This document shows, one piece after another, positions 1 through 64,000 of a stretch of DNA of 64,000 nucleotides. This DNA is from Chitinophagales bacterium. Its GTDB lineage: Bacteria > Bacteroidota > Bacteroidia > Chitinophagales > BACL12. The translations under genes were made by a program, and so were the position numbers. The DNA is taken from positions 814 to 64,813 of the forward strand of contig JACJXO010000010.1 of assembly GCA_020636645.1 (NCBI GenBank), written 5' to 3'. Position 1 is the first letter of the stretch; every line of letters begins with the position of its first letter. Below the pieces are notes generated by a model that worked only from the letters and a program-made list of their open reading frames with translations, did no database searches and was not told where the DNA came from.

Positions 1-2
1 TA

Positions 3-1655
3 GAATTGCTTACATGCAGTGGCCAAAACTATCAATGGGCAAAAAGCATTGGCGGGATTTTATACGAAAACAGCATGGACATTGCCTTAGACAATGAAGG
101 AAATATTTATGCTTGTGGTCAATTTGAGGGTACAATAGATTTTGATCCCGGACCAGGAGTTTCCAATCTGACTAGTAAAGGGTTCACTGATATTTTTGTC
201 TTAAAATTGGATTCAGCAGGAAATTTTCTATGGGCAAAAAGTATGGGTGGAAGTAGTAATGATATAGGTTCATCTATTGCTTTGGATGACTCTGCTAATA
301 TTTGTATCACGGGCTACTTTTCTGATACAGTTGACTTTGATCCTGGACCAGGAATTTCCAATCTGACAAGTATAGGTTTCAGTGATATTTTCGTCTTAAA
401 GCTTGATTCCTCTGGCAATTTCTTATGGGCAAGGGGGATGGGTGGAAGTAGTTATGAAGTTGGCATATCCATCGGCCTTGAAAGTACAGGTAATATTTAC
501 GTGGCGGGCCATTTCTTTGGTACAGCTGACTTTGATCCCGGTCCGGAAACTAATAATTTGATCAGTCTTGGTTCAGCAGATATATTCATATTGAAGTTAA
601 ACTCATCGGGTAATTTTATCTGGGCAAAAAGTATGGGAGGTGGGGCTTACGTAAGTGTTAGTGATATGTCAGTAGATGGCTTTGGGAATGTTCACACAAT
701 TGGCAGTTTTTCCAACGAGATTGACTTGGATCCAGGGGTTGGAACAAGTATTTTGACCGCTTTGGATGCTGACGATATTTATATATCAAAACTGGATTCA
801 TCAGGAAACTACCTTTGGGCAGTGGGTATAGGTGGATTTTATCCTGACTATGGTACTTCCATTGCAGTAGACAACTCTGGAAATGTTTTTGCTACAGGTC
901 TATACGAAAATTCCGTTGACTTTGACCCGGGATTAGAAACTTTTTATTTAGTAAGCTATGGGAGAACAAGGGATATTTTTATACTTAAACTGGATGTTGA
1001 CGGTAATTTTGTTTGGGCAAAAAGCATAGGTGGGAATGATTCTGATAGCGGTGCTTCAATTGCAGTGGATGGCTCCAATAACCTTTACGTCAACGGGAGT
1101 TTCAGTTGGACCGTTGACTTTGACCCAGGAGACGAAATAAGTAATTTAATCAGCAATGGCTTGTCAGATATTTTTATTTTAAAGCTGGATTCACTAGGTA
1201 ATTTCGTTTGGGCGAAAGGTGTGGGCGGAACTTCCTCCGATGGTAGTAATAATATTGCCTTAGATGGTAATGGCAATGTTTACACAACGGGTACCTATAG
1301 AGAAATTGTTGACTTCGACCCGGGAGAGGGAGTAAGCGATTTTACAAGTGAGGGGTCAACTGATATGTATATCCTGAAACTTGGACCAACCATTATGGCT
1401 GTCTTGGAAAATAGTTTTGAGAATGGCTTGACTATTTACCCTAACCCTACTAGTAGCATTATAAATTTGGATATGGGTACAAGCTATGATGAATTGTATA
1501 TAGTAATTAGAAATCAGTTAGGACAAGAGGTTTTAGAGAAATCGTTTAGCGGTGCAAACCCATTGCAATTCAATATAGAAGGAACGGCTGGAATATATTT
1601 CATAGAAATAAGCTCCGGAAACAAAAGAGCAACACTAAAAATAGTTAAAGAATGA
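3..1655 (+). CDS. SBBP (beta-propeller) repeat protein with T9SS type A C-terminal sorting domain; 5' end runs off the window
   Basis: The frame is open to the window edge and there is no signal peptide at the listed start. About 10 tandem ~47-aa units of the form DIFVLKLDSSGNFLWAK..GG...IA.D..GN.Y..G.F...DFDPG. The tail IYPNPTSSIINL...IYFIEISSGNKRATLKIVKE is a Por sorting tail. AT-rich composition. Confidence 0.85.
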   Translation, partial: ELLTCSGQNYQWAKSIGGILYENSMDIALDNEGNIYACGQFEGTIDFDPGPGVSNLTSKGFTDIFVLKLDSAGNFLWAKSMGGSSNDIGSSIALDDSANICITGYFSDTVDFDPGPGISNLTSIGFSDIFVLKLDSSGNFLWARGMGGSSYEVGISIGLESTGNIYVAGHFFGTADFDPGPETNNLISLGSADIFILKLNSSGNFIWAKSMGGGAYVSVSDMSVDGFGNVHTIGSFSNEIDLDPGVGTSILTALDADDIYISKLDSSGNYLWAVGIGGFYPDYGTSIAVDNSGNVFATGLYENSVDFDPGLETFYLVSYGRTRDIFILKLDVDGNFVWAKSIGGNDSDSGASIAVDGSNNLYVNGSFSWTVDFDPGDEISNLISNGLSDIFILKLDSLGNFVWAKGVGGTSSDGSNNIALDGNGNVYTTGTYREIVDFDPGEGVSDFTSEGSTDMYILKLGPTIMAVLENSFENGLTIYPNPTSSIINLDMGTSYDELYIVIRNQLGQEVLEKSFSGANPLQFNIEGTAGIYFIEISSGNKRATLKIVKE

Positions 1656-1857
1656 CAGTAGTCAGCAAAAGATAAAGTTGATAGCTTCTTTCAAAGTGCT
1701 GAGATTTATAAACAAATCTTTAAATAGTATCCACTCCATAATAAGAGCCTGATTTATCTTGATACTGCTAAACAGCAAAATTGAAAGACGGTCTTGTAAC
1801 CTGGCTGAAACAGCAGCCCTAAGAATTCCCTATATTAGTTAACTCAAAACCCGCCTG

Positions 1858-2235
1858 ATGAAGAACCTCCTCCTTGTATTATGCCTGGGTATCGTATCTC
1901 CGCTGCTGGCGCAGCAGGTGGATGGCCCGCAGCTGACCGGTATCTCTGAAACTTCTGCCTGGACCGTCATTCGCATTGAATCAGATCAGCCATTCATCAT
2001 AGGCGGCAACCGCTATGTGCTGCATGTGGGTGATGTGGTGTTCGAACACAGTCGCCACCCTGACGGGAATGAACGCATCATCGAATTCCTGGTGGATCCC
2101 GATGCCTGGTCGGCGGCGCCGAAAGGAGAGGATGCCGTGCTGGTGTATGGGCTATACGAAGGCAACATGACCGCACAGGGGCGCTCTGAGCATATGGAAG
2201 GACGCTACACTGCTCTCGGACCTTTAACGAAGTGA
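1858..2235 (+). CDS. small secreted hypothetical protein
   Basis: Signal peptide MKNLLLVLCLGIVSPLLAQQ. The stop lies 1 nt before the next start, so the two are probably co-transcribed. No recognisable domain. Confidence 0.55.
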   Translation: MKNLLLVLCLGIVSPLLAQQVDGPQLTGISETSAWTVIRIESDQPFIIGGNRYVLHVGDVVFEHSRHPDGNERIIEFLVDPDAWSAAPKGEDAVLVYGLYEGNMTAQGRSEHMEGRYTALGPLTK

Positions 2236-2236
2236 T

Positions 2237-5200
2237 ATGCGCAGGATCCTGTTTTTCGTCTTGTTTTGGCCTGTTGCATTGCTCGCTCAGACACCCGATC
2301 CGGGAGAACCCGGTCCCTATGCGGTAACATCTGCAGAATATGATTTCGGCGATGAAGCCTTTGATCCGCCTTCCTTCCCCGAACCGGTGGAGGTGACAGG
2401 CTCTGTGCACTATCCGGATGACCTGAGCGACGGTCCCTTCCCGGTCATTCTCATTTTGCACGGTCGGCATTCTTCCTGTTACAATCCAGGTACGGGATGG
2501 ACCAGCATCGCCTGGCCCTGTACTGCCGGCTATGAACCCATCCCGAGTTACACCGGATACGACTACCTCGCCGAGCAGATGGCCAGTCACGGGTATATCG
2601 TCATCTCTGTCTCGGCCAACAGCATCTCTTCTACCGATAACTCCGTCGGCGACTATGGCATGCAGGCAAGAGGCGAACTGCTGCAGCACCACCTGGATCT
2701 CTGGAACGACTGGAACACGGTAGGAGGCGATCCCTTCGGCACCATGTTCGTCGGCAAACTCGATATGGACCACATCGGTACGCTCGGACATTCCCGCGGA
2801 GGCGAAGGCGTCATCTTCCATGCACTCTATAATCGTTCGCTGGGAAGTCCCTACGGCATCGATGCCGTGCTGACCCTGGCTCCGGTCGATTTCAATCGCC
2901 AGACCCTGACCGGTATTCCGCTGCTCAATGTGGCACCCTATTGCGATGGCGATGTATCTGATCTGCAGGGTGTGCACTTCTATGATGATGTGCGATATGA
3001 AGACCCCACCGACGAAGCGCCCAAGCACAGCCTGATGCTGCCGGGTGGCAACCACAACTTTTTCAATACGGTCTGGACTCCGGGACTGTTCCCGGCAGGA
3101 ACGGCCGACGACTGGGGCTATGTGGACTGGACCCAGAGCGACGACCAGTGCGGCACCTCCGATCCCGGCAATGGCCGATACGAGCCCGAAACGCAGCGCA
3201 ATATTCTGCTGGCATACGCCTCTGCATTTTTCAGATTCTATGTAGGCGGCGAAGAGGATTTTTCACCCATCCTCGAAACGAACGATATCATCCCTCCGGC
3301 ATCTGCTACCATTGCACCCGACGATGCTTTCATGTCTTACCATCCCTCCAACCGAAAGAAGATCGATCTGAACCGACTGGATAATGAAGGCACAGAATCG
3401 ACCAACAGCCTCGGTGGCGCTGCCTCTCAAACCGGACTGACCGACTACGACATCTGCGGAGATGATTTTGGCGAACAGTACTGCCTCAACCTCGGCGCTT
3501 CTCAGGAACCCCACTGCAAGAACGGCGGCATCAGCATGCTGGGTCTGTCGCAACTGGGCATCAGCTGGAACAGTGCCGATGATGTCTATGACAACGAATT
3601 GCCTGTAGAATGGCAGAACCTGTCGGAATTTGAGTATGTGCAGTTCCGTGCTTCGGTCGATTTTACCGGAACGGCCAGCGCACTGGATTTTTCGGTAGAA
3701 CTGGAAGATGCATCCGGTGCCACAGCGAGTGTCAATACGGATGACTACACGAATGCTCTGTTCTATCCTCCCGGAGATATCGGCACCACCCTGCCACGCA
3801 TCATGCACCACACCATCAAACTGCCGTTGTCAGCTTTTGAAGGGATAGACCTGAGTGCAGTGACCCATATTCGTATGCAGTTCAACGGCTCTGCATCTGG
3901 TAGCATTTTTGTGAGCGATCTGCTGATCAGTTCTGATGAAAATGTCTATCTGCCTCCGGTGGCAGATTTCAGTGTCAATGTCACCACCACCTGTACAGGC
4001 ATGGTGCAATTCACTGACAATACCATGCTGTTTCCGGAAGAATGGTTGTGGGATTTTGGAGACGGAACTACTTCAGATGAACAGAATCCGTCGCATACCT
4101 ACTACACTAGCGGCGATTATACCGTCACCCTGACCGCGACCAATCCTGCAGGTTCAGATGAGGTCACTTATGAAGCACTGATACACGTAGAACACCCGAT
4201 CGCTCCAACTGCTGTTGGCGATGTGATCTGTGCAGGAGAAGAAGCCACGCTCTCAGCTATGCCGGCAGGAGGAGGAACCCTCAACTGGTATGATGCACCC
4301 GGCGGAAGTCTTGTGTTTTCCGGCGATGCCTACACTTTTGAACCACTTGTGAGTACTACTTACTACATACAGGAAACGATAGAATCACCGATAGAAGAAG
4401 TGGGTCCGCCTGACAATACTTTCGGAAGCGGCGGATACTTCAACAGCAATGACCTGCGTGGTATCTTCTTCAATGTGGAGGTGCCGCTCACCATCGAAAC
4501 GGTTAAGGTCTATTCAAACATGGCCGGCAACAGGACCATCCAGGTGCTGGCAGGAGAGGGCGGACCGGTGGTACATTCACTCACCATGAACATTCCTTCC
4601 GGCGAACAGGTCATCGACCTGAACTTTGCTATGGAACCGGGCGATCAGTATTACATCAAAGTGACCGGTGCACGGGTGGATCTTTTCCGCATCAACGATG
4701 GTTCTCCGGATTATCCGTATGAGATACCGGGTGTCATTTCGCTCACCGGATCGAATGTGGTTGGGGCGGAACTGGATTACTATTATTACTTCTTTGACTG
4801 GAAGATCAGACAGGCAGAATGCCTCAGCGAACTGGCACCTGTTACAGCCAGTGTATCCCCTTTACCAGATATCGCCACCATCGGTGATGTGACCATTCCT
4901 GCTGGGGGTTCAGCTACTTTGTTTGCGTCCGGCGGAGTGAGTTGCTACTGGGAACCAGCCACCGGACTGGATGATCCGTCTTCCTGTACACCCATGGCAT
5001 CACCTGAGGAAACTACTACCTATACCGTAACCGTTACCACCATCAATGGTTGTGTGGATACAGCATCTGTAGTGGTCACGGTAACAGATGATAATGGCTG
5101 GGAAGAATTGCAGCTTGCAGGGATCGTGTTGTATCCGCAGCCTGCAACGGGTCAGGTACAGATAGACGGACTGGGTGCTGTTCCGGTGACATATCTGCTG

Positions 5201-5347
5201 ACAGACATGCAGGGAAAACTGATCGCTCAGGGGATGGTAGATGCACTGCACAACAGCATCGAACTGCAGGGTATCCCGGCAGGATCCTACATGCTTAAGC
5301 TTACCGGCAACATGTCATCTGTCAGTCTGCCGATGATCATTCAATAG
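2237..5347 (+). CDS. secreted alpha/beta-hydrolase (esterase/lipase-like) with PKD domain and T9SS type A sorting domain
   Basis: Signal peptide. Nucleophile elbow GHSRGG after LILHGRHS. PKD signature WDFGDGTTSDEQNPSHTYYTSGDYTVTLTATN. C-terminal LYPQPATGQVQI...GSYMLKLTG tail. Confidence 0.8.
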   Translation: MRRILFFVLFWPVALLAQTPDPGEPGPYAVTSAEYDFGDEAFDPPSFPEPVEVTGSVHYPDDLSDGPFPVILILHGRHSSCYNPGTGWTSIAWPCTAGYEPIPSYTGYDYLAEQMASHGYIVISVSANSISSTDNSVGDYGMQARGELLQHHLDLWNDWNTVGGDPFGTMFVGKLDMDHIGTLGHSRGGEGVIFHALYNRSLGSPYGIDAVLTLAPVDFNRQTLTGIPLLNVAPYCDGDVSDLQGVHFYDDVRYEDPTDEAPKHSLMLPGGNHNFFNTVWTPGLFPAGTADDWGYVDWTQSDDQCGTSDPGNGRYEPETQRNILLAYASAFFRFYVGGEEDFSPILETNDIIPPASATIAPDDAFMSYHPSNRKKIDLNRLDNEGTESTNSLGGAASQTGLTDYDICGDDFGEQYCLNLGASQEPHCKNGGISMLGLSQLGISWNSADDVYDNELPVEWQNLSEFEYVQFRASVDFTGTASALDFSVELEDASGATASVNTDDYTNALFYPPGDIGTTLPRIMHHTIKLPLSAFEGIDLSAVTHIRMQFNGSASGSIFVSDLLISSDENVYLPPVADFSVNVTTTCTGMVQFTDNTMLFPEEWLWDFGDGTTSDEQNPSHTYYTSGDYTVTLTATNPAGSDEVTYEALIHVEHPIAPTAVGDVICAGEEATLSAMPAGGGTLNWYDAPGGSLVFSGDAYTFEPLVSTTYYIQETIESPIEEVGPPDNTFGSGGYFNSNDLRGIFFNVEVPLTIETVKVYSNMAGNRTIQVLAGEGGPVVHSLTMNIPSGEQVIDLNFAMEPGDQYYIKVTGARVDLFRINDGSPDYPYEIPGVISLTGSNVVGAELDYYYYFFDWKIRQAECLSELAPVTASVSPLPDIATIGDVTIPAGGSATLFASGGVSCYWEPATGLDDPSSCTPMASPEETTTYTVTVTTINGCVDTASVVVTVTDDNGWEELQLAGIVLYPQPATGQVQIDGLGAVPVTYLLTDMQGKLIAQGMVDALHNSIELQGIPAGSYMLKLTGNMSSVSLPMIIQ

Positions 5348-5757
5348 GTCTCTGTCTTATCGTGCTGTCGCTGCAGCATGGCTTTGGCAATAGGTTCTTC
5401 TGAATAGGAATACAGGTAATAGGTGACCCGCAGTTTGTTGCGGCTCACTTTTTTGATGAAGACATCTCCGCCCTGATCGCAATTCAGCAGGCCTGTTTCG
5501 ATCACTTCCTTATAATGCCTTTTGCGTTTGCCATTCTGCACCAGCTCCCAGTGGCCACTGCAGCCAAGTGATGGATAACTGATCAGTACTTCTGCATCTG
5601 AAATGATGCGCAGATCGATATCCCACTGTTGTTTGTCTATTTGTAATCCCACACCCGTCCAGTGTCCTTCCATACCATCCGTATCCGGAACTCCGGTCAG
5701 CTGCGCAAATGAAAGTACAGGAACAGCCAGGAGCAGAAAGAACAGTGTGTGTCGCAT
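5341..5757 (-). CDS. hypothetical secreted protein
   Basis: Signal peptide MRHTLFFLLLAVPVLSFAQ. No recognisable domain. Confidence 0.5.
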   Translation of the reverse strand: MRHTLFFLLLAVPVLSFAQLTGVPDTDGMEGHWTGVGLQIDKQQWDIDLRIISDAEVLISYPSLGCSGHWELVQNGKRKRHYKEVIETGLLNCDQGGDVFIKKVSRNKLRVTYYLYSYSEEPIAKAMLQRQHDKTETY

Positions 5758-5767
5758 AGGAATGAGT

Positions 5768-6154
5768 TTACTGAACGTCGTCAGGATTCACTGTGAACGT
5801 GCAAAAGCGTTCGGTATTTCTTCCGTCCTGTGCATCCAGTTCCCAGTTGCTGTCGTCGAACGGATCCTTGATCAGGGTCTTGCCGCCACTCACGTCAATG
5901 ATCATGGTATCTATATCTGACACACAGGTGTAACCATCGCCGGGAAAAGAACCCTGCCAGTCACGCCAGTAGATATCGCTGGAAGTGCCGGGAGGAAAGG
6001 AATAATTCTGGTCCACACCGTCTTTCATCAGCAGTTCCACTGTAATGGTGTCATTGCTCTGGTTGCTGAAGGTTTTGATATAGGTGGTGCCACCTTCGCA
6101 GGCAGCGAACAGGAGTGTGGTGATCAGGGCGAGGGATAAGACAGTTTTCTTCAT
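5768..6154 (-). CDS. hypothetical lipoprotein
   Basis: Lipobox-like N-terminus MKKTVLSLALITTLLFAAC. Confidence 0.55.
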   Translation of the reverse strand: MKKTVLSLALITTLLFAACEGGTTYIKTFSNQSNDTITVELLMKDGVDQNYSFPPGTSSDIYWRDWQGSFPGDGYTCVSDIDTMIIDVSGGKTLIKDPFDDSNWELDAQDGRNTERFCTFTVNPDDVQ

Positions 6155-6258
6155 GATGCGAAAATAACGCCTTTGGCCGGAAGTTATTTTTGCCCCTTGC
6201 TACGAGTGTTGGCGGCCTGATGTTTGGGAAGAATTAAGAAGTATAATTTCATTTGAAA

Positions 6259-6343
6259 GGATCTTCCAAGATCCTGCCACAGATACAGATCTGTTGGCAG
6301 TTAAATGCCCGTTGCTATAAGATACAGACCTTCAGCAACGGGC
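6259..6343. terminator. three consecutive inverted repeats downstream of the SDR gene (possible terminator region)
   Basis: GGATCTT/AAGATCC at 6259-6274. CTGCCACAGAT/ATCTGTTGGCAG at 6275-6300. GCCCGTTGCT/AGCAACGGGC at 6307-6343 with a 17-nt loop. No clear U-tract. Confidence 0.3.
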
Positions 6344-6374
6344 AATCTGTCACATGCTCCTTATGTTCTGAGTA

Positions 6375-7193
6375 TCATTTGCTCATACTCATCACCATCC
6401 TGTCAAACATACCGTCACTCAGCCATCTTCTCAGGAAGATCATGGGTTTTGCCAATGCTCCTGTAGCATAGCGTGTTTTGGGTTTACTGGATCTTACAGC
6501 TTTTGAAATGGTCTTTGCTATGACCTCAGGCGGAGAGAAGGTGCGCTGATAAACACGGTCTCCTGCGGCGATCACACTCTTTACCATAGCAGCATAGGGG
6601 CCCTTGCCTGAACGGTCTATCATGGGTTGATTCATGACATCAGAGAATTCTGTTTTAATGATACCGGGTTCTACAATGACCACCTTGATACCGAATTGCT
6701 TCAGTTCCAGTCGGAGGCAGTCACTCCATCCTTCCAGGGCATGTTTGGTGGCATGGTACCAGGCTCCCATGGGTGTATAGATCTTGCCGCCAACACTGGT
6801 GATGTTGATGATGGTGCCTGACTGTTGCCTGCGCATGAGTGGAATGAACAGCTGGGTTAGCCTTGCCAGGCCAAAGATGTTTACTTCAAACTGCCTGCGG
6901 GCATCTTCAATGGTGGTTTCTTCTACTGAACCATAAATGGCATAGCCGGCATTGTTGACCAGCACATCCAGGCCACCATGGTCCTGCTCTATCCTGGCTA
7001 CCACTTTCAGGATGTCTTCTTCTTGGGTGATGTCCATAGACAATGGTATGGCCCCTTTGGCTTTGAGGTCGTCCATCTGACCAAGTCTTCTGGCTGCCAC
7101 ATAGACCGTATGGCCATCCCGGAGCAATTGAAAGGCGGTGGCCTTTCCTATTCCGGAAGAAGCACCTGTTACAAGAATGATCTGCTTTTTCAT
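6375..7193 (-). CDS. short-chain dehydrogenase/reductase (SDR family oxidoreductase)
   Basis: TGASSGIGKATA cofactor motif, NNAG, and catalytic YHATK (YxxxK). Confidence 0.9.
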   Translation of the reverse strand: MKKQIILVTGASSGIGKATAFQLLRDGHTVYVAARRLGQMDDLKAKGAIPLSMDITQEEDILKVVARIEQDHGGLDVLVNNAGYAIYGSVEETTIEDARRQFEVNIFGLARLTQLFIPLMRRQQSGTIINITSVGGKIYTPMGAWYHATKHALEGWSDCLRLELKQFGIKVVIVEPGIIKTEFSDVMNQPMIDRSGKGPYAAMVKSVIAAGDRVYQRTFSPPEVIAKTISKAVRSSKPKTRYATGALAKPMIFLRRWLSDGMFDRMVMSMSK

Positions 7194-7207
7194 TTTATTA
7201 TTTATAA

Positions 7208-7223
7208 GTGATTAATTACTTAC
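7208..7223. promoter_or_regulatory. candidate TetR operator copy B (GTGATTAATTACTTAC)
   Basis: 15 of 16 nt identical to the copy at 7774-7789. Near-palindrome around AATT. Lies 15 bp upstream of the SDR start. Confidence 0.5.
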
Positions 7224-7241
7224 TATTTAGGGTAATTTTTT

Positions 7242-7769
7242 TTACAGTCCGTATTTAGCCAGCCAGTAGTTTCTGACCGACCTCGGGTGTTCCAGCGTTC
7301 CCGTTACAAGGGCAGCCACCACCGCATCAAAATGCAGGAGAAAAAAGGATGCTTCTTTTTGCGGATGCGCATATCCGAGTTTTCGGAAGGATGATGCCAA
7401 TGCTTTTTCAAGTTGGTCTCTGCCATATTCGCCGGTGCGACCTAACTCGTACTTCAGCTTGTAGATCAGCTTCCAGAATTCCAGCTGGCCCGCATCTTCC
7501 GCAACCTGAAACGGACGGTGGATAGCCATTCTCAGCAAAGACTCCGGATCCTTTTCTGCCAGCAGCAGGCCTATCTCTTTCCTGCCTGCTTCTTCGCCCG
7601 CATCCAGAATGCCCTGAAGCAGTCCCTCCTTACTGCCAAAATGACGAAATATCAGACCTTCAGAAACACCAGCTGCCTTCGCTACCTTACTGGTAGGGGT
7701 GGCATGGTACCCTTCTGCAGCAAATAACTGCAAGGCGGCACGGAGTATGTTTTCCTGTTTTTCTGTCAC
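7242..7769 (-). CDS. TetR/AcrR family transcriptional regulator
   Basis: N-terminal HTH region ILRAALQLFAAEGYHATPTSKVAKAAGVSEGLIFRHFGSKEGLL. GTG start. Confidence 0.88.
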   Translation of the reverse strand: MTEKQENILRAALQLFAAEGYHATPTSKVAKAAGVSEGLIFRHFGSKEGLLQGILDAGEEAGRKEIGLLLAEKDPESLLRMAIHRPFQVAEDAGQLEFWKLIYKLKYELGRTGEYGRDQLEKALASSFRKLGYAHPQKEASFFLLHFDAVVAALVTGTLEHPRSVRNYWLAKYGL

Positions 7770-7773
7770 CGGA

Positions 7774-7789
7774 GTGAGTAATTACTTAC
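7774..7789. promoter_or_regulatory. candidate TetR operator copy A (GTGAGTAATTACTTAC)
   Basis: Contains the perfect 10-bp palindrome AGTAATTACT. Lies 5 bp upstream of the tetR start. Repeated at 7208-7223. Confidence 0.5.
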
Positions 7790-7847
7790 AAAGGTAAGAC
7801 GAATTTCCATTCTGCCAAATTTTATTGGAAGGGTGTGATCGGTCGGC

Positions 7848-8075
7848 TTACAATTTCCTGAACTGCTGCCTGACCTTCTCCATCATTTTTTCATTCTTCA
7901 GATCTTCGGGACGGATATACTCTTCAAAGAATCCGCAATGAAGGCAGATGTACAGATCAACAAACACTTTCGTCCAGGAGGTTACGGGTAAAGAGCATCG
8001 GTCGCCGCGTTTGGGCTGCCGTGCATCCGTGTAGATCTCAGTACTCTGGCATTTAGGACAGACTCCGTTCTTCAT
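7848..8075 (-). CDS. small zinc-ribbon protein
   Basis: Two CxxC pairs: CPKCQS and CLHCGF. Confidence 0.55.
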   Translation of the reverse strand: MKNGVCPKCQSTEIYTDARQPKRGDRCSLPVTSWTKVFVDLYICLHCGFFEEYIRPEDLKNEKMMEKVRQQFRKL

Positions 8076-8120
8076 AACAGGGTTGGGTTTGGATGATCCC
8101 TGAAATTACACAGCCAATTG

Positions 8121-8960
8121 TTATTGGACCACTTCCTTGTTTCCACGCAGGTACACGAACCAATATACCAACCCCACCAGTCCGGCCCCACCCACTATAT
8201 TGCCTAAAGTTACCGGAAGCAGATTGTACAACAATGCACGTTGCACGGTCAGCTGTGAAAGTTGGAGGCCTGCATCTGCCAGCATCGCATCCAGGGTGCC
8301 GCTGCCCGCTACTGCCATGCCTGCAGGTATGAAGTACATATTGGCCACGCAGTGCTCAAAGCCGGCTGCCACAAAGGCGCTGATGGGAAAAATGACCGAC
8401 AGGATCTTGCCGGTGGTGGTGGCAGCACTGAAACTCAGCCAGACTGCCAGGCATACCAGAATGTTGCACAGGATGCCCAGCACAAAGGCCTGAACAGGTT
8501 CATGTGAACACTTCTGAACAGCAATGGAAACCATGTTGACCCCCGTTTGTCCATGACCTCCCAGATGGTATCCGGAAAGCAGGATCATCGCCACCATACA
8601 CATACTTCCTGCCAGATTTCCGGCATATACGATCATCCAGTTCCGCAATAACAACCGGGTGCTCACCTTTTTACTGGCCCAGGCCATAACGATCAGATTA
8701 TTTCCGGTAAAGAGTTCGGCTCCGCCTACAATAACGAGTATCAGCCCGAGGCTGAATACCACTCCTCCAACAAGTTTGGTGATGCCGAATGGCAGGGTGC
8801 TGCCTGCTGTGACCGTCGTGGCAAATATGGCTCCAAAGGCAATGAAAGATCCGGCAAGCACACTCAGAACGAACATGCGCATGGCTGTCATATGTGCCTT
8901 TTTTTCACCTATGCGCTCCGCCATTCGTGCCATTTCATCAGGAAGCAGATTGTCGATCAT
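8121..8960 (-). CDS. formate/nitrite transporter (FNT) family channel
   Basis: Six-TM profile with the FNT-like stretches GAELFTGN and GFEHCVANMY. Confidence 0.85.
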   Translation of the reverse strand: MIDNLLPDEMARMAERIGEKKAHMTAMRMFVLSVLAGSFIAFGAIFATTVTAGSTLPFGITKLVGGVVFSLGLILVIVGGAELFTGNNLIVMAWASKKVSTRLLLRNWMIVYAGNLAGSMCMVAMILLSGYHLGGHGQTGVNMVSIAVQKCSHEPVQAFVLGILCNILVCLAVWLSFSAATTTGKILSVIFPISAFVAAGFEHCVANMYFIPAGMAVAGSGTLDAMLADAGLQLSQLTVQRALLYNLLPVTLGNIVGGAGLVGLVYWFVYLRGNKEVVQ

Positions 8961-9110
8961 GTTCTGCTGTTTGGTGTAAAATTATCTGCCATAGATATGG
9001 AAAATGGTGGCTCTTGTCATGGATAAACTTTGATTTTTGTTAGCAGTTAGGCGGTTATTGGATCACATGTTTGACATGATCCTGATTTTTTATCGCATAT
9101 TTTTACCAGA

Positions 9111-9665
9111 ATGAAATGGCCTGGATGCCTCTGTATTTTCTGCTTGCTGATGACCGGTGCTCAGGCACAGGTGTCAGAACAGCCACACAATCTGTTTCTG
9201 CTCGTATTGGATGTGCAGCCGGCTTACTATACTGATCAGGAAGCTGCAGATATAATGGTCAGGACCATCAACAGTTTGGCCGAGTCAACTCCTGCTTCCA
9301 ATATGGCTGTTACACAGGCTGCCGGACAGTCACTGAATATTTCTCTCAAGGGTTTTTCTAAAACGACCCTTCCGCCTGCAGAACTTGATCCCAAACTACA
9401 GATTGCACAGGCACCCGTGTACACGAAGATCACCCCGAATGCACTGGAACAGGAAGAACTGAACAGCCAACTCAGGGAACTGAAAGTGAATATGCTTCTT
9501 CTTTCCGGACTCATGGCTGAACAGTGCGTGTACCACACAGCCATCGGTGCCCTGAAGGAAGGCTATTCCGTATATCTGATCGCAGATGCAGTAATGGGCA
9601 GCACCCCGAAGAAAAAAGAAAAGGCGCTCAAAAAACTTGCTAAGAAGGGTGTGATCATATATTGA
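9111..9665 (+). CDS. secreted isochorismatase-family cysteine hydrolase
   Basis: Signal peptide, then LLLSGLMAEQCVYHTAIGALKEGYSVYLIADAV (catalytic Cys context). Confidence 0.7.
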   Translation: MKWPGCLCIFCLLMTGAQAQVSEQPHNLFLLVLDVQPAYYTDQEAADIMVRTINSLAESTPASNMAVTQAAGQSLNISLKGFSKTTLPPAELDPKLQIAQAPVYTKITPNALEQEELNSQLRELKVNMLLLSGLMAEQCVYHTAIGALKEGYSVYLIADAVMGSTPKKKEKALKKLAKKGVIIY

Positions 9666-9673
9666 TCTGAGTA

Positions 9674-10420
9674 CTATCGGGCAGTCCGCAATGCATCGGC
9701 AAATGCCTGTGGTAAAACGGATGCTTCCACTGCTGCGGCAGAGCCTTCCACATCATACGCTACTCTTCTGAACTGCACCTCACCCAAACCGTCTTCATCG
9801 ATTTCCAGCAACACGTAGCAGGCTCTCGGATCACCATCCTTAGGCTTCCCCACCGATCCGATGTTGATGGCATGGAGTGTCTGACCATCTCTGCCGGTCA
9901 GTGTCCGGTGCCAGGGTTTATGGGTATGACCGAAACACAGGATGTCGGCTTCGGCTTCTTCCATGATGTGTACCAGGCTTTTGTCTGTGCGGTCTTCAAA
10001 GAGGTATTCGTTGATGCGTCGCGGACTCCCATGCACGAGCAACAGATCGAACCGGGCATGATCTTCACCGAAAGGCAGCCTGATCTCACGGGGTAATTCG
10101 TCCAGGAATTTCCTGTTTTTTTCGGTGATGATCTGGTTGGTATAGGCGATGGACCTTGCACCATTTGCCTTCTCTTCATCGGTCTTGTAGGCACAGCCAC
10201 AATCGTCGCTGTTGCGGCCCACACCATCATCGTAGTTGCCGGCAATGGTGGGAATATTTCTTTCACGAATGAGCTCGCACACTTCATTCGGCCAGACATG
10301 ATAGCCCACCAGATCGCCCAGGCAAAAGATGGCATCGGGTTGCTGTGCATCGATATCGGCCAGCATCGCTTCCAGTGCAGGCAGGTTGGCGTGGATGTCG
10401 GAGAACAGGGCGATCTTCAT
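9674..10420 (-). CDS. metallophosphoesterase (YfcE/MJ0936-like), last gene of the ars operon
   Basis: Motifs SDIHAN, GDLVGY, GNYD and GHTH. 10 nt downstream of acr3 on the same strand. Confidence 0.85.
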   Translation of the reverse strand: MKIALFSDIHANLPALEAMLADIDAQQPDAIFCLGDLVGYHVWPNEVCELIRERNIPTIAGNYDDGVGRNSDDCGCAYKTDEEKANGARSIAYTNQIITEKNRKFLDELPREIRLPFGEDHARFDLLLVHGSPRRINEYLFEDRTDKSLVHIMEEAEADILCFGHTHKPWHRTLTGRDGQTLHAINIGSVGKPKDGDPRACYVLLEIDEDGLGEVQFRRVAYDVEGSAAAVEASVLPQAFADALRTAR

Positions 10421-10430
10421 GTGTGTAGAT

Positions 10431-11441
10431 TTAATATCTCCATTTATTCGCCATCGCCACGAGCGACAGCATCACAGGTACTTCTATCAGTACACCCACC
10501 ACCGTAGCCAGCGAAGCACCGGAGTTCAGTCCGAACAGTGATATCGCCACTGCCACCGCCAGCTCAAAGAAATTGCTGGCGCCGATCATAGCTGCAGGTG
10601 CGCATACTGCGTGCCGCAATTTCAGAAAGCGACCGGCGAACCAGGTGAGAAAAAAAATGAAATAGGTCTGGAGAGTGAGTGGTATGGCGATCAGCAGAAT
10701 GACCACCGGTTTGTTCAGAATGGTATCGCCCTGAAAAGCGAACAGCAATACAAGTGTCGTGAGCAGGGCGATGATGGACACCGGTTTCAATCTGTGCAGG
10801 AACACCTCTTTGAACCACTCCTTTCCTTTGAAACGCAGTAGCAGACGGTTACTCAGATAACCGAAGATCAATGGTATCACCACAAAGGTCACCACCGATG
10901 CTGCCAGTACATCCCAGGGAATAGGAATATCGGTGATGCCCAGCAACAAGCGTACGATGGGGATGAAGGCTATCAGCAATATGAGATCGTTCACCGACAC
11001 CTGCACCAGGGTGTAGTTGGCATCACCTTTGGTCAGGTAAGACCAGACAAAGACCATGGCCGTGCAGGGAGCAGCACCCAACAGGATCGCACCGGCGATG
11101 TACTGATCGGCTTCTTCCGGTGTGATCCAGGCTTTATACAAATGATCGAAAAAAAAACAGGCGAAGAAGGCCATGGTAAAAGGCTTGATCAGCCAGTTCA
11201 CCACCACCGTTAGTCCGAGTCCCTTCCAGTTCTTTCCCACCTGTGCAATGGACGAAAAATCGATCTGCACCATCATCGGATAGATCATCAGCCAGACCAG
11301 GATGGCCACCGGCAGATTGACACCGGCCCAGACCATATCGCTCAGCACGGTGATGGAATCACCCGCCAGTCTGCCAAGCAGGATACCTGCGGCGATGCAA
11401 AGCGCCACCCACAGGCTCAGGTATCTTTCAAACCGTCCCAT
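10431..11441 (-). CDS. acr3: arsenite efflux transporter ACR3
   Basis: ACR3/BART polytopic profile. Start moved to [12 protein letters not shown] (cat at 11439-11441) because the track's extension overlaps arsM. Confidence 0.88.
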
Positions 11442-11442
11442 C

Positions 11443-12330
11443 TTAATTGCAGCAACCGGGTTCGCAGCAGGGCTTCTTCGCCTGCATATCACTCAGGTCG
11501 ATGGCCGGAGTCTTGTCCGTTCCACCGGGTTTTTCTGCATAGACCGTGATGCTGAAGATGCCATATGCACCACTTTTGAATGAGGCTATTCCCTCGGTAT
11601 CCAGGTAGTTGGAAAGAATATCATCCGGAATGTCAATGACCTTTTCTTTCTGGATGGTGATGCCTGCAAATCCGGCTTCTTCTATGAAGCGCAGGTAGTC
11701 TTTTTTCTGGATGGCACCGGATACACAACCGGCGTACATCTCGGCGTCCTGTCTTAGTGCTTCCGGTAATTCACCCAGCAGCACAATGTCAGATATACTG
11801 AAATGTCCGCCGGGCTTCAGCACCCGATAGATCTCTTGCACCACCTGTTGTTTATCGGGCACCAGGTTGAGCACACAGTTGCTCACCACCACATCAGCCA
11901 CGTTGTCGGATACCGGCATGGCTTCGATATCGCCTTCGCGGAATTCCACATTGTGGAAGCCCAGTTTTTCGGCATTCTCCCTGGCCTTTCTGATCATGGC
12001 CGGGGTGAAGTCAATGCCGATCACCTTGCCCTCTGCACCGGTTTCATGACGGGCCACAAAGCAGTCGTTGCCGGCACCTGAACCCAGGTCTATGACCACA
12101 TCGCCTGTCTTTATTTTAGCAAAGGCGGTGGGCAGTCCGCAGCCAAGACCGAGGTCTGCCTCCGGGTTGTAGCCTTTCAGTTCTGTATAGTCTTCGCTCA
12201 TGATGTTATAGACCTCATCAGAGCAGCAGGTGGAGCCGCAGCAGGAGCTGCTGTTCATTTCCTTATCCTGCGTGGCGATCTCGCTGTATTTTTCGCGAAC
12301 GATGCGCTTCAGTTCTTCTGCGTTTTGCAT
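11443..12330 (-). CDS. arsM: arsenite S-adenosylmethionine methyltransferase
   Basis: [16 protein letters not shown] motif. Conserved Cys contexts VVSNCVLNL and YAGCVSGA. Cys-rich N-terminus ([10 protein letters not shown]) and C-terminal tail ([11 protein letters not shown]). Confidence 0.9.
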
Positions 12331-12342
12331 AGCATGTGTTTT

Positions 12343-12672
12343 TTAGCAACAGAAATTGCCGGGCTGGTACCGGTCGAACAAACCTCCGAACAGTTCTTTC
12401 ACTTCCGCCCAGCGATCGGGATTGATGCAGTAGCAGACCGACACGCCTTCTACGGTACCCTGTATGAGTCCCAGTTCTTTCAGTTCCCGCAGGTGCTGGC
12501 TGATCGTGGCCTGTGCCAGTCCGAGTTCTTCCACCAGGTCGCCGTTGATACAGGCATTCGCCTCCAGCAGGTATTCCAGGATGGCGATGCGGGCCGGGTG
12601 CCCCAGCGCCTTGGCATAGCGGGACAGTTCGTTCTGTTGTTCGGTAAAGAGGTCTGTTTTGGTAACGCCCAT
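12343..12672 (-). CDS. arsR: ArsR/SmtB family metalloregulator
   Basis: wHTH GDLVEELGLAQATISQHLRELKELGLI. First gene of the arsR-arsM-acr3 operon. C-terminal Cys pair (PGNFCC). Confidence 0.9.
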   Translation of the reverse strand: MGVTKTDLFTEQQNELSRYAKALGHPARIAILEYLLEANACINGDLVEELGLAQATISQHLRELKELGLIQGTVEGVSVCYCINPDRWAEVKELFGGLFDRYQPGNFCC

Positions 12673-13073
12673 TGTATTTAATTACATTGCAATATTACGA
12701 TGAATAAGAACAATTCAAAAATTCCGGCAATTTTTTTTGAGCAAGCGGCCTGCTGCCTCTCAACATCATGGGTCCGGCTTTCGGCTGGATCTGCCCTCGC
12801 TGCGCTGCGGTCAGGATGCCGCCTCTATCCGGGCTAAGAAGAATGTGCGGCTGCTTCGTTGTAGCCTTTTTCGTTTTGCTTCCTGAAAATGCTGTTTCAG
12901 GTCTTTATACCTGATCAGCAGTGGGGTGTTTTCACCCTTTTTTTGCATTCCTGTACACCCGAAATTCGCATTAAGAGTATGTCATTTTTGTATCATCTGT
13001 TTGGATATATGAAAATTGTTTCTTACATTAGTAACCATTAACCCGATTACCATGAAAAATTCAACTTCCCCCC

Positions 13074-13131
13074 ACTGTTCACTGTTCACTGCTCACTGCT
13101 CCACTGCTCCACTGCTTACTGCTCACTACCT
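13074..13131 (+). repeat. degenerate 7/8-nt tandem repeat (8 units, consensus ACTGCTC) in the 5' end of the SBBP cargo gene
   Basis: ACTGTTC ACTGTTC ACTGCTC ACTGCTC C-ACTGCTC C-ACTGCTT ACTGCTC ACTACCT, read directly from the sequence. Confidence 0.9.
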
Positions 13132-13133
13132 CA

Positions 13134-15638
13134 TTGCTGATCCTATCCCCCTCCGTGCACGCCCAGGAGCTGATCACTAAGGTATGGGAGCATACCACAG
13201 GTGCCCCTGACACGGTCTACAGCCGTATAGACACCAGTACCACCACAGATGATACGCTGGCCAGGATAGACATGGGATTTATAGGCAGCAGCACCACCAA
13301 GGAGATCATGAAGACCACCAGCCAGGGCGGCGAGTACAGGAATTTCTTCCTGGCACACACCGGTGCAGATGGCGTGACCAACGTACAGAAAACCGACGGG
13401 CTATACACCAAAGACCTCTACCCCAAGGTGGACCTGATGCACTATTTTGACCAGGCAGGGGTGAAATTCTACCTCATCATCCAGCCCGGCTACAGCCAGC
13501 AGAACGACCCTATAGAAATGGTGTTCAACGGAGCAAGCATCACATTCAATGCCGACACCACCCTGACCCTGGAAACCGAGATAGGCGGTATCACCCTCAG
13601 AAAACCCGAAGCCTACGAGATAGAGACAGACGGCAGCCGCACCGACCTGACCTGGCACCCGGAGTACACCGATGAAGGAAGTGGGGTAGTGGGGATGTCA
13701 CTGGGTAGCTACACGACCAGCAAGGTGTTGGTGCTGGAATTTGGGGTGGAGAAGGAATTACTTGAAGAAGGTGGCGGAGACGATAATGTAGTTTGGTCAA
13801 CAATTGTTGGAGGAAGTGGGTATGAAAGACTGTATGATCTGGTTAGCACAAATAATGTTGACTATGCTGTAACTGACTTTTTGTACACTGTTGGGGTTGC
13901 CTACGATACGGAATTTCCGGAATCTCTGCTTTTCATAAATACCAGTGTGGGCGATTTTGACATCTTTGTTCAGCAGTTTCAAATTGACGATGAACCATTG
14001 GGCAAACCCATGTGGGGCCTTTATCTAGGAGGTAGTAATGAGGATGGACATGAACTTTACTACGCTCTTTCCAAAACCACCTACCCAAAAATTGCCAGAT
14101 CTCCATGGGTGCACGGAGAAGAGAGTTTATTGGGCGCCTATATAGTTGGTACTACGTGGTCTGAAGATTTTCCAACTGTTGATTTTAACTCGGCCAGCAC
14201 AGAAGACTATTTTGTTGATGAGTTTCCGGAGGGCATTCTGATGGCAGGTTTTATTACCAGGGTAGATGCGGCTGGGTTACCTATTTGGTCCACCTATATT
14301 GCCGGGGAAGGTACTTATACATGGACTACGAATGTTGAAACAAGCAGCGACCTGGTCTATATTTGTGGGGCAAGCGACGGGGAAGGCGATTTTGTATTGT
14401 ACGATCCGGATGGAGCCGGCCCTGCCTATAGTGAGTCTGACGGAACAGCCTACATTGCGGCATTTTCGCACAATGCCATTTTGCAATGGGGTACCATGAT
14501 AGGGGGAAATACCTATGCACCGATTGGAGAATACGGAACGGCTATTGCTGTTTCAAATGAAGGAGAAATTTATCTTAGTGGCAATACTGTATCAGGCAGT
14601 TTTCCTACAACAACCGGAGCATTTCAGGAGACATTTGGTGGCGGCGGCACCTCCGTGTACGACGCATTTCTGGTAAAGTTTGAAGATGATTTTTCATTGG
14701 AATGGGCCACCTATCTTGGCGGTGAGAATCAGGATTATTCCACAGGTATTGCTACAGATGATGACGGAGATGTCTTTCTTGTAGGATACACCAATGACGT
14801 ATCAGAAGACTTGCCGGTGCAGACGACATACCCATCCGGCAGCGATTATTACTTTGATGATTCGTACAATGATACTGACGAAATGGATGGGTTAATTGCC
14901 GAATTTGATACTGATGGTGATATTAAACTATTGACTTATTTCGGAGGTGATAATCGAGATTTGATCTATGACATATCATTTAGCCACCAATACAAACTTA
15001 TGGCATTTACCGGTCTTTCTCTTAGTTCCTATAGCAGTTTCCCCACCAGAGACCTGGATGGCACCTATTTTCTCGCGAGTAAACCGGGTGATATTTCCAT
15101 ATTCATGGGAATCATTGACCAGGATAATATCTGGCATTACAGCAGCTTTGTGGGAGGCACCGCTGATGGCTGGGGTATGGGTGTGTATTGCGGCTGGGAT
15201 TACTACTTTAATACCGGGTATTTGGCGTTTTTTGATGAGTCTGAGACGTTTGATCCACTAGTTGATACAGATGTGGGGGATGAGTGTTGGTATCAAACGG
15301 AGCCATTAAGCTTTGCGGATCCAAGCACTGAAGGTTATCCAAATTATGAATCTTATATTTCAGTCTATAACTACGAACCATTCCCTGAAATAGTCCCGAC
15401 TGGTCTAAGCACAATAAACAGTGCAGGCATCAATATTTTTCCAAACCCAACTACTGAATGGGTAAATATAAGTACCTGTACTGCATTCATCCTGGATGTT
15501 TTCAATTCAAACGGATCAATGGTATTTTCCTGTGTTTCATGTAAACAGGTTGATGTAAGTAATTGGCCTAAAGGAGTCTATTTGGCTAATATTGTTTCGG
15601 ACAATGAAGTTTCCCACTTTAAAATCATAGTGCAATGA
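13134..15638 (+). CDS. SBBP-repeat protein with T9SS type A sorting domain; the true 5' end is ambiguous (ATG at 13052 is out of frame)
   Basis: SBBP units (DAFLVKFEDDFSLEWATYLGGENQDYSTGIATDDDGDVFLVGYT). Tail INIFPNPTTEWVNI...GVYLANIVSDNEVSHFKIIVQ. TTG start as listed. The frame is open upstream to 13056 and encodes a signal-peptide core there. Confidence 0.8.
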   Translation: MLILSPSVHAQELITKVWEHTTGAPDTVYSRIDTSTTTDDTLARIDMGFIGSSTTKEIMKTTSQGGEYRNFFLAHTGADGVTNVQKTDGLYTKDLYPKVDLMHYFDQAGVKFYLIIQPGYSQQNDPIEMVFNGASITFNADTTLTLETEIGGITLRKPEAYEIETDGSRTDLTWHPEYTDEGSGVVGMSLGSYTTSKVLVLEFGVEKELLEEGGGDDNVVWSTIVGGSGYERLYDLVSTNNVDYAVTDFLYTVGVAYDTEFPESLLFINTSVGDFDIFVQQFQIDDEPLGKPMWGLYLGGSNEDGHELYYALSKTTYPKIARSPWVHGEESLLGAYIVGTTWSEDFPTVDFNSASTEDYFVDEFPEGILMAGFITRVDAAGLPIWSTYIAGEGTYTWTTNVETSSDLVYICGASDGEGDFVLYDPDGAGPAYSESDGTAYIAAFSHNAILQWGTMIGGNTYAPIGEYGTAIAVSNEGEIYLSGNTVSGSFPTTTGAFQETFGGGGTSVYDAFLVKFEDDFSLEWATYLGGENQDYSTGIATDDDGDVFLVGYTNDVSEDLPVQTTYPSGSDYYFDDSYNDTDEMDGLIAEFDTDGDIKLLTYFGGDNRDLIYDISFSHQYKLMAFTGLSLSSYSSFPTRDLDGTYFLASKPGDISIFMGIIDQDNIWHYSSFVGGTADGWGMGVYCGWDYYFNTGYLAFFDESETFDPLVDTDVGDECWYQTEPLSFADPSTEGYPNYESYISVYNYEPFPEIVPTGLSTINSAGINIFPNPTTEWVNISTCTAFILDVFNSNGSMVFSCVSCKQVDVSNWPKGVYLANIVSDNEVSHFKIIVQ

Positions 15639-16357
15639 AAGCTTTGTTGTTCGCATTATTTATATATAGAAGTATATGTTGTCTGGGCCAATGGACGGAG
15701 ATATCAAATTTGCCTTTGATCAGTACACCTGGTGAGGGCTTTTCGGATATAATTTTTATGAATGATAGTGTAGGGATTATTCCATACAGCAATGTCATTC
15801 TTCGTTCCACAGACAAAGGCTATACCTGGGATACGGTGTACCAGGAAGCCACTGGAGCCTGTAAGTATAGCAAAGTATTATTACAGCGGTGGGTCGCCGG
15901 ACTGGTTATGAAGAGTTTACAACTTAAATAGGGGTTCATGATTATGGTTTGACTTCTGACCGAAATGTGATATTGTGGGGGAGACCATTGGAAAAACTGA
16001 CAGCTTGGGGTACAATAGAAGGTCCACGGTTCCGCTTATACATGAAAGAGCAGGAAGGCCTTTTGCTGAATACGCTGGAAATGATGATTTGTCATTACTG
16101 GAAGATTTTCCAGAGGATTGGCTTTTATGTATTACCAACAATGACTGCAGGGGATCATTCATTTACAACACAATGAGAAATTAGCACTGGATATATTTTA
16201 TCGGTAGAAGAATTTCAATATAGATGGAGAACCTAACAGGAAGATTTTGATCTGTTTCCATAAATAGTGGACAATGGAAATATTGCTAGTTCTTGTAATA
16301 GAGTTGGTAACTACACATTATTCTATTTGGAGGTGGAGATGAATACATACTTGCCAA
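15635..16357 (+). pseudogene. decayed paralog of the BNR/Asp-box propeller cargo genes
   Basis: The first 80 aa align with the 20089 gene (ILRSTDKGYTWDTVYQEATGACKYSKV vs ILRSVDKGYTWDTVYQEATGACKFSKV). After that come a stop at 15929, deletions and frame changes. DNA homology persists (ggggttcatgattatgg..., ggaggtggagatgaatacatactt). No sorting domain remains. Confidence 0.75.
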
Positions 16358-16385
16358 GTATTTTCAATCCGACTTTTCCTACAAA

Positions 16386-17210
16386 GTGCAGTGGTGTATG
16401 AATACATACAGTGCTTCAGAACCATATTATAATGAAGGATTTTTAATTAAAATGGATGAAGATGGCGATTTGTTATGGTCAACATATTATGGGGGTGATG
16501 GGCAAGATTGGATTTTTGATATTGCTACTGATGGAAGACTAATTGCTATTACTGGTGCCGTCAGAGATGAAAATGATGTGTATCCATTGGTTGATTATTC
16601 AGGAACCTATTTTGATGATGTAATAGATGTTAACAATGAGGAAAATGAAGTTTCTTCCTATATCGCTGTCTTTGACCGCAATACGGAATTGATCTGGTCC
16701 ACTTTTTTAGGTGATAAAGCTTCTTCTGCCGGCCATGGTGTCAGTTTTGATCCGGCAACTGATGTGCAAAGACGATTGTTTGTGGCAGGAGCCATATCTT
16801 ATGAGCATGACGATTATCTGACCTTTGAACCTTTATGCGATCCGGGCTTTGGGGGATACTACCACGATGAACCACTTGAGTACATTCCAGATCATCCATA
16901 TGCTAATGCTGATGGATTTATTTTAGGGTTTGATATTGATGGTTTCCCGGAAGATCCACCAGTCGGTTTAGAATTTCTAAACAATGAAGATTTACATATA
17001 TACCCTAATCCGACTGAAGGACAAATAGTGATAAGTACAACGAAAGAAGTTGAACGAATTCAAGTGTTTTCAATTACTGGTCAGTTGATCTATAGGACTC
17101 ATGGAAATAATAAAATCCTGGATCTTGGAAATATTTCAAATGGAATGTACCTTATTGAAGTTATGGTGGAGGGTGTTGCCTATGCCGAAGAAATAATATT
17201 GAACAGATGA
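16386..17210 (+). CDS. 5'-truncated SBBP-repeat fragment with its own T9SS sorting domain (probably a non-exported remnant)
   Basis: GTG start and no signal peptide. Homologous to the C-terminal third of the 834-aa SBBP protein (GFLIKMDEDGDLLWSTYYGGDGQDW). Tail IYPNPTEGQIVI...GMYLIEVMVEG. Confidence 0.6.
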   Translation: MQWCMNTYSASEPYYNEGFLIKMDEDGDLLWSTYYGGDGQDWIFDIATDGRLIAITGAVRDENDVYPLVDYSGTYFDDVIDVNNEENEVSSYIAVFDRNTELIWSTFLGDKASSAGHGVSFDPATDVQRRLFVAGAISYEHDDYLTFEPLCDPGFGGYYHDEPLEYIPDHPYANADGFILGFDIDGFPEDPPVGLEFLNNEDLHIYPNPTEGQIVISTTKEVERIQVFSITGQLIYRTHGNNKILDLGNISNGMYLIEVMVEGVAYAEEIILNR

Positions 17211-18460
17211 GAAACATCCTTTTATTTCTGATGTGCTGTTGCAGTCAGGCCTATTCCCAATGGAACCTATCAGTTACTACTGATATTGGTTCATTTTCTG
17301 ATATTGAAGTTGCGCCGGATGGTACTGTTTACGCACTTACTGTAGGCAAGATTTATCGTTCAACCGATTTTGGCGAAACCTGGACAATAGAATCTAGTTG
17401 GGGAAATGGCGCAACCAAGATCCAGTTTGTGTCTGCAGATACAGGTTACGTATGCTGTGGGTTGGAGGACTATGAAGAAAATCACCTGATGACGATTGAT
17501 GGGGGGCTTACCTGGGCTCCTTGTGGCAATGATATCAGTCTGGGAATAAATGATATTGAATATCTGCCAGATGAGGTTGTTGTGGCAGCGACCAGGTTCT
17601 TTCCTACCTGGGTCACTGTTGGGGCCTACTGTCAATCAACTATTTGGCAGGACTCTCTGGCCACCATGGGTGAAGTGTATGATCTGGATGTACTCAATGA
17701 CTCGGTAATGTTTATGTGTGGTGCAATAGATCCCCCAGATCCTTTTGCCTTTAGCACAACCATTAAATCAATCGATGGCGGTAATCACTGGCAGGTAAGT
17801 GGTGATGGTATTGAAGTGCCCTATTTTGGTATGGACTGGCCTACAGATTCTGTAGGCTATGGAAATGGCTTGACCGATATGTATAAGACCACAGACCAGG
17901 GAGAGACCTGGTTCAAACTGCCCAATCCTTTTGGAGAGGATATTTATACATATTACTACCAAACACCATTTTTTATTGACAGAAATATCGGTTATGCAGG
18001 GGCTTACAGATACGATCCTGAAACTATTGAACCACATGAATCACTCGGCATTTTAAGGTCTGATAATGGAGGAGAAAGTTGGATATTAACTGATATGCCA
18101 GAAGAAGCAGATACTGGTGCGGAGGTCGATTGTTGGAATGCTGATACTTGTTTTTTTAGATATTCTAAGTATGTGTATCGCACAACTAATGGTGGTGGCA
18201 TAGGAGAACCACTAGAAATACCAGGTCAGCAGCATTTATCCCTCACCCTCCACCCCAACCCCGCCACTGATCAGCTATTCCTAGAAGGACTGGCCAGCTA
18301 CCCGGATGCCGTGTGGAGCACCTGCTCCATTAGCGGGCAGACCATCCCCCTTGATCTCCGGAACGGTCAGGCAGATATCAGCCACCTGCCCCCCGGCATT
18401 TATCTCACCACCGTACAAACCCGGCAAGGCATATGGAGAGAGAAATGGGTGAAGTTGTGA
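17207..18460 (+). CDS. BNR/Asp-box beta-propeller (Ycf48/sialidase-like fold) T9SS cargo, paralog 1
   Basis: Asp-boxes STDFGETW, TIDGGLTW, SIDGGNHW, TTDQGETW and SDNGGESW. Signal peptide. C-terminal sorting domain is supplied by the GC-rich cassette. ATGA overlap with the upstream ORF. Confidence 0.85.
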   Translation: MRNILLFLMCCCSQAYSQWNLSVTTDIGSFSDIEVAPDGTVYALTVGKIYRSTDFGETWTIESSWGNGATKIQFVSADTGYVCCGLEDYEENHLMTIDGGLTWAPCGNDISLGINDIEYLPDEVVVAATRFFPTWVTVGAYCQSTIWQDSLATMGEVYDLDVLNDSVMFMCGAIDPPDPFAFSTTIKSIDGGNHWQVSGDGIEVPYFGMDWPTDSVGYGNGLTDMYKTTDQGETWFKLPNPFGEDIYTYYYQTPFFIDRNIGYAGAYRYDPETIEPHESLGILRSDNGGESWILTDMPEEADTGAEVDCWNADTCFFRYSKYVYRTTNGGGIGEPLEIPGQQHLSLTLHPNPATDQLFLEGLASYPDAVWSTCSISGQTIPLDLRNGQADISHLPPGIYLTTVQTRQGIWREKWVKL

Positions 18461-18504
18461 AAAGACCACAGAGTCCCCTGCGGTTGACTCTGTGGGGACG
18501 GAAT
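18239..18504 (+). repeat. 266-bp GC-rich CTD-stop-hairpin cassette, copy 1
   Basis: About 12 mismatches against copy 2 over 266 nt (hand alignment). Encodes SLTLHPNPATDQLFLEGLASYPDAVWS..GIYLTTVQTRQGIWREKWVKL, a stop codon and a hairpin. Confidence 0.9.
18466..18495 (+). terminator. conserved stem-loop CCACAGAGTC-N10-GACTCTGTGG (copy 1)
   Basis: Perfect 10-bp stem 5 nt after the stop codon. No U-tract on the + strand. Confidence 0.45.
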
Positions 18505-18711
18505 CCTGCAAGTAATCAAATAAATGTAATTTCTACTATTGCCAACTATGACAGGGTAGAAATATATAATTTGAATGGCCAAAAGATACTTGAATTCACA
18601 AATGTTTCTGGTACCCAATCGCTGAATATTGCAATTCTTCCTTCAGGCCTATATGTACTTGCCATCGTTCATAGTGAAACAATGGATTATACTAAATTCA
18701 TTAAGCAATGA
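18505..18711 (+). pseudogene. orphaned AT-rich T9SS sorting domain displaced by cassette copy 1
   Basis: Translates as PASNQINVISTIANYDRVEIYNLNGQKILEFTNVSGTQSLNIAILPSGLYVLAIVHSETMDYTKFIKQ, a complete CTD-like tail with no body of its own. It ends in an ATGA overlap with the next gene. Confidence 0.75.
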
Positions 18712-20000
18712 AAGTTGTTTTCATTTTACCACTAATGATTGCTCAAACACTATTCGGTCAATGGGAAGTTGTATATGATTTCCCTTCAGTGAGCAGTATA
18801 GATGATATTAGCTATGACCTTGAGTATAATGGACTAGATAAATTATTTCTGACAAAAATTGGGAAATTGTTAGTCAGTGAAGATTGGGGTACTACCTGGG
18901 ATACTTCGTATGTATCTGGTGAACAGGGTCAGTTTCGTGAAATAGTATTCAGTCACCCCGATACAGGTTACATAGTTAAATCAGGAGGCCCGGGTCTGTT
19001 TCTGAGAACTGTTGATGCCGGAGAGACCTGGGAAACGATTACACCTGTTTCCGGTGCATATTCGGAAGAAGCCACATCTGTGTTTGTACTGGATAAAGAC
19101 CACCTCTTTTTTTCAATCTGGGACGGCGCTTCCGGAAAAATAGTCTGGACTAATGATGGTGGCTTGACCACACAATTAGCCTACCCTGAAATTTGGCAAC
19201 CCTCCGGCATATCCGGAATGGCATGTAAGGATACAGATACCTGTGTAGCCCTTTCTGGATACCCTTACTTGTTTGGTGGTGGCGATGGTAATGATGGAAT
19301 TTGCCCGGTGTATAGAACCGACTCATGTTGTAACGAATGGGCGTATACTAGCTGGACTTACTTTGGGACGCAAAAACTGATATACAGAAGCTGGAATTTG
19401 ATGTACACTTATACCTCTCTTTATGTGTTCAGGTCTTTTGATCAGTTCCAAACCTGGGATACCATCATGGCTTATGAAGACATAAATGATCATTTCTGGG
19501 AGCTTCACTTTGTAAATGATTCGGTTGGATACCTGTCAACTTCAAGAATTTATCCTGGTAGCGATGTACCTGGCCGTGTGCTGAGAACAACAGATTATGG
19601 AGACACCTGGGAGGAGACAACCTTTGATTGGTCAGCATTAAACCCCGATACACTTGTTATAGGAACTAGTACTGCAATTGAATGTATTGATGAAAACAAT
19701 TGTTTTTTAATGTTGGGCCGTACCTTGTTCAGAACCACCAATGGCGGTCTGGCAAGCACATATGATATCGCATCACTTTCCCTCACCCTCCACCCCAACC
19801 CCGCCACTGATCAGTTACTCCTGGAAGGGCTGGCCAGCTACCCGGATGCCGTGTGGAGCACTTACTCCATTAGCGGGCAGACCATCTCCCTTGACCTCCG
19901 GAACGGGCAGGCAGATATCAGCCACCTGCCCCCCGGCATTTATCTCACCACCGTACATACCCGGCAAGGCATATGGAGAGAGAAATGGGTGAAGTTGTAA
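18708..20000 (+). CDS. BNR/Asp-box beta-propeller T9SS cargo, paralog 2
   Basis: Asp-boxes SEDWGTTW, TVDAGETW and TTDYGDTW. Signal peptide. The cassette CTD is at the 3' end. Confidence 0.85.
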   Translation: MKVVFILPLMIAQTLFGQWEVVYDFPSVSSIDDISYDLEYNGLDKLFLTKIGKLLVSEDWGTTWDTSYVSGEQGQFREIVFSHPDTGYIVKSGGPGLFLRTVDAGETWETITPVSGAYSEEATSVFVLDKDHLFFSIWDGASGKIVWTNDGGLTTQLAYPEIWQPSGISGMACKDTDTCVALSGYPYLFGGGDGNDGICPVYRTDSCCNEWAYTSWTYFGTQKLIYRSWNLMYTYTSLYVFRSFDQFQTWDTIMAYEDINDHFWELHFVNDSVGYLSTSRIYPGSDVPGRVLRTTDYGDTWEETTFDWSALNPDTLVIGTSTAIECIDENNCFLMLGRTLFRTTNGGLASTYDIASLSLTLHPNPATDQLLLEGLASYPDAVWSTYSISGQTISLDLRNGQADISHLPPGIYLTTVHTRQGIWREKWVKL

Positions 20001-20044
20001 GAAGACCACAGAGTCCCCTGCGGTTGACTCTGTGGGGACGGAAT
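19779..20044 (+). repeat. 266-bp CTD-stop-hairpin cassette, copy 2
   Basis: Hand alignment to copies 1 and 3 gives about 95% identity. The gene body immediately upstream is unrelated at the DNA level. Confidence 0.9.
20006..20035 (+). terminator. conserved stem-loop (copy 2)
   Basis: Identical to copy 1 (CCACAGAGTC CCCTGCGGTT GACTCTGTGG). Confidence 0.45.
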
Positions 20045-20088
20045 GTTATAACACATGCAGAGGTTAAACAATTTAAATTTATCAAACA

Positions 20089-21348
20089 ATGAGAAGTCTT
20101 GTAATTGCTTTAATTCTAGGCTTCTTCTCTATAGGGAAAGGTCAATGGTATGAGATATCAAATTTGACTGAGGTGTATAGTTTGGGAGGCACTTTTAGAG
20201 ATATGGTGTTTCTTAATGACAGTGTTGGCATTGTACCATATGAAAGTATTATTCTTCGTTCTGTAGACAAAGGCTATACCTGGGACACTGTATATCAAGA
20301 AGCTACGGGTGCTTGTAAATTCAGTAAGGTAGAATTTTATAATGAGCAGGTTGGCCTCGCCCGGACTTTTTTTGGACTTATGGAAGGAGTTCGTACCGAA
20401 GACGGAGGATTAACTTGGGAGGCGGTACCGGGGTCTCATGATTATGAAAGCTTTGATTTTCTGACCGAAGATGTGATTTTGTGGGGGGAGACCAATCTTT
20501 GGAAAAAAAGCCTGTCGGAGCCTTGGGAGTACACCTTAGATGGTCCACCGGTTACCAGTTTATACATGTTTAATATAGATGTTGTGGACCAGGACACGGC
20601 CTATATTGCTACGGGAATATCGCTGTGGAAATATATGGGGGATGATTCGATTGTGCTTTCTGATAATAAGAGCTGTGGAGACGTATTTTTCCCCTCAGCA
20701 AGGATTGGCTACTATACAGATGTAGAGACAATTTACCGAACAATAGACTATGGGCACAGCTGGGATACATTGCCATTTACTTATATTATAAATGCAAAAA
20801 ATACAGAAATACCATATATTAATAGCATGCAATTCGTGTCAGATAGTATAGGTTTTTTGCGAACTTATGAAGATAATCTAGGAGAGTTAAATGATGTTGG
20901 GGTACTGTGGAGAACGATTGATGCTGGCTGGACATGGGATACCATATTTAGTTCAATCTTTATACCCGAAGAGGAATATGGCGGCGTTGTTAGTTTTTAC
21001 TTTATTAGCCCTGAAACAGGATGGGCACTAACGAATAAGGGACATTTATTCTATACTACTACAGGAGGTGGAGATGAATATATACTTCTACCTCCAACAG
21101 TGTCTGTTCAACATGCCGGCAGCCTTCCCCTCACCCTCCACCCCAACCCCGCCACTGATCAGCTATTCCTGGAAGGGCTGGCCGGCTACCCGGATGCCGT
21201 GTGGAACACTTACTCCATTAGCGGGCAGACCATCCCCCTTGATCTCCGGAACGGTCAGGCAGATATCAGCCACCTGCCCCCCGGCATTTATCTCACCACC
21301 GTACATACCCGGCAAGGCATATGGAGAGAGAAATGGGTGAAGCTGTAA
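20089..21348 (+). CDS. BNR/Asp-box beta-propeller T9SS cargo, paralog 3
   Basis: Asp-boxes SVDKGYTW, TEDGGLTW, TIDYGHSW and TIDAGWTW. Signal peptide. The cassette CTD is at the 3' end. Confidence 0.85.
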   Translation: MRSLVIALILGFFSIGKGQWYEISNLTEVYSLGGTFRDMVFLNDSVGIVPYESIILRSVDKGYTWDTVYQEATGACKFSKVEFYNEQVGLARTFFGLMEGVRTEDGGLTWEAVPGSHDYESFDFLTEDVILWGETNLWKKSLSEPWEYTLDGPPVTSLYMFNIDVVDQDTAYIATGISLWKYMGDDSIVLSDNKSCGDVFFPSARIGYYTDVETIYRTIDYGHSWDTLPFTYIINAKNTEIPYINSMQFVSDSIGFLRTYEDNLGELNDVGVLWRTIDAGWTWDTIFSSIFIPEEEYGGVVSFYFISPETGWALTNKGHLFYTTTGGGDEYILLPPTVSVQHAGSLPLTLHPNPATDQLFLEGLAGYPDAVWNTYSISGQTIPLDLRNGQADISHLPPGIYLTTVHTRQGIWREKWVKL

Positions 21349-21392
21349 GAAGACCACAGAGTCCCCGGTGGTTGACTTTGTAGGGACGGAAG
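21127..21392 (+). repeat. 266-bp CTD-stop-hairpin cassette, copy 3
   Basis: About 14 mismatches against copy 2 (hand alignment). Confidence 0.9.
21354..21383 (+). terminator. conserved stem-loop (copy 3, slightly degenerate)
   Basis: CCACAGAGTC CCCGGTGGTT GACTTTGTAG. One position becomes a G-U pair and there is one near-terminal mismatch. Confidence 0.35.
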
Positions 21393-21578
21393 CTCCTCAT
21401 CCCGATAGCCAGGTTTCACCACTCACTCGCAGTAAAGTGAGGGGTGAAAGGTGAATGGGCGGGCTCTTCAAATTAGTATTGGCCGGCTCATTGTAGCATT
21501 TCTCCATTCCTGATCGTCATCACACGTTGTTTTCGCAACCACCCAATACCTCATTCTCTGATGATCTCATTATGCCTC

Positions 21579-24527
21579 TTATTTTCCTGCCGGCCCCTTC
21601 TCTTCCATGAAACTTTCATAGACCACATCCATCATGCGGTTGCGGATGTCTTCGCGGCTGAGCATGTTTGGATCTGCGGTTGGCTGCACCCGGTTGGAAA
21701 GGAAGACGAACAACACATCATTGACCGGATCGGCCCAGACGCAGATGCCCGTGAAACCCTGATGTCCGTAAGTGGCAGCACTGGCGTACTTGCCTGCCGG
21801 ACTGCTTTTGGACGGATCGGTCTCGGGTTTGTCCCAACCTAATCCGCGGCGGGAAACACGGCTCTGTTTTTTAGTGAAGAGCTCCACTGTTTCCGGTTGG
21901 ATATACTGCACACCTCCGTAGCTGCCACCGTTGAGCAGCATGGTGAACAGGACCGAGAGGTCATCGGCCGTGCTGAATAATCCTGCATGTCCTTCCACAC
22001 CTCCCATCATGGCTGCACCCATGTCGTGCACGTAGCCATGCACGGTCTGGTAGCGGAAGTAGTTATCATTCTCAGTAGGAACGATCTCCTTCTTCTGAAA
22101 ACGTTCCAGCGGATTGTAACAGGTGCGTTCCATACCCAGTGGAGTATAGAAATTCCGGTACACATATTCATCCAGGGTCATTCCACTTAGCTGTTCCACA
22201 ATGCGTTTACCGATGTACATGGTGAGGTCGCTGTATTTATATGACCCTTTTGTTTTCAGCGGTGTCTGCGTGATCTGCGCCCAGATACTGTCGCGGTAGT
22301 CATCCCGCATGTAAATGTTATCGGCCACTTTGATGGTGAACCCCGGGATCTTTGCCTGGTTGTAATATCTCGGATCCAGCGAACCATCGGCCAGCAGTGT
22401 CTGCTTATAGAATGGTATCCACGGCGTGAGTCCTGCCTGGTGGGTGAGTACATCCTGCATCAGCAGCGGACCTACAACCGTCCCCTTTGTATCCGGCAGA
22501 TAATCCTGCACGTATTTGTCGGGACGAAATTTCCCCTCATCATACAGCTTCATCATCGCCAGAGTGGTAGCGGCTACTTTAGATACGGAAGCAAGATCAT
22601 ACAGCGCATTGGCTGGTATCGGTGTTTTCTTGTCATACAGGTAGGTGCCGTAGGTCTTGTCCCAAACAACCCGCCCGTCCTTCATCACCAGCAGGGTCAC
22701 ACCTGGTGCCGCTTTCACATCGATGCAGAACTTCGCCAGTGAGTCCAGTCGCTGGAGCACATCCAGGCGCATGCCTACATCTTCCGGAATTCCGTATTGT
22801 ACACGACCGAGAGAGGCTGTCTGTAGTCCATCTCCCGGACGATAGTTTCCGCTTCCCACAGGCAGGCCGCCGGAAAATGGTTTTGCACCGAACAATGCTT
22901 CTGCCACGCACTGCTGCGTATAGTTTTCATCGTCATATGCCACCACGATATTGGCAGCATCCGGGAATAATCCGGCAGCATAGGGACTGCCATATAACAC
23001 GACGGTGACCGGCACAAAACCGGCCAGGTCTGCAACGAGATTCCTGGTAGAACTGCCCACGCCGAAATTGGAAGCAGCACTGCGTTTCATATCATCCACA
23101 CCAACAATGACCCGGTCATAGCCCTTCAGTTTGTTGGCCATGTCAGTGAAAGAAGAGCTGCCCGCTTCGCTGCTCAGTACAAAATGGGTGGCATGCGAAT
23201 AGTGATCCAGGTGCTTCTGCCAGTTGGCCACGCTGCCGTTTCCGATGTGAAGTGTGGCGATGGATATTGTAGCATCCTGTAAAGGCCAGATGCTGTCCTG
23301 TCCAAGCAGCGTGATACTTTGCTCGGTGAGTTCTCTTTTCAGTTTTTTAGCCTCATCCGTATTCAGGTCCTGTACAATGTTCTGTACCCTGACCGGTTCG
23401 TAATGATCGAGGCCGGTGAAAGCCTTGGCTTTGAGAATACGCACCACGCTTTCATCGAGACGCTGCATGGAGATGCGACCATCATCCACCGCTTTTTTGA
23501 TGGCATTGAAAGCGGTAGGTACGTCCTGGCTGAACAACAAGACATCATTACCTGCCAGGAATGCTTTCACCTCCAGTTCACCCGGATCGAAGTGAGCTGC
23601 CACACCCTGCATGTTGAGGGCATCGCTGAATACCAGTCCCCGGAAATTCAGACTGTCGCGAAGCAGGTCTCTTCCCACTTTAGTAGAAAGTGAAGATGCC
23701 TGTCCGGGTGTATCATCGAGTGCAGGAATGAAGAGGTGAGCCAGCATGATACTGCCCAGTCCCTGGTTCATCAGGATGCTGAAGGGGAAGAGCTCGAGCG
23801 TGTCCAGTCGCTCTCTTGAATGGTTGATTACCGGTAAGGTCTTGTGGCTGTCGGCATCGGTATCGCCGTGCCCGGGAAAGTGCTTGCCACAGGCGATGAT
23901 ACCATTCTCCTGCAGGCCGTTCATATAGGCCATACCCTTGAGAGCCACGTTGAATTTGTCTTCTCCGAAGGAACGGTCGCCGATGACCGGATTCTTTGGG
24001 TTGCTGTTCACATCGATGACCGGTGCAAAGTCCACCTGCACGCCCAGCCGTTTCAGCATACGGGCGATCTCGGCTCCGGTGCGGTAGATGAGGCTGTCGT
24101 CCTGCACAGCACCCCAGGTGAGCTGACGCTGGAAGCTGGCAACAGAATCGAGCCGCATGGCGGGACCCCACTCGGCATCCATGGCGGTGAGCAGCGGAAT
24201 GGATGCTATGCTCTGGTAAGTGTTGGTGAGGCGTGCCTGTCTGACCGGACCACCCTGCATGAAGATGAGTCCGCCGATCTTATAGTCACGGATGAGTTTG
24301 CTGATTGCTTGTTGGTGTGCGGCATCTTTGTTGGAATAAGCCGCCACCATGAAGAGCTGCCCGATCTTTTCCTCGACGGTCATGGTCTCCATGAGTGAAT
24401 CCACCCACTGGTAGTTGCGCTCATAGAAAGGCACGAAGGGCGGACTGTCATTACCCGGCATGACGGTGTGCGACGAGGGATTGGCCATGCCAACGGTCAG
24501 AATAAGTATGCCCAGGTATCGGATCAT
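21579..24527 (-). CDS. fusion protein: GH3 beta-N-acetylhexosaminidase (NagZ-like) N-terminal domain plus class C beta-lactamase/PBP-like serine hydrolase C-terminal domain
   Basis: GH3 motifs KIGQLFMV and KHFPGHGDTDADSH. Serine hydrolase SxxK (ASVSKVAAT). Start moved to MIRYLGILILTV (24527), because the track's upstream extension runs through a low-complexity repeat. Confidence 0.85.
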   Translation of the reverse strand: MIRYLGILILTVGMANPSSHTVMPGNDSPPFVPFYERNYQWVDSLMETMTVEEKIGQLFMVAAYSNKDAAHQQAISKLIRDYKIGGLIFMQGGPVRQARLTNTYQSIASIPLLTAMDAEWGPAMRLDSVASFQRQLTWGAVQDDSLIYRTGAEIARMLKRLGVQVDFAPVIDVNSNPKNPVIGDRSFGEDKFNVALKGMAYMNGLQENGIIACGKHFPGHGDTDADSHKTLPVINHSRERLDTLELFPFSILMNQGLGSIMLAHLFIPALDDTPGQASSLSTKVGRDLLRDSLNFRGLVFSDALNMQGVAAHFDPGELEVKAFLAGNDVLLFSQDVPTAFNAIKKAVDDGRISMQRLDESVVRILKAKAFTGLDHYEPVRVQNIVQDLNTDEAKKLKRELTEQSITLLGQDSIWPLQDATISIATLHIGNGSVANWQKHLDHYSHATHFVLSSEAGSSSFTDMANKLKGYDRVIVGVDDMKRSAASNFGVGSSTRNLVADLAGFVPVTVVLYGSPYAAGLFPDAANIVVAYDDENYTQQCVAEALFGAKPFSGGLPVGSGNYRPGDGLQTASLGRVQYGIPEDVGMRLDVLQRLDSLAKFCIDVKAAPGVTLLVMKDGRVVWDKTYGTYLYDKKTPIPANALYDLASVSKVAATTLAMMKLYDEGKFRPDKYVQDYLPDTKGTVVGPLLMQDVLTHQAGLTPWIPFYKQTLLADGSLDPRYYNQAKIPGFTIKVADNIYMRDDYRDSIWAQITQTPLKTKGSYKYSDLTMYIGKRIVEQLSGMTLDEYVYRNFYTPLGMERTCYNPLERFQKKEIVPTENDNYFRYQTVHGYVHDMGAAMMGGVEGHAGLFSTADDLSVLFTMLLNGGSYGGVQYIQPETVELFTKKQSRVSRRGLGWDKPETDPSKSSPAGKYASAATYGHQGFTGICVWADPVNDVLFVFLSNRVQPTADPNMLSREDIRNRMMDVVYESFMEEKGPAGK

Positions 24528-24895
24528 GTGAGTAGGTGCAGACAAAACGCTGTGAATGTGAAATAGTATGTGCTGCTGGGTGCAAATGTAGGGAGGGGAA
24601 CGGGGAAGGTGGAAGGGTGGAAGGTGGAAAAGAGGAAAAACGGAGGTCGGAACTCGAAATTCGGAATGTGAGGGGATCCTGACCACATCTTTGAAATTGC
24701 CTGGTGTCCTTTGTGCCTCCTTTGCGTCTTCGCGTTAGCATGCAGAACACGATGACACGATTAAGGCACGAAGCGCACGAAGGACTTCATTGAAGGATGC
24801 GCCAAATAATTGAATGTCTTTCCGGGCAGGGAGTCTCCCTTTCAGAGATGGAATCTACCTCAAATTACTTCGCAGAAATCTACTGTCTTAAAAAA

Positions 24896-24925
24896 CCACA
24901 GAGTTCCTTTCAGGTAACTCTGTGG
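24896..24925. repeat. fourth copy of the stem-loop family, intergenic, with a compensatory base-pair change
   Basis: CCACAGAGTT CCTTTCAGGT AACTCTGTGG followed by GGGAC as in the other copies. A-run on the 5' side, which is a U-run if read on the minus strand. Confidence 0.6.
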
Positions 24926-25181
24926 GGACAAAAAGAGAAAAGCGGAATACGAAATGCGGAGTTCGGAATGGGAGGGGAAGGGTTTAAGGTGGAAAACCGG
25001 GAAAAGTTCGTAATCGGCTCAAGGTAGCAATCGGGATTGATGTTACCGGTCCGATCGGAGGTCAATTCAACTCAGCTACCTGTCTCTCCGGGCTTGACCC
25101 GGAGTCTCCTTCATTGGTGAAAGAAACAGCAAGCCCAATCAGCTGAACCTAAAAAGAATCTTGTTCATTGGTATATCTTAG

Positions 25182-25691
25182 ATGCCTCGTAATGAACTGC
25201 AAAAGACCACCACAGTGACATTCTTTTGGCCAAGTCTGATATACTCCTTTTCTTTTTTGTTTAGCTATTGTGATGATCAGCAAGACAGCCTTGAACTATT
25301 TATTTTTCCTCCCAGTAACTGCTATTTTGTGCTAAGCCTGACAGAAGGTACTGTGTACGCTTCAAGCATCACCTATATATATGGTGAGGATGAGCCGTAT
25401 GACCTTGTGGATTCCAGCATTGTATCTATCCAGGGTAAGATTTCTGCCCTGAAAACCGATAGTATTAACCTCTTGCTCGATTCTAATATTAATGGGTTCT
25501 CGACCGAAGATCCACAGTTAAGGAAGTACGATGGGTTTCAGTCTAAAATTATTATTGGACAGAGAGCCTTCTTTCCTGTTGGCAATGATGTTGTTTGCAT
25601 GCAGGATATCGCCAGGATCTTGTCTGATTGCATCCATTATGAAGAATTAGGTTGTCATGAGTATTTTGATCTTTTGCGTCTTTCTGATTAG
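25182..25691 (+). CDS. hypothetical protein (AT-rich, possible lipoprotein)
   Basis: Hydrophobic N-terminus ending FLFSYC. No recognisable domain. Composition resembles the other AT-rich blocks. Confidence 0.45.
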   Translation: MPRNELQKTTTVTFFWPSLIYSFSFLFSYCDDQQDSLELFIFPPSNCYFVLSLTEGTVYASSITYIYGEDEPYDLVDSSIVSIQGKISALKTDSINLLLDSNINGFSTEDPQLRKYDGFQSKIIIGQRAFFPVGNDVVCMQDIARILSDCIHYEELGCHEYFDLLRLSD

Positions 25692-25934
25692 GCAATGCCC
25701 AGATCGATAGACCATGATCGGGCGGATTTTAAGGCATATTCAAACCCAACTGGAGACTCCGGCTCGGGGGCCGGAGAGACAGATGATTTTGGTGAATGGA
25801 CACCCTTCTGAGTTATTCCAGCCGTTTTTCGACACATGGTCACCCGCCGGTCAGAAATCGGGCTTTGAAGGGTGCTTTCCGTATCTTTGGAAGCACGCAG
25901 CAAACGAATCCACCACCGGCTGCGTTATACCGAT

Positions 25935-26177
25935 ATGCTGGGCAAAAATTCCATGTTCCGAACGCAGAAGCCACGTAAGTTCACTTATGTGCCCATCTAC
26001 TGGGATCCGGAGAAGGAAGAAAAAGAGCAGAAGCAGCGCTGGCGTGAAACAGGCGGGGAAGAGTCGTCCATCCGGTTCAATGAGGAATTTCAATCCAAAA
26101 TGAACCGCAAAACGAACAATACCCGCATCCTGATCATCGTCATTCTGTTGCTGATACTCTTTATTTTCTTTTGGTGA
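25935..26177 (+). CDS. small C-terminally membrane-anchored hypothetical protein
   Basis: MLGKNSMFRTQKPRKFTYVPIYWDPEKEE... with the terminal TM ILIIVILLLILFIFFW. Sits just upstream of mutL. The start was chosen at an internal ATG. Confidence 0.4.
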   Translation: MLGKNSMFRTQKPRKFTYVPIYWDPEKEEKEQKQRWRETGGEESSIRFNEEFQSKMNRKTNNTRILIIVILLLILFIFFW

Positions 26178-26188
26178 ACTTTGCGGCC

Positions 26189-27988
26189 ATGTCCGACATC
26201 ATCCGGCTACTTCCTGATAACATAGCCAACCAGATCGCCGCCGGCGAGGTCATTCAACGACCGGCCAGCGTGGTCAAGGAGTTGCTGGAGAACGCCATTG
26301 ATGCCGGGGCAGACCGGGTGCAGGTCATCATCAAGGATGCCGGACGCACCCTCATCCAGGTGATCGACAACGGCTGCGGCATGAGTGTGACCGACGCCCG
26401 CACCTGCTTTGAAAAACACGCTACCAGCAAGATCCGCAATGCCGACGATCTCTTTGCCATCCGCACCATGGGATTCCGTGGCGAAGCGCTGGCCAGTATA
26501 GCTGCCATAGCCCAGGTGGAGATGAAGACCAGGTTACACGATGAAGACCTTGGAACCTTCATCATCATTGAAGGGTTCGAGGTCAAGAGCCAGGAACCCT
26601 GTCAGACCGCCGAAGGCACCAGCATCGCCGTGCGCAATCTCTTCTTCAATGTACCCGCCCGTCGCAATTTCCTAAAAAGCAACACAGTAGAGCTCCGCCA
26701 TATCGTCGATGAATTTGAACGGGTGGCGCTGGCACATTCGCAGGTGTTCTTCAGTCTGCAGCACAATGGTGTGGAGTTGTTCCACCTCAATAAGGCCAAC
26801 CTTCGGCAGCGCATCATCCACCTGTTCGGCAACAACTACAATGAGAAGCTGGTGCCTATCGAGGAACAAACCTCAGTGACCAGGCTGTCGGGCTTCATCG
26901 GCAAACCCGACAGTGCCCGCAAAACAAGGGGAGAACAGTTCTTCTTCGTCAACAATCGCTTCATCCGCAGTCCCTATCTGCAGCATGCCGTCATCAATGC
27001 CTACGACCAGATGCTGCCCGACGGTCATTATCCATTATACGTCATTTTCATCGAGATCGATCCTGCCCGCATAGATGTGAACGTGCATCCCACCAAGCAG
27101 GAGATCAAGTTCGAAGACGAACGCATCATTTATACTTTCATCCAGGCAGCGGCCAGACATGCGCTGGCACAGTACAGTATTGCCCCGACGCTGGATTTCG
27201 ATCAGGACCCGACCTTCGCTAATCTGCCGGCATTCATCCATCCCCACAAGGAAGAAACAACGGTAACCACCGGTTTCAAGGTGATGCCTAGCAAGATGAA
27301 TGAGGTGGAAAAACAGGCATTCCCCGACTGGAAAAAAGAAAGATCATCCTGGCCGAAACAAGACGAAATTTCTTCCAAAACCTTTCCCGAACTGGATGAT
27401 GCCGACGAAGGCCTGACTGTGAGTACCGCCTTTCAGGTACACCAGCGGTATATCATTTCACAGATCAGATCAGGGTATATCGTTATCGACCAGCAGGCCG
27501 CTCATGAGCGCATTTTGTTCGAACGTTACCTGAAGCACCTCCACGATAAAAAACACCACAGCCAGCAGTCGCTGTTTCCCAGTACCCTGCAGGTATCACC
27601 CGGAGATGCAGCCCTGATGCAGGACCTCCTTCCGGAGATCAACCAGCTGGGTTTTGACATTCAGCCCTTTGGCAAAGACACCTTTGTGATCCATGGTGTG
27701 CCGCCTGAACTGGAGAACCAGGACGAACGAAAAGTGCTGGAAGAACTGATCGAACAATGCAAGGCAGACCAGGCCGATCTGAAGCTCAACAAACATGAGA
27801 TCCTGGCCAAAAGTCTGGCAAAGAGCAATGCCATTCAGGCGGGCAGGAAACTCAGCAACCAGGAAATGCGTTCATTGATAGATGAACTTTTTGCCTGCCA
27901 GACGCCTTATTTATCACCGGCCGGTCACCACACCTTTGTTACATTTGAATTGGAAGAACTGGCCCGGCAGTTTCAAAGACCACAGTAA
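26189..27988 (+). CDS. mutL: DNA mismatch repair protein MutL
   Basis: IANQIAAGEVIQRPASVVKELLENAIDAGA and DNGCGM (GHKL ATPase motifs). Start at MSDIIRLLPD. Confidence 0.95.
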   Translation: MSDIIRLLPDNIANQIAAGEVIQRPASVVKELLENAIDAGADRVQVIIKDAGRTLIQVIDNGCGMSVTDARTCFEKHATSKIRNADDLFAIRTMGFRGEALASIAAIAQVEMKTRLHDEDLGTFIIIEGFEVKSQEPCQTAEGTSIAVRNLFFNVPARRNFLKSNTVELRHIVDEFERVALAHSQVFFSLQHNGVELFHLNKANLRQRIIHLFGNNYNEKLVPIEEQTSVTRLSGFIGKPDSARKTRGEQFFFVNNRFIRSPYLQHAVINAYDQMLPDGHYPLYVIFIEIDPARIDVNVHPTKQEIKFEDERIIYTFIQAAARHALAQYSIAPTLDFDQDPTFANLPAFIHPHKEETTVTTGFKVMPSKMNEVEKQAFPDWKKERSSWPKQDEISSKTFPELDDADEGLTVSTAFQVHQRYIISQIRSGYIVIDQQAAHERILFERYLKHLHDKKHHSQQSLFPSTLQVSPGDAALMQDLLPEINQLGFDIQPFGKDTFVIHGVPPELENQDERKVLEELIEQCKADQADLKLNKHEILAKSLAKSNAIQAGRKLSNQEMRSLIDELFACQTPYLSPAGHHTFVTFELEELARQFQRPQ

Positions 27989-27997
27989 AAGAAAGAC

Positions 27998-28699
27998 ATG
28001 ACACAATTCGGCATGCAGCGATTCAATTATCTGCCGCCGGTGATCAAGAATTTGTTGATCATCAACGGACTGGTATTTCTCGCTACATGGGCTATTCCGG
28101 GGCTGACAGAAAAGCTGGCCCTGTATTATCCCGCATCTCCTTATTTCAGGCCCTACCAGATCGTGACCCACATGTTCACGCACGGGTCTTTGTCGCACAT
28201 TTTTTTCAACATGTTCGCTTTGTGGATGCTGGGTGCTGTGCTGGAGAATGTCTGGGGACCCAAACGCTTCCTGACCTATTACCTGATCACAGGTCTGGGA
28301 GCTGCGGCACTGCATACGGGCATCCATGCGTGGCAGGTATATGATATCACCGGTTCACTCATGCCGCATGTAACCGAGAATGCGATACAGGGAAATTTCA
28401 CCCAGGCACAGATGCAGAAACTGAGCGCCATATTCGCCCCCACCGTAGGGGCATCCGGAGCTGTTTACGGAATACTGCTGGCCTTCGGCATGCTGTTTCC
28501 CAATACATTATTATATATATATTTCCTTGTTCCGATCAAGGCCAAGTACCTGGTCATCATTTTCACTGCGCTGGAATTGTACCTTGCATTCATCAACAAC
28601 CCGGCAGATAACATCGCTCACTTTGCGCATCTGGGAGGTATGCTGTTCGGCTTCGTGCTGATCAAGATCTGGCAAAGAGATAACAGAAGATTTTACTGA
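27998..28699 (+). CDS. rhomboid family intramembrane serine protease
   Basis: GASGAVYG catalytic Ser motif and the HFAHLGG His motif. Polytopic. Confidence 0.88.
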   Translation: MTQFGMQRFNYLPPVIKNLLIINGLVFLATWAIPGLTEKLALYYPASPYFRPYQIVTHMFTHGSLSHIFFNMFALWMLGAVLENVWGPKRFLTYYLITGLGAAALHTGIHAWQVYDITGSLMPHVTENAIQGNFTQAQMQKLSAIFAPTVGASGAVYGILLAFGMLFPNTLLYIYFLVPIKAKYLVIIFTALELYLAFINNPADNIAHFAHLGGMLFGFVLIKIWQRDNRRFY

Positions 28700-29577
28700 T
28701 GCTGGAAGAGGTCAGACGGTATTTCAGAAATGGTTCTCCCATTACCAGGCTCATACTGGCGAATGTCATCATCTTCGTGATGCAGAGCATCATCCTGCTC
28801 GGATTCACCATCGCAGGCTCAGGAACTGCATTCAGCAACTTCCTGACCAACTTGTATTTTCCGGCTGAGCTTTCTGAGCTTTTTCGGCAGCCCTGGACGC
28901 TGATCACCTATCAGTTTCTGCATGATCCTGTAAGTATCTTTCACATCCTGTTTAATATGCTCTATCTCTATTGGTTCGGGCGTATTCTCACCGATTTTCT
29001 GCACAAGCGTTATATCGTTCCGCTCTACCTGACCGGTGGCATCATAGGTGCTTTCAGCTTCATGCTGATCTTTAATATCTCTCCGTCATTTCAGACGCAT
29101 GCGTATATACTTGGCGCTTCCGGCTCAGTGCTGGCCATTGTAGCTGCCGCAGCCACGCTGGTGCCTGACTATACGGTGAACCTGGTTTTCATCGGACCTG
29201 TCAGGCTCAAATGGATCGCTCTTATTGCTGTACTCATTGATGTGATCGGTGTGTCAGCAGGTGGCAATGCCGGGGGGCATCTGGCGCATCTGGGTGGGGC
29301 ACTGACAGGCTTTCTGTTCATCCGCTCCTACCGGATGGGACTGCACTGGTTTGATGGGATCATTGCCCTCTATGATAATCTGGTGGCGAGATTCCGCAGG
29401 CAGCCCAGGGTGGTCTATGTACGTCGCGACGAAAAACCCAAACAGAAACAACAACCCGGAAGGCCTGACGCACAACAGGCGAAAATGGATGCCATACTGG
29501 ACAAGATCAACCAGTCCGGGTATGACAGCCTCAGTAAAGAGGAAAAGGATTTCTTATTTCGCATGAGCAAAGACTGA
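28699..29577 (+). CDS. rhomboid family intramembrane serine protease (second, tandem)
   Basis: GASGSVLAI and GHLAHLGG motifs. Start overlaps the previous stop. Confidence 0.88.
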   Translation: MLEEVRRYFRNGSPITRLILANVIIFVMQSIILLGFTIAGSGTAFSNFLTNLYFPAELSELFRQPWTLITYQFLHDPVSIFHILFNMLYLYWFGRILTDFLHKRYIVPLYLTGGIIGAFSFMLIFNISPSFQTHAYILGASGSVLAIVAAAATLVPDYTVNLVFIGPVRLKWIALIAVLIDVIGVSAGGNAGGHLAHLGGALTGFLFIRSYRMGLHWFDGIIALYDNLVARFRRQPRVVYVRRDEKPKQKQQPGRPDAQQAKMDAILDKINQSGYDSLSKEEKDFLFRMSKD

Positions 29578-30665
29578 TGAAACTGGGCAGGATCTTACTG
29601 GCAATTGTTACTGTGGCTGCGTCTGCAGCACTGGTGTTGTCATATAGTTCCAGGTTCATTTCGCCGTCTGCACTTTGGTACACTGCCCTGTTCGGCCTGG
29701 CATATTTTCCTATACTTTTGGTCTTCCTCCTGCTCACAGTGCTCTGGTTCTTTGTGCACAAAAGGGTATTCTGGATCCTGCTGGTGTTGCTGCTCATAGG
29801 TTGGCCGGCGCACCGTACCAGCTTTGCCATGGGGAAAAAAAATACGGAGCCGGCAGATTCCCTGCAGACATTTTCAGTGGCTACTTTTAATACCAAAGGC
29901 TTCGATCTCAATGCAAAGGAGCCGGACCGCGAATCGGTCATGAAGACCATACTGGAGGCCGATGCGGACATCATCTGCCTCCAGGAGTTCAATTCCTGGA
30001 AGAAGGAAGGTATGCCCAATAACAGGCAGGAAATTGCCGATGGTACCGGACTTCCTTACCAGTACTACCACAAGTCATACGAGAACAGAAAGAAGACCAG
30101 AAGTTACGGCCTGATCATCTACAGCCGTTTCCCGATACTGAAGTATGGTGAACTGGATTACCCTGCAATCAGCAAACTCAATACCACCATCTGGGCTGAC
30201 ATACTGATCTATGGCGATACCATCCGCCTCTTCTCCACCCACCTGCAATCGAACCAGCTGACCCACAGCGATTTTGAGTTCATAGACCAGACAGGAAGCA
30301 GCGATACGCTCAGTTTTGAACCGGCCAGGGTGGCAAATAAGCTTCGTGACAGCTATAAATTGCGTGCAGAACAGGTGGAGGTGATCAGACAGGCCCTGGA
30401 TGCCAGTCCGCACCCGGTGCTGTTCTGCGGCGATTTCAATGATACGCCCGTTTCTTACGCATACCGTAAGATCAGCGAAGGTCTGGATGATGCTTTTCTG
30501 CATTGTGGCCGAGGACTGGGAGCTACGTATTCGCCTGCTCCGCTCATACGGATCGACTATATGCTCTATACGCCGGCAGTGCTCAAAGCACTGGATTATG
30601 AACGAAGAAGGTCAGCCGGATCAGATCATTACCTCGTGAGATCGGTATTCAGTCTGCAGCCTTAA
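29577..30665 (+). CDS. membrane-anchored endonuclease/exonuclease/phosphatase (EEP) family protein
   Basis: N-terminal TM helices. EEP motifs DIICLQE, CGDFND and SDHYLV. Confidence 0.85.
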   Translation: MKLGRILLAIVTVAASAALVLSYSSRFISPSALWYTALFGLAYFPILLVFLLLTVLWFFVHKRVFWILLVLLLIGWPAHRTSFAMGKKNTEPADSLQTFSVATFNTKGFDLNAKEPDRESVMKTILEADADIICLQEFNSWKKEGMPNNRQEIADGTGLPYQYYHKSYENRKKTRSYGLIIYSRFPILKYGELDYPAISKLNTTIWADILIYGDTIRLFSTHLQSNQLTHSDFEFIDQTGSSDTLSFEPARVANKLRDSYKLRAEQVEVIRQALDASPHPVLFCGDFNDTPVSYAYRKISEGLDDAFLHCGRGLGATYSPAPLIRIDYMLYTPAVLKALDYERRRSAGSDHYLVRSVFSLQP

Positions 30666-30688
30666 AGCCTTCTTGGTATTTTTGTGCC

Positions 30689-32191
30689 ATGCCCAATGAA
30701 TTGTTCCACCAGAATGAACTGCTGGTCTATAATACCACGACCAGAAGCAAAGAGGTCTTCCGGCCACTGCATGCCCCGTTTGTAGGTATGTATGTGTGCG
30801 GCCCTACCGTGTACAGCGAACCGCACCTGGGCAACTGCCGCACCTTCGTGTCTTTTGATATGATCTACCGCTACCTGCGTCACCTGGGTTATAAGGTCAG
30901 GTATGTGCGGAATATCACGGATGCCGGACATATAGAAAGCACAGCAGGTACTACCGGCGACCGCATCTCTGAACAGGCCCGGCTGGAACAGGTGGAGCCT
31001 ATGGAGATCGTGCAGAAATACAGCACAGCCTTCCGGAACATCATGGCGAAGTTCAACGCCTTACCTCCGGATATTGAACCTACTGCTACCGGACATATCA
31101 TCGAGCAGATCGAGATGACCAAAGCCATTCTGGAAAGTGGCTATGCGTATGAGGTGGATGGCAATGTGTTCTTTGACGTAGAGAAATTTGCTAAAGATCA
31201 TCCCTATACCCAGCTGAGTGGCCGGAATCTGGAAGAGATGCTGAATAATACCAGAGACCTGGGCGGACAGGAACTCAAGAAAGGCCGCCTGGATTTTGCG
31301 TTGTGGATCAAGGCAAAACCCGAACACCTGCAGCGCTGGCCAAGTCCCTGGGGTGAAGGGTACCCCGGCTGGCATATCGAGTGTTCAGCCATGAGCACGA
31401 AGTATCTGGGTAAGCAATTCGATATTCACGGCGGTGGCATGGATCTTATTCCTACCCATCATACCAATGAGGTAGCGCAGAGTGTGGCCTGCAACCACAC
31501 CACACCGGTGCGCTATTGGCTGCATACCAATATGCTCACGGTGAACGGACAGAAAATGAGCAAGAGCCTGGGTAACAGCTTTCTTCCCGAAGAATTATTC
31601 TCCGGTTCACATCCGTTGCTGGACAGGGGCTATAGCCCTATGACCGTACGCTTCTTCATGTTGCAGGCGCATTACAGCAGTACGCTGGACTTCACCAATG
31701 AAGCGCTCCAGGCGGCGGAAAAAGGGTATCGCAGGCTGATGTCCATGCTGGAGAACCTGGAAGCACTGAAACCATCAGGTGCGGTAGACGATACCACAGA
31801 GAAAGCATTGAATGCTTCTATGTTGGCCATGTATGCGGGCATGAACAATGACTTCAATACTCCGCAGGCTATAGCGGCCATGAATGAAGCAAGTGCGCTG
31901 ATCAATACGGCAGCGCATACCGGCAGCGGAGAGATATCAGCTCGGCCAGACACCCTGGAACGGATGCAGAATACCTGTAGAACATTTGTATATGATGTTT
32001 TCGGATTGAAATCGGAAGACGATGCAGGTGGCGATGTACTGGACGGCGTCATGAACCTGGTCATTGATATCCGTAAAGAAGCCAGAAGCAACAAGGACTT
32101 TGCTACATCAGACAAGATCAGAGATGTACTCTCTGCGGTTGGTATCGTGCTAAAGGACAGTAAGGAAGGCACCACCTGGGAACAATCCTGA
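30689..32191 (+). CDS. cysS: cysteine--tRNA ligase
   Basis: HLGN (HIGH) and KMSKSLGN signatures, plus WPSPWGEGYPGWHIECS. Confidence 0.95.
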   Translation: MPNELFHQNELLVYNTTTRSKEVFRPLHAPFVGMYVCGPTVYSEPHLGNCRTFVSFDMIYRYLRHLGYKVRYVRNITDAGHIESTAGTTGDRISEQARLEQVEPMEIVQKYSTAFRNIMAKFNALPPDIEPTATGHIIEQIEMTKAILESGYAYEVDGNVFFDVEKFAKDHPYTQLSGRNLEEMLNNTRDLGGQELKKGRLDFALWIKAKPEHLQRWPSPWGEGYPGWHIECSAMSTKYLGKQFDIHGGGMDLIPTHHTNEVAQSVACNHTTPVRYWLHTNMLTVNGQKMSKSLGNSFLPEELFSGSHPLLDRGYSPMTVRFFMLQAHYSSTLDFTNEALQAAEKGYRRLMSMLENLEALKPSGAVDDTTEKALNASMLAMYAGMNNDFNTPQAIAAMNEASALINTAAHTGSGEISARPDTLERMQNTCRTFVYDVFGLKSEDDAGGDVLDGVMNLVIDIRKEARSNKDFATSDKIRDVLSAVGIVLKDSKEGTTWEQS

Positions 32192-32192
32192 T

Positions 32193-32960
32193 ATGCAGGC
32201 ATTCGACCACGAAGTCCCTTATTATGACAGGCAATTCACCGATGCGCCTATAGGCCGTTTGCAGCGAAAGCTGGTCTGGCAGGTGCTGAAGCATTATTTG
32301 CCCGACCCTACGATGCAGGTGCTGGAGACCAACGCAGGTACAGGTCCCGACGCTCTTTGGTTGCAACAGGCAGGACACCGGGTGATACCTACGGATGCTT
32401 CTTCTGCCATGGTAGAACGCATGCGGAAGAAAGGACTGGATGCACACATCTGGGACATCAACGATACGGTTCCTGTAGAACTCAGGCAACAGCGATATGA
32501 TCTGGTGTTCTCGAATTTCAGTGGATGGAACTGTGTAGATGAGCAAGCACTTTCAGCGCTCTCAGATGAACTGGCGGAATGTACCACAGACAAAGCTGTT
32601 GTGGTGACCGTATTGTTCGGCCGATGGGTGGTTTGGGAATACCTGTATTTTTTCTTTCGTCTGCAGTGGAAACAGATCTTTCGAAGACTGCGCAAACAGA
32701 CCGATGCCTTTGTGGGAGGTACCACCATCCCGGTATGGTATCACCGGAAGAGAGATATGCAGACAGCATTCGATGCACATTTCGACCTGATCGCCCGTTA
32801 TCCGGTGGGCAGTTTTCTTCCCCCCACTTACCTGCAGCCACTGAATCGCTTCCGGGGGTTGCTGAAATTCCTGTTTCTGTTTGATACCCTGATGACCCGC
32901 TGGCGTATCTGCCCCGATACAGCTGATCATACGGTCTATGTCTTCCGTCGTAAGCCATAG
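32193..32960 (+). CDS. class I SAM-dependent methyltransferase
   Basis: Motif I region VLETNAGTGPDALWL and DLVFSNFSGWN. Starts 1 nt after the cysS stop. Confidence 0.7.
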   Translation: MQAFDHEVPYYDRQFTDAPIGRLQRKLVWQVLKHYLPDPTMQVLETNAGTGPDALWLQQAGHRVIPTDASSAMVERMRKKGLDAHIWDINDTVPVELRQQRYDLVFSNFSGWNCVDEQALSALSDELAECTTDKAVVVTVLFGRWVVWEYLYFFFRLQWKQIFRRLRKQTDAFVGGTTIPVWYHRKRDMQTAFDAHFDLIARYPVGSFLPPTYLQPLNRFRGLLKFLFLFDTLMTRWRICPDTADHTVYVFRRKP

Positions 32961-33009
32961 CAGGACAAACGATTGACCATCGCCCGCACCGAACTGCTAT
33001 CTTTAGGCT

Positions 33010-34374
33010 GTGCCGGGCATACTCTTTACACACGGCTATTTTCTGCAGGACGACGCAAAGGAGCAGCAGATCATGCGGCCCTATCCGCCGTTAGGCATGC
33101 TGTATGTATCGGCATGGCTAACGAAACATGACCTGGAAAACCGGGTTTTTGATACCACCTTTTCCACTATGGAAAAACTGCAGGAAGAAATACTGTCTTC
33201 CCGGCCTGAATTCCTTTGCCTGTATGTCAATCTGATGACCAGGGTGAACATCGTACGCATCCTGCATTGGATGCAGGAACAGATGCCGGAAACAGTGCTG
33301 ATCGTTGGCGGACCGGAAGTGCGTTACCACGCAGAGCAGCTGCTGGATCATGGAGCCGGTTATGTGGTGGTTGGGGAAGGCGAACAGACCTGTCTGGAAC
33401 TGATACAGGAATTGCAGCAAGGAAAAGAGCCCTTGCAGGTGAGCGGATTGATCTTTCGCACAGCCGATGGCACCATTCATCGCAGTGGTGAAAGACATAA
33501 GATCAAAGACCTGGATGAGCTGCCATTACCTGCCCGGGATAAGATAGATCTGCGCCTGTATCTGGATGCTTGGAAACAAAGGCATGGCATGAATGCCGTA
33601 TCGGTCAACACCATGCGGGGCTGTCCGTACAGCTGTAAATGGTGCAGTCGTGCGGTGTATGGTATGAGTTATCGCCGGCGCAGTGTGACTCATGTGGTGG
33701 ATGAATTGCTGCATATCAAAAAGACCTGGGCACCTGATACGTTGTGGTTCGTGGATGATGTGTTCACCGTCAGCCATAAGTGGCTGGCTGCCTTCTGTGA
33801 AGAAGTGACCGGTCGTGAAGCGGTCATCCCTTATGAATGCATCACCCGTGCCGACAGGATGAATGAAGAAGTGATACGCATGCTGAAGGCCAGCGGATGT
33901 TTCCGGGTATGGATCGGTGCAGAGAGTGGCAGCCAGAAGGTCATAGACCTGATGGACAGAAGGGTGGAAGTGGAGCAGGTTCGAAACATGATACAGCTTG
34001 CGAGGCAACACGGACTGGAAGCCGGCACCTTCATCATGCTGGGCTATCCGGGCGAAACGGAAGCAGATATTGAAGAGACCATCCGGCATCTGCAGCTGTC
34101 GCATCCTGATCATTACACCATCACAGTTGCCTATCCGATCAAGGGTACCGAACTGTATGCCGAAGTGGAGCCGCATTTCCTCAATGCGCCTGACTGGTCA
34201 ACCACCAGCGACAGGCAGCAGGATTTTGCCAGAACCTATTCCAGGAAATTCTATGACCATGCAGTGCGCTATGTGGTCAACAAGGTGGAGACCAGCAGAA
34301 CAAAAGGTTTCCGCTCTGTCAAACATCGGTTCAAGGCCGCGGCTGCAAAAAGCATGATGGCCATCAGCAAATAA
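33010..34374 (+). CDS. cobalamin-binding-domain (class B) radical SAM protein 1
   Basis: N-terminal ILFTHGYFL..PYPPLGMLYVSAWL (B12-binding-type Rossmann start). CxxxCxxC = CPYSCKWC. GTG start. Confidence 0.85.
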   Translation: MPGILFTHGYFLQDDAKEQQIMRPYPPLGMLYVSAWLTKHDLENRVFDTTFSTMEKLQEEILSSRPEFLCLYVNLMTRVNIVRILHWMQEQMPETVLIVGGPEVRYHAEQLLDHGAGYVVVGEGEQTCLELIQELQQGKEPLQVSGLIFRTADGTIHRSGERHKIKDLDELPLPARDKIDLRLYLDAWKQRHGMNAVSVNTMRGCPYSCKWCSRAVYGMSYRRRSVTHVVDELLHIKKTWAPDTLWFVDDVFTVSHKWLAAFCEEVTGREAVIPYECITRADRMNEEVIRMLKASGCFRVWIGAESGSQKVIDLMDRRVEVEQVRNMIQLARQHGLEAGTFIMLGYPGETEADIEETIRHLQLSHPDHYTITVAYPIKGTELYAEVEPHFLNAPDWSTTSDRQQDFARTYSRKFYDHAVRYVVNKVETSRTKGFRSVKHRFKAAAAKSMMAISK

Positions 34375-34406
34375 GACCGGAAACGGTTCGTTTAGTACAA
34401 GACCTC

Positions 34407-35432
34407 ATGCAAATACTGATACTGACACCCGGATTTCCGCAGGATGAACAGGATACCACCTGCATTCCTTTTCTGCAGGATTTTGTGTTGGGTATGTCTG
34501 AGCACCTGGGGGCGCCCCATATCAAGGTGATCAGCTTTCAGTATCCGTTCAGCGAGGCAAACTATACCTGGCATGAAGTGGAAGTTTTTTCTGCAGGAGG
34601 GCGAAACAAAAAGGGTATGCGCCGCATGTTCACCTGGCGCAGGGTGATGAAGCAGGCAGGCTTATGGATGACAGAAAATACGGTCATCCATTCCTTCTGG
34701 CTGACCGAAGCCACACTTATAGGTCAGCAGCTTCAGGAAAAGTACGGGTGCCGGCACATTGCTACCATCATGGGTCAGGATGTGTTGCCATCTAACCGTT
34801 ACCTGAAAAAACTATCGGCAGAAAAGATGTACATCGTTGCTCCGAATGAACGAACCGCTTCCTTATTGCATTCTCAGAAATTGCAGGAGTCGGCCATCAT
34901 CCCCCATGCCATCATGCCGCTGATTTTTGCCAGGCAACAACGAACCACTGACCTGATCTGGGTGGGTTCTTTCATTGCGTTAAAGCAACCGGAACAGTTT
35001 CTCCTGCTGGTGAAAGAATTGCTGTCAACAAATCCGGGCATCAGCTGCTGTATGATCGGTGAAGGCCCGCTGCTGAACAAGACAAAACAGAGAGCTGAGA
35101 GAGAAGAGCTGCCGGTTGAAATTTGTGGAAAGCTGGAACGGCCTGAAGTATTGCAACGTATGGAAAGAAGCCGGATCCTGGTGCATACCAGTAACTATGA
35201 AGGACATAGTACGGTTATCAGTGAAGCACTGTCTAAGGGCTGCAGGGTTGTTTGCTATGATGTGGGACATACCCATTCAGACCTGATCCATACAGCCGGC
35301 AACCTGGAACATATGACAAGGATCGTGGGTGCACTGCTGGATACAGATATGGAATACCTCCCTGTATATCCGGATCAGATGTCTGAGATGCTGCAGCAGT
35401 ACCTTGATCTCTATTCTGGTAGAACATACTGA
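34407..35432 (+). CDS. glycosyltransferase (GT-B fold, GT4-like)
   Basis: C-terminal Ex7E motif EGHSTVISEAL in a GT1/GT4-like context. Confidence 0.75.
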   Translation: MQILILTPGFPQDEQDTTCIPFLQDFVLGMSEHLGAPHIKVISFQYPFSEANYTWHEVEVFSAGGRNKKGMRRMFTWRRVMKQAGLWMTENTVIHSFWLTEATLIGQQLQEKYGCRHIATIMGQDVLPSNRYLKKLSAEKMYIVAPNERTASLLHSQKLQESAIIPHAIMPLIFARQQRTTDLIWVGSFIALKQPEQFLLLVKELLSTNPGISCCMIGEGPLLNKTKQRAEREELPVEICGKLERPEVLQRMERSRILVHTSNYEGHSTVISEALSKGCRVVCYDVGHTHSDLIHTAGNLEHMTRIVGALLDTDMEYLPVYPDQMSEMLQQYLDLYSGRTY

Positions 35433-35503
35433 ACTGCCTGATCCTGTTTGGATTTTCCATTTTTTTTTTGCATCTTTCTGATACACTCAAAACCCAACCA
35501 ACC

Positions 35504-36430
35504 ATGAAAAAAGTCCTTAAATGGATCGGTATCATCATACTGGTCCTGGTAGTCATTATTGTGGCGGCCATGTTCATGTTCAGAAGCAAGTACAAAAGTT
35601 TGGCCAATGAACGGTTCGAGGTCAATGTACCGGATATTGCTTTGCAGACAGATTCAGCCGGAATGGCTCGCGGTGAAATGCTGGCTACAGCATTATGCAC
35701 AGGATGCCATGGCGGAGATCTGGCCGGGAAAGATTTTTTCAATGACAAGACCATAGGTGTGGTCTATTCTGCCAATCTCACTCCCGGTGGTCCTACAGCA
35801 GCATGGAGCACAGAAGATTTTGTCAGGGCCATCAGATATGGTGTTCGACCGGATGGCAGCGGATTGTTCATCATGCCATCGCTGGAGTACAACCACATGA
35901 GTGATTATGATCTGGGTTGCCTCATAGCTTATTTGAGGTCATTGCCGGCATCTGATAATCCATCGCCGCCGGCAGAGTTCACTTTCATGGCTCAGGTCAT
36001 GGCAGGAGCAGGACTGTTCGGCGACCTGTACAGTGCTTCCGTGCTGGACCTGCAGGATGGATCAGCCAGAGAGCGACCCGAGGTGGGCGAAACACTTGCA
36101 TACGGAGAATACGTCATGCTTATAAGTGGTTGCCAGTCTTGCCATGGTGAAGCATTCAACGGAGCAAAATCACCTGATCCTGTGTCTCCTCCAGGTGGGA
36201 ATATCACACCTGCAGGAAATATCGGCAACTGGAACTATGACCAGTTTGCAGAAACCATGTGGACAGGAAAAACCCCGGAAGGGAAAGAGATGGATCCCAA
36301 GTTCATGCCATGGGATGGCATCAGGTTGCTGGGTGATACAGAAAAGAAGGCACTCTTTCTGTATCTGCAGAACCTGCCACCTAAGGAAGACTCGGAAGAT
36401 CTGGCGAGGTGGAAAGCGAAGAATTCATGA
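35504..36430 (+). CDS. membrane-anchored di-heme c-type cytochrome
   Basis: N-terminal TM WIGIIILVLVVIIVAAMFMF. Two CxxCH sites (CTGCH, CQSCH). Start moved to MKKVLKW. Confidence 0.85.
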   Translation: MKKVLKWIGIIILVLVVIIVAAMFMFRSKYKSLANERFEVNVPDIALQTDSAGMARGEMLATALCTGCHGGDLAGKDFFNDKTIGVVYSANLTPGGPTAAWSTEDFVRAIRYGVRPDGSGLFIMPSLEYNHMSDYDLGCLIAYLRSLPASDNPSPPAEFTFMAQVMAGAGLFGDLYSASVLDLQDGSARERPEVGETLAYGEYVMLISGCQSCHGEAFNGAKSPDPVSPPGGNITPAGNIGNWNYDQFAETMWTGKTPEGKEMDPKFMPWDGIRLLGDTEKKALFLYLQNLPPKEDSEDLARWKAKNS

Positions 36431-36500
36431 GTTGACAGTTGGCAGCTTGACCTGATGAAATCAGGACGGGCGGTTGGCAGTTACATTGATACATATTTGT

Positions 36501-36530
36501 AAAATGAGATGGTAAACACCATCTCATTTT
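36501..36530. terminator. strong bidirectional rho-independent terminator
   Basis: AAAATGAGATGGT-AAAC-ACCATCTCATTTT. Perfect 13-bp stem with A/T runs on both sides, 70 nt after the cytochrome c stop. Confidence 0.8.
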
Positions 36531-36629
36531 CATTTGATGCGCCACTCAGTCAATCTGTCGTTATATTTGTTTGTCGGTTACAAATGCATTTTCAAGGGGC
36601 CTTTGCCAACTGCCAACCACCAACTAACA

Positions 36630-38129
36630 ATGCTTCCTCGTATCATTCTTTTCAATCCCCGTGCCGCCAACCACAAGCCACGCATACCCAATTCCATTTT
36701 GTCATTGGCGGCAACCCTGGAAGGAAGATATGACTACGTGATGGTAGATGGAAATCTGGAGGCAGAGCCGTATGAAAAAATGGAGGCGTATGTCAGGCAG
36801 GGTTATGATACCCTTGCGGTCACAGTGATGCCCGGGCCACAGCTGAAGCAGGCCATCCCTTATACGAAGAAACTCAAAGAACGATTTCCTAAACTGGTCA
36901 CCATCTGGGGAGGATACTTTGCTTCCAACCAGTGGCAGGTTTGCATGGCTTCGGGATTTGTGGACTACCTGATCTATGGGCCCGGTGATGAAGCCTTCCC
37001 TTCTCTTATCAGATTATTACATACCGGTGGCGATCTGGGTGCCATCCCCAACCTGATATGGAAACTGTATGGCATGGTGCAGAAGAACCACAAGGATGAA
37101 CTGTATGACCAGGACACCCTTCTGCGTTTGCCCTATGACACACTGAACAGGTTCTATCCGCTCGAAAAATACCTGGGCAGGACCTGGCTGGGTGAAAAGA
37201 CCATTGCCTATCACAGCAGCGTAGGCTGTCCCTTCAAATGTGCTTTCTGCGGCATCGTACCGATCTACAATGCACGCTGGAAGGGAAAGAGTGCGGCAGG
37301 CATCTACCAGGATATCAAATACCTGAAAGACCAGTTTGGAGGTTCTGCCATAGAGTTTCATGACAACAACTTTTTTGTTTCAGAGAAACGCACGGTAGAA
37401 TTTTCCCGACTGATCAAAAGTGAGCAGATGATCTGGTGGGGGGAAGGACGTATTGACACCATTGATAAATACAGCGACCAGAGCCTGGCTCTTATGCGGG
37501 ATGCAGGTTGCAGGATGATCTTCTTTGGGGCAGAGACAGGTAACGACGAGATACTGGCCATGATGGACAAAGGAGGCACGCAGACGGGTGACCAGATCAA
37601 ACGCTTTGCAGCCAGGATGAAACGATTTGATATCATACCTGAGTATTCTTTTGTATTGGGTACTCCGGCAGCAACAGAAGCACAGGTGAACAGTCAGATC
37701 GATCAGGATATCGCCTTCATCCGGGAGATCAAAGAGATCAATCCCGATACCGAGATCATCATCTATGTGTATAGTCCGGTGCCTACTGAAGGGTCTGAAT
37801 TGTTCGAAGCCTGTAAGGCGAACGGATTCCAGTTTCCTGAACAACTCGAAGACTGGATCAGTCCTGCATGGGAATCTTTCGACCTGCGTAAGAACCCGCT
37901 CACACCCTGGCTGAAGCCGTATATGATAGAACGCATCAGGAATTTTGAAACAGTGCTTAACGGGTATTCACCTACGGTATCAGACATCAAACTGATGCCG
38001 GCCAGAAAAAGGCTGATGCGTTCTTTGAGCAGCTGGCGTTACCGGTCAGGGTTCTACCGGGCACCGCTGGAGATCAAAGCCCTGCAGAAGATCAGCCGTT
38101 ACCGGCAGCCGGAAATTGAAGGATTCTGA
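36630..38129 (+). CDS. cobalamin-binding-domain (class B) radical SAM protein 2
   Basis: MLPRIILFNPRA..IPNSILSLAATL start. CxxxCxxC = CPFKCAFC. Start moved from the track's 36534 to the ATG at 36630. Confidence 0.85.
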   Translation: MLPRIILFNPRAANHKPRIPNSILSLAATLEGRYDYVMVDGNLEAEPYEKMEAYVRQGYDTLAVTVMPGPQLKQAIPYTKKLKERFPKLVTIWGGYFASNQWQVCMASGFVDYLIYGPGDEAFPSLIRLLHTGGDLGAIPNLIWKLYGMVQKNHKDELYDQDTLLRLPYDTLNRFYPLEKYLGRTWLGEKTIAYHSSVGCPFKCAFCGIVPIYNARWKGKSAAGIYQDIKYLKDQFGGSAIEFHDNNFFVSEKRTVEFSRLIKSEQMIWWGEGRIDTIDKYSDQSLALMRDAGCRMIFFGAETGNDEILAMMDKGGTQTGDQIKRFAARMKRFDIIPEYSFVLGTPAATEAQVNSQIDQDIAFIREIKEINPDTEIIIYVYSPVPTEGSELFEACKANGFQFPEQLEDWISPAWESFDLRKNPLTPWLKPYMIERIRNFETVLNGYSPTVSDIKLMPARKRLMRSLSSWRYRSGFYRAPLEIKALQKISRYRQPEIEGF

Positions 38130-38812
38130 TGCGACGGATATACAAGTGGTACGCACATCATATACTGAGACCGCTGCTTGAAAGGAGGTTGCATAAAACA
38201 GTCCGGTATCAAAAATATGGCCTGGACATGCTGATCGAACCAGGCGTTTTTCATCCCGGTTTTTTCTACAGTACCGAATTTCTTTTACAAACGGTAAGGC
38301 AACGGATAGCGCAACAGGAAACCGTGCTGGAACTTGGTTGCGGAAGCGGACTCATCAGCCTGGTACTCGCGGCCGATGGTGCGCAGGTGACCGCTGCAGA
38401 CATCAATCCAGTTGCTGTGGATGCATTGCATCGCAATGCCGACCGAAATCAGATCATTCTCGAGATCATACAAAGCGATCTGTTCAGTGCACTGTCAGGC
38501 AGACGCTTTCATCATATACTCATCAATCCGCCATTCTATCCAAAGGATCCTGCAAACGATGCAGAAAGAGCATGGTTTTGCGGACAGGATTTTTCCTATT
38601 TCAAAAGACTGTTCACTGACCTGCCTTCCTATCTGCAGCAGGATGCTCAGGTGTGGATGGTATTGTCTGACGGATGTGATGTGAAAGAGATCAGTGCACT
38701 TGCGGCACAGGCGCATGCCCGTCTGGAAGAGGTAGCTACCACCGTGATCAGATGGGAACGATTGTGGGTGTTCCACATCATTTACCCGAATCTGACACAG
38801 GGAAATGTGTAA
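38129..38812 (+). CDS. SAM-dependent methyltransferase, HemK/RsmC-like small-domain type
   Basis: Motif I VLELGCGSGLISLVLA and motif IV NPPFYP. The start shares one nucleotide with the preceding stop. Confidence 0.75.
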   Translation: MRRIYKWYAHHILRPLLERRLHKTVRYQKYGLDMLIEPGVFHPGFFYSTEFLLQTVRQRIAQQETVLELGCGSGLISLVLAADGAQVTAADINPVAVDALHRNADRNQIILEIIQSDLFSALSGRRFHHILINPPFYPKDPANDAERAWFCGQDFSYFKRLFTDLPSYLQQDAQVWMVLSDGCDVKEISALAAQAHARLEEVATTVIRWERLWVFHIIYPNLTQGNV

Positions 38813-38829
38813 CAGTTAACTTCGTACGT

Positions 38830-39786
38830 ATGCATATCAGTCACCGGCATGAACATCTGCCCCGGCAATTGTCTGACATCCAGTCTGGGGTCATGTCGGC
38901 ACTGGTGTATTTTGATCTGTTCAGGTATCCGCTTACTGTGCCGGAGATCATCCGTTTTTCGCCGGTAAGGATCGATCGTCTGGAGCAGGTGGAAGAGGCG
39001 TTAAGGGAGCTGGGATCTGCTCTGATCGTTTTTCGTTTCGGCGATCATTATTCGTTGGTAAATGATATTGCCCGGGTGGAGAGGCGTAAGCTGGGTAATG
39101 CCTGTGCTGAAAAGTTCTGGATGAAGGCAAGGCGTATGTCTGTTTTAATGCAGCGTTTTCCTTATGTGCGAAGTGTGAATATTTCCGGTTCCCTGTCAAA
39201 GGAGTATGCCGATGATACAACCGATATAGACTATTTCATCATCACCGCACCCGGGCGTATCTGGTTGTGCCGCACGCTGCTTGCGTTGTATAAGAAGGTC
39301 TTTCTGCTCAACAGCAGAAAATACTTCTGCATCAACTATTTCATCAGTGAAGATGATCTGTCCATTCCTGACAAGAATCTGTTCTCTGCCACAGAGATCG
39401 TTACACTGCGCAACATGAGTGGTCAGTCAATATATGCCCGCTTTCTGGAGGAGAACAGATGGGCTTTCAGCCATTTTCCCAATGCATCTGCTGCAGATGG
39501 TATGCCTGTTCACACCCGTGGCAGACGCATGCAGAAGGCTGCAGAGAGGATCCTGGCTGGAAGATTTGGAAACCTGCTCGATGACCTGTGTTTTCGCATA
39601 ACGTTTTATTACTGGAAACGAAAATTTTCCTGGATGAGGGAGGAAGAGTTTGCAGTTAATATTCGTTCGAAGCGCACGGTTAGCAAACACCATCCGCAGG
39701 GGTTTCAGTTTCAGGTGATGGATCGTTTTGCACAAAGGTGTGCTGCACTGGAAGCACAACATGGTATAGTATTCATACATGGCTGA
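38830..39786 (+). CDS. hypothetical protein with Pol-beta-type nucleotidyltransferase signature
   Basis: NISGSLSKEYADDTTDIDYFIIT fits the pattern GS-x10-DxD. The rest is unrecognised. Start moved to MHISHRH. Confidence 0.55.
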   Translation: MHISHRHEHLPRQLSDIQSGVMSALVYFDLFRYPLTVPEIIRFSPVRIDRLEQVEEALRELGSALIVFRFGDHYSLVNDIARVERRKLGNACAEKFWMKARRMSVLMQRFPYVRSVNISGSLSKEYADDTTDIDYFIITAPGRIWLCRTLLALYKKVFLLNSRKYFCINYFISEDDLSIPDKNLFSATEIVTLRNMSGQSIYARFLEENRWAFSHFPNASAADGMPVHTRGRRMQKAAERILAGRFGNLLDDLCFRITFYYWKRKFSWMREEEFAVNIRSKRTVSKHHPQGFQFQVMDRFAQRCAALEAQHGIVFIHG

Positions 39787-41212
39787 TATCCTGCTCTCCA
39801 ATACCTACTTTTTGCGATTCGATCCGAAACAGGAGTCGAACATGACACCTTATCCGCCGCTGGCTACCTTATATGCAGCATCTGTATTGCGTGATGAGGG
39901 AATGGATGTTGCCTTGTTTGATACACAGTTTGCTGAAGGTGCAGAAGATGCCTTTCCTCAGATCAAAGCACATGCAGGAAAGCTTTTTATGATCGTGGAC
40001 GACGGCTTCAACTATCTGACGAAGATGTGTCTGGTCAATATGAGGGAAGCCTGTTTCACCATGATCAGATATGCCAAAGAGCAGGGCTGTACAGTGGCTG
40101 TTTCCAGCTCAGATGCAACCGATCATATGGATGCTTACCTGCAAGAAGGTGCTGATTACATCATAGTAGGAGAAGCAGAGCAAACCATTCGTGAACTGGT
40201 TGTTTGTCTGGATGCAAAACAACCGACTGACGGTGTGAGCGGTCTGGCTTGTTCTGCCAATGGGGGAATGCACAAAACATTGCCTCGTCAGGTACTGACC
40301 CATCTGGACAGTCTTCCTCAACCTGCCTGGGATCTGATAGATATTCAAGCCTATCGCAGCAGATGGATGCAGAAGCACGGATACTTTTCACTCAATGTGG
40401 CCACCACACGCGGCTGCCCGTTTAAGTGTAACTGGTGCGCCAAACCGATCTATGGTAACAGGTATAATGCTCATAGTGCGCATTATATCATGGATCAGAT
40501 CGAGCTGCATGTGAAACAGCATGGTGCTACACATATCTGGTTCTGCGATGATATTTTCGGATTAAAACCCGGCTGGATACATGCATTCCGAGAAGAAGCT
40601 GAAAGGAGGCAGCTTGTATTCCGTTTCAAGATACAATGCCGTGCAGATCTGCTGCTCAATGAAAACAACATTGCCGATCTGGCTGCTGCAGGTTGTGATG
40701 AGATCTGGATAGGTGCAGAGAGCGGCTCTCAGATGATACTCGATGCCATGGATAAAGGCACAACCATAGAGCAGATCAGAGAAAGCACCATGTTGATGAA
40801 AAAGCATGGTATTAAACCTTGTTTCTTTTTACAGTTTGGTTATCCGGGCGAAACCAGGAAGGAGATCAGAGAAACCATTGACCTGGTAACAGGGCTTCTG
40901 CCTTTTGATATTGGAATTTCTGTAAGCTATCCCTTGCCAGGTACGGTCTTTTATGATCGTGTTCAGGCAGGCCTGAAACAAAAGACCAACTGGACAGACA
41001 GTGATGAGCTGGCTATGATGTTTGCCGGCACATATTCTCCTGAATACTATAAGAAACTGCATCGGTATGTACACCGCCGGTTCAGAAAAGCACAGGGAGC
41101 CTGGTATCTGAAGCAGGTGTTCAAGGGTGAGCCGACCGATCTGCGCCGGATCATGTTATGGCCATACTATGCTGTCCGGGTGATGGTTGATGATCAGCTG
41201 GTAAGTGATTAG
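39779..41212 (+). CDS. cobalamin-binding-domain (class B) radical SAM protein 3 (paralog of protein 1)
   Basis: ILLSNTYFL..PYPPLATLYAASVL. CxxxCxxC = CPFKCNWC. IWIGAESGSQ is shared with protein 1. Overlaps the previous gene by 8 nt. Confidence 0.85.
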   Translation: MADILLSNTYFLRFDPKQESNMTPYPPLATLYAASVLRDEGMDVALFDTQFAEGAEDAFPQIKAHAGKLFMIVDDGFNYLTKMCLVNMREACFTMIRYAKEQGCTVAVSSSDATDHMDAYLQEGADYIIVGEAEQTIRELVVCLDAKQPTDGVSGLACSANGGMHKTLPRQVLTHLDSLPQPAWDLIDIQAYRSRWMQKHGYFSLNVATTRGCPFKCNWCAKPIYGNRYNAHSAHYIMDQIELHVKQHGATHIWFCDDIFGLKPGWIHAFREEAERRQLVFRFKIQCRADLLLNENNIADLAAAGCDEIWIGAESGSQMILDAMDKGTTIEQIRESTMLMKKHGIKPCFFLQFGYPGETRKEIRETIDLVTGLLPFDIGISVSYPLPGTVFYDRVQAGLKQKTNWTDSDELAMMFAGTYSPEYYKKLHRYVHRRFRKAQGAWYLKQVFKGEPTDLRRIMLWPYYAVRVMVDDQLVSD

Positions 41213-44019
41213 CGCACCAGGGTGATATTACCTGCTACAGTTTTCTTGTCGCCTTCAATGAACTTCAGTTCCATGATGTAACTATACACTCCTGCATTGA
41301 CCATATTGCCATTGGTGGTAGTGCCGTTCCAGCCAATACCCGGATCGTTGGCCGGAAAATCTTCAATAAGGAATATCAGTTCACCCCATCGATCAAAGAT
41401 GCGCAGATTCTGCACCAGTATCAGATTAGGACCATAGGCTGTGAAATGGTCATTGATGTGGTCGCCGTTCGGGGTGAAGGTATTTGGCACGAAAGAATAA
41501 TCTTCCGGATCGGGCAGTACGGTAATATAAATATCATCGGTAGCTACGCATCCGTTGTTGTTGTATGAGGTAAGAATGATGGGTCCTGACTGGATTGGGT
41601 TGGCAATGGTACTGTCGCAGGTAGAACACGCCACTGATTCTGCCGGGCTCCAGTTATAATCGCCGCCGGTAATGCCATAGATAGGCGTTCCAAAACCTAT
41701 GATCATTTCTGCTGACCCGAAGGCAGATGCTTCATTAGCATCCACATCTATGAACATGGTGGTGTCACTGGTGCAGCCATTTGCATCTGTGTAGGTATAG
41801 GTGATGGCATAAGGCCCGCCAACACCTGCGGTCAGCACATCAAATGTGCTGCCGCTTACAAATGAACCGGTAAAGCTTCCTCCTGCCGGTGTGGCAATGA
41901 GTGGTTGTATTTGTTGTTCATAGCAGACCACTTCAGGAAGATCAAAGACAAGTGAGGGGTTTGGGTTCACTGTAAGGTTGGTAGTGATCACAGAGTCGCA
42001 GCCAAAAATGGTGGTGTATTCATTCACATAAGAGCCTGAAACGGTAGTAACGGAACCATCAGGCAGGATATATTCTTCGCCATCACAGATCTCTTCATCG
42101 ATCGTGGTATAGATCACGTCCAGTTCTTCCACAGTGGTATAAATGATAGAATCACAACCATCTACAGTGGTCAGGGTCGTACTGTAAAATCCGCCGGAAA
42201 CCACAGTACCATCAGGCAGGGTATAGGTGGTGCCGGTGCATATTCCTGCGGTCACATCAACGGCATAGACCGGATACAGATTCAGTGTGGTATGAACCAG
42301 AGAGTCGCAGCCTGTCCAGGCTGTAAGAACAGAAGTATAATCGCCGGCTGACCCTGTGATCACGCCATCAGGAAGCACGTACAGGTCTCCGTCGCAGATG
42401 TACACCACTTCGCTTGTTTCAGGAATAGGCAGCACAGACAGGGTCGTATTTACAACAGAATCGCAGCCGTATATGCTGCTCAGCGTGCTGCTGTAGGTAC
42501 CTGCAGCGGTAACTGATACGCCGTCAGGTAAGACATAGGTATCGCCATCACAGATCTCTGCATCTACATCTACATCAAATACCGGATGCACGGTCAAAAA
42601 GGTGGTAATGACTGAATCACAACCCGCGTCTGTGGTCAGGGAAGATACATATTCGCCGGCGGCAGAAACGGTCAGACCGCTGGGCAGGGTATAGGTCTCG
42701 CCGCTGCATATCTCAGCCAGAGTGACCAGATCATACACCGGGAATATTTCTATAGTGGTGGTAAAATAGTCTTCATCACATCCGCCACCAGCAGGAATGG
42801 TATTGGTTACGGTATAGGTGCCGGGACTTGAAGCAGCCACATTGACAGTACCCGTTGCAGCATTGATGCTCAGGCCTGCCGGGGTAGCACTGAATGTTCC
42901 GGTTTCTGATCCGGGATCAAGTGAAATGGGTGCACTGCCTGCATCGTTGCAGAAAGGTGTACCCGGGTAGCTGAAATTGCCAACGGGTGCCGGATTGATA
43001 ATAATGGTTACACTGGATGAAAGTGTATCCAGACCACAGCTTTCAGTAATGACGGTGTTCGTAATTGTATAGGTACCCGGAGTAGAAGCACTGAGGTCAA
43101 CTACACCTGTAGTATCAGAAACAAACACAAGGCCGGCAGGACTTGCGGTAAAAATGCCAATTTCAGCTCCGGGAACAAGTTCCGGCCCCGGATCAAGGCC
43201 GGAGGAGCAGTATTCAGGGAAAAATCCTATACCTGTTTCCGGAAAAGAAAACAAAGAGGTGACGCTGGTTCCCAGGCTATTGGCTTTCAGAAAAACACCC
43301 GAATCGAAAGAGTGGTCAAACTCGTCGGCTATGGCCAGTTTCAGGTGATAGGTCTCACCGGGAGTGACGGCTGATACAGCAGTGAGCGGAACAGTAAAGC
43401 CATCATACTGGATGTAGTAAGGGTCGCCGGCAGGTACACCGGTGTTGTTGTGGTAATATGCCGGGTAACTGCCCAGATTCACATTATCAATGGTAACCGG
43501 CAGAGCTGTTCCGGGAATGAGGGCGATGTTGACCATGCCAACGATGCCGGGCCCGCTGATCCAGAACGCAAAGGCATCATTGATAGAACCTACATATTCA
43601 TTGTACTCCTCACTTCCAAAGACATAATCAAAGGAGATGGTATCACATTCCGGTATGATATCCAATTCAAATACACAGCGATCGTAAGTAGTTCCTACAC
43701 CCGGAAGTGCATTCAGGTCAGGATCGCCGGTCAGACCTGAGTTATACCCCAGGCTGCCGGAGTTGTTGGGACCTTCTGCATTGATCACTTTGCCGGTGGT
43801 CAGAATGAACCCGGAATCAATGCCCAGGTTACAATCAATGCATTCAAAAAGTCCAAAACCCTGCGAATAGCAATCAATGGTCGCATCCACGATCTCAATA
43901 CCCGAACCCACCAGGGTCTCAGCCAGATCCATTGCAGTGTAGCCGTAAGTACAGTCCAGCTGTGACTTACCCGGAAGCCAGACCCCCAGTAACAATATGA
44001 CAGGTATAAATCGTTTCAT
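41209..44019 (-). CDS. large T9SS type B (gliding-motility C-terminal domain) cargo with choice-of-anchor-L-like N-domain
   Basis: N-domain GFILTTG...YVFGSEEYNEYVGSINDAFAFWISG. C-terminal FVPNTFTPNGDHINDHF...FDRWGELIF...GWNGT...GVYSY. Confidence 0.85.
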   Translation of the reverse strand: MKRFIPVILLLGVWLPGKSQLDCTYGYTAMDLAETLVGSGIEIVDATIDCYSQGFGLFECIDCNLGIDSGFILTTGKVINAEGPNNSGSLGYNSGLTGDPDLNALPGVGTTYDRCVFELDIIPECDTISFDYVFGSEEYNEYVGSINDAFAFWISGPGIVGMVNIALIPGTALPVTIDNVNLGSYPAYYHNNTGVPAGDPYYIQYDGFTVPLTAVSAVTPGETYHLKLAIADEFDHSFDSGVFLKANSLGTSVTSLFSFPETGIGFFPEYCSSGLDPGPELVPGAEIGIFTASPAGLVFVSDTTGVVDLSASTPGTYTITNTVITESCGLDTLSSSVTIIINPAPVGNFSYPGTPFCNDAGSAPISLDPGSETGTFSATPAGLSINAATGTVNVAASSPGTYTVTNTIPAGGGCDEDYFTTTIEIFPVYDLVTLAEICSGETYTLPSGLTVSAAGEYVSSLTTDAGCDSVITTFLTVHPVFDVDVDAEICDGDTYVLPDGVSVTAAGTYSSTLSSIYGCDSVVNTTLSVLPIPETSEVVYICDGDLYVLPDGVITGSAGDYTSVLTAWTGCDSLVHTTLNLYPVYAVDVTAGICTGTTYTLPDGTVVSGGFYSTTLTTVDGCDSIIYTTVEELDVIYTTIDEEICDGEEYILPDGSVTTVSGSYVNEYTTIFGCDSVITTNLTVNPNPSLVFDLPEVVCYEQQIQPLIATPAGGSFTGSFVSGSTFDVLTAGVGGPYAITYTYTDANGCTSDTTMFIDVDANEASAFGSAEMIIGFGTPIYGITGGDYNWSPAESVACSTCDSTIANPIQSGPIILTSYNNNGCVATDDIYITVLPDPEDYSFVPNTFTPNGDHINDHFTAYGPNLILVQNLRIFDRWGELIFLIEDFPANDPGIGWNGTTTNGNMVNAGVYSYIMELKFIEGDKKTVAGNITLVR
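41962..42717 (-). repeat. five tandem ~52-aa Cys-containing repeats inside the type B cargo
   Basis: ICxGxxYxLPDGxxVxxxGxYxxxLxxxxGCDSxxxTxL recurs at residues ~437, 489, 541, 593 and 644. Confidence 0.8.
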
Positions 44020-44119
44020 TGGCAGGTTTCATGAACCTATAAAAATAATAAATCAGCAGATTTTTTAACAAAACCGCCCTGGCTGACAGCAAACTGTGTT
44101 TTTTTACCATTTTTACTGT

Positions 44120-44506
44120 ATGAACAAAAAACAGGTAGTGCTCACCGCTGCTGCGCCCGCTCCTATCGGGCCTTACTCTCAGGCCATCGCAGCCAACGGC
44201 ATGTTGTACGTGTCAGGGCAGATCGCCATCATACCGGAAACCGGCCAGTTGATCCAAACCGATAACGTGGCTGAAGAAACCAGACAGGTCATGCAGAATC
44301 TTGGCGCCGTACTGGAAGCAGGGGGGAGCAACTTTGCTCAGGTGGTGAAGTGCGGAATTTTTCTGGCTGACATGAACGACTTTGCGGCGGTCAACGAAGT
44401 ATATGGTGCGTATTTCACGAGCGATCCTCCTGCAAGGGAGACTGTAGAAGTGTCCAGGCTTCCGAAAGGTGTCCGGGTAGAGATCAGTGCGATCGCCTTA
44501 CTCTGA
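44120..44506 (+). CDS. ridA: RidA/YjgF family reactive-intermediate deaminase
   Basis: APAPIGPYSQAIAANGMLYVSGQI and the C-terminal RVEISAIA. Confidence 0.85.
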   Translation: MNKKQVVLTAAAPAPIGPYSQAIAANGMLYVSGQIAIIPETGQLIQTDNVAEETRQVMQNLGAVLEAGGSNFAQVVKCGIFLADMNDFAAVNEVYGAYFTSDPPARETVEVSRLPKGVRVEISAIALL

Positions 44507-45410
44507 CCAGTGCGAATGGTTGTCTGGCATTGATCATATAGATGCCGGCCAGAATGAAAAGCATTCCCAGTACATGAGTCATGGAAATGCGTTCACCATC
44601 CCATACACCCAGCAGCAATGCCACCACAGGAATGATATAAGCTACCAGTGAGCCGAATAACGAATCGGTCATCTGGATGAGTTTGAAGTAAATGATGCTG
44701 GCCATTACCGTGCCGAACAATGACAGGGCAACAATGCTCCAAAGGCTTATGGAGAAATGAGATATGGCAGACATTTCCGGATAGGTTGTTTCGGCAGCCA
44801 GTTCCCAGAAGCGGGTGCTGAGCAAATAGAGGAGTGATGGTATTCCTATGCTTGCAAAACCCACGGCACCCAGCCCGATCGGGTGTGCATCCTGCAGGTA
44901 GGTCTTGACCAGGTTGGCACTTGTGGCATAAGATAAGGTAGCCAGAAAAACTGGCAGTGCATACCACAACTGACTATGACCTCCGTCCGGATCTGATGAC
45001 ACCAGTATCAATGCACCTGTCAGTGCGGTCAGCAATCCGGCCAGTTTCCAGCGATGGAACGGCATGGCAAAGAACAATACCCCGAGTGCAAAAGTAAAAG
45101 CAGGAGTCAGGCTGTTCAGTACCCCTGCAATGCCACTCTCAATATGTGTTTGTGCAAAGGTGAAACAGAAAGCAGGAATACCGCTACCGGTCAGGCCGGT
45201 CAGGGCAGAATACTTCAGTTGTTTTCCTTTGATGTGCCGTCCAAAAAGAAATAAAAATGGCAGGGTGCCGATGAAGGAAACCGAGATGCGCAGCGCAGCT
45301 ACCTGGTCCCAGCTGAAGGTTTCCAGCCCGTTCTTCATAAGGATGAAGGAGGTACCCCACACCACCGACAGGAATATCAGAATGAACCAGTGTCTGGCTT
45401 GGTATTGCAT
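44484..45410 (-). CDS. EamA/DMT family transporter
   Basis: Ten-TM profile in two EamA-like halves. Confidence 0.8.
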   Translation of the reverse strand: MQYQARHWFILIFLSVVWGTSFILMKNGLETFSWDQVAALRISVSFIGTLPFLFLFGRHIKGKQLKYSALTGLTGSGIPAFCFTFAQTHIESGIAGVLNSLTPAFTFALGVLFFAMPFHRWKLAGLLTALTGALILVSSDPDGGHSQLWYALPVFLATLSYATSANLVKTYLQDAHPIGLGAVGFASIGIPSLLYLLSTRFWELAAETTYPEMSAISHFSISLWSIVALSLFGTVMASIIYFKLIQMTDSLFGSLVAYIIPVVALLLGVWDGERISMTHVLGMLFILAGIYMINARQPFALVRVRRSH

Positions 45411-45475
45411 GGATCAGGTTATACTGCTGTGTGTTGCGCCGGTCAAAAAATACTGCAGGTCATGAACAGGATGCA

Positions 45476-46468
45476 TCAGTCGTTCACCAGAATGTTCCAC
45501 AACATATCTTTCAGCTTATCCATGTTCTTGCCTGTATGACTGCTGATGAACACCACCGGAACATCAGGCAGGTCTTTGCTCAGCATCATTTCCAGTTCAT
45601 CATCAATCAGGTCTGATTTGGTAATGGCAAGCATGCGTGATTTGGTCATCAACTCCGGATTGTGCTGCTTCAGTTCGTGCAGCAGAATGCGATATTCCTG
45701 GTGTATATCCTTTGCTTCTGCAGGTACCATGAAAAGCAGGGCGCTGTTGCGTTCAATGTGTCTGAGAAACCTGGTGCCAAGTCCTCTTCCTTCACTGGCA
45801 CCTTCTATGATACCCGGTATGTCTGCCATGACAAAGCTCCTGTTGTCACGGTAAGAAACGATGCCAAGTTTAGGGGTCAGCGTAGTGAAAGGGTAATCTG
45901 CAATTTCCGGTTTCGCTGCGCTGAGTACCGACAGCAAAGTGGATTTTCCCGCATTCGGAAAGCCAACCAGTCCAACATCTGCCAGTACCTTTAGTTCCAG
46001 CACGATCCAGGCTTCAGTGCCCTCTTCGCCGGGTTGCGAGTAGCGTGGCGCCTGATTAACAGCTGTCTTGAAATGGTTGTTGCCCAACCCCCCGCGGCCG
46101 CCCTGAAGCAATACGAGTTCTTCGCCATCTGCCATGACCTCACCAAACACCTCACCCGTTTCCGGATCTCTGGCAATGGTTCCAATGGGCACTTCAATGA
46201 TGCGGTCTTCTCCTTGTTTGCCCGTCTTGAGTGCTGCTGCTCCAGACTGACCATCGCCGGCAAAGACATGCTTCTGGTATTTCATGTGGAGGAGGGTCCA
46301 CATATGGCTGTTGCCTTTCAGGATGATGTGGCCGCCACGTCCGCCATCACCGCCATCAGGCCCGCCCTTGGCAGTCAGTTTGCTTCGGTGAAAATGCATG
46401 CTTCCTGCTCCGCCTTTTCCACTGCGAAACAAGATCTTGACATAATCAACGAAGTTCTGATTGTCCAT
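45476..46468 (-). CDS. obg: GTPase Obg/CgtA
   Basis: [17 protein letters not shown] Obg fold N-terminus. G1 GFPNAGKST and G3 DIPG. Confidence 0.95.
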
Positions 46469-46479
46469 TGCCCGGCAGT

Positions 46480-47058
46480 TTACAGGTCCTCAAAGGCCTT
46501 ACACAACGCCTGGAATATGTCATCAATGCTACCTACTCCTTCAATTTCTCTGACCTTGTCATTGGCAGCATAATAAGACGCTACCGGTTCCGTCTTGGTG
46601 CGATATTCCTGCACGCGGTTGCGGATGGTAGCTTCGTCTGAATCGTCGCTGCGGCCACTGGTGAGTCCGCGGTTCAGAATACGTTTGGTCAGTTCTTCTT
46701 CATCTACTACGAGCGACAGCACGCCTGCAATGGAAGTGTCTTTGTCTTCCATCAGTCTGTCTAATGCTTCTGCCTGTGCCACTGTTCTGGGGAAACCGTC
46801 AAAAATGATTCCTTCTTTGCCTTCTTCGCGGGCCGTATCAAAGCTTCCGCCAATCATACCGATGACCACAGCATCGGGTACAAGCTCGCCTCTATCCATG
46901 TATTGTTTGGCTTCCGTGCCCAGTACTGAGCCTTTCCGGATCTCTTCACGAAGAAGATCGCCGGTAGAGATGTGCAGCAGGTTAAAATGATCTTTCAGCA
47001 TTGCGGCTTGGGTACCTTTTCCGCTACCCGGAGGACCAAAGAGAATGATGTTCTTCAT
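46480..47058 (-). CDS. adk: adenylate kinase
   Basis: P-loop [10 protein letters not shown], and GFPRT. Start moved to MKNIILFG. Confidence 0.93.
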
Positions 47059-47135
47059 CGTCAGCTTCTTAGGAGTGCAAAGGTACGCAATCAGAAGCCT
47101 TAAAATATTTTTGCTTTTCAATCGTCTTTAGGGTT

Positions 47136-48083
47136 ATGCAAACCATCATAGGTGCAGGTGGTACCATCGGAAAACCGCTTGCCAGAGAGCTGAAGCAATA
47201 TACTCAGGCCATCAGACTGGTCAACCGGCATCCGCAGCATGTGAACGGCGATGATGAACTTTTTTCTGCCGATGTGACCGATCCTGATATGCTGGATAAA
47301 GCAATAGCCGGCAGTGAGGTGGTCTATTGTACCATAGGTTTCAAGTATGAGCTGAAGACCTGGCAGCAAACCTGGCCTTCTTTCATGAAACATCTCACAG
47401 CATCCTGTTTGAAACACGGCAGCAAACTGGTCTTCTTTGATAATGTGTACATGTATGCAGCTTCTTCCATTCCGGATATGAACGAAACCTCAGCTGTTGA
47501 TCCTCCCAGCAAAAAAGGTCAGGTAAGGGCGGAAGTAGTAAGTATTCTGGAAGAAGCCGGAAGAAAGGGGCTGACATGGATCATTGCCAGAAGTGCAGAT
47601 TTTTACGGCCCTGAGAACAGGCAGAGTGTGCTGGTGGAGACCGTGCTGAAAAATCAATTGAAGGGTAAAAAGGCCCAATGGCTGGGAAAGATTGACAAGG
47701 TGCATCAGTACACCTATACTCCTGACGCAGCGAAGGCAGTGGCCATGCTGGGTAATGCACCCGACACCTGGAATCAGGTCTGGCATCTGCCAACCGACCA
47801 GGTTTCGATGACCGCCAGAGAATGGGTCTCCTTATTTGCAGGATATACCGGAAGCAAAGACGGCATTCAGGTGGCTCCGCCCTGGATGGTCAGTGTCATG
47901 GGATGGTTCATGCCCATCATGAAAGAGATCCGGGAGATGATGTTTCAGAATATGCAGCACTACCGCTTTCATGATGAAAAGTTCATGCAACGTTTTCCTG
48001 ATTTTAGAGTTACGCCGGCTGCCGAAGGTGTAGAGGAAACGGTAAAGTGGTTCAGAAATCATCCTCTGGAAGTGGGTGGCTGA
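47136..48083 (+). CDS. NAD(P)-dependent epimerase/dehydratase-like (atypical SDR) protein
   Basis: IIGAGGTIG Rossmann start and extended-SDR length. Confidence 0.7.
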   Translation: MQTIIGAGGTIGKPLARELKQYTQAIRLVNRHPQHVNGDDELFSADVTDPDMLDKAIAGSEVVYCTIGFKYELKTWQQTWPSFMKHLTASCLKHGSKLVFFDNVYMYAASSIPDMNETSAVDPPSKKGQVRAEVVSILEEAGRKGLTWIIARSADFYGPENRQSVLVETVLKNQLKGKKAQWLGKIDKVHQYTYTPDAAKAVAMLGNAPDTWNQVWHLPTDQVSMTAREWVSLFAGYTGSKDGIQVAPPWMVSVMGWFMPIMKEIREMMFQNMQHYRFHDEKFMQRFPDFRVTPAAEGVEETVKWFRNHPLEVGG

Positions 48084-49172
48084 TCATCTGGCTGGCAGTA
48101 GATAGATATGATCATCTTCCTGTAATGGCAGAGCTTCTCTTCCATCTTTGTTGGAAGAGCAAAATACCAGGCTCCCGTCAGGTATCTGAATGATGTTACG
48201 CAATCTTTTGAAGGTACCGTCAAACAGCACCTGTTGCTCGTGTCCGTCAGTATCGAACACCAGTAGTTTCCTTCCCCGCAGGCAGGCGAACACCAGTTTT
48301 CCGCGAAGCGTTTCCGGTCCGTTTTCATTTACCCACACCAAACCACCGGGTGCCCAGGTATCTTCTCCGCTATGTGCCAGTGGCGCAATACAGCCTTTCC
48401 GTTCATCATCTCCAGTTACCATCGGCCAACCGTAATTACCGCCTGCAATTATTTTATTGAGTTCATCGTGACAACACCAGCCGTTCAGTTCGCCGGAAGG
48501 ACCGTGTTCTGTGGCATACAGTTGTCCTTGTTCACTCCATGCCAGTCCCTGCACATTGCGATGACCATAGCTGAACACGGCATTTCCAAAAGGATTACCA
48601 TCCGCCGGAGTACCATTTCTGTCTATGCGCAGGATCTTTCCTGCCAGGCTGTTCCTGTCTTGTGCTAGGTCCGGTTGACGGGCATCGCCGGTGCCAACAT
48701 AGAGAAAGCTGTCAGGGCCGAAGCGCAGGATGCCGCCATCGTGAAATTTTGCATGTGGAATGCCGCTCAGAATGATGCTGTCCTGCCGGAGTGTATGGCC
48801 TTGCAACTGCAACCTGACCACCTGGTTACCGGCAGCAACAGTTTCATAAATATAAATATATGAATTGGATAAAAAATCAGGATCAGCGGCCAGTCCGAGC
48901 AGCCCGCCTTCTGCCTGGTCATTTACCTGTCGTTCCATGAGAACTGTAACCATTCCTGATGTCCTGTTCAGGAGGCATATGGCACCGTCACGCTGGTTGA
49001 AGAGAAGGTTGCCATCTGGTAACAGATCCATGCCCCATGGAACATGCAGACCTGATGCCAGTACAGATAAGGTGTCTGCCGTTGATGGAATTACGTTCCG
49101 GGTGTTGGCAGCAGGCCGGCAGGCAAAACTGCCCCACGCCAGCAGCAGAAGTGTTGCATTGCGCAATAGCAT
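48084..49172 (-). CDS. PQQ-dependent soluble sugar dehydrogenase (YliI/sorbosone dehydrogenase family)
   Basis: GLLGLAADPDF, HDGGILRFGPDSFLYVGTGD, GHRNVQGLAW and NYGWP. Confidence 0.85.
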   Translation of the reverse strand: MLLRNATLLLLAWGSFACRPAANTRNVIPSTADTLSVLASGLHVPWGMDLLPDGNLLFNQRDGAICLLNRTSGMVTVLMERQVNDQAEGGLLGLAADPDFLSNSYIYIYETVAAGNQVVRLQLQGHTLRQDSIILSGIPHAKFHDGGILRFGPDSFLYVGTGDARQPDLAQDRNSLAGKILRIDRNGTPADGNPFGNAVFSYGHRNVQGLAWSEQGQLYATEHGPSGELNGWCCHDELNKIIAGGNYGWPMVTGDDERKGCIAPLAHSGEDTWAPGGLVWVNENGPETLRGKLVFACLRGRKLLVFDTDGHEQQVLFDGTFKRLRNIIQIPDGSLVFCSSNKDGREALPLQEDDHIYLLPAR

Positions 49173-49230
49173 ATTCCAAGGTACGTTTTTTCAGGCAGGG
49201 GTATTCCTGTTTGAACCGTATCTTTAGTCC

Positions 49231-49614
49231 ATGTACAAATACATATTAGGAGCATTTTTTACATTCATGGCGGTCATGTTTGTGCGTTGCGGAGAAGTGA
49301 CCGAGATAGATGAACTCGTCAAACAAACGGAGCGGGTGCAGATCGTTTACAATACCAACCTTGGTGCTTACCAGGACATCACAGACAAAAAAGAGATCAG
49401 GGCATTTTCAGATTACATACTGGATGAACCTACTCCTTTGTACAAGTGCGGATATGACGGTTACATGATCTTCTTTACCGAGCATGGCAGTGTACGGATG
49501 GATTTCAACTTGCAGGATGATTGCATACATGTGTTGTATCCGTACGGAGAGACATTGCAAACCAGGCTGATATCTAAAGAAGGTGTAGCATACCTGCGTT
49601 CACAAGCTCCCTGA
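49231..49614 (+). CDS. hypothetical exported/lipoprotein
   Basis: Hydrophobic N-terminus ending VRCG. No recognisable domain. Confidence 0.45.
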   Translation: MYKYILGAFFTFMAVMFVRCGEVTEIDELVKQTERVQIVYNTNLGAYQDITDKKEIRAFSDYILDEPTPLYKCGYDGYMIFFTEHGSVRMDFNLQDDCIHVLYPYGETLQTRLISKEGVAYLRSQAP

Positions 49615-49617
49615 TCC

Positions 49618-50367
49618 ATGGCCGGCAAAGCACAGTTTCCCAGAGTTCCTACTCTCTTGCTGATGAACCTGTTTCCGCTGGCTGGAGTCTTGTTCTTCAA
49701 CTGGAGTTTTTTTGCCATCATATATATCTACTGGTGGGAAACGGTCATTCTGAGTTTCTTTAATGTGCTTAAGATGGCCAAGGCAGCTAAGCGGGCAGAG
49801 GCAAGGCCAAACGTGACCATCAACGGGGCACCGGAAACAGAGTCTATACGCAACAATAAGCCCCTGATCATGGTAACCTACATGGGAACCCGGGCATTCA
49901 TCCTTTTCATTTACCTGGTTTTTATTCTCGTTTTTATTGGTATGTACCAGGGAAACCGTCCGGGACAACCCAGTATGGGCGAGATCATTTTGTTCATGGA
50001 TCCATTCATGAAAGCAGGTATTGTGGCTGTGCTTATTTATTATCTGACAGATTACCTGGTATGGCGGTTTACCGGCGACTGGCAGGAAACCACTGCAGCA
50101 TCACTGGCCATGCCTTTTGACGGGCGTTCCATTGTCATGCATGTGGTCATTGTGCTGGGGGCAGTTAGCACGGCCTTTCTGGGTGAAACCCTCTTTGGTT
50201 CTGAGCAGAAAGCAGCACCAATTTTATTTGCCAGTTTTTTTGTGATCATGAAGACTGCTGTGGATCTCTGGGCAGAATCAGGTAAGAAAGACAGAGAAAC
50301 CGTAGTATTGGAGACCCTCGGAAAGAAACGCGGGAACGATGATGCCCGCCCTACCACACAGGGTTAA
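49618..50367 (+). CDS. hypothetical polytopic membrane protein
   Basis: Several TM segments (LLMNLFPLAGVLFFNWSFFAIIYIYWWETVILSFF). Confidence 0.55.
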   Translation: MAGKAQFPRVPTLLLMNLFPLAGVLFFNWSFFAIIYIYWWETVILSFFNVLKMAKAAKRAEARPNVTINGAPETESIRNNKPLIMVTYMGTRAFILFIYLVFILVFIGMYQGNRPGQPSMGEIILFMDPFMKAGIVAVLIYYLTDYLVWRFTGDWQETTAASLAMPFDGRSIVMHVVIVLGAVSTAFLGETLFGSEQKAAPILFASFFVIMKTAVDLWAESGKKDRETVVLETLGKKRGNDDARPTTQG

Positions 50368-50885
50368 TCCTGTAATAGTTCGAAGATCTGAGGAAGGTTG
50401 CGATAGCGACCGTCCAGATCCAGTCCGTACCCTACAACGAACAGGTCTTCCACATCCAGTCCATACAGATCTGCATCTGCTTCATGTGGCACAAGCTTGT
50501 TGAGCAGCGCTGCTGAAGTAACTGATGCAGCACCGCACCCGGCAGTTTCTTTTTTAAGCCATGCCATGGTAGTACCGCTGTCAACAATATCTTCCAGTAT
50601 GACCACATGTCTGTTGGTCAGATCCGGTATTCTGCTGCTGTCTGCATCAAGCACAAAACGTGTAGTGCCACTGTAGCTTTTCACGTCAATAAATGCCAGG
50701 GTGCAGGGGTGTATGAATTGTTTGAGCAGGTCTGTGGCGAACATGTATGCACCGTTCATGACCACAAGGAACAGCGGATCCTTTTCTGCAAATCTTTGGT
50801 TAAGCTGATCGGCCAGCATGCCAACGGCTGCTTCGATCTGATCCTTGCTGAACAGCAGCCGGAGCCTGTGAGGTTGCATGCCCAA
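50364..50885 (-). CDS. hpt: hypoxanthine phosphoribosyltransferase
   Basis: PRPP-binding motif VVILEDIVDSGTT, and the typical ~175-aa length. Confidence 0.88.
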   Translation of the reverse strand: MGMQPHRLRLLFSKDQIEAAVGMLADQLNQRFAEKDPLFLVVMNGAYMFATDLLKQFIHPCTLAFIDVKSYSGTTRFVLDADSSRIPDLTNRHVVILEDIVDSGTTMAWLKKETAGCGAASVTSAALLNKLVPHEADADLYGLDVEDLFVVGYGLDLDGRYRNLPQIFELLQD

Positions 50886-50894
50886 AGATAGGCC

Positions 50895-52259
50895 TTACTC
50901 CCTGTAACCTATGATAAGCTGCTGGCCTGCTTTAATGGTGTTATCACCCAGCTGATTCCAGGACTTCAGGTTATCTACCGTTGTATTGAACACACGTGCC
51001 AGTCCGTATAGAGTTTCCTGTGGTTCCACATAATGATAGAGCGGAACCGGCAGTTCTTCAGCAACAAGGAATGGTTTAACGCTCATGACATCAGGAATGA
51101 CCGGATCGGTATCCAGTCTGGCGCCAGGCGATTCACTTTTTCTGGGTGCACCGGACTCTTCAAATTCCATCAGGATCTCATTTTTCTTTCGCTGTTCTTC
51201 TTCCTGCTGTTCCAGTGCTTTTTTATCGTCTGCTTCTTTCTGACGGCGCATTTCTTCCCGCTTTTCCTTATCGTTCAGTTCTTTCACTTTGTCCAGTAAC
51301 ATAGGGGCGGTCTCCCTTTCCTTGCGCAGATAGATGAGCTGACCGGCAGCAGGTTCCTGACCCGGAGTGAGCAGGTTGTATTTATACAGGCGATCCAGTC
51401 TGACACCTTCATCACGGCTGATGGTCCACATGGTCTCTCCTGATTCTACCTTATGGTATTTGGTGAGGCCTTTTTTGCGTTTGGGTTGCAGGTAAACGTA
51501 CGTACCCGGTTCCAGTTTTTCTGTTCCGGTCATGTTGTTGTATTCCAACAGACGTTTCATGCGGATGTTATGTCTTTCAGACAGGAGCTCAAGTGTTTCA
51601 CCGGGGTTGACCACTACCGTTGGAATGCGGTTGTAGTAGAAAACAGCGGTAGTTTGATTGGTGGCATCTTTTTTATCTGCATCACTCTTCTTCTCTTCCT
51701 TGCTCTTGTCAACTTTCTTATGCTCTTCCATGGCCAGCAGCTGGTCTGGGCTGAGCTCGTCATATTCATATAGTTTATAGTCTTCTATCAGGGCAATGAG
51801 CCTGTCAGCATACTGCGGATTGGTGGCATACCCGGCTGCCTTCAGCCCTTTGGCCCAGCCTTTGTAATCATTGGGATCCAGTTCGAACAAACCTGCATAA
51901 CGCTGCCGGGTAAGCAGGAACATGGAATGGTCACGATAGGACTCTTCCGGATTGGAATATTTTCTGAAACATTCTCCTTTGGCATCATCATCATGATAGA
52001 CTCTTTCACCATCCCACCCATCATGGCATTTGATGCCGAAGTGATTATTGGATTCAGAGGCAAGCTGACTGCGTCCGGCTCCTGATTCCAGTATGCCCTG
52101 CGCCAGGGTAATGCTGGCAGGTATGCCATGGTTGATCATTTCTTCTACCGCGATATACCGGTAGCGTTCAATGTAGGCCAGTACCGCCTCATTCGGATCG
52201 CCGGGAAACAGTGAGAACTGCCCCGTCAGCAGGGTAAATGCCAACAGTGTATTCTTCAT
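50895..52259 (-). CDS. GH73 N-acetylglucosaminidase with two LysM domains
   Basis: ITLAQGILESGAGRSQLASESNNHFGIK (GH73). LysM-like YHKVESGETMWTISR... and YHYVEPQETLYGLAR.... Start moved to MKNTLLAF. Confidence 0.85.
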   Translation of the reverse strand: MKNTLLAFTLLTGQFSLFPGDPNEAVLAYIERYRYIAVEEMINHGIPASITLAQGILESGAGRSQLASESNNHFGIKCHDGWDGERVYHDDDAKGECFRKYSNPEESYRDHSMFLLTRQRYAGLFELDPNDYKGWAKGLKAAGYATNPQYADRLIALIEDYKLYEYDELSPDQLLAMEEHKKVDKSKEEKKSDADKKDATNQTTAVFYYNRIPTVVVNPGETLELLSERHNIRMKRLLEYNNMTGTEKLEPGTYVYLQPKRKKGLTKYHKVESGETMWTISRDEGVRLDRLYKYNLLTPGQEPAAGQLIYLRKERETAPMLLDKVKELNDKEKREEMRRQKEADDKKALEQQEEEQRKKNEILMEFEESGAPRKSESPGARLDTDPVIPDVMSVKPFLVAEELPVPLYHYVEPQETLYGLARVFNTTVDNLKSWNQLGDNTIKAGQQLIIGYRE

Positions 52260-52342
52260 AGTATTGCAGGCATAGAAGCCCATTCAAAACTACTTGTAGA
52301 AACGCCTGGGGCATTTGGCTATTATCCATAAAAAAATGTGCT

Positions 52343-52984
52343 TTATCCATTTTTCCGAACAATCATGATGCCATCACGAACAGAAAGCAGCACATTTTCT
52401 ACCCGTTCATCGGCCTGCACGAGTTCATTGAATGCTCTGATGGCCGTAGTGTCCTTGTCTGTGGCTTCTTCCACCACTTTTCCGCTCCATAGTACATTAT
52501 CTGCCAGGATCCATCCGCCCGCAGGCACCTTATCTATGACCAGTTCATAGTATCTGGAATAGTTGCGTTTGTCTGCATCAATGAAAACGAGGTCAAATGG
52601 TCCGGAAAGTTCCGGGATGATCCGGGTGGCATCTCCGGTCCGGATATCGAATTTTTCTGTGAGTCCTGCTGCATCCACATAGCGACGCACCATGGAGCTG
52701 AGTTCTTCGTTGATGTCTATGGTGGTGATCGTCCCTCCTTCCACCAGTCCTTTCGCCATACAGATGCCGCTGTAACCCGTGTAGGTGCCGATCTCCAGGA
52801 TGCGTTTCGGCCTGATCATCGTGCTGATGAATTCCAGGAATTTTCCCTGCACTGCTCCGCTCAGCATGCGTGGCTGGAGTACTTTCAGGTGGGTTTCGCG
52901 GTCCAGCTGCTGCAGGTGTTCGTCCGGTTTGCTGCTGTGCTGTTCTATATATGCATCGAGTGATGGGGGCAGGATATAGGTCAT
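52343..52984 (-). CDS. class I SAM-dependent O-methyltransferase (caffeoyl-CoA OMT-like)
   Basis: ILEIGTYTGYS, DLVFIDADK and ADNVLW motifs. Confidence 0.85.
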   Translation of the reverse strand: MTYILPPSLDAYIEQHSSKPDEHLQQLDRETHLKVLQPRMLSGAVQGKFLEFISTMIRPKRILEIGTYTGYSGICMAKGLVEGGTITTIDINEELSSMVRRYVDAAGLTEKFDIRTGDATRIIPELSGPFDLVFIDADKRNYSRYYELVIDKVPAGGWILADNVLWSGKVVEEATDKDTTAIRAFNELVQADERVENVLLSVRDGIMIVRKNG

Positions 52985-53048
52985 GATCTGACAATACTAT
53001 AACATAAAGCAGATAAACTATGCATACTTTTATTCTTAAACAGATCAT

Positions 53049-54605
53049 ATGCGTTTCGTTTTACTTTTAACCATTTCTTTGCTGTCATTCACGGTATCAG
53101 CACAACTGAACATTACATGGGTGTCATCATTGCCTTATTCTCAGCTCAGCAGCTTATGGGGATACACTGCTCCTGACAATACGGAGTATGCATTGGTAGG
53201 GGCATACAACGGCCTTTCTATTGTGAGTCTGGCTGACCCTGCTGCCCCTGAAGAACTATTCTTTGTAGAAGGTGCAGAAAGTGCCTGGCGAGAAGTCAAA
53301 ACATTCGGCCATTATGCCTATGTGACCAATGAGACCGGTGGCGGCCTGCTGATCGTAGATCTGCAGGATCTGCCCGGCGCCATTGATACGGTCTCATATG
53401 CAGGTACAGCAGATCATCCCTTTACTACGGCTCATACACTTTTTGTTGATGAGAACGGCATACTTTATCTGTTCGGATACAATGTGGTCTTTGGACTCAC
53501 AGGAGCCTATATGCTGGACCTGAACACTGATCCAATGAACCCGGACTTTGTGGCTGTGTATGAAGACCACTATATACATGATGCGTTTGTTCGCAATGAT
53601 ACCATGTGGGCCGCTGAGATCTATGACGGTCGGTTCGAGGTATTGGATATCAGTGATAAAACATCTTTCCTGTCGCTGGGATATGCTGAGACCTATGGAG
53701 TGGCCACGCACAATTGTGAGCCGGATGCCAGTGGCAATATCCTTTTCACTACTGATGAGATATTCAACGGATATATCACTTCTTTTGATATCAGTGATCT
53801 GACTGACATCCAGGAACTGGACCGGTATAAGCATGGTGATACGGCTCTGGCCATACCACACAATGTACGGGTACTGGGTGATTTTCTGGTAGCTTCTCAT
53901 TACAGTGAGGGGGTTGTCATTCTCGATGCTTCCCGCCCCGGCCTGCTGGTAGAAACCGGTCACTATGATACCAATCCTGCTGGTCCTGATGCATTCTTTG
54001 AAGGTGCCTGGGAGGTTTACCCTTATTTGCCATCCGGTTTGCTGATCGTTTCTGATATTCAGGAGGGGTTGCAGGTTCTGCAACCGGAGTATGTTTATGC
54101 TGCCTTTCTGGAAGGTGTTGTGACCGATGAAGTTACCGGGGCATCCATCCCATTGGCTACAATTGAATTGACCGGTACCACTGCAACGGCACAGGCTGAC
54201 CTGTTGGGTCAGTTTGAATTGGGCTATCATTCTGCCGGCATCTATGATGTGAGTGTTTCTGCTCCCGGATGCAGCACCAGGGTCTTTGCTGATGTAGAAC
54301 TGGAAAACGGTGTCACTGCTATACTGGATGCTGCTCTGGACTGCGGTACAGTTGCACTGCCAGCGGTACCCGATTGTAGCGGATGGCTGGCCGGGACTGA
54401 CCACAGCACCGGATCAGTATGGATCCAGAACTACTGTACAGAGAGTAATACCACCTGCACCATGACCGACCTGAATGGCAGAATGATCTGGTCTGGAAGC
54501 GTATCAGGTACAGATCGTTATCAGATTCCTGTTACCACACCACCCGGCATTTACTTTCTTGCTGATCAGTTGGGCCAGACACGTTCCGTTACGGTCATGC
54601 ATTAA
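53049..54605 (+). CDS. LVIVD-repeat (choice-of-anchor-B-like) secreted protein with carboxypeptidase-regulatory-like domain and probable T9SS tail
   Basis: Signal peptide. GGLLIVDLQD, GVVILDAS and GLLIVSDIQEGL repeats. LEGVVTDEVTGASIP beta-sandwich. Tail PPGIYFLADQLGQTRSVTVMH. Confidence 0.75.
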   Translation: MRFVLLLTISLLSFTVSAQLNITWVSSLPYSQLSSLWGYTAPDNTEYALVGAYNGLSIVSLADPAAPEELFFVEGAESAWREVKTFGHYAYVTNETGGGLLIVDLQDLPGAIDTVSYAGTADHPFTTAHTLFVDENGILYLFGYNVVFGLTGAYMLDLNTDPMNPDFVAVYEDHYIHDAFVRNDTMWAAEIYDGRFEVLDISDKTSFLSLGYAETYGVATHNCEPDASGNILFTTDEIFNGYITSFDISDLTDIQELDRYKHGDTALAIPHNVRVLGDFLVASHYSEGVVILDASRPGLLVETGHYDTNPAGPDAFFEGAWEVYPYLPSGLLIVSDIQEGLQVLQPEYVYAAFLEGVVTDEVTGASIPLATIELTGTTATAQADLLGQFELGYHSAGIYDVSVSAPGCSTRVFADVELENGVTAILDAALDCGTVALPAVPDCSGWLAGTDHSTGSVWIQNYCTESNTTCTMTDLNGRMIWSGSVSGTDRYQIPVTTPPGIYFLADQLGQTRSVTVMH

Positions 54606-54665
54606 GATTGCATAAAAGTTGCTGCCTGCATCTGTATTCGGGGCAATTTCTCTTTTCTTTGCACT

Positions 54666-55658
54666 ATGAAAATGAGATGGCTTCTTCTGCTTTGCCTCTA
54701 CGCCGGAATGGTTCAGGCGCAGCTGCTGCCATCTTATGGAGATTCACGCACCGCTACCACCGGCTGGCAGTTTCTGAAAGTGGTGCCCGATGCCCGATCT
54801 GCAGGAATGGGTGAGGCCTTCCTCGCTGTGGCAGATGATATGGGATCCGTGTACTGGAATGCAGCAGGTCTGAGTAAGCTGGATACCAGTCGCTGGCACA
54901 CCATGCTGGCACATACTGCATATCCTGCTTCCATCAATCAGTATTACGGAGCACTGGCCTGGCGACTGAACTCCAACACATTATTTGCAGGAAGCCTGCA
55001 GTATTTTGACGCCGGTTCCATGCCGGTCACCACAGAATTTCAGCCCGCCGGAAACGGCATGACCTTTCACCCGGTCAATATGGCTCTGGGCGCCAGCTGG
55101 TCGCAGGTACTGACCGATGCATTCAGTTTCGGTGTGACCCTGAAATATGTAAGGGAAGATATTGCTGACGTGCACAACCAGAACATGCTGTTCGATCTGG
55201 GCTTCCGGTATGATATCGGTATTGCCCGGACCCGTTTTGCCGTGGCACTCACCAACTTCGGGTTCAATACAACGCCCGATGGTTCCATACCTGTACTGTC
55301 CATTACCGATACCACCGTCATCGTGCAGGCCGAAGATGTTGGGGTTCCCACCATTTTTCGTCTTGGATTTGCCTGGGATGCACTGGCTTCAGAGACCCAT
55401 CAACTCACCGCTGCAGCCCAGCTCAACCATCCCACAGATAACAATGAGACCTATTCTATCGGACTGGAATACGGCTGGAAGAAACTGCTTTTTGTGCGAA
55501 GCGGGTATCAGTTCGCCACTGACCTCGCAGCCTGGCCCTCGTTCGGATTCGGTGTCAGGGTGCCGCGTTATTTTGGTACGGTACAACTGGATTACGGATT
55601 TCAATATATGAACAGGCTGGGAACGGTCAACCGCATCGGTCTGCAATTATCTCTATGA
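54666..55658 (+). CDS. PorV/PorQ family outer-membrane beta-barrel
   Basis: Signal peptide. FLKVVPDARSAGMGEAFLAVADDMGSVYWNAAGLS signature. Alternating beta-strand pattern to the C-terminus. Confidence 0.75.
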   Translation: MKMRWLLLLCLYAGMVQAQLLPSYGDSRTATTGWQFLKVVPDARSAGMGEAFLAVADDMGSVYWNAAGLSKLDTSRWHTMLAHTAYPASINQYYGALAWRLNSNTLFAGSLQYFDAGSMPVTTEFQPAGNGMTFHPVNMALGASWSQVLTDAFSFGVTLKYVREDIADVHNQNMLFDLGFRYDIGIARTRFAVALTNFGFNTTPDGSIPVLSITDTTVIVQAEDVGVPTIFRLGFAWDALASETHQLTAAAQLNHPTDNNETYSIGLEYGWKKLLFVRSGYQFATDLAAWPSFGFGVRVPRYFGTVQLDYGFQYMNRLGTVNRIGLQLSL

Positions 55659-56869
55659 AGAAACTGGCTTACATCCTCATCTGTTTTCCGCTGCTGAGCA
55701 GTTGCGATTTTTTGTTTGGTACAACAAAAGATGATGTAGCCGCAGAGATCTTTGAAGAAGGCGCCATCGATCCGGAACTCATTCCTTCAGAAGTGGGCTA
55801 TGTTCCAGTGCTGCCATTCTGGACAGGCTTTGATCATCCGGTAGATATATACTGCGGTTATGATGAGATGATCTATGTGATAGATGACAACGGGCTGAAC
55901 GTGCTGGATCAGGCGGGAAATCTGCATGACATCATTTACATTCAGGGTGCCTCAGATGTATGTCAGGACCGTAGGCTGCATACCTATGTGACCGGGCGGG
56001 TGGATGTGGATGTGGATGACGACGGAATGCCCGAAAACCTGGCTGCGGTATATCACCTGACGGGTACGGCTACCGGAAATGTACAGTTCATTGATACCCT
56101 TATTCATCCGTTCTGCGATGAAAGCCGCAACATCACTTCTTTCCGTGGTACAGATGATATCGCAGTTGAATTCACCGGTGTGACCACTCTGGCCGATAAT
56201 ACCCTGCACGTGTCACGCACCGGTCCACGCAATGACCTGACAGGTATCGCTAGAGTGGATAATACTATTCTGTTCTTTGATGAGGATGGCAACAACACCG
56301 GCTATTCCAACGGACTGAGTCCGGTATCATCCAACCTCCGATCATCCTGGAATATCTCTTCTATCGCCGGATTTGCTGCTCCACCCCAATCGCTCGCAGG
56401 AATCAGCACCTCGGCTGATTTTCTTATCACCCTGGAGGCGGAAGATGCAGCGTACAAAGTGTTGTGGATCCAGCAGAATGTGGATCCGGAAGCGGGAGTC
56501 ACCTATGGAGAGAATGCAGCACTGGCAGCATTTGACCTGACCAAAGCCGATCGTTTCCTCTACGAACCCGGCAGATTTGAAGCTCCTGCAGATGTGTATG
56601 TGGCACCTGATTTTACCGGTTACATATTTGTGGTGGACAGTGAGCTGGACTCTCTGTATCAGTTCACCCGCAGGGGCTATGAAGGTGTGAACCCACCACC
56701 GGGAAGCACCACAACAAAACAGATCATCGCCAGCTTTGGCGGTGCCGGCGATGGCCCCTTCAACTTCAACGAACCCAGTGGTGTGGCTTATCTGCGCAGG
56801 GTGGTCTATGTGGCAGATAAGGGCAACGGGCGCATTTGCCGTTATACGCTGAGTACCGACCTCGAATGA
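55655..56869 (+). CDS. lipoprotein with NHL-like beta-propeller repeats
   Basis: Lipobox LLSSC. C-terminal FNEPSGVAYLRRVVYVADKGNGRICRY. 4-nt overlap with the porV-like gene. Confidence 0.6.
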   Translation: MKKLAYILICFPLLSSCDFLFGTTKDDVAAEIFEEGAIDPELIPSEVGYVPVLPFWTGFDHPVDIYCGYDEMIYVIDDNGLNVLDQAGNLHDIIYIQGASDVCQDRRLHTYVTGRVDVDVDDDGMPENLAAVYHLTGTATGNVQFIDTLIHPFCDESRNITSFRGTDDIAVEFTGVTTLADNTLHVSRTGPRNDLTGIARVDNTILFFDEDGNNTGYSNGLSPVSSNLRSSWNISSIAGFAAPPQSLAGISTSADFLITLEAEDAAYKVLWIQQNVDPEAGVTYGENAALAAFDLTKADRFLYEPGRFEAPADVYVAPDFTGYIFVVDSELDSLYQFTRRGYEGVNPPPGSTTTKQIIASFGGAGDGPFNFNEPSGVAYLRRVVYVADKGNGRICRYTLSTDLE

Positions 56870-56891
56870 TCTTTCTCCTACCTTTGTGCGT

Positions 56892-58019
56892 ATGAGCAAA
56901 CAGATAGTTGTACTGGGTGCCGGCATGGTAGGACGTGCCATGGCCATTGACCTGGCAAAGGATTTTCAGGTGACCAGTGCCGATATAAGCCGGGAGAATC
57001 TGGACCTGCTTCTGCCCTTTGGTATCCATACCATTCAGGCTGATCTGTCTGATGCTGCTGCCATTCAGGAATTGATCGCTGCTGCAGACCTTGTGATAGG
57101 AGCGGTACCCGGATTCATGGCATTCAGAACCCTGCAGACCGTTATTGAAGCAGGGAAGAACATATGTGATATTTCCTTTTTTGATGAGGACCCTTTTCTG
57201 CTGGATCAGCTTGCAAAAGACAAAGGTGTAACTGCCATCATGGATGTGGGTGTGGCACCCGGAATGGACAATATCCTGCTGGGATATCACCATCGGCGGA
57301 TGCAGGTGAACCGGTTCGTTTGTCTGGTGGGCGGACTTCCCAAACACCGACAGTGGCCATATGAGTATAAGGCTCCCTTTTCCCCCATCGATGTACTGGA
57401 AGAATATACCCGCCCGGCCCGATATGTGCAGGATGGAAAGGAAGTGGTCATGCCTGCGCTCAGCGAACCGGAGCTCATGGAGTTTGCAGAAGTGGGTACC
57501 CTCGAAGCTTTCAACAGCGACGGACTGCGCAGCCTGATACGCACCATGCCCGATATTCCGAACATGATTGAAAGAACTTTGCGCTATCCGGGTCATATCG
57601 AACTGATGCGGGTATTGCGGGAGACAGGGTTCTTCAGTAAAGAAGCCATACTGGTGAAAGGGCAGGCAATCCGACCGATAGACCTGACCTCGCAACTGCT
57701 GTTCCCGATGTGGAAACTAGAGCAGGAAGAAGAAGAATTCACTGTGATGCGGGTCATCATAGAGGGAACAGAAAACGGTTCACATCGCACCTATACCTAT
57801 GACCTGCTGGATCGTTATGATGCCGCAACGAAGACTTCCAGCATGGCACGCACCACTGGCTATACCTGCACAGGGGCTGCCCGCCTGGTGTTGAATGGCA
57901 TGTATGATAAGAAAGGGGTCTTTCCGCCGGAATTCCTGGGTGAAGAGGAGGCACACTTGTCTTTCATGCTGGAACATTTGGCTCAACGAAACATACATTA
58001 CCGGCAACAGATCAGCTGA
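56892..58019 (+). CDS. saccharopine dehydrogenase family NAD(P)-binding protein
   Basis: VVLGAGMVGRAMA Rossmann motif, and family-typical length. Confidence 0.8.
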   Translation: MSKQIVVLGAGMVGRAMAIDLAKDFQVTSADISRENLDLLLPFGIHTIQADLSDAAAIQELIAAADLVIGAVPGFMAFRTLQTVIEAGKNICDISFFDEDPFLLDQLAKDKGVTAIMDVGVAPGMDNILLGYHHRRMQVNRFVCLVGGLPKHRQWPYEYKAPFSPIDVLEEYTRPARYVQDGKEVVMPALSEPELMEFAEVGTLEAFNSDGLRSLIRTMPDIPNMIERTLRYPGHIELMRVLRETGFFSKEAILVKGQAIRPIDLTSQLLFPMWKLEQEEEEFTVMRVIIEGTENGSHRTYTYDLLDRYDAATKTSSMARTTGYTCTGAARLVLNGMYDKKGVFPPEFLGEEEAHLSFMLEHLAQRNIHYRQQIS

Positions 58020-58065
58020 TCAGGTTTTCACAGATATGACCGAAAGCGAGTATATTCGGTTTACC

Positions 58066-61000
58066 ATGAAGCGCCTGTTGTCAGTACTTTGTTTCTTACT
58101 TTTTTATTGCGCCGCCCTTCGGGCACAACTTCCTGATCTTTATTTTGAACAGATCACTACCCGGAATGGACTGTCCAACAACAGCATAACCTGCTTGTTT
58201 GAAGACAGCCGGGGCTTCATCTGGATAGGTACCCGCTTTGGCCTGAACCGGTATGATGGCCAGACTTATGAGCATTTTTTGAAATCAAATCAGAACAGGA
58301 ATTCCATTTCCGGCAACTATATAGTTCGTGTACTGGAAGATCAGGATGGGATCATTTGGGTGGCTACAAAAGATGGCGGCCTTAACCGCTTTGATGAGCA
58401 GGCAAAGGAAGGTTTCAGGTGGACCGCACTCATGGAAAGCACTGATAACAAGACCGGGTTGCCTTCAAACCGGCTTACAGATATTGTCATGCTAAACGAC
58501 TCCGTTTTGTTGCTGACAGCAGAGGTCAATCCCTTGATCCTGTTGCACACAAGGAACATGGAGTTTAGATACATCGCTCCTGCTAAGAATGTGACTGATG
58601 CTGTACTGTCCGTTCGATGGGATGATGCAGGATCTGAAATCAAGGATCCTTTTTGGATACATAGGTTCAAAACTTTCAGAGGGCAGATTTTCCTGTCTCC
58701 CTTAAAACCTGGTCCGGTAGCCGCAATAGATGCTACTGGCAAGCTGGTGTTGAGGTTCCGTGATCTGCCATGTACCACCATCGCAGAATTTTTACCGGAA
58801 GGAGATAGTCTCTGGGTCAGTGGATGGAAAGGCGGTTTGTTTCTGCAAAGAAACTCCGGCACTGGAGATGATCCGGTGATCACAGAAGTTTTTGATGCGG
58901 AAGATCAGATCAATTGTATCGAATCATTGGATGATCATACGCTGTTGTTGGGAATGAACAGTACCGGAGTGGCACTGCTTGATAAGCGGACGATGAAGTC
59001 CAGATTTTTCATGTCAGAAGTGAACAATGCATATTCCATTCCCGGTAACAGGGTACTGGCAATGATGATAGATCGCAATGGCATCGTCTGGATCGGAACA
59101 ACAAAGGGGCTGGCCAGATACAATCCGGCCCAGTGGAAGATTCATGCTGAGTTACTTCCGTATGACGAAGCCAGAGACATCAGTTATTATTCAGTCTTCA
59201 CAGAGTCATCAGGCACTCTGCGTATCTGCTCAAGCGCAGGGATATTCAAAAAAGAACCGGCAGATGCTTTCTTCAGAAGGGTAGAATTAGACTTTAAAGG
59301 CCAGGCCATCCAGGTAACAGGTATTGTACAGTTGTCTGATGGCAGATTCATGCTATCATCAGAGCAGGGTTTGTTCTGGTATGACCCTGTGAAAGAGCAG
59401 TTGTCTGACTGGATACCGTCTTTAGTGTACCTGAGAGACACTGTGATCATCAACAGATCACATTATAGCAGGATTGCCTTTCAGGTGAGAAGCCCGGTCG
59501 TTTATAAGGATCAGGACAAGGAGTTCGTACTGGCAGCAGTTATCGGATATGGTTTACTTGTATATGATGTCAGTGATAATGTTAATTATTTTCTGGTAAG
59601 GGATGAAAAGAATCCTTTATCATTTGGAGACGGCCTGCTGCTAAATGTAGCTATTGATAAAGATCGTCAGGTATGGTTGGGCAGTACTCAGGGTTTATAC
59701 AGGTGGCGTAGTGAAGAAGGGCTTGTGAACAACTTCGACCGCTTTCTGCACGATCCGGATGACCCGGCAAGCATACCTTCAAATTATATCACATCCATCA
59801 TCTCTGATCCTGAAAAAGGTGTCTGGATCACCACACCTGATGGATTGGGTAGGTTGGTAGATGGAAGCTGCCAGACCTGGCTGCCAGGCAATGACCTGCA
59901 CCGTGTCATGCTGGGAGGTCTGTACGATCAGGGAAAGGTGTGGGCTGCTGTATTGGAAGGGTTCGAGATATTTGATGTAAAACGGAAAACATTCAGATAC
60001 CAGGGTATTCCCCATGAATCCTGGTACCCAAGTGCACCACTGGGGATCATCAAGTTACCAGACGGCCAGTTTGCCTACGCAAGCGGAAAGCATTTTCTGA
60101 CCTTTCATCAGGATGATCTGATTGCAGATCGCAGTTTCCCTGATGTGTTTATTAAAACATTGCTGGTTCAGGACTCTCTGATCTATCTGAAGGAATATCC
60201 TGATCGTATTGTCCTTAAGCACAACCAGAATTTCGTTCAGTTCAATTTGGCTGGTATTCAGGTTCGATATCCGGGTTCACTGAAGATCAGGTACAGGCTA
60301 ACTGGACTTGAGGAGAATTGGACAGAATCATCTGTCACATCATTTATCAGATTTACAAATCTGACTCCGGGCAGCTACGCCCTCGAAGTACAGGTGACCA
60401 ATCCGGTAGGTGAATGGAGTGAGACGAATACATTATACCTGTTGGACATTTCAAAACCCTGGTATGGAACCTGGTGGTTTTACGGCTTGTGTCTGGTCAT
60501 GTCACTATCTGTTTTCAGGCTGATCATCTTCCTGAGAGAGAGAAGCAGATATCAGATCGAGATGATCAGAAACAGGATAGCAAACGATCTGCATGATGAT
60601 GTGGGAAGTGCATTGAGTTCTATTCATCTGTACAGCGAAGTGGCACATAATCACTCACAGAAGAACCAACAGGAACTGCGGAGCTTGTTACAGAAGATCT
60701 CTCATGCCAGCCTTGAAATGCAGGAGAATATGGGACATATTATTTGGAGTCTGCAGCCCAGAAATGCCCCTGCCGGGCAGATGGGAGCCAGATTAAGGCA
60801 ACTGGCAGGCGAGATGCTTGGCGCCGCCAATATCAGATTCACTTACGAATGGGATGATAACCTGGGCAGCTTGCATTTATCACCAGTGCAGCGCAAAGAA
60901 TGCTATCTTATCTGTAAAGAGGCGCTTCATAACATCATCAAGTATGCAGCCTGCACCAAAGTGACCATCCGTCTTTACCGTAAATCAGAATCGATGTGTG

Positions 61001-61179
61001 TTGATATCAGTGATAATGGCAAAGGATTTGACAAGGAATCGGTTCAGTATGGAAATGGATTGTATTCGATGCAACAACGGGCAGAATCACTCAAAGGATC
61101 ACTGAAAATAACAAGCCAGCCAGGCGACGGTGTGTTGGTCAGCTTATGTTTTCCGGCCGGAACCCGCAAGATCTGGTAG
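58066..61179 (+). CDS. sensor histidine kinase with periplasmic two-component-regulator propeller and Y_Y_Y domains, HisKA_3 type
   Basis: GLSNNSITCLFEDSRGFIWIGT propeller repeats. YRLTGLEENW...LTPGSYALEVQ. One TM. DLHDDVGSALSS H-box. GNGLYSMQQRAESLKG. Start moved to MKRLLSVLCF. Confidence 0.88.
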   Translation: MKRLLSVLCFLLFYCAALRAQLPDLYFEQITTRNGLSNNSITCLFEDSRGFIWIGTRFGLNRYDGQTYEHFLKSNQNRNSISGNYIVRVLEDQDGIIWVATKDGGLNRFDEQAKEGFRWTALMESTDNKTGLPSNRLTDIVMLNDSVLLLTAEVNPLILLHTRNMEFRYIAPAKNVTDAVLSVRWDDAGSEIKDPFWIHRFKTFRGQIFLSPLKPGPVAAIDATGKLVLRFRDLPCTTIAEFLPEGDSLWVSGWKGGLFLQRNSGTGDDPVITEVFDAEDQINCIESLDDHTLLLGMNSTGVALLDKRTMKSRFFMSEVNNAYSIPGNRVLAMMIDRNGIVWIGTTKGLARYNPAQWKIHAELLPYDEARDISYYSVFTESSGTLRICSSAGIFKKEPADAFFRRVELDFKGQAIQVTGIVQLSDGRFMLSSEQGLFWYDPVKEQLSDWIPSLVYLRDTVIINRSHYSRIAFQVRSPVVYKDQDKEFVLAAVIGYGLLVYDVSDNVNYFLVRDEKNPLSFGDGLLLNVAIDKDRQVWLGSTQGLYRWRSEEGLVNNFDRFLHDPDDPASIPSNYITSIISDPEKGVWITTPDGLGRLVDGSCQTWLPGNDLHRVMLGGLYDQGKVWAAVLEGFEIFDVKRKTFRYQGIPHESWYPSAPLGIIKLPDGQFAYASGKHFLTFHQDDLIADRSFPDVFIKTLLVQDSLIYLKEYPDRIVLKHNQNFVQFNLAGIQVRYPGSLKIRYRLTGLEENWTESSVTSFIRFTNLTPGSYALEVQVTNPVGEWSETNTLYLLDISKPWYGTWWFYGLCLVMSLSVFRLIIFLRERSRYQIEMIRNRIANDLHDDVGSALSSIHLYSEVAHNHSQKNQQELRSLLQKISHASLEMQENMGHIIWSLQPRNAPAGQMGARLRQLAGEMLGAANIRFTYEWDDNLGSLHLSPVQRKECYLICKEALHNIIKYAACTKVTIRLYRKSESMCVDISDNGKGFDKESVQYGNGLYSMQQRAESLKGSLKITSQPGDGVLVSLCFPAGTRKIW

Positions 61180-61213
61180 AAGATCAGAAATATGAATGAA
61201 TTAATTTAGGATC

Positions 61214-61855
61214 ATGAAGGAGATCAGGGTAGCTCTGTTTGACGATAATGACATCCGGCGGGATGGAGTGGAGTTATTGCTGAAAACTACCGAGGGATAT
61301 GTCTGCTGCGGATCCTATGAACATGCCGGCAACCTCGTGGCAGAGCTCCATGATGCACAGCCCGATGTGGTCATCATGGATATTGATATGCCGGGAATTG
61401 ACGGAATTGAAGCGGTCAGGATACTGAAGGGGGCTTTCCCCAACCTCCCGGTTATGATGCAGACTGTCTTTGATCATGATGAGAAAGTTTTTGAAAGCAT
61501 CCTGGCAGGAGCCACAGGTTATTTGTTAAAGAAAACACCACCGGTCAAGTTACTGGAGGCCATCAGTGAGATGCATGACGGAGGTGCGCCAATGACACCA
61601 GAGATAGCCGCCAAGGTCCTGGCCTTTTTTGCAAAACAGAACACCCCGGAACCTGCTAACAGCATCGACCTTACAGAAAAAGAGAGTGCTGTATTACGCG
61701 ATCTGGTAGAAGGATTCAGTTACAAGATGATTGCTGAAAACCAGGGCATCAGTTACCATACCGTCAATTTCCATGTGCGCAACATCTACAGGAAACTCCA
61801 TGTGCACAGCCTAGGTGAGGCAGTGTCCAAAGCCATACGGGAAAAGTTGATTTAA
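61214..61855 (+). CDS. LuxR/NarL family response regulator
   Basis: REC domain (DVVIMDIDMPGIDG) plus LuxR HTH (LTEKESAVLRDLVEGFSYKMIAENQGISYHTVNFHVRNIYRKL). Confidence 0.92.
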   Translation: MKEIRVALFDDNDIRRDGVELLLKTTEGYVCCGSYEHAGNLVAELHDAQPDVVIMDIDMPGIDGIEAVRILKGAFPNLPVMMQTVFDHDEKVFESILAGATGYLLKKTPPVKLLEAISEMHDGGAPMTPEIAAKVLAFFAKQNTPEPANSIDLTEKESAVLRDLVEGFSYKMIAENQGISYHTVNFHVRNIYRKLHVHSLGEAVSKAIREKLI

Positions 61856-61931
61856 CACGTTTTTAACCGGTACCTGCAAGAATTAGTAGTATGGCAGGAG
61901 CATGGATACCGATAGATTTGGGATTCTGTTT

Positions 61932-64000
61932 ATGAAACCCAAAATGAAAAACATGCGCCTACCAATCCTGCTGTCTGCGATACTGATCGCAGCACCGATA
62001 TTATCTTATGCCACTACTATTGCTGAGACCGAATCCAATAACACTTCAGGTACTGCTAATGCAGTGGCTGTGAATGACAGCGTGACCGGCTCTGTGCTTG
62101 GGGCAGATCTGGACTTTGACTGGTTCTCATTCACAACCGCTGAAGATGGTATCATCCGCATTAATTACGCTATTACTGGATCGGGTCATGCTAATATATA
62201 CCTGCTGGACAATGACGGTACAACAATACTGTCCAGTGCAACTGTAGTTCCGGCTGGAACTACGGCATCATTTCAGTACAATAAGGCGGCGGCTGGCGAC
62301 TACTTCATGCGAATTCAGTACTACAGTGCCGCAACAGATTGCAGCTATGAACTGGTGCCCGAGGTCATAACGAATGGTTATGGTCAGGATGCTGAACCAA
62401 ATGATGTATATACAGATGCTTTGGTGTTGGCAGAAAATAGTTCAGCAGACGGCCATTTAGGTTACCGCTATAATGGTGGCGCACTGGATCAGATAGACTG
62501 GTACCAGGTCACCACGACAGAAGATGGTAATCTGAATGTGACGCTGGATATTGAACCCAGTTCCTATTTTAATCTATCCATTTATGATTCAAATGGAGTG
62601 ACTTCGCTGGGCTCAGCTTCAGCTTCTGATCTGGTTAGCGTTACCAGAAATGGTGTAGCTGCCGGTGTGTATTATATCCGTGTACACTATTATTCAACTA
62701 CTTACTACGGAGGATATACACTCACAAATTCACTTACATCCACAGGTATCCCTAACGATGCAGAACCAAATGATGTCTCTACTCAAGCACTTGTTCTGCC
62801 TGAGAATGGAAGCACACAGGGGCATATTGGTTATCGGTATAATGGAGGAAGCTATGACGAAGATGACTGGTATGAACTTACAACCACCAGCGATGGTGAT
62901 GTGACAGTTTCATTAGCTTATTCTGTTGGCATGTACCACCGGCTATACCTGTATGCTGCAGACGGAGTGACCAATCTGGCTTCAACTGGGGGTTATGATT
63001 CGATCTCTGTGACAAAGGCCGGACTTGCTGCCGGTACATTCCTTGTACGGGTAGAGCACTACTCAACCACTTATTACAGCCCTTATACATTATACAATGC
63101 AGTGGCTATGACAGAATATGACAATGACGCTGAGCCTAATGATGTATATACAGATGCCATGGTTATGGATGAAAACAGTACCATGTATGGACATATCGGT
63201 CACCGGTATGATGTGGGTGGATTTGATGAGGATGACTGGTATCAGGTAGTAACGACCCAGGACGGTACACTTACCATTACTGCTGAAAATAATACAGGGC
63301 AGTACCATACCCTTACACTTTACGATTCCAACGGAACAACGAGCCTGGGTTCCAATAGTGCTTATACAACCCAAACGGTTGTTCGGAAAGGACTGGCTGC
63401 AGGTACATACTATATTCGCATGTCACACTATTCAACTACCTATTTCAGTGGTTACAGCTTGACCAACCTGGTCACCCCACCGGCTGAAGCAAATGACATG
63501 GAAGACAATGATTCAATACCGGTAGCACAGCCTATGCTTACCAATTCATCTGCGGAAGGTCATATAGGATTCCGCTATAACGGAGCTACCTATGATGAAT
63601 ACGATTACTATGAGTTAGTGCTAAATCAACCAGGAGACTTGTCTGCTACCCTGACCTTTGATCCTGTCATGTATCACAGGCTATATCTCAAGAGTAGCTC
63701 CGGAACCAACCTTGACAGTGATGAAGCCTATGGCGAGTGTCAGGTTTCAGAAACCGGGTTGGATGCCGGAACATATTATATATTGGTTGAACATTATTCA
63801 ACTACCTATCACAGCGGATATACCCTTACCAACAATTACTGTCCGGATACCGTGGTCATTATGGCTGAAGGAATCACTACCTTCTGTGAAGGAGAATCTG
63901 TGTTATTGTTTACGGAAGATCATCACCTGTCATACTTATGGAGTGATGGCTCTACTACAGAAACCAACGCTGCAGATATTACAGGTGGTTATTCACTTAC
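61932..64000 (+). CDS. secreted protein with five tandem PPC (pre-peptidase C-terminal)-like domains; 3' end runs off the window. Absent from the supplied ORF track.
   Basis: Frame 0 is open from 61890 to 64000 in my hand translation. Signal peptide MKNMRLPILLSAILIAAPILSYA. Repeating AEPND...GHIGYRYNGG..DEDDWY...GTYYIRV.HYSTTY..GYTLTN units. Alternative in-frame starts at 61902, 61944 and 61953. Confidence 0.8.
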   Translation, partial: MKPKMKNMRLPILLSAILIAAPILSYATTIAETESNNTSGTANAVAVNDSVTGSVLGADLDFDWFSFTTAEDGIIRINYAITGSGHANIYLLDNDGTTILSSATVVPAGTTASFQYNKAAAGDYFMRIQYYSAATDCSYELVPEVITNGYGQDAEPNDVYTDALVLAENSSADGHLGYRYNGGALDQIDWYQVTTTEDGNLNVTLDIEPSSYFNLSIYDSNGVTSLGSASASDLVSVTRNGVAAGVYYIRVHYYSTTYYGGYTLTNSLTSTGIPNDAEPNDVSTQALVLPENGSTQGHIGYRYNGGSYDEDDWYELTTTSDGDVTVSLAYSVGMYHRLYLYAADGVTNLASTGGYDSISVTKAGLAAGTFLVRVEHYSTTYYSPYTLYNAVAMTEYDNDAEPNDVYTDAMVMDENSTMYGHIGHRYDVGGFDEDDWYQVVTTQDGTLTITAENNTGQYHTLTLYDSNGTTSLGSNSAYTTQTVVRKGLAAGTYYIRMSHYSTTYFSGYSLTNLVTPPAEANDMEDNDSIPVAQPMLTNSSAEGHIGFRYNGATYDEYDYYELVLNQPGDLSATLTFDPVMYHRLYLKSSSGTNLDSDEAYGECQVSETGLDAGTYYILVEHYSTTYHSGYTLTNNYCPDTVVIMAEGITTFCEGESVLLFTEDHHLSYLWSDGSTTETNAADITGGYSL
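62025..63840 (+). repeat. five tandem ~121-codon PPC-like domain repeats
   Basis: Repeat starts at 62025, 62388, 62754, 63120 and 63483, a period of 363-366 nt. Confidence 0.8.

Follow-up and report, generated by a model that had tools for sequence, protein, structure and literature searches.

The window, by which we mean the whole 64-kb stretch of DNA analysed here, holds three neighbouring genes for predicted secreted propellers (genes 1–3), each terminated by a copy of the same block of 266–268 nt, together with other genes and gene remnants of the array (Table 1). A repeat search of the window returned one family, with three copies of 268 nt at 18236–18503, 19776–20043 and 21124–21391, each 95% identical to the reference copy, and BLAST between the block copies gave 95.5% identity, or 12 differences over 264–266 nt. 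When the copies are aligned, identity begins at the codons T/C-CC CTC ACC CTC CAC CCC AAC CCC GCC, which encode (S/P)LTLHPNPA, and ends just past the stem-loop, after GGGACGGAA, in all three. Both the ~95% identity and these abrupt ends are as the original prediction had described them.

Table 1. Features of the propeller array, in window coordinates
Feature	Position	Strand	Remarks
SBBP/DUF7948 beta-propeller gene, 834 aa	13134..15638	+	Putative T9SS cargo with its own AT-rich CTD; Pfam and NCBIfam matches
Gene-3-class propeller 5′ fragment (pseudogene)	15635..16044	+	56% aa identity to gene-3 N-terminus
SBBP gene 3′ fragment with AT-rich T9SS CTD	16386..17210	+	Orthologous to UBA3022 U_1292; TIGR04183 40.2 bits
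Gene 1, 417-aa BNR/Ycf48-like propeller	17207..18460	+	Putative signal peptide; UBA3022 U_426 ortholog, 69% aa identity; BNR 29.2 bits
Block copy 1	18239..18504	+	CTD 18239-18457, TGA stop 18458-18460, hairpin 18466-18495, tail GGGACGGAA ends 18504
Bridging ORF, 92 aa	18433..18711	+	-1 frame of CTD, through hairpin into remnant
5′-truncated AT-rich T9SS CTD	18505..18711	+	TIGR04183 43.9 bits, profile positions 4-72; begins at NPA motif
Gene 2, 430-aa Ycf48-like propeller	18708..20000	+	PSII_BNR 30.9 bits; PDB Ycf48 E=2.5e-7, over ~95 residues
Block copy 2	19779..20044	+	CTD 19779-19997, TAA stop, hairpin 20006-20035
AT-rich CTD remnant, 44 nt	20045..20092	+	Last 14 codons, ...VKQFKFIKQ*
Gene 3, 419-aa propeller	20089..21348	+	Family of genes 1 and 2 by sequence comparison; profile score sub-threshold
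Block copy 3	21127..21392	+	Weakened hairpin 21354-21383; adjoins GC-normal backbone
Solo hairpin of the array family	24896..24925	+	Identical stem, other loop, then GGGAC; intergenic; -20.8 kcal/mol, z=-4.5

Each block consists of a 73-codon C-terminal domain (CTD) of the type IX secretion system (T9SS), a stop codon and a hairpin. The three CTDs scored 23.7, 28.7 and 25.3 bits against TIGR04183, the T9SS type A sorting domain, over their last 68 residues and against a curated cutoff of 23 bits, but reached only 22.5–24.9 bits against Pfam PF18962. Since the latter scores fall below the PF18962 cutoff of 27, the match is borderline, and we treat the coding part of the block as a predicted type A sorting domain at the extreme C-terminus. 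Variable sites within it number 9/6/17 at codon positions 1, 2 and 3, which indicates coding constraint, and 13 of the 29 variable codons are non-synonymous. The hairpin, CCACAGAGTC-N10-GACTCTGTGG, has predicted folding energies of -19.6 and -18.5 kcal/mol in copies 1 and 2, and of only -13 kcal/mol in copy 3, which carries two stem changes.

Upstream of the blocks the three genes are very different. With the CTD removed, their bodies share 28–30% amino acid identity and no detectable match at the DNA level, bearing out the view that they are only distant paralogs. Genes 1 and 2 score above the propeller profile cutoff of 27 bits and gene 3 below it, and the N-termini of genes 1–3 (MRNILLFLMCCCSQAYSQW, MKVVFILPLMIAQTLFGQW and MRSLVIALILGFFSIGKGQW) resemble, by sequence, Bacteroidota signal peptides ending before Q. 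The bodies have 40–43% GC and a GC3 of 0.34–0.37, the coding part of the block 59–60% and 0.71–0.75, and the backbone genes 52–54% and 0.63–0.66. The predicted contrast between AT-rich bodies and a GC-rich block therefore stands, while its likening of the block to the backbone has to be amended, as the block is slightly richer.

The remaining members of the array are closely packed and partly mosaic. In the 834-aa SBBP gene, a GC-rich 5′ part (13211–13841) is orthologous to the middle of a 1292-aa SBBP gene of UBA3022, the closest GTDB representative (MutL 74% identical to the window at the amino acid level), and the remainder is paralogous, at 43% identity (blastp, and tblastx against L011); long-read contig L055 has ~1.4 kb extra inside this gene, at 13212. 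The ATG of the pseudogene that follows overlaps the stop of the 834-aa gene (ATGA), and its sequence is 93% identical at the nucleotide level to the gene-3-like allele of L031 and L039. The SBBP 3′ fragment, 65% identical in amino acids to residues 1019–1292 of U_1292, overlaps the gene-1 ATG with its stop in the same way (ATGA). Behind block 1, the bridging ORF ends in a TGA that overlaps the gene-2 ATG. The AT-rich remnant it enters is 64% identical at the nucleotide level to the CTD upstream of the gene-2-like gene in L043, and a second species has it in shortened form; it is the 3′ end of a truncated SBBP-type partner gene of the kind found upstream of gene-2-class genes. The 44-nt remnant behind block 2 is in frame with a bridging ORF from 19973, and its TGA overlaps the gene-3 ATG. 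L043 and L039 have 0.6–1.3 kb of SBBP gene interior after the block.

To place the block among its relatives we used comparison material that is all metagenomic, so that ‘strain’ and ‘species’ are assigned from flanking identity. Block copies from ~30 metagenome contigs all cap propellers of one family. UBA3022 has an SBBP gene followed by a gene-1 ortholog with an identical AT-body/GC-CTD junction, and a second species has a gene-1 ortholog with a block tail at the matching junction; recognisable relatives of the block CTD are also found in distant AT-rich Chitinophagales. Gene 1 and its UBA3022 ortholog share 70% amino acid identity in the body and 68% in the CTD (73% at the nucleotide level), a nearly equal divergence. 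By these comparisons the tail is native and old.

Within the window species, paralog classes share 25–34% amino acid identity in the body and 91–98% DNA identity in the CTD; between species, CTD DNA is 68–73% identical, below the bodies. In a matrix of 27 proteins, body classes g1, g2, g3 and gX of the window species all carry CTD type 1 and classes g1 and g2 of the second species carry CTD type 2, where P0005 and P0025 have CTDs 95% identical in amino acids on bodies that are 32% identical; in a distant lineage, 25%-identical bodies have CTD type 8 in common at 84–89%. A second-species contig shows the same arrangement at the DNA level, with its g1 and g2 CTDs 90% identical to each other and 68–70% identical to the window blocks, and with bodies that match the window genes at 66% (g1) and 84% (g2) overall, or 82% and 81% over the BLAST-aligned stretches. 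CTDs of paralogs within a species are thus more alike than those of orthologs between species and the bodies behave in the opposite manner, a grouping by species on one side and by paralog class on the other that amounts to concerted evolution. The original prediction had proposed comparing the two groupings, and they are incongruent. Parts of the bodies cross species boundaries, and the tail stays species-specific: a 288-nt tract of gene 1 (~17483–17770) is at least 97% identical to UBA3022, and the gene-2 body matches over its final 380 nt, at 87–97% identity, a species with only 78% identity in MTHFR. The middle of the CTD falls to ~50% identity between species.

The blocks themselves are mosaic. 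Type switches occur at different columns in L031, in L032/L036 and in block copy 3 of the window, a composite whose 5′ part is gene-3-type and whose 3′ part is backbone-proximal-type. In a four-gamete test, 66 of 190 site pairs were incompatible, which puts Rm at 5 or more over 230 nt. These patterns show crossovers inside the block at varied positions. The arrays vary in parallel: at a backbone 99.5–99.9% identical, we observed the types g1-g2-g3, g1-g2, g0-g1′-g2 and g3L-gX-g1L, and in strains with differing sets or orders of propellers each gene is still block-terminated. The gX and g1L cassettes each come with an upstream spacer of their own, irrespective of the preceding gene. Of the two alternatives first put forward, homogenisation by gene conversion is the one favoured by the mosaic blocks and the incongruent groupings, and the claim that export tag, stop codon and 3′ structure behave as one unit is supported.

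The second of those alternatives was a discrete cassette that fits a host-type signal to foreign genes, that is, a mobile element that copies CTD, stop codon and hairpin onto AT-rich cargo by site-specific or transpositional means, as an integron or MITE might. The block ends are indeed sharp and common to several junction types, a hairpin sits at the 3′ end, and the bodies look compositionally foreign (GC3 0.35 vs 0.64 for the backbone). We nevertheless consider such a mechanism very unlikely. The block is not a generic host signal but the propeller family's own CTD: every copy found belongs to that family, orthologs in two other species have the tail in the identical position, and the CTDs of other T9SS cargo genes in the window are unrelated to it (21–26% identical). 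Amino acid homology also runs 1–3 residues 5′ of the DNA boundary in other codons (S-L), and the right boundary is violated in three cases (L003, L039 and UBA3022). The flanks of the three blocks (CATTTA...TCCTGC, CACTTT...TGTTAT and AGCCTT...GCTCCT) show no target-site duplication, and the copies have no terminal inverted repeats, their sole inverted repeat being the internal hairpin; on these features a MITE or other transposable element was rejected. According to the Pfam lists of flanking genes there is no recombinase, integrase or transposase within ~10 kb on either side, and no block copies were found in viral contigs. The array does resemble integron cassettes in its same-orientation, unrelated-looking ORFs, each with a structured repeat at its boundary, and in its strain-variable content. 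Unlike an integron it has no intI within ~10 kb, its hairpin lacks the GTTRRRY core, and 219 nt of its repeat are coding and 95% identical, in contrast to attC sites, which conserve structure, not sequence. The exchange points fall at several coding positions, and crossovers so variable speak for homologous, not site-specific, recombination; an integron array was therefore rejected.

A displacement of C-termini in the style of polymorphic toxins (Rhs/CDI), in which a new GC-rich tail is placed before an old AT-rich one and leaves orphan tails downstream, would account for the truncated AT-rich CTD pieces directly 3′ of blocks 1 and 2, the first of which starts at the NPA motif. This too is highly improbable, as homology ties the remnants to the CTD of the SBBP-type genes that lie ahead of the next propeller and overlap it (ATGA), SBBP interior and not a lone CTD follows the block in L043 and L039, and the gene-1 ortholog of UBA3022 has a GC-rich tail with no orphan downstream. 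We accordingly rejected the AT-rich CTD after block 1 as the displaced tail of gene 1 in favour of a truncated SBBP-type partner of gene 2.

Extreme purifying selection on the T9SS signal, with bodies left to drift and no conversion at all, is in our judgement most improbable. The CTD does look functional, with variation in excess at third codon positions, and its two ends are conserved even in distant species. Against this reading, homogenisation extends to synonymous sites and to the non-coding hairpin, the middle of the CTD is only ~50–55% identical between species compared with 66–84% overall for the bodies, nearly half of the variable codons change the amino acid, and the blocks are mosaic.

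There is next to no prospect that the repeated block is an assembly artefact, whether by collapse, which the original prediction had named as a risk, or by chimera. Short-read contigs do end at or near blocks, and some of the array variants might have arisen during assembly. Against this, at least nine independent ENA assemblies and a JGI contig contain blocks 1 and 2 and the block 3 coding part, each with the substitutions specific to that copy, a long-read contig contains genes 1 and 2 with their blocks (without gene 3), and with k=141 MEGAHIT has no means of jumping across identical stretches as short as those in the arrays (≤110 nt). Because of this recurrence the repeat is real and not collapsed, and doubt is limited to the join between block 3 and GH3. 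The long-read contig ties the left flank of the window (the ArsR side) to an S8/C14 peptidase gene, other contigs tie the right flank (GH3) to the MTHFR-side array, the switch point is a 90-nt stretch of block 3 identical in both parental types, and no other record was found with the exact gene-1 and gene-3 proteins of the window. The continuation from the block 3 hairpin into the right flank was found in no other assembly compared, and the chance that this join is chimeric in the window is appreciable, if a little short of even. Finally, a plain recent tandem duplication, for which only the tandem order and equal length (~420 aa) of the genes speak, is refuted by the divergence of the bodies (28–30% identity), each class being closer to its relatives in other species than to paralogs in its own genome.

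The right end of the block calls for a further explanation. Five or more junction types share the sharp boundary GGGACGGAA, so the constancy asked about in the original prediction holds apart from the three exceptions named above. The end of the hairpin is thus a recurrent breakpoint, 3′ of which the SBBP partner genes are 5′-truncated to differing lengths. Plain homologous recombination leaves such a shared boundary unexplained, and the hairpin would have to act as a hotspot. The hairpin shows compensatory changes at three stem pairs and, in the 64 kb of the window species, occurs as the array copies and one solo copy. It is also found in two other Chitinophagales/Bacteroidota MAGs, intergenic and in tandem copies; exact-stem copies lie on five contigs in one MAG and three in the other, all intergenic, with near-copies (≤4 substitutions) beside several of them. 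By its distribution it appears to be a separate dispersed element of REP-like type. REPs are known join points of duplications. Like them, the hairpin forms an imperfect palindrome (34 nt), has a conserved tail (GGGAC) and is intergenic, often just past stop codons, singly or in short tandem clusters. It differs from REPs in a stem sequence that stays conserved between genomes with 37% and 50% GC, and in lacking the GTAG/CGTC tag of the two large REP superfamilies (named in PMC3733652).

The base composition of the tail may reflect the same recombination. The GC3 of block-type CTDs exceeds that of the backbone in three lineages (0.71–0.75 vs 0.63–0.66, 0.66 vs 0.60 and 0.36 vs 0.22–0.29), an excess not shown by the other T9SS CTDs examined, and the jump from body to CTD, ~0.35 to 0.72 here, is smaller in the two other lineages. 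Raised GC3 in recombining segments is the thesis of a study of GC-biased gene conversion in bacteria (PMC4450053), and the homogenised CTD is similar in this respect, though its effect is local and domain-sized with a very sharp edge, unlike the general process. Derived W>S alleles had a mean frequency of 0.71 (n=4) and S>W alleles of 0.34 (n=7), 11 polarised sites in all, which together with the correlation across lineages fits GC-biased conversion and is a weak test of it. UBA3022 has a GC-rich CTD on the single copy visible, so that high GC3 does not demonstrably require several copies.

Taken together, we think it likely that recombination keeps the tail uniform within a species while the bodies shuffle between strains. 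In this uncultured Chitinophagales lineage, secreted Ycf48/BNR-like beta-propellers would form a multigene family with the block as its constant 3′ module. The module would comprise the family's own T9SS type A CTD, a stop codon and a REP-like hairpin, and co-resident copies would recombine by gene conversion and unequal crossing-over to leave it near-uniform within a species. The AT-rich bodies would represent old paralog classes that are mosaic and strain-variable, with some segments common to several species. Each cassette, made up of spacer and body, lies between two blocks, so that crossovers in these blocks could delete, duplicate, reorder or replace cassettes, and each product gene would keep an intact, resident-type export signal. 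The process may depend on RecA-type recombination, GC-biased conversion could lie behind the high GC3, and the in-frame bridging ORFs may be retained because they keep translation of the next gene coupled.

A process of this type is already known. In the Helicobacter pylori pairs babA/babB, homA/homB and sabA/sabB, sequences from different strains cluster by allele in their 5′ and middle regions but by genome in their 3′ regions, a pattern attributed to RecA-dependent intragenomic gene conversion among paralogs that lie at several loci and form chimeras (PMC3960876). The propeller CTDs show that grouping, and the 3′ ends of bab and hom are the closest analogue of the propeller tail. They differ in that a beta-barrel membrane anchor forms the constant part in H. 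pylori, where the propellers have a T9SS sorting domain with a non-coding hairpin, and in that the propeller tail is found mostly in tandem cassette arrays, has a large GC3 excess over the bodies, and caps bodies with tracts common to several species. Porphyromonas gingivalis rgpA, kgp and hagA, which diversify the cell surface by rearranging domains and exchanging alleles through homologous recombination (PMC5266723), are T9SS cargo with a conserved CTD and repeated 3′ adhesin modules in common. Their common DNA consists mainly of large adhesin modules in dispersed genes, unlike the propellers, and that study does not describe the CTD as a homogenised unit of a paralog array or report a composition jump. 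Here the homogenised tail is a type IX secretion tag.

It is possible, though rather unlikely, that the block goes beyond this and is a selected ‘docking module’ for a pool of propeller genes common to several species. If so, it would serve as a portable homology anchor with which strains capture, swap and reorder AT-rich propeller cassettes, some of the pieces coming from other species, and imports would automatically gain the species-specific T9SS signal of the resident. The cassette boundary would be fixed by the REP-like hairpin, the in-frame bridging ORF would couple the translation of the next gene, and the module would have become GC-rich through GC-biased conversion.

A repeat search of the window returned one repeat family with three 268-nt copies, each 95% identical to the reference copy, which recovers the three near-identical blocks of the original prediction. 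Their abrupt ends were recovered as well, since all three aligned copies start at the codons for (S/P)LTLHPNPA and stop after GGGACGGAA. The coding part of each block is 73 codons long and matches the type A sorting domain of the type IX secretion system (T9SS) at 23.7, 28.7 and 25.3 bits (NCBIfam cutoff 23), scoring slightly below cutoff in a Pfam profile search. A stop codon and then a hairpin with a 10-bp stem follow in each block, the hairpin folding at -19.6, -18.5 and -13 kcal/mol in copies 1, 2 and 3, with two stem changes in copy 3. The gene products (417, 430 and 419 aa) begin with N-termini resembling signal peptides and match BNR/Ycf48 propellers weakly, and without the tail they are, as had been claimed, only distant paralogs at 28–30% amino-acid identity. 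Third-position GC (GC3) is 0.34–0.37 in the bodies, 0.71–0.75 in the tails and 0.63–0.66 in backbone genes. The claimed juxtaposition of AT-rich bodies and a GC-rich block thus stands, with the block slightly richer in GC than the claimed likeness to the backbone implies (the tail exceeds the backbone by ∼0.08 in GC3). Codon 37 of the C-terminal domain (CTD), with four alleles (P, S, Y and F) among copies of type 1, the CTD sequence type of the window's species, is the most variable position of the otherwise homogenised domain.

Features of the propeller array and its surroundings in the window
Feature	Position (nt)	Strand	Remarks
SBBP-repeat T9SS cargo gene at left edge	6-1655		AT-rich
SBBP-type propeller gene, AT-rich T9SS tail	13134-15638	+	stop overlaps next propeller's ATG (ATGA)
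Recombinant region of this gene	13134-13841		compared with L055 and L011
5' fragment, gene-3-like propeller	15635-16044	+	
SBBP-type propeller gene, AT-rich T9SS tail	16386-17210	+	stop overlaps next propeller's ATG (ATGA)
Gene 1	17207-18460	+	
Mosaic tract in gene 1	~17483-17770		288 nt
Repeat copy 1	18236-18503		
Gene 2	18708-20000	+	
Repeat copy 2	19776-20043		
Gene 3	20089-21348	+	
Repeat copy 3	21124-21391		
CTD codon 37	18347-18349, 19887-19889, 21235-21237		
Bridging ORF	18433-18711, 19973-20092		also in contigs L031, L044, L149, L043, L039
Strain-variable region	24580-25000		
Direct repeats, 49 nt	24628-24676, 24930-24978		
Solo hairpin	24896-24925		
Indel/variable stretch	30196-30480		L032 versus window

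We divided each of 27 family members into its body and its 73 C-terminal residues, and the two parts proved incongruent: bodies group by class (g1, g2 and g3 for the window genes, gX for a further class in other strains, and others), while tails group by type, tracking source lineage. In the window's species a type 1 tail is found on all four body classes, and in a second species a type 2 tail is found on the g1 and g2 classes, with 95% identity between the tails and 32% between the bodies of proteins P0005 and P0025. Bodies from a distant lineage are 25% identical, yet share type 8 tails at 84–89% in this protein comparison. At the DNA level, the g1 and g2 tails of second-species contig L149 share 90% identity with one another and only 68–70% with the window's blocks; its bodies match the window's genes at 66% (g1) and 84% (g2) overall, or at 82% and 81% over BLAST-aligned stretches, and for MTHFR the identity between the two species is 78%. 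Between gene 2 and its second-species counterpart, identity is 0.87–0.97 over the last 380 nt of the body and 0.43–0.68 in the middle of the CTD, recovering at the CTD end.

Alignment of the block copies revealed that they are themselves mosaic. The backbone-proximal blocks of contigs L031 and L032/L036 begin as the type found with g0 and g1L (further propeller classes or alleles of other strains) and change over to backbone-proximal type inside the block, at two distinct positions, and block 3 of the window is of gene-3 type at its start and backbone-proximal type at its end. The gX block of L031 equals the g0 block of L001 except at one position (C/T, in the HPNPA codons), and the two have identical downstream spacers and different bodies. 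Across nine distinct 230-nt sequences, all four gametes were present at 66 of 190 informative site pairs, with a minimum of five recombination events. The mosaic blocks, the four-gamete incompatibilities and the grouping of tails by lineage bear out homogenisation by gene conversion, one of the two predicted alternatives. Variable sites number 9, 6 and 17 at the three codon positions, with third positions enriched, and the varying codons comprise 16 synonymous and 13 non-synonymous cases, so that the tail is a constrained coding sequence and not a frozen one.

The compositional step had also been read as a host-type sorting tag fitted to foreign cargo, a proposal that fails because the same junction recurs in an ortholog and a single family is capped. 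The closest GTDB representative is the MAG UBA3022 (MutL 74% amino-acid identity; next are uncultured Chitinophagales at 66–68%), in which a 1292-aa SBBP gene, one of the propeller-type T9SS cargo genes that precede propellers of this family, is followed by a 426-aa gene-1 ortholog (69% amino-acid identity). GC3 in this ortholog rises from 0.36 in the body to 0.66 in the CTD at the same junction sequence as in the window; no hairpin is found there, and the flanks are unrelated to the window's. Second-species contigs L148 and L149 carry MTHFR, an SBBP gene, a g1-class gene, the hairpin with a shorter SBBP remnant, and a g2-class gene, and distant AT-rich Chitinophagales propellers end in ...NQADISHLPPGIYFTEVITEQGRAVQKWVKM, recognisably the same domain. 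All block copies recovered, whether from the window, from over 20 ENA contigs or from six JGI contigs, cap a propeller of this one family, and the CTDs of the window's other T9SS cargo genes share just 21–26% identity with that of the block. Judged from these sequences, the block is the CTD belonging to this propeller family. An exact 33-mer from the block's 5' end has no match in GTDB species genomes: either the species is unrepresented in GTDB, or its representative lacks the array. Protein searches required a full-length gene-2 query, the 73-aa CTD alone returning just two short ORFs, one of which (P0001) is a frameshifted block on a long-read contig. A degenerate A[DN]I.HLPPGIY scan of GTDB genomes found UBA3022 only, exact look-up of the gene-1 and gene-3 products found none on record, and neither block nor hairpin was found in viral contigs.

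The GC3 excess of the tail over the backbone is seen in three lineages, namely the window's species, UBA3022 (by ∼0.06) and a 34%-GC genome (0.36 versus 0.22–0.29). Amelioration of a foreign gene was rejected as its source, since in the AT-rich genome the propeller body is compositionally native (0.21) and the tail is still GC-richer. Two other T9SS CTDs in this genome have the composition of their own bodies, which, with the three-lineage excess, indicates that the excess belongs to this homogenised domain. Derived W>S alleles have a mean frequency of 0.71 (n = 4) versus 0.34 for S>W (n = 7), a small sample with the other species as outgroup. Both the excess and these frequencies fit GC-biased gene conversion, which PMC4450053 puts forward as a hypothesis for bacteria. 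The low GC of the bodies and SBBP genes could possibly be attributed to import from AT-rich relatives, or to mutation bias under diversifying turnover. The SBBP-repeat gene at the left window edge, outside the array, is AT-rich too (39–40% GC, with an AT-rich CTD); repeat-propeller cargo genes may be low in GC generally.

Arrays were compared across contigs with backbones 99.5–99.9% identical to the window. One has g1-g2-g3 and then an S8/C14 peptidase gene, the junction falling exactly on the hairpin's first base, another is the same without gene 3, a third gains a further g1-like gene together with a fourth block, and a fourth reads MTHFR, g3-like, novel gX, g1-like, block, GH3; JGI contigs carry further combinations. 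Within the species, alleles of a single class share 69–78% of their amino acids, about as diverged as between-species orthologs. The bodies are mosaic too: the gene-1 tract, inside which most short-read contigs begin, matches UBA3022 at 97% identity or more and the conspecific g1L allele at 100%, with 40–60% identity in neighbouring stretches, and looks like recent inter-species recombination. A long-read contig joins the window's left flank (ArsM/ArsR) to SBBP-g1-g2 and the S8 gene, and other contigs link its right flank (GH3, MutL) to a different array beside MTHFR. The window switches between both arrays inside block 3, in a 90-nt stretch identical in both parental types, and the gene 3–GH3 join is seen in no other assembly. 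The passage from block 3 to the right flank (21393 onward) reflects either genuine recombination between the loci or a chimeric assembly; this doubtful join leaves the three-copy observation untouched. Further right, an indel or variable stretch separates the window from L032, the strains being otherwise 99.9% identical.

The AT-rich stretch at ∼13.8–21.1 kb also contains SBBP-type propeller genes with AT-rich T9SS tails of their own. A 207-nt AT-rich CTD abuts block 1, missing only the first three profile positions (43.9 bits), and block 2 is directly followed by the last 14 codons of a similar CTD (...KFIKQ-stop), both remnants ending in an ATGA shared with the next propeller. Longer 5'-truncated SBBP sequence follows the block in L043 (∼1.3 kb, joined at window position 14342) and L039 (∼0.6 kb), and a complete AT-rich CTD, 64% identical in nucleotides to the window's remnant, precedes the gene-2-like allele in L043. 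The remnants are thus leftovers of the next cassette's upstream SBBP partner and not tails displaced from the propeller before them; the reading of the piece after block 1 as a native tail that gene 1 had lost was rejected accordingly. Separately, the SBBP gene of 834 aa is itself recombinant, matching the ortholog of the 1292-aa UBA3022 gene in its signal-peptide region and at residues ∼28–235; it lacks ∼485 N-terminal residues that long-read contig L055 carries as 1.4 kb extra, and its remainder is a 43%-identical paralog.

A bridging ORF runs in the -1 frame of the CTD from an ATG within the block, without a stop codon across the hairpin. Of seven distinct internal junction types, six place it in the reading frame of the truncated gene downstream (chance ∼0.007 assuming 1/3 per junction, the junctions not all being independent), so that it ends at a TGA overlapping the next propeller's ATG. 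The intact SBBP–propeller ATGA overlaps suggest translational coupling, which the bridging ORF, judging from its frame, may preserve; perhaps only in-frame truncations survived, if the downstream propeller relied on such coupling. Programmed -1 frameshifting into this frame was dropped, as no canonical slippery heptamer was visible by eye.

The hairpin appears to be a separate, REP-like element, with the family pattern CCACAGAGT-N12-ACTCTGTGG-GGAC. A solo copy in the window has the block's stem and a different loop, then GGGAC. Copies with the exact stem were recovered from two MAGs of 37% GC, MAG_MBR_AS.25 (Chitinophagales) and GFS_13507 (Bacteroidota), on contigs L045, L047-L051, L053 and L054, the sequence being conserved between these and the window's 50% GC genome. 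The MAG copies are intergenic, often directly past stop codons or between convergent genes, and at times stand two to four in tandem at 92–154 bp spacing. Across 17 copies, 91% of cells pair, with compensatory double changes in three pairs. No Rfam family was found over 18000–25500 at permissive thresholds, and the hairpin, lacking a T-run on the + strand, was not called by a simple terminator scan. The block's right end is common to at least five junction types, with exceptions at the S8 junction, in L039, where the join lies inside the loop, and in UBA3022, which has no hairpin; the post-hairpin remnant of the second species is 93 nt shorter than the window's. Recurrent deletions or duplications ending at the hairpin foot would account for the shared right end. 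The solo hairpin is flanked by two direct repeats of 73% mutual identity, in a strain-variable region where L032 and L034 have ∼100 nt in place of 24580-24739 and L038 carries one unit more.

The finding is genuine and shows more structure than a plain repeat would, and its mechanism is of an already known kind: a T9SS sorting domain and REP-like hairpin form the constant 3' module of a variable secreted-protein family under concerted evolution. The closest evolutionary analogue is Helicobacter pylori babA/babB and homA/homB, whose 3' segments have been described with the same pattern (PMC3960876), and recombination among the Porphyromonas gingivalis cargo genes rgpA/kgp/hagA is a T9SS precedent (PMC5266723). 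In practice, such blocks break short-read assemblies, and chimeric MAG joins can result. The domain-sharp GC3 step in three lineages is an unusually local, testable case of GC-biased gene conversion in bacteria, and a species-specific CTD on bodies common between species raises the question of whether CTD recognition has a species-specific part. The family is a clean natural example of variable surface or secreted proteins whose constant region is a type IX secretion signal and not a membrane anchor or a signal peptide. It suggests that environmental Chitinophagales diversify their T9SS cargo repertoires by shuffling cassettes around the sorting domain.

Follow-up and report, generated by a model that had tools for sequence, protein, structure and literature searches.

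This window, a 64,000-nt stretch of a Chitinophagales bacterium genome, raises the question of what is made by a run of co-directional genes that follows cysS and contains three radical SAM enzymes. An earlier note on this DNA counted nine genes after cysS and proposed tailoring of a lipid or glycan. On the + strand downstream of cysS, eight co-directional genes were counted. They encode three B12-domain radical SAM enzymes, two methyltransferases, a Pol-beta-type nucleotidyltransferase (NTase), a GT4 glycosyltransferase and a di-haem cytochrome c. The features are as follows.

30689..32191, + strand: cysS, cysteine--tRNA ligase (TIGR00435, 427.7 bits against a cut-off of 340)
32193..32960, + strand: MT1, class-I SAM methyltransferase (Methyltransf_25, 33.2 bits)
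33010..34374, + strand: rSAM1, B12-binding-domain radical SAM enzyme (PF02310, 47.6 bits; PF04055, 79.6 bits)
34407..35432, + strand: GT4-family glycosyltransferase (Glycos_transf_1, 54.1 bits)
35504..36430, + strand: membrane-anchored di-haem cytochrome c (two CxxCH; Cytochrome_CBB3 and Cytochrom_C matches)
36501..36531, + strand: terminator-like hairpin 3' of the cytochrome c gene (stem-loop and U-rich tract)
36562..36569, + strand: TATATTTG, Bacteroidota -7-type promoter motif 5' of rSAM2 (TAnnTTTG match, suggestive only)
36627..38129, + strand: rSAM2, B12-binding-domain radical SAM enzyme (PF02310, 36.2 bits; PF04055, 39.4 bits)
38129..38812, + strand: MT2, MTS/HemK-like methyltransferase (MTS, 71.3 bits; NPPF motif)
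38830..39786, + strand: NTase, Pol-beta/MNT-type with an N-terminal winged-helix domain (GS..D.D motif, family PF01909)
39779..41212, + strand: rSAM3, radical SAM enzyme with a diverged B12-type N-terminal domain (PF04055, 76 bits)

Direct reading confirmed the ORFs, coordinates and junctions that the earlier note had given. The cysS stop codon TGA ends at 32191 and the MT1 ATG begins at 32193, leaving a gap of 1 nt. At 38127-38131, TGATG gives the rSAM2 stop and the MT2 start one common base, and the last 8 nt of the NTase gene (39779-39786) are also the first 8 nt of rSAM3. Start sites were set by homolog lengths and by gene calls on a near-identical contig. The revised starts are at about 35504 for cytochrome c, about 36627 for rSAM2 (500 aa) and about 38830 for NTase (318 aa).

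Eighty related loci served for comparison; they come from Chitinophagales, Flavobacteriales, Saprospirales and others. Among them, across several orders, an NTase-rSAM3-MT1-rSAM1 core is preserved in order and strand, often accompanied by rSAM2-MT2 and GT4. NTase and rSAM3 are adjacent in 66 of the 80 loci. MT1 was found in 60 loci, rSAM1 in 46, MT2 in 31, rSAM2 in 25 and GT4 in 24. With so many short contigs, all of these counts, the 66 included, are minimum values. The idea of a conserved eight-gene unit held for seven of the flagged genes, which form a gene module conserved in many Bacteroidota, and failed for the di-haem cytochrome c, of which none of the 80 loci has a homolog. Recurrence of this order and strand across dozens of genomes and several orders puts the arrangement far beyond chance. 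The median identity was 62% for rSAM2 (25 loci), 55% for rSAM1 and 53% for rSAM3, compared with 69% for cysS (its four loci). These levels indicate that the module enzymes are under purifying selection. Housekeeping neighbours of the clusters include mutL, rhomboid genes and cysS, and a radical SAM/SPASM gene occurs in 4 loci. The enzymes are nearly as conserved as a tRNA synthetase, unlike typical hypervariable O-antigen/capsule loci, which speaks against a glycan product. We found no published description of the module, which is not a categorically new system.

All three radical SAM enzymes carry the CxxxCxxC cluster that the earlier note had recognised (CPYSCKWC in rSAM1, CPFKCAFC in rSAM2 and CPFKCNWC in rSAM3). 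rSAM1 and rSAM3 are indeed paralogs (35% full-length identity, E 5e-91), whereas rSAM2 shares just 21-27% identity with each of them. A B12-binding-type N-terminus with a PYPPLG-type motif had been ascribed to all three enzymes. The motif is present in rSAM1 (PYPPLGMLY) and rSAM3 (PYPPLATLY) and absent from rSAM2. The B12-binding domain was matched in Pfam by rSAM1 and rSAM2 but scored 19.9 bits in rSAM3, under the threshold of 32.1 bits, which many rSAM3 orthologs do pass. DDGFNYLTKMCL and SSD.TDH are conserved motifs specific to the rSAM3 orthogroup. Within the set, conservation is highest for rSAM2, the partner of MT2. Its 120 best-scoring matches have 65-84% identity, except for one near-identical copy (99%); they are from Chitinophagales wherever a source is named, and their names are generic only.

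The earlier note had left room for an established family. In the HMM check, no radical SAM protein of the module reached the curated cut-off of a named family, including BchE, HpnJ, HpnR, PhpK and the ladderane-type family. For rSAM1, BchE came closest in NCBIfam, but its 160 bits fall short of the cut-off of 481 and leave rSAM1 outside the named families. The best match of rSAM2 was HpnJ (94.6 bits against 577.6). BchE, HpnJ and the lipid family of the ladderane type scored about equally with rSAM1 and rSAM3, and all these scores of the radical SAM proteins, 95-160 bits, lay far below the family cut-offs of 360-650. AprD4 was the best PDB sequence match of all three enzymes (E from 5e-23 to 5e-11), and MgmA was the second-best of rSAM1. 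The AlphaFold model of rSAM3 (pLDDT 81.6) matched MgmA, TsrM, OxsB and AprD4 with query-normalised TM values of 0.58-0.70 and Foldseek E values of 1e-16 to 1e-18, MgmA (9ccb) being the top structural match (Foldseek E 3.7e-18, TM 0.58-0.65). MgmA, the second-best relative, modifies a protein, an observation against a glycan substrate. AprD4 works without cobalamin, so a B12-type domain alone is no proof of B12 use.

MT1 was seen in 60 of the 80 loci, almost always immediately 5' of rSAM1, and its SAM motif LE.N.GTG.DA is kept in at least 95% of 52 orthologs. The NPP of MT2 is kept in at least 95% of 31 orthologs. The best PDB sequence matches of MT2 were HemK and RsmC; aminoglycoside N-methyltransferases (apramycin, gentamicin GenN type) and the RlmG and TrmN models also matched. 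Its NPPF motif is that of amino-methyltransferases. GT4 has an ortholog close to the core in 24-25 loci, which makes it a frequent companion. It is the sole glycosyltransferase and the sole glycan gene found in the window; no phosphoglycosyltransferase, flippase, GT-C or Wzy_C was seen among the large ORFs scanned in the 64 kb.

The NTase is the signature gene of the module and the partner of rSAM3. Residues G120 S121 ... D132 x D134 of its GS..D.D motif are invariant. At 50% identity, the NTase family falls into 1202 clusters (E <= 1e-30). PF01909 was matched by 17 of 22 members and Polbeta by 15 of 22; the window NTase itself had no Pfam match. The structures nearest to its AlphaFold model (pLDDT 88.9) were MntA, DrrA, GlnE, LinB and AAD(9), all weak matches with none at E <1e-3. 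These nearest folds are protein AMPylators and antibiotic nucleotidyltransferases, which, weak as the matches are, runs against a glycan role.

The NTase occurs in natural fusions to a Bac_transf polyprenyl-phosphate phosphoglycosyltransferase (PGT; P0287), to GT4 (P0320, GT4::NTase) and to a class-I methyltransferase (P0340). The PGT fusion lies in GT4-GT4-Wzy_C-[PGT::NTase]-epimerase (L083). The GT4 fusion follows PGT, two Wzy_C and RgpF as [GT4::NTase]-rSAM3 ... B12-rSAM, and the methyltransferase fusion lies in Wzz-Wzy_C-[MT::NTase]-rSAM3-MT1-rSAM1. Glycan families were counted as polyprenyl-P-sugar-synthase-type GT2, GT-C, Wzy_C and PglK/MsbA-like ABC exporters. By raw count, at least one glycan assembly/export gene was present within 10 kb in 37 of the 49 loci of at least 15 kb. 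At least two glycan gene families were present in 24 of these 49 loci, whereas the surroundings of 12 held no recognisable glycan gene. Only 2 loci had a phosphoglycosyltransferase. The cluster-linked GT2 proteins scored best to AglJ, PpgS and dolichyl-P-hexose transferase. In Flavobacteriaceae, one operon holds the core followed by GT2, GT87/GT-C and a polytopic membrane protein that matched no family; the L045 operon reads NTase-rSAM3-(313-aa ORF)-MT1-rSAM1-lipoprotein-GT2-GT87-membrane protein. PglK and MsbA were the top-scoring full-length matches of the cluster-adjoining ABC exporters, which carry no peptidase (C39) domain.

The earlier note had reported neither a precursor peptide nor a squalene/hopene cyclase, and both statements stood: the clusters of the 80 loci and their surroundings held no conserved small ORF resembling a precursor, and no cyclase was found in the window or among recurrent neighbours. 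The NTase fusions, the glycan genes in 37 of 49 loci and the lack of a precursor-like ORF argue for a lipid-linked surface glycan and not a RiPP. Of the "lipid or glycan" proposed earlier, context and fusions favour the glycan or glycoconjugate; specific support for a lipid concerns only a probable lipid carrier.

We propose, at about even confidence, that the module tailors a sugar of a cell-envelope glycoconjugate on a polyprenyl-phosphate carrier at the cytoplasmic membrane face. Domain make-up, conserved order and strand, fusions and neighbours were observed; the product and its substrate, the step order, any cobalamin use and the reaction type (C-methylation or rearrangement) are our inference. 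A glycosyltransferase would place the sugar, GT4 in this window and a polyprenyl-phosphate-sugar-synthase-type GT2 in Flavobacteriaceae. The NTase may then put a nucleotide on a hydroxyl or phosphate of the intermediate as a handle for rSAM3. Such a nucleotide step has a precedent in Fom1, which cytidylylates the substrate of the B12-radical-SAM methylase Fom3. The two methyltransferase/radical-SAM pairs would next act, with heteroatom methylation most likely at an amino or amide nitrogen for MT2, given its NPPF motif, and with C-methylation or rearrangement by the radical SAM partners at unactivated carbons. Flippase, GT-C and Wzy_C-type proteins, encoded beside the module in relatives and presumably elsewhere in this genome, would flip the product and transfer it outside the cytoplasm. 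The glycan reading is supported by AprD4, the closest solved radical SAM relative by sequence, which acts on a sugar, and by the resemblance of MT2 to aminoglycoside sugar N-methyltransferases. Against it stand the single glycan gene of the window, the 12 long loci with none nearby and the presence of a phosphoglycosyltransferase in only 2 loci. In addition, we know of no B12-radical-SAM enzyme with a demonstrated role in surface-polysaccharide assembly. A 2026 review of B12-radical-SAM enzymes does not mention such a role.

Several known systems share parts of this scheme. Fom1/Fom3 of fosfomycin biosynthesis likewise pair a nucleotidyl transfer enzyme with a B12-domain radical SAM enzyme. 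The radical SAM methylase of that pathway requires CMP on its substrate. However, the NTase has a Pol-beta/MNT fold (PF01909) other than the cytidylyltransferase fold of Fom1, the module lacks PEP mutase or any other phosphonate gene, and its best scores to the PhpK family reach 78-154 bits of the 600 required. The likeness would be functional only. AprD4, GenK/GenD1 and GenN also combine B12-type-domain radical SAM enzymes acting on sugar rings with GT4s and N-methyltransferases. In contrast to these aminoglycoside systems, the module has no 2-deoxy-scyllo-inosose synthase or aminotransferase genes and is chromosomal, widespread and placed amid housekeeping or surface-glycan genes; aligned-core identity is below about 20%. 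The GT2, GT87/GT-C and membrane protein after the Flavobacteriaceae core recall ArnC/ArnT, GtrB/GtrA/Gtr and mycobacterial PpgS with its GT-C partner. As happens in the Arn pathway, modification by cytoplasmic enzymes could precede the flipping of the carrier-linked sugar. These three-part systems, however, are without radical SAM enzymes or a Pol-beta NTase, and the window has GT4 replacing GT2 and no GT-C or flippase gene.

In HpnI/HpnK/HpnJ (hopanoid cyclitol ether) and Sulfolobus calditol synthase, a radical SAM enzyme rearranges a lipid-bound sugar after a glycosyltransferase. HpnJ is the top NCBIfam match of rSAM2, but the radical SAM scores of the module are 95-142 bits against the cut-off of 577.6 and no hopanoid genes are present; to our knowledge, Bacteroidota are generally without hopanoids. 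MgmA and Mmp10 are B12-radical-SAM methylases of methyl-coenzyme M reductase, a methanogen protein. MgmA heads the structural matches of the rSAM3 model and ranks second by sequence for rSAM1, but TIGR04014 gives 31-110 bits where 360 is required, and the context here is glycan assembly.

It seems unlikely that the end product is a membrane glycolipid, in which GT4 would glycosylate a lipid and the radical SAM enzymes would remodel or C-methylate the sugar head group. A GT4 as the window's only glycosyltransferase, the HpnJ score of rSAM2 and the roughly equal BchE, HpnJ and ladderane-type scores of rSAM1 and rSAM3 would fit this, as would lipid export by PglK/MsbA-like exporters and the housekeeping-like conservation, which suits a structural membrane component. 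However, the scores of 95-160 bits stand against family cut-offs of 360-650, neither the window nor the recurrent neighbours hold a squalene-hopene cyclase or lipid-backbone gene, and fusions and neighbours of the phosphoglycosyltransferase, Wzz, Wzy_C and GT-C types belong to carrier-linked glycan assembly. A protein or ribosomal peptide encoded elsewhere, subject to radical SAM C-methylation, MT2 amide N-methylation and NTase AMPylation, is a quite unlikely target. MgmA, Mmp10 and PoyB/C are B12-radical-SAM enzymes that C-methylate side chains. The structural and sequence ranks of MgmA agree with this target, together with the closeness of MT2 to HemK protein glutamine methyltransferases, the AMPylators MntA, DrrA and GlnE among the nearest NTase folds and the radical SAM/SPASM gene of 4 loci. 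Yet none of the 80 loci has a conserved small ORF in or near its cluster, no peptidase-containing exporter, RiPP recognition element or leader peptidase gene was found, the exporters are without C39, glycosyltransferases and glycan assembly proteins recur as partners, and the NTase is fused to a phosphoglycosyltransferase and GT4.

The wide distribution, high cross-order conservation and housekeeping neighbours are unlike a secondary-metabolite island, which makes a free aminoglycoside-like or pseudo-sugar metabolite, with the NTase as a self-resistance or activation enzyme, very improbable. GT4, AprD4-like radical SAM enzymes, a GenN-like N-methyltransferase and an ANT/Lin-like NTase fold do resemble aminoglycoside pathways, but cyclitol synthase and aminotransferase genes are missing, and the sole sugar-nucleotide-type gene seen, the L083 epimerase, does not recur among neighbours. 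Modification of tRNA or rRNA would have MT2 as an RsmC/TrmN-type base N-methyltransferase, the NTase on RNA ends and a meaningful position of cysS. Pol-beta NTases do include RNA-end-modifying enzymes, the RsmC, RlmG and TrmN models match MT2 and cysS lies 1 nt upstream, but cysS adjacency is limited to 4 of 80 loci and GT4, GT2, GT-C, Wzy_C and phosphoglycosyltransferase partners or fusions make no sense for RNA, so that we regard it as highly improbable. The probability of a chance juxtaposition of unrelated genes is negligible. Cytochrome c and cysS are unrelated neighbours indeed, but the other seven genes recur in order and strand in dozens of genomes of different orders and show natural fusions; for this seven-gene set, recurrent synteny and fusions refute chance.

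cysS is an upstream co-directional neighbour outside the module, and the 4 loci in which it adjoins the cluster are all from close Chitinophagales. A TAnnTTTG motif is located at 30677-30684, 5' of cysS, and TATATTTG is one of only two + strand matches in 30-41 kb. Across the window, 26 such motifs were found against about 33 expected, i.e. not above chance, and a promoter role of TATATTTG upstream of rSAM2 is suggestive only. The CxxCH motifs of the cytochrome c are CTGCH and CQSCH. The hairpin after its gene has a perfect 13-bp stem and a 4-nt loop followed by the U-rich tract, and the fold containing it (36490-36545) reached -18.5 kcal/mol (z = -5.4). In the closest relatives (loci L003-L006), rSAM2 comes directly after GT4 at a distance of 15-64 nt, with no cytochrome gene between them. 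Because it is never conserved in the 80 loci and is followed by a terminator-like hairpin, the cytochrome c looks like a lineage-specific insert outside the conserved module.

Every long ORF between positions 30689 and 41212 of the window lies on the + strand. The genes of this run and the one that follows it are as follows.

Gene run in the window (alternative start codons are separated by a slash)
30689-32191, + strand, cysS (TIGR00435 428 bits, above its cut-off)
32193-32960, + strand, methyltransferase MT1
33010-34374, + strand, rSAM1, a radical SAM enzyme with a B12-type N-terminus
34407-35432, + strand, GT4 glycosyltransferase
35468/35504-36430, + strand, di-haem cytochrome c
36534/36627-38129, + strand, rSAM2, a second radical SAM enzyme of this type
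38129-38812, + strand, methyltransferase MT2
38752/38830-39786, + strand, nucleotidyltransferase-like (NTase) protein
39779-41212, + strand, rSAM3, a third radical SAM enzyme of this type
41209-44019, convergent T9SS cargo gene after rSAM3

For the three genes with two possible start codons, the downstream position is better placed. The gene junctions described in the earlier note (1 nt between cysS and MT1, one nucleotide shared by rSAM2 and MT2, an 8-nt overlap of the NTase gene and rSAM3) were exact on inspection, and the three CxxxCxxC motifs and two CxxCH motifs were present as claimed. The number of genes after cysS had been given as nine and is eight. The PYPPLG-type motif assigned to all three radical SAM proteins is missing from rSAM2. 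The rSAM1 and rSAM3 proteins are true paralogs, as had been proposed (35% identity, E 5e-91), and rSAM2 is only distantly related to the two.

With one genome scanned per GTDB species, at least 503 genomes contained a relative, and the best 80 loci were kept. Gene presence was scored by tblastn with the window proteins, and the following counts are lower bounds, as many contigs are short. The NTase gene was found in 80/80 loci (median identity to the window protein 42%), with rSAM3 directly downstream of it in 66/80 (53%). MT1 was present in 60/80 loci (32%), rSAM1 in 46/80 (55%), MT2 in 31/80 (39%), rSAM2 orthologs in 25/80 (62%), and GT4 in 24/80 (33%). These median identities indicate that the radical SAM enzymes are under strong constraint. 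The recurrent order [rSAM2-MT2]-[NTase-rSAM3]-[MT1-rSAM1] consists of three pairs with one radical SAM gene each. The co-conservation that the earlier note asked about thus holds for these seven genes, referred to here as the module, and fails for cytochrome c, with homologs in 0/80 loci. Linkage of cysS was ruled out by its adjacency in just 4/80 loci (69%).

The carriers include Terrimonas, Panacibacter, and Flavisolibacter in the Chitinophagales; Kordia, Winogradskyella, Tenacibaculum ovolyticum, Dokdonia, and Lacinutrix in the Flavobacteriaceae; and Saprospiraceae, some Bacteroidales, and one Kapaibacterium MAG. They represent marine Flavobacteriaceae, soil and sludge Chitinophagales, and Saprospirales. 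Among the best 80 loci from the at least 503 genomes, the closest genomic relatives of the window are Chitinophagales MAGs, and the window also matches contigs of activated-sludge and wastewater metagenomes. The region before cysS (26171-30665) carries mutL, two rhomboid-family genes, and an EEP-family phosphatase/nuclease gene. Of these, the second rhomboid gene and the EEP gene lie ahead of cysS in the same order in locus L006, and the EEP gene also precedes cysS in L004 and L007. In this lineage, the module thus lies in a housekeeping neighbourhood.

The window cytochrome c looks like an insert. After its gene come a perfect 13-bp hairpin and a U-rich tract, contained in the fold of 36490-36545 (−18.5 kcal/mol, z = −5.4), and then a TATATTTG motif 58 nt ahead of the rSAM2 start; this motif is only suggestive because it is not enriched window-wide. 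The lack of homologs in the 80 loci, together with the hairpin and the promoter motif 3′ of the gene, ruled it out as a module member. In the closest relatives (L003-L006), rSAM2 begins 15–64 nt after GT4. The gene run is probably two transcription units. The Rfam scan of the window, cobalamin riboswitches included, gave no match, and the scan for sigma-70 promoters and terminators is uninformative for Bacteroidota. The region occurred in one RNA run as a single 18.6-kb metatranscriptome contig with genes on both strands and flat depth; this contig may be DNA carry-over and carries no information on operon structure. At the MT1 3′ end (32867-32892), the window has 12 substitutions in 26 nt relative to the metagenome and metatranscriptome contigs, which agree with each other. 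These changes overlap a hairpin-like site (32853-32873) and resemble a patch of local variation or a small tract of recombination.

Non-homologous genes that encode c-type haem motifs are found repeatedly next to the module, which may be a coincidence or may point to a periplasmic redox partner. A lipoprotein of approximately 380 aa with an invariant CxWCH, without a family or PDB match, was found in 13 loci (L010, L017, L025, L030, L033, L045, L056, L057, L062, L069, L075, L076, and L082; e.g. L062:6618-7781). The window di-haem cytochrome (35504-36430) occupies the same slot between GT4 and rSAM2 as this lipoprotein does in L062 and L025. Lipoprotein cytochromes c of approximately 120 aa lie just upstream of the NTase gene in L012, L017, L045, and L047.

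In the rSAM1-3 proteins, a Rossmann-type B12-binding domain (PF02310) at the N-terminus precedes a radical SAM core that carries CxxxCxxC. This architecture does not by itself prove cobalamin use, since AprD4 has the same B12-type domain yet uses no cobalamin. Pfam thresholds were passed by rSAM1 and rSAM2 for both domains. rSAM3 passed PF04055 and stayed below the threshold for PF02310 (19.9 vs 32.1 bits), which many of its orthologs pass. The predicted rSAM3 structure (pLDDT 81.6) aligned over both domains to MgmA, TsrM, OxsB, and AprD4 with query-normalised TM scores of 0.58–0.70; the model confirms the two-domain architecture and does not discriminate between functions. rSAM3 has SSD.TDH where rSAM1 has the GGP motif. 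The closest solved structures by sequence are AprD4 and MgmA (9ccb), then CysS, TsrM, OxsB, and TokK. AprD4 is a sugar diol-dehydratase. MgmA is a protein glutamine C-methylase (PMC11796369).

Profile searches against named radical SAM families, which the earlier note had proposed, gave NCBIfam scores far below the curated cut-offs throughout. For BchE (TIGR02026), rSAM1, rSAM2, and rSAM3 scored 160.2, 88.3, and 110.8 bits against a cut-off of 481.35, and no bch genes were found in the window. The JGI name 'anaerobic Mg-protoporphyrin IX monomethyl ester cyclase', given to homologs, is a generic over-annotation. In the same order, the scores were 141.9, 94.6, and 108.9 bits for HpnJ (cut-off 577.6) and 132.3, 30.1, and 60.2 bits for HpnR (cut-off 650). 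A squalene-hopene cyclase gene was found neither in the window nor among the recurrent neighbours, and the proteins fall outside the hopanoid enzymes HpnJ, HpnR, and HpnP. The PhpK family of P-methyltransferases scored 153.8, 78.5, and 95.0 bits (cut-off 600), and PEP mutase was absent from the window genes and recurrent neighbours. The ladderane-type lipid B12-radical SAM family (TIGR04072) scored 143.4, 42.4, and 96.1 bits (cut-off 360), and BzaD, ApyD, and other named families were also far under their cut-offs. Each protein scores similarly against many families, and rSAM1-3 are therefore clades of their own within the BchE-like section of the superfamily.

MT2 has the class-I fold and (D/N)PP(Y/F) motif of HemK/MTS amino-group methyltransferases (MTS 71.3 bits). 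The window protein has NPPF, and at least 95% of the 31 orthologs conserve NPP. None of the equivalog models reached its cut-off with MT2.

The window NTase itself gave no Pfam or NCBIfam match, as the single protein scores under the detection level. Its relatives numbered 2780 at 90% clustering, and an exhaustive profile search (E ≤ 1e-30) gave 1202 clusters at 50% identity. An alignment of 22 sequences showed invariant G120, S121, D132, and D134, forming G-S ... D-x-D; PF01909 was matched by 17/22 members and Polbeta by 15/22. The members match these families and not LicD, which ruled out a LicD-type phosphotransferase. In the predicted structure (pLDDT 88.9), a minimal NTase core is flanked by a winged helix at the N-terminus and a helical domain at the C-terminus. 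The structure weakly matched MntA, DrrA, GlnE, LinB, and AAD(9) (best Foldseek E 7.8e-3), with the core matching MntA and HalB. The NTase profile found no match among PDB sequences, even at E 10. The protein is a Pol-beta/MNT-type nucleotidyltransferase (PF01909, PF18765) of an undescribed subfamily. In L046, L061, L066, L070, L074, L080, and L081, the 10 kb around the NTase homolog contain no radical SAM gene; these stand-alone loci, from Lewinellaceae, Saprospiraceae, and others, indicate that the link between the family and rSAM3 is not strict.

All ORFs of the 80 loci were clustered, and the recurrent families were annotated. They comprise GT4, GT2 with best scores to AglJ, PpgS, and dolichyl-P-hexose transferase, GT-C enzymes (GT87 and PMT_2), Wzy_C of the O-antigen ligase/polymerase type, PglK/MsbA-like ABC exporters without a peptidase domain, further methyltransferases, sulfotransferase-like proteins, the lipoprotein with CxWCH (380 aa), and a polytopic membrane protein of approximately 390 aa. 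The last has no Pfam, NCBIfam, or PDB match; its label 'Wzx-like' was dropped for this reason, and only its position makes it a candidate flippase. By family HMMs, one or more glycan assembly/export genes lay within 10 kb in 37 of the 49 loci of at least 15 kb. Two or more glycan gene families were present in 24 of the 37, and no glycan gene was seen in the other 12 long loci. The L045 genes run as one tight operon of NTase, rSAM3, a 313-aa ORF, MT1, rSAM1, the lipoprotein, GT2, GT87, and the membrane protein. GT4 is the only glycan gene of the window.

The strongest evidence for a glycan target comes from natural NTase fusions. The exhaustive search found the NTase domain fused to a Bac_transf polyprenyl-phosphate phosphoglycosyltransferase (L083), to GT4 (L084), and to a class-I methyltransferase (L085). 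The fusions lie in polysaccharide loci with Wzz, Wzy_C, RgpF, and additional glycosyltransferases. The gene directly after the fused NTase is rSAM3 in two of the three loci: in L085, where MT1 and rSAM1 come next, and in L084, where a further B12-radical SAM gene lies downstream. The search for phosphoglycosyltransferases across the 80 loci found none beyond L083 and L084. Parts for assembly on a carrier lipid (PpgS/AglJ-type GT2, GT87, PMT_2, Wzy_C, Wzz, PglK/MsbA-like ABC exporters, and the fused phosphoglycosyltransferase) are spread over the loci, and no single locus was found to have a complete set. The module would join a glycan assembly locus with B12-radical-SAM tailoring, each of a known kind. 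An extra NodU/CmcH-type carbamoyltransferase gene was found in L084 (14472-16235), and an extra amidohydrolase and a further methyltransferase gene in the Panacibacter locus (L086:5818-6972), which suggests lineage-specific elaboration of the same product.

The seven conserved proteins lack signal peptides, as judged from their sequences, and look cytoplasmic. The chemistry would then precede export and take place on the inner side of the membrane, on a carrier-lipid-bound sugar or a nascent glycan. A division of labour is suggested by the three conserved pairs. The NTase may ready the rSAM3 substrate by nucleotidylation, by analogy with Fom1/Fom3, a precedent for nucleotidylation preparing a radical SAM substrate, in which the NTase fold is different. 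MT2, with its NPPF motif, could methylate an amino or amide nitrogen, and MT1 another heteroatom. rSAM1 and rSAM2 may carry out C-methylation or rearrangement at unactivated carbons. We tentatively propose, as a possible but rather doubtful reading, that many Bacteroidota use B12-type radical SAM chemistry on carrier-lipid sugars. A conserved envelope glycan would thereby gain C-alkyl groups, or a ring that is rearranged or carbocyclic, with the Pol-beta NTase supplying a transient nucleotide handle for one radical enzyme.

The high conservation is unlike that of typical O-antigen loci, and a conserved core structure would fit better, for example an LPS core, the core of a protein O-glycan, or a glycolipid. 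A protein or peptide target is kept as a rival to the carrier-lipid sugar, as MgmA, HemK, and AMPylators are protein-modifying relatives of the module enzymes. The search for a conserved small ORF of 20–110 aa in the 80 loci and the window found none, the only recurring matches being antisense shadows of the radical SAM genes. The earlier statement that no short precursor-peptide ORF is visible in the intergenic gaps is borne out in and beside the clusters, though a precursor could be encoded at a distance.

B12-domain radical SAM enzymes are among the largest pools of enzymes with unknown chemistry, and to our knowledge nearly all characterised members belong to antibiotic, cofactor, or methanogen protein-modification pathways. 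Bacteroidota mostly scavenge B12. If the proposal is true, bacterial surface-glycan assembly would have its first radical SAM/B12 pathway, and cell-surface composition in Bacteroidota would be tied to vitamin B12 supply. A decorated envelope glycan would mean a new substrate class for B12-radical-SAM enzymes and a new sugar modification that bears on recognition by phages and predators, gliding, T9SS surface biology, and glycan biomarkers. No description of the module was found in the full-text literature, the coverage of which is incomplete, so an earlier description is possible. A term search of a February 2026 review of B12-radical-SAM enzymes (PMC12931638) also found no such module, and neither source described a glycan or lipid system of this type in Bacteroidota. 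The module is of interest as it is widespread, strongly conserved, and experimentally tractable. The culturable carriers Panacibacter ginsenosidivorans, Kordia periserrulae DSM 25731, Tenacibaculum ovolyticum DSM 18103, Winogradskyella flava KCTC 52348, and Terrimonas species make the question directly testable. In P. ginsenosidivorans, the locus lies at around 540-561 kb of CP042435.1.

Elsewhere in the window, the − strand region 9674-12330 encodes an SBF/Acr3-like transporter, a Methyltransf_31 protein (ArsM-like), and an adjoining metallophosphoesterase, and looks like an arsenic detoxification set. A 1035-aa protein (21579-24686, − strand) has a GH3 glycoside hydrolase domain fused to a beta-lactamase-fold domain and could be a NagZ-like/AmpH-like cell-wall recycling protein. 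T9SS cargo genes (Por_Secre_tail or CHU_C) are unusually dense, at 6-1655, 2237-5347, 13134-21348, and 41209-44019, and include three tandem BNR/sortilin-like paralogs (17207-21348). Low-GC patches of 0.40–0.43, against about 0.50, lie at 1-2000 and 14–18 kb.
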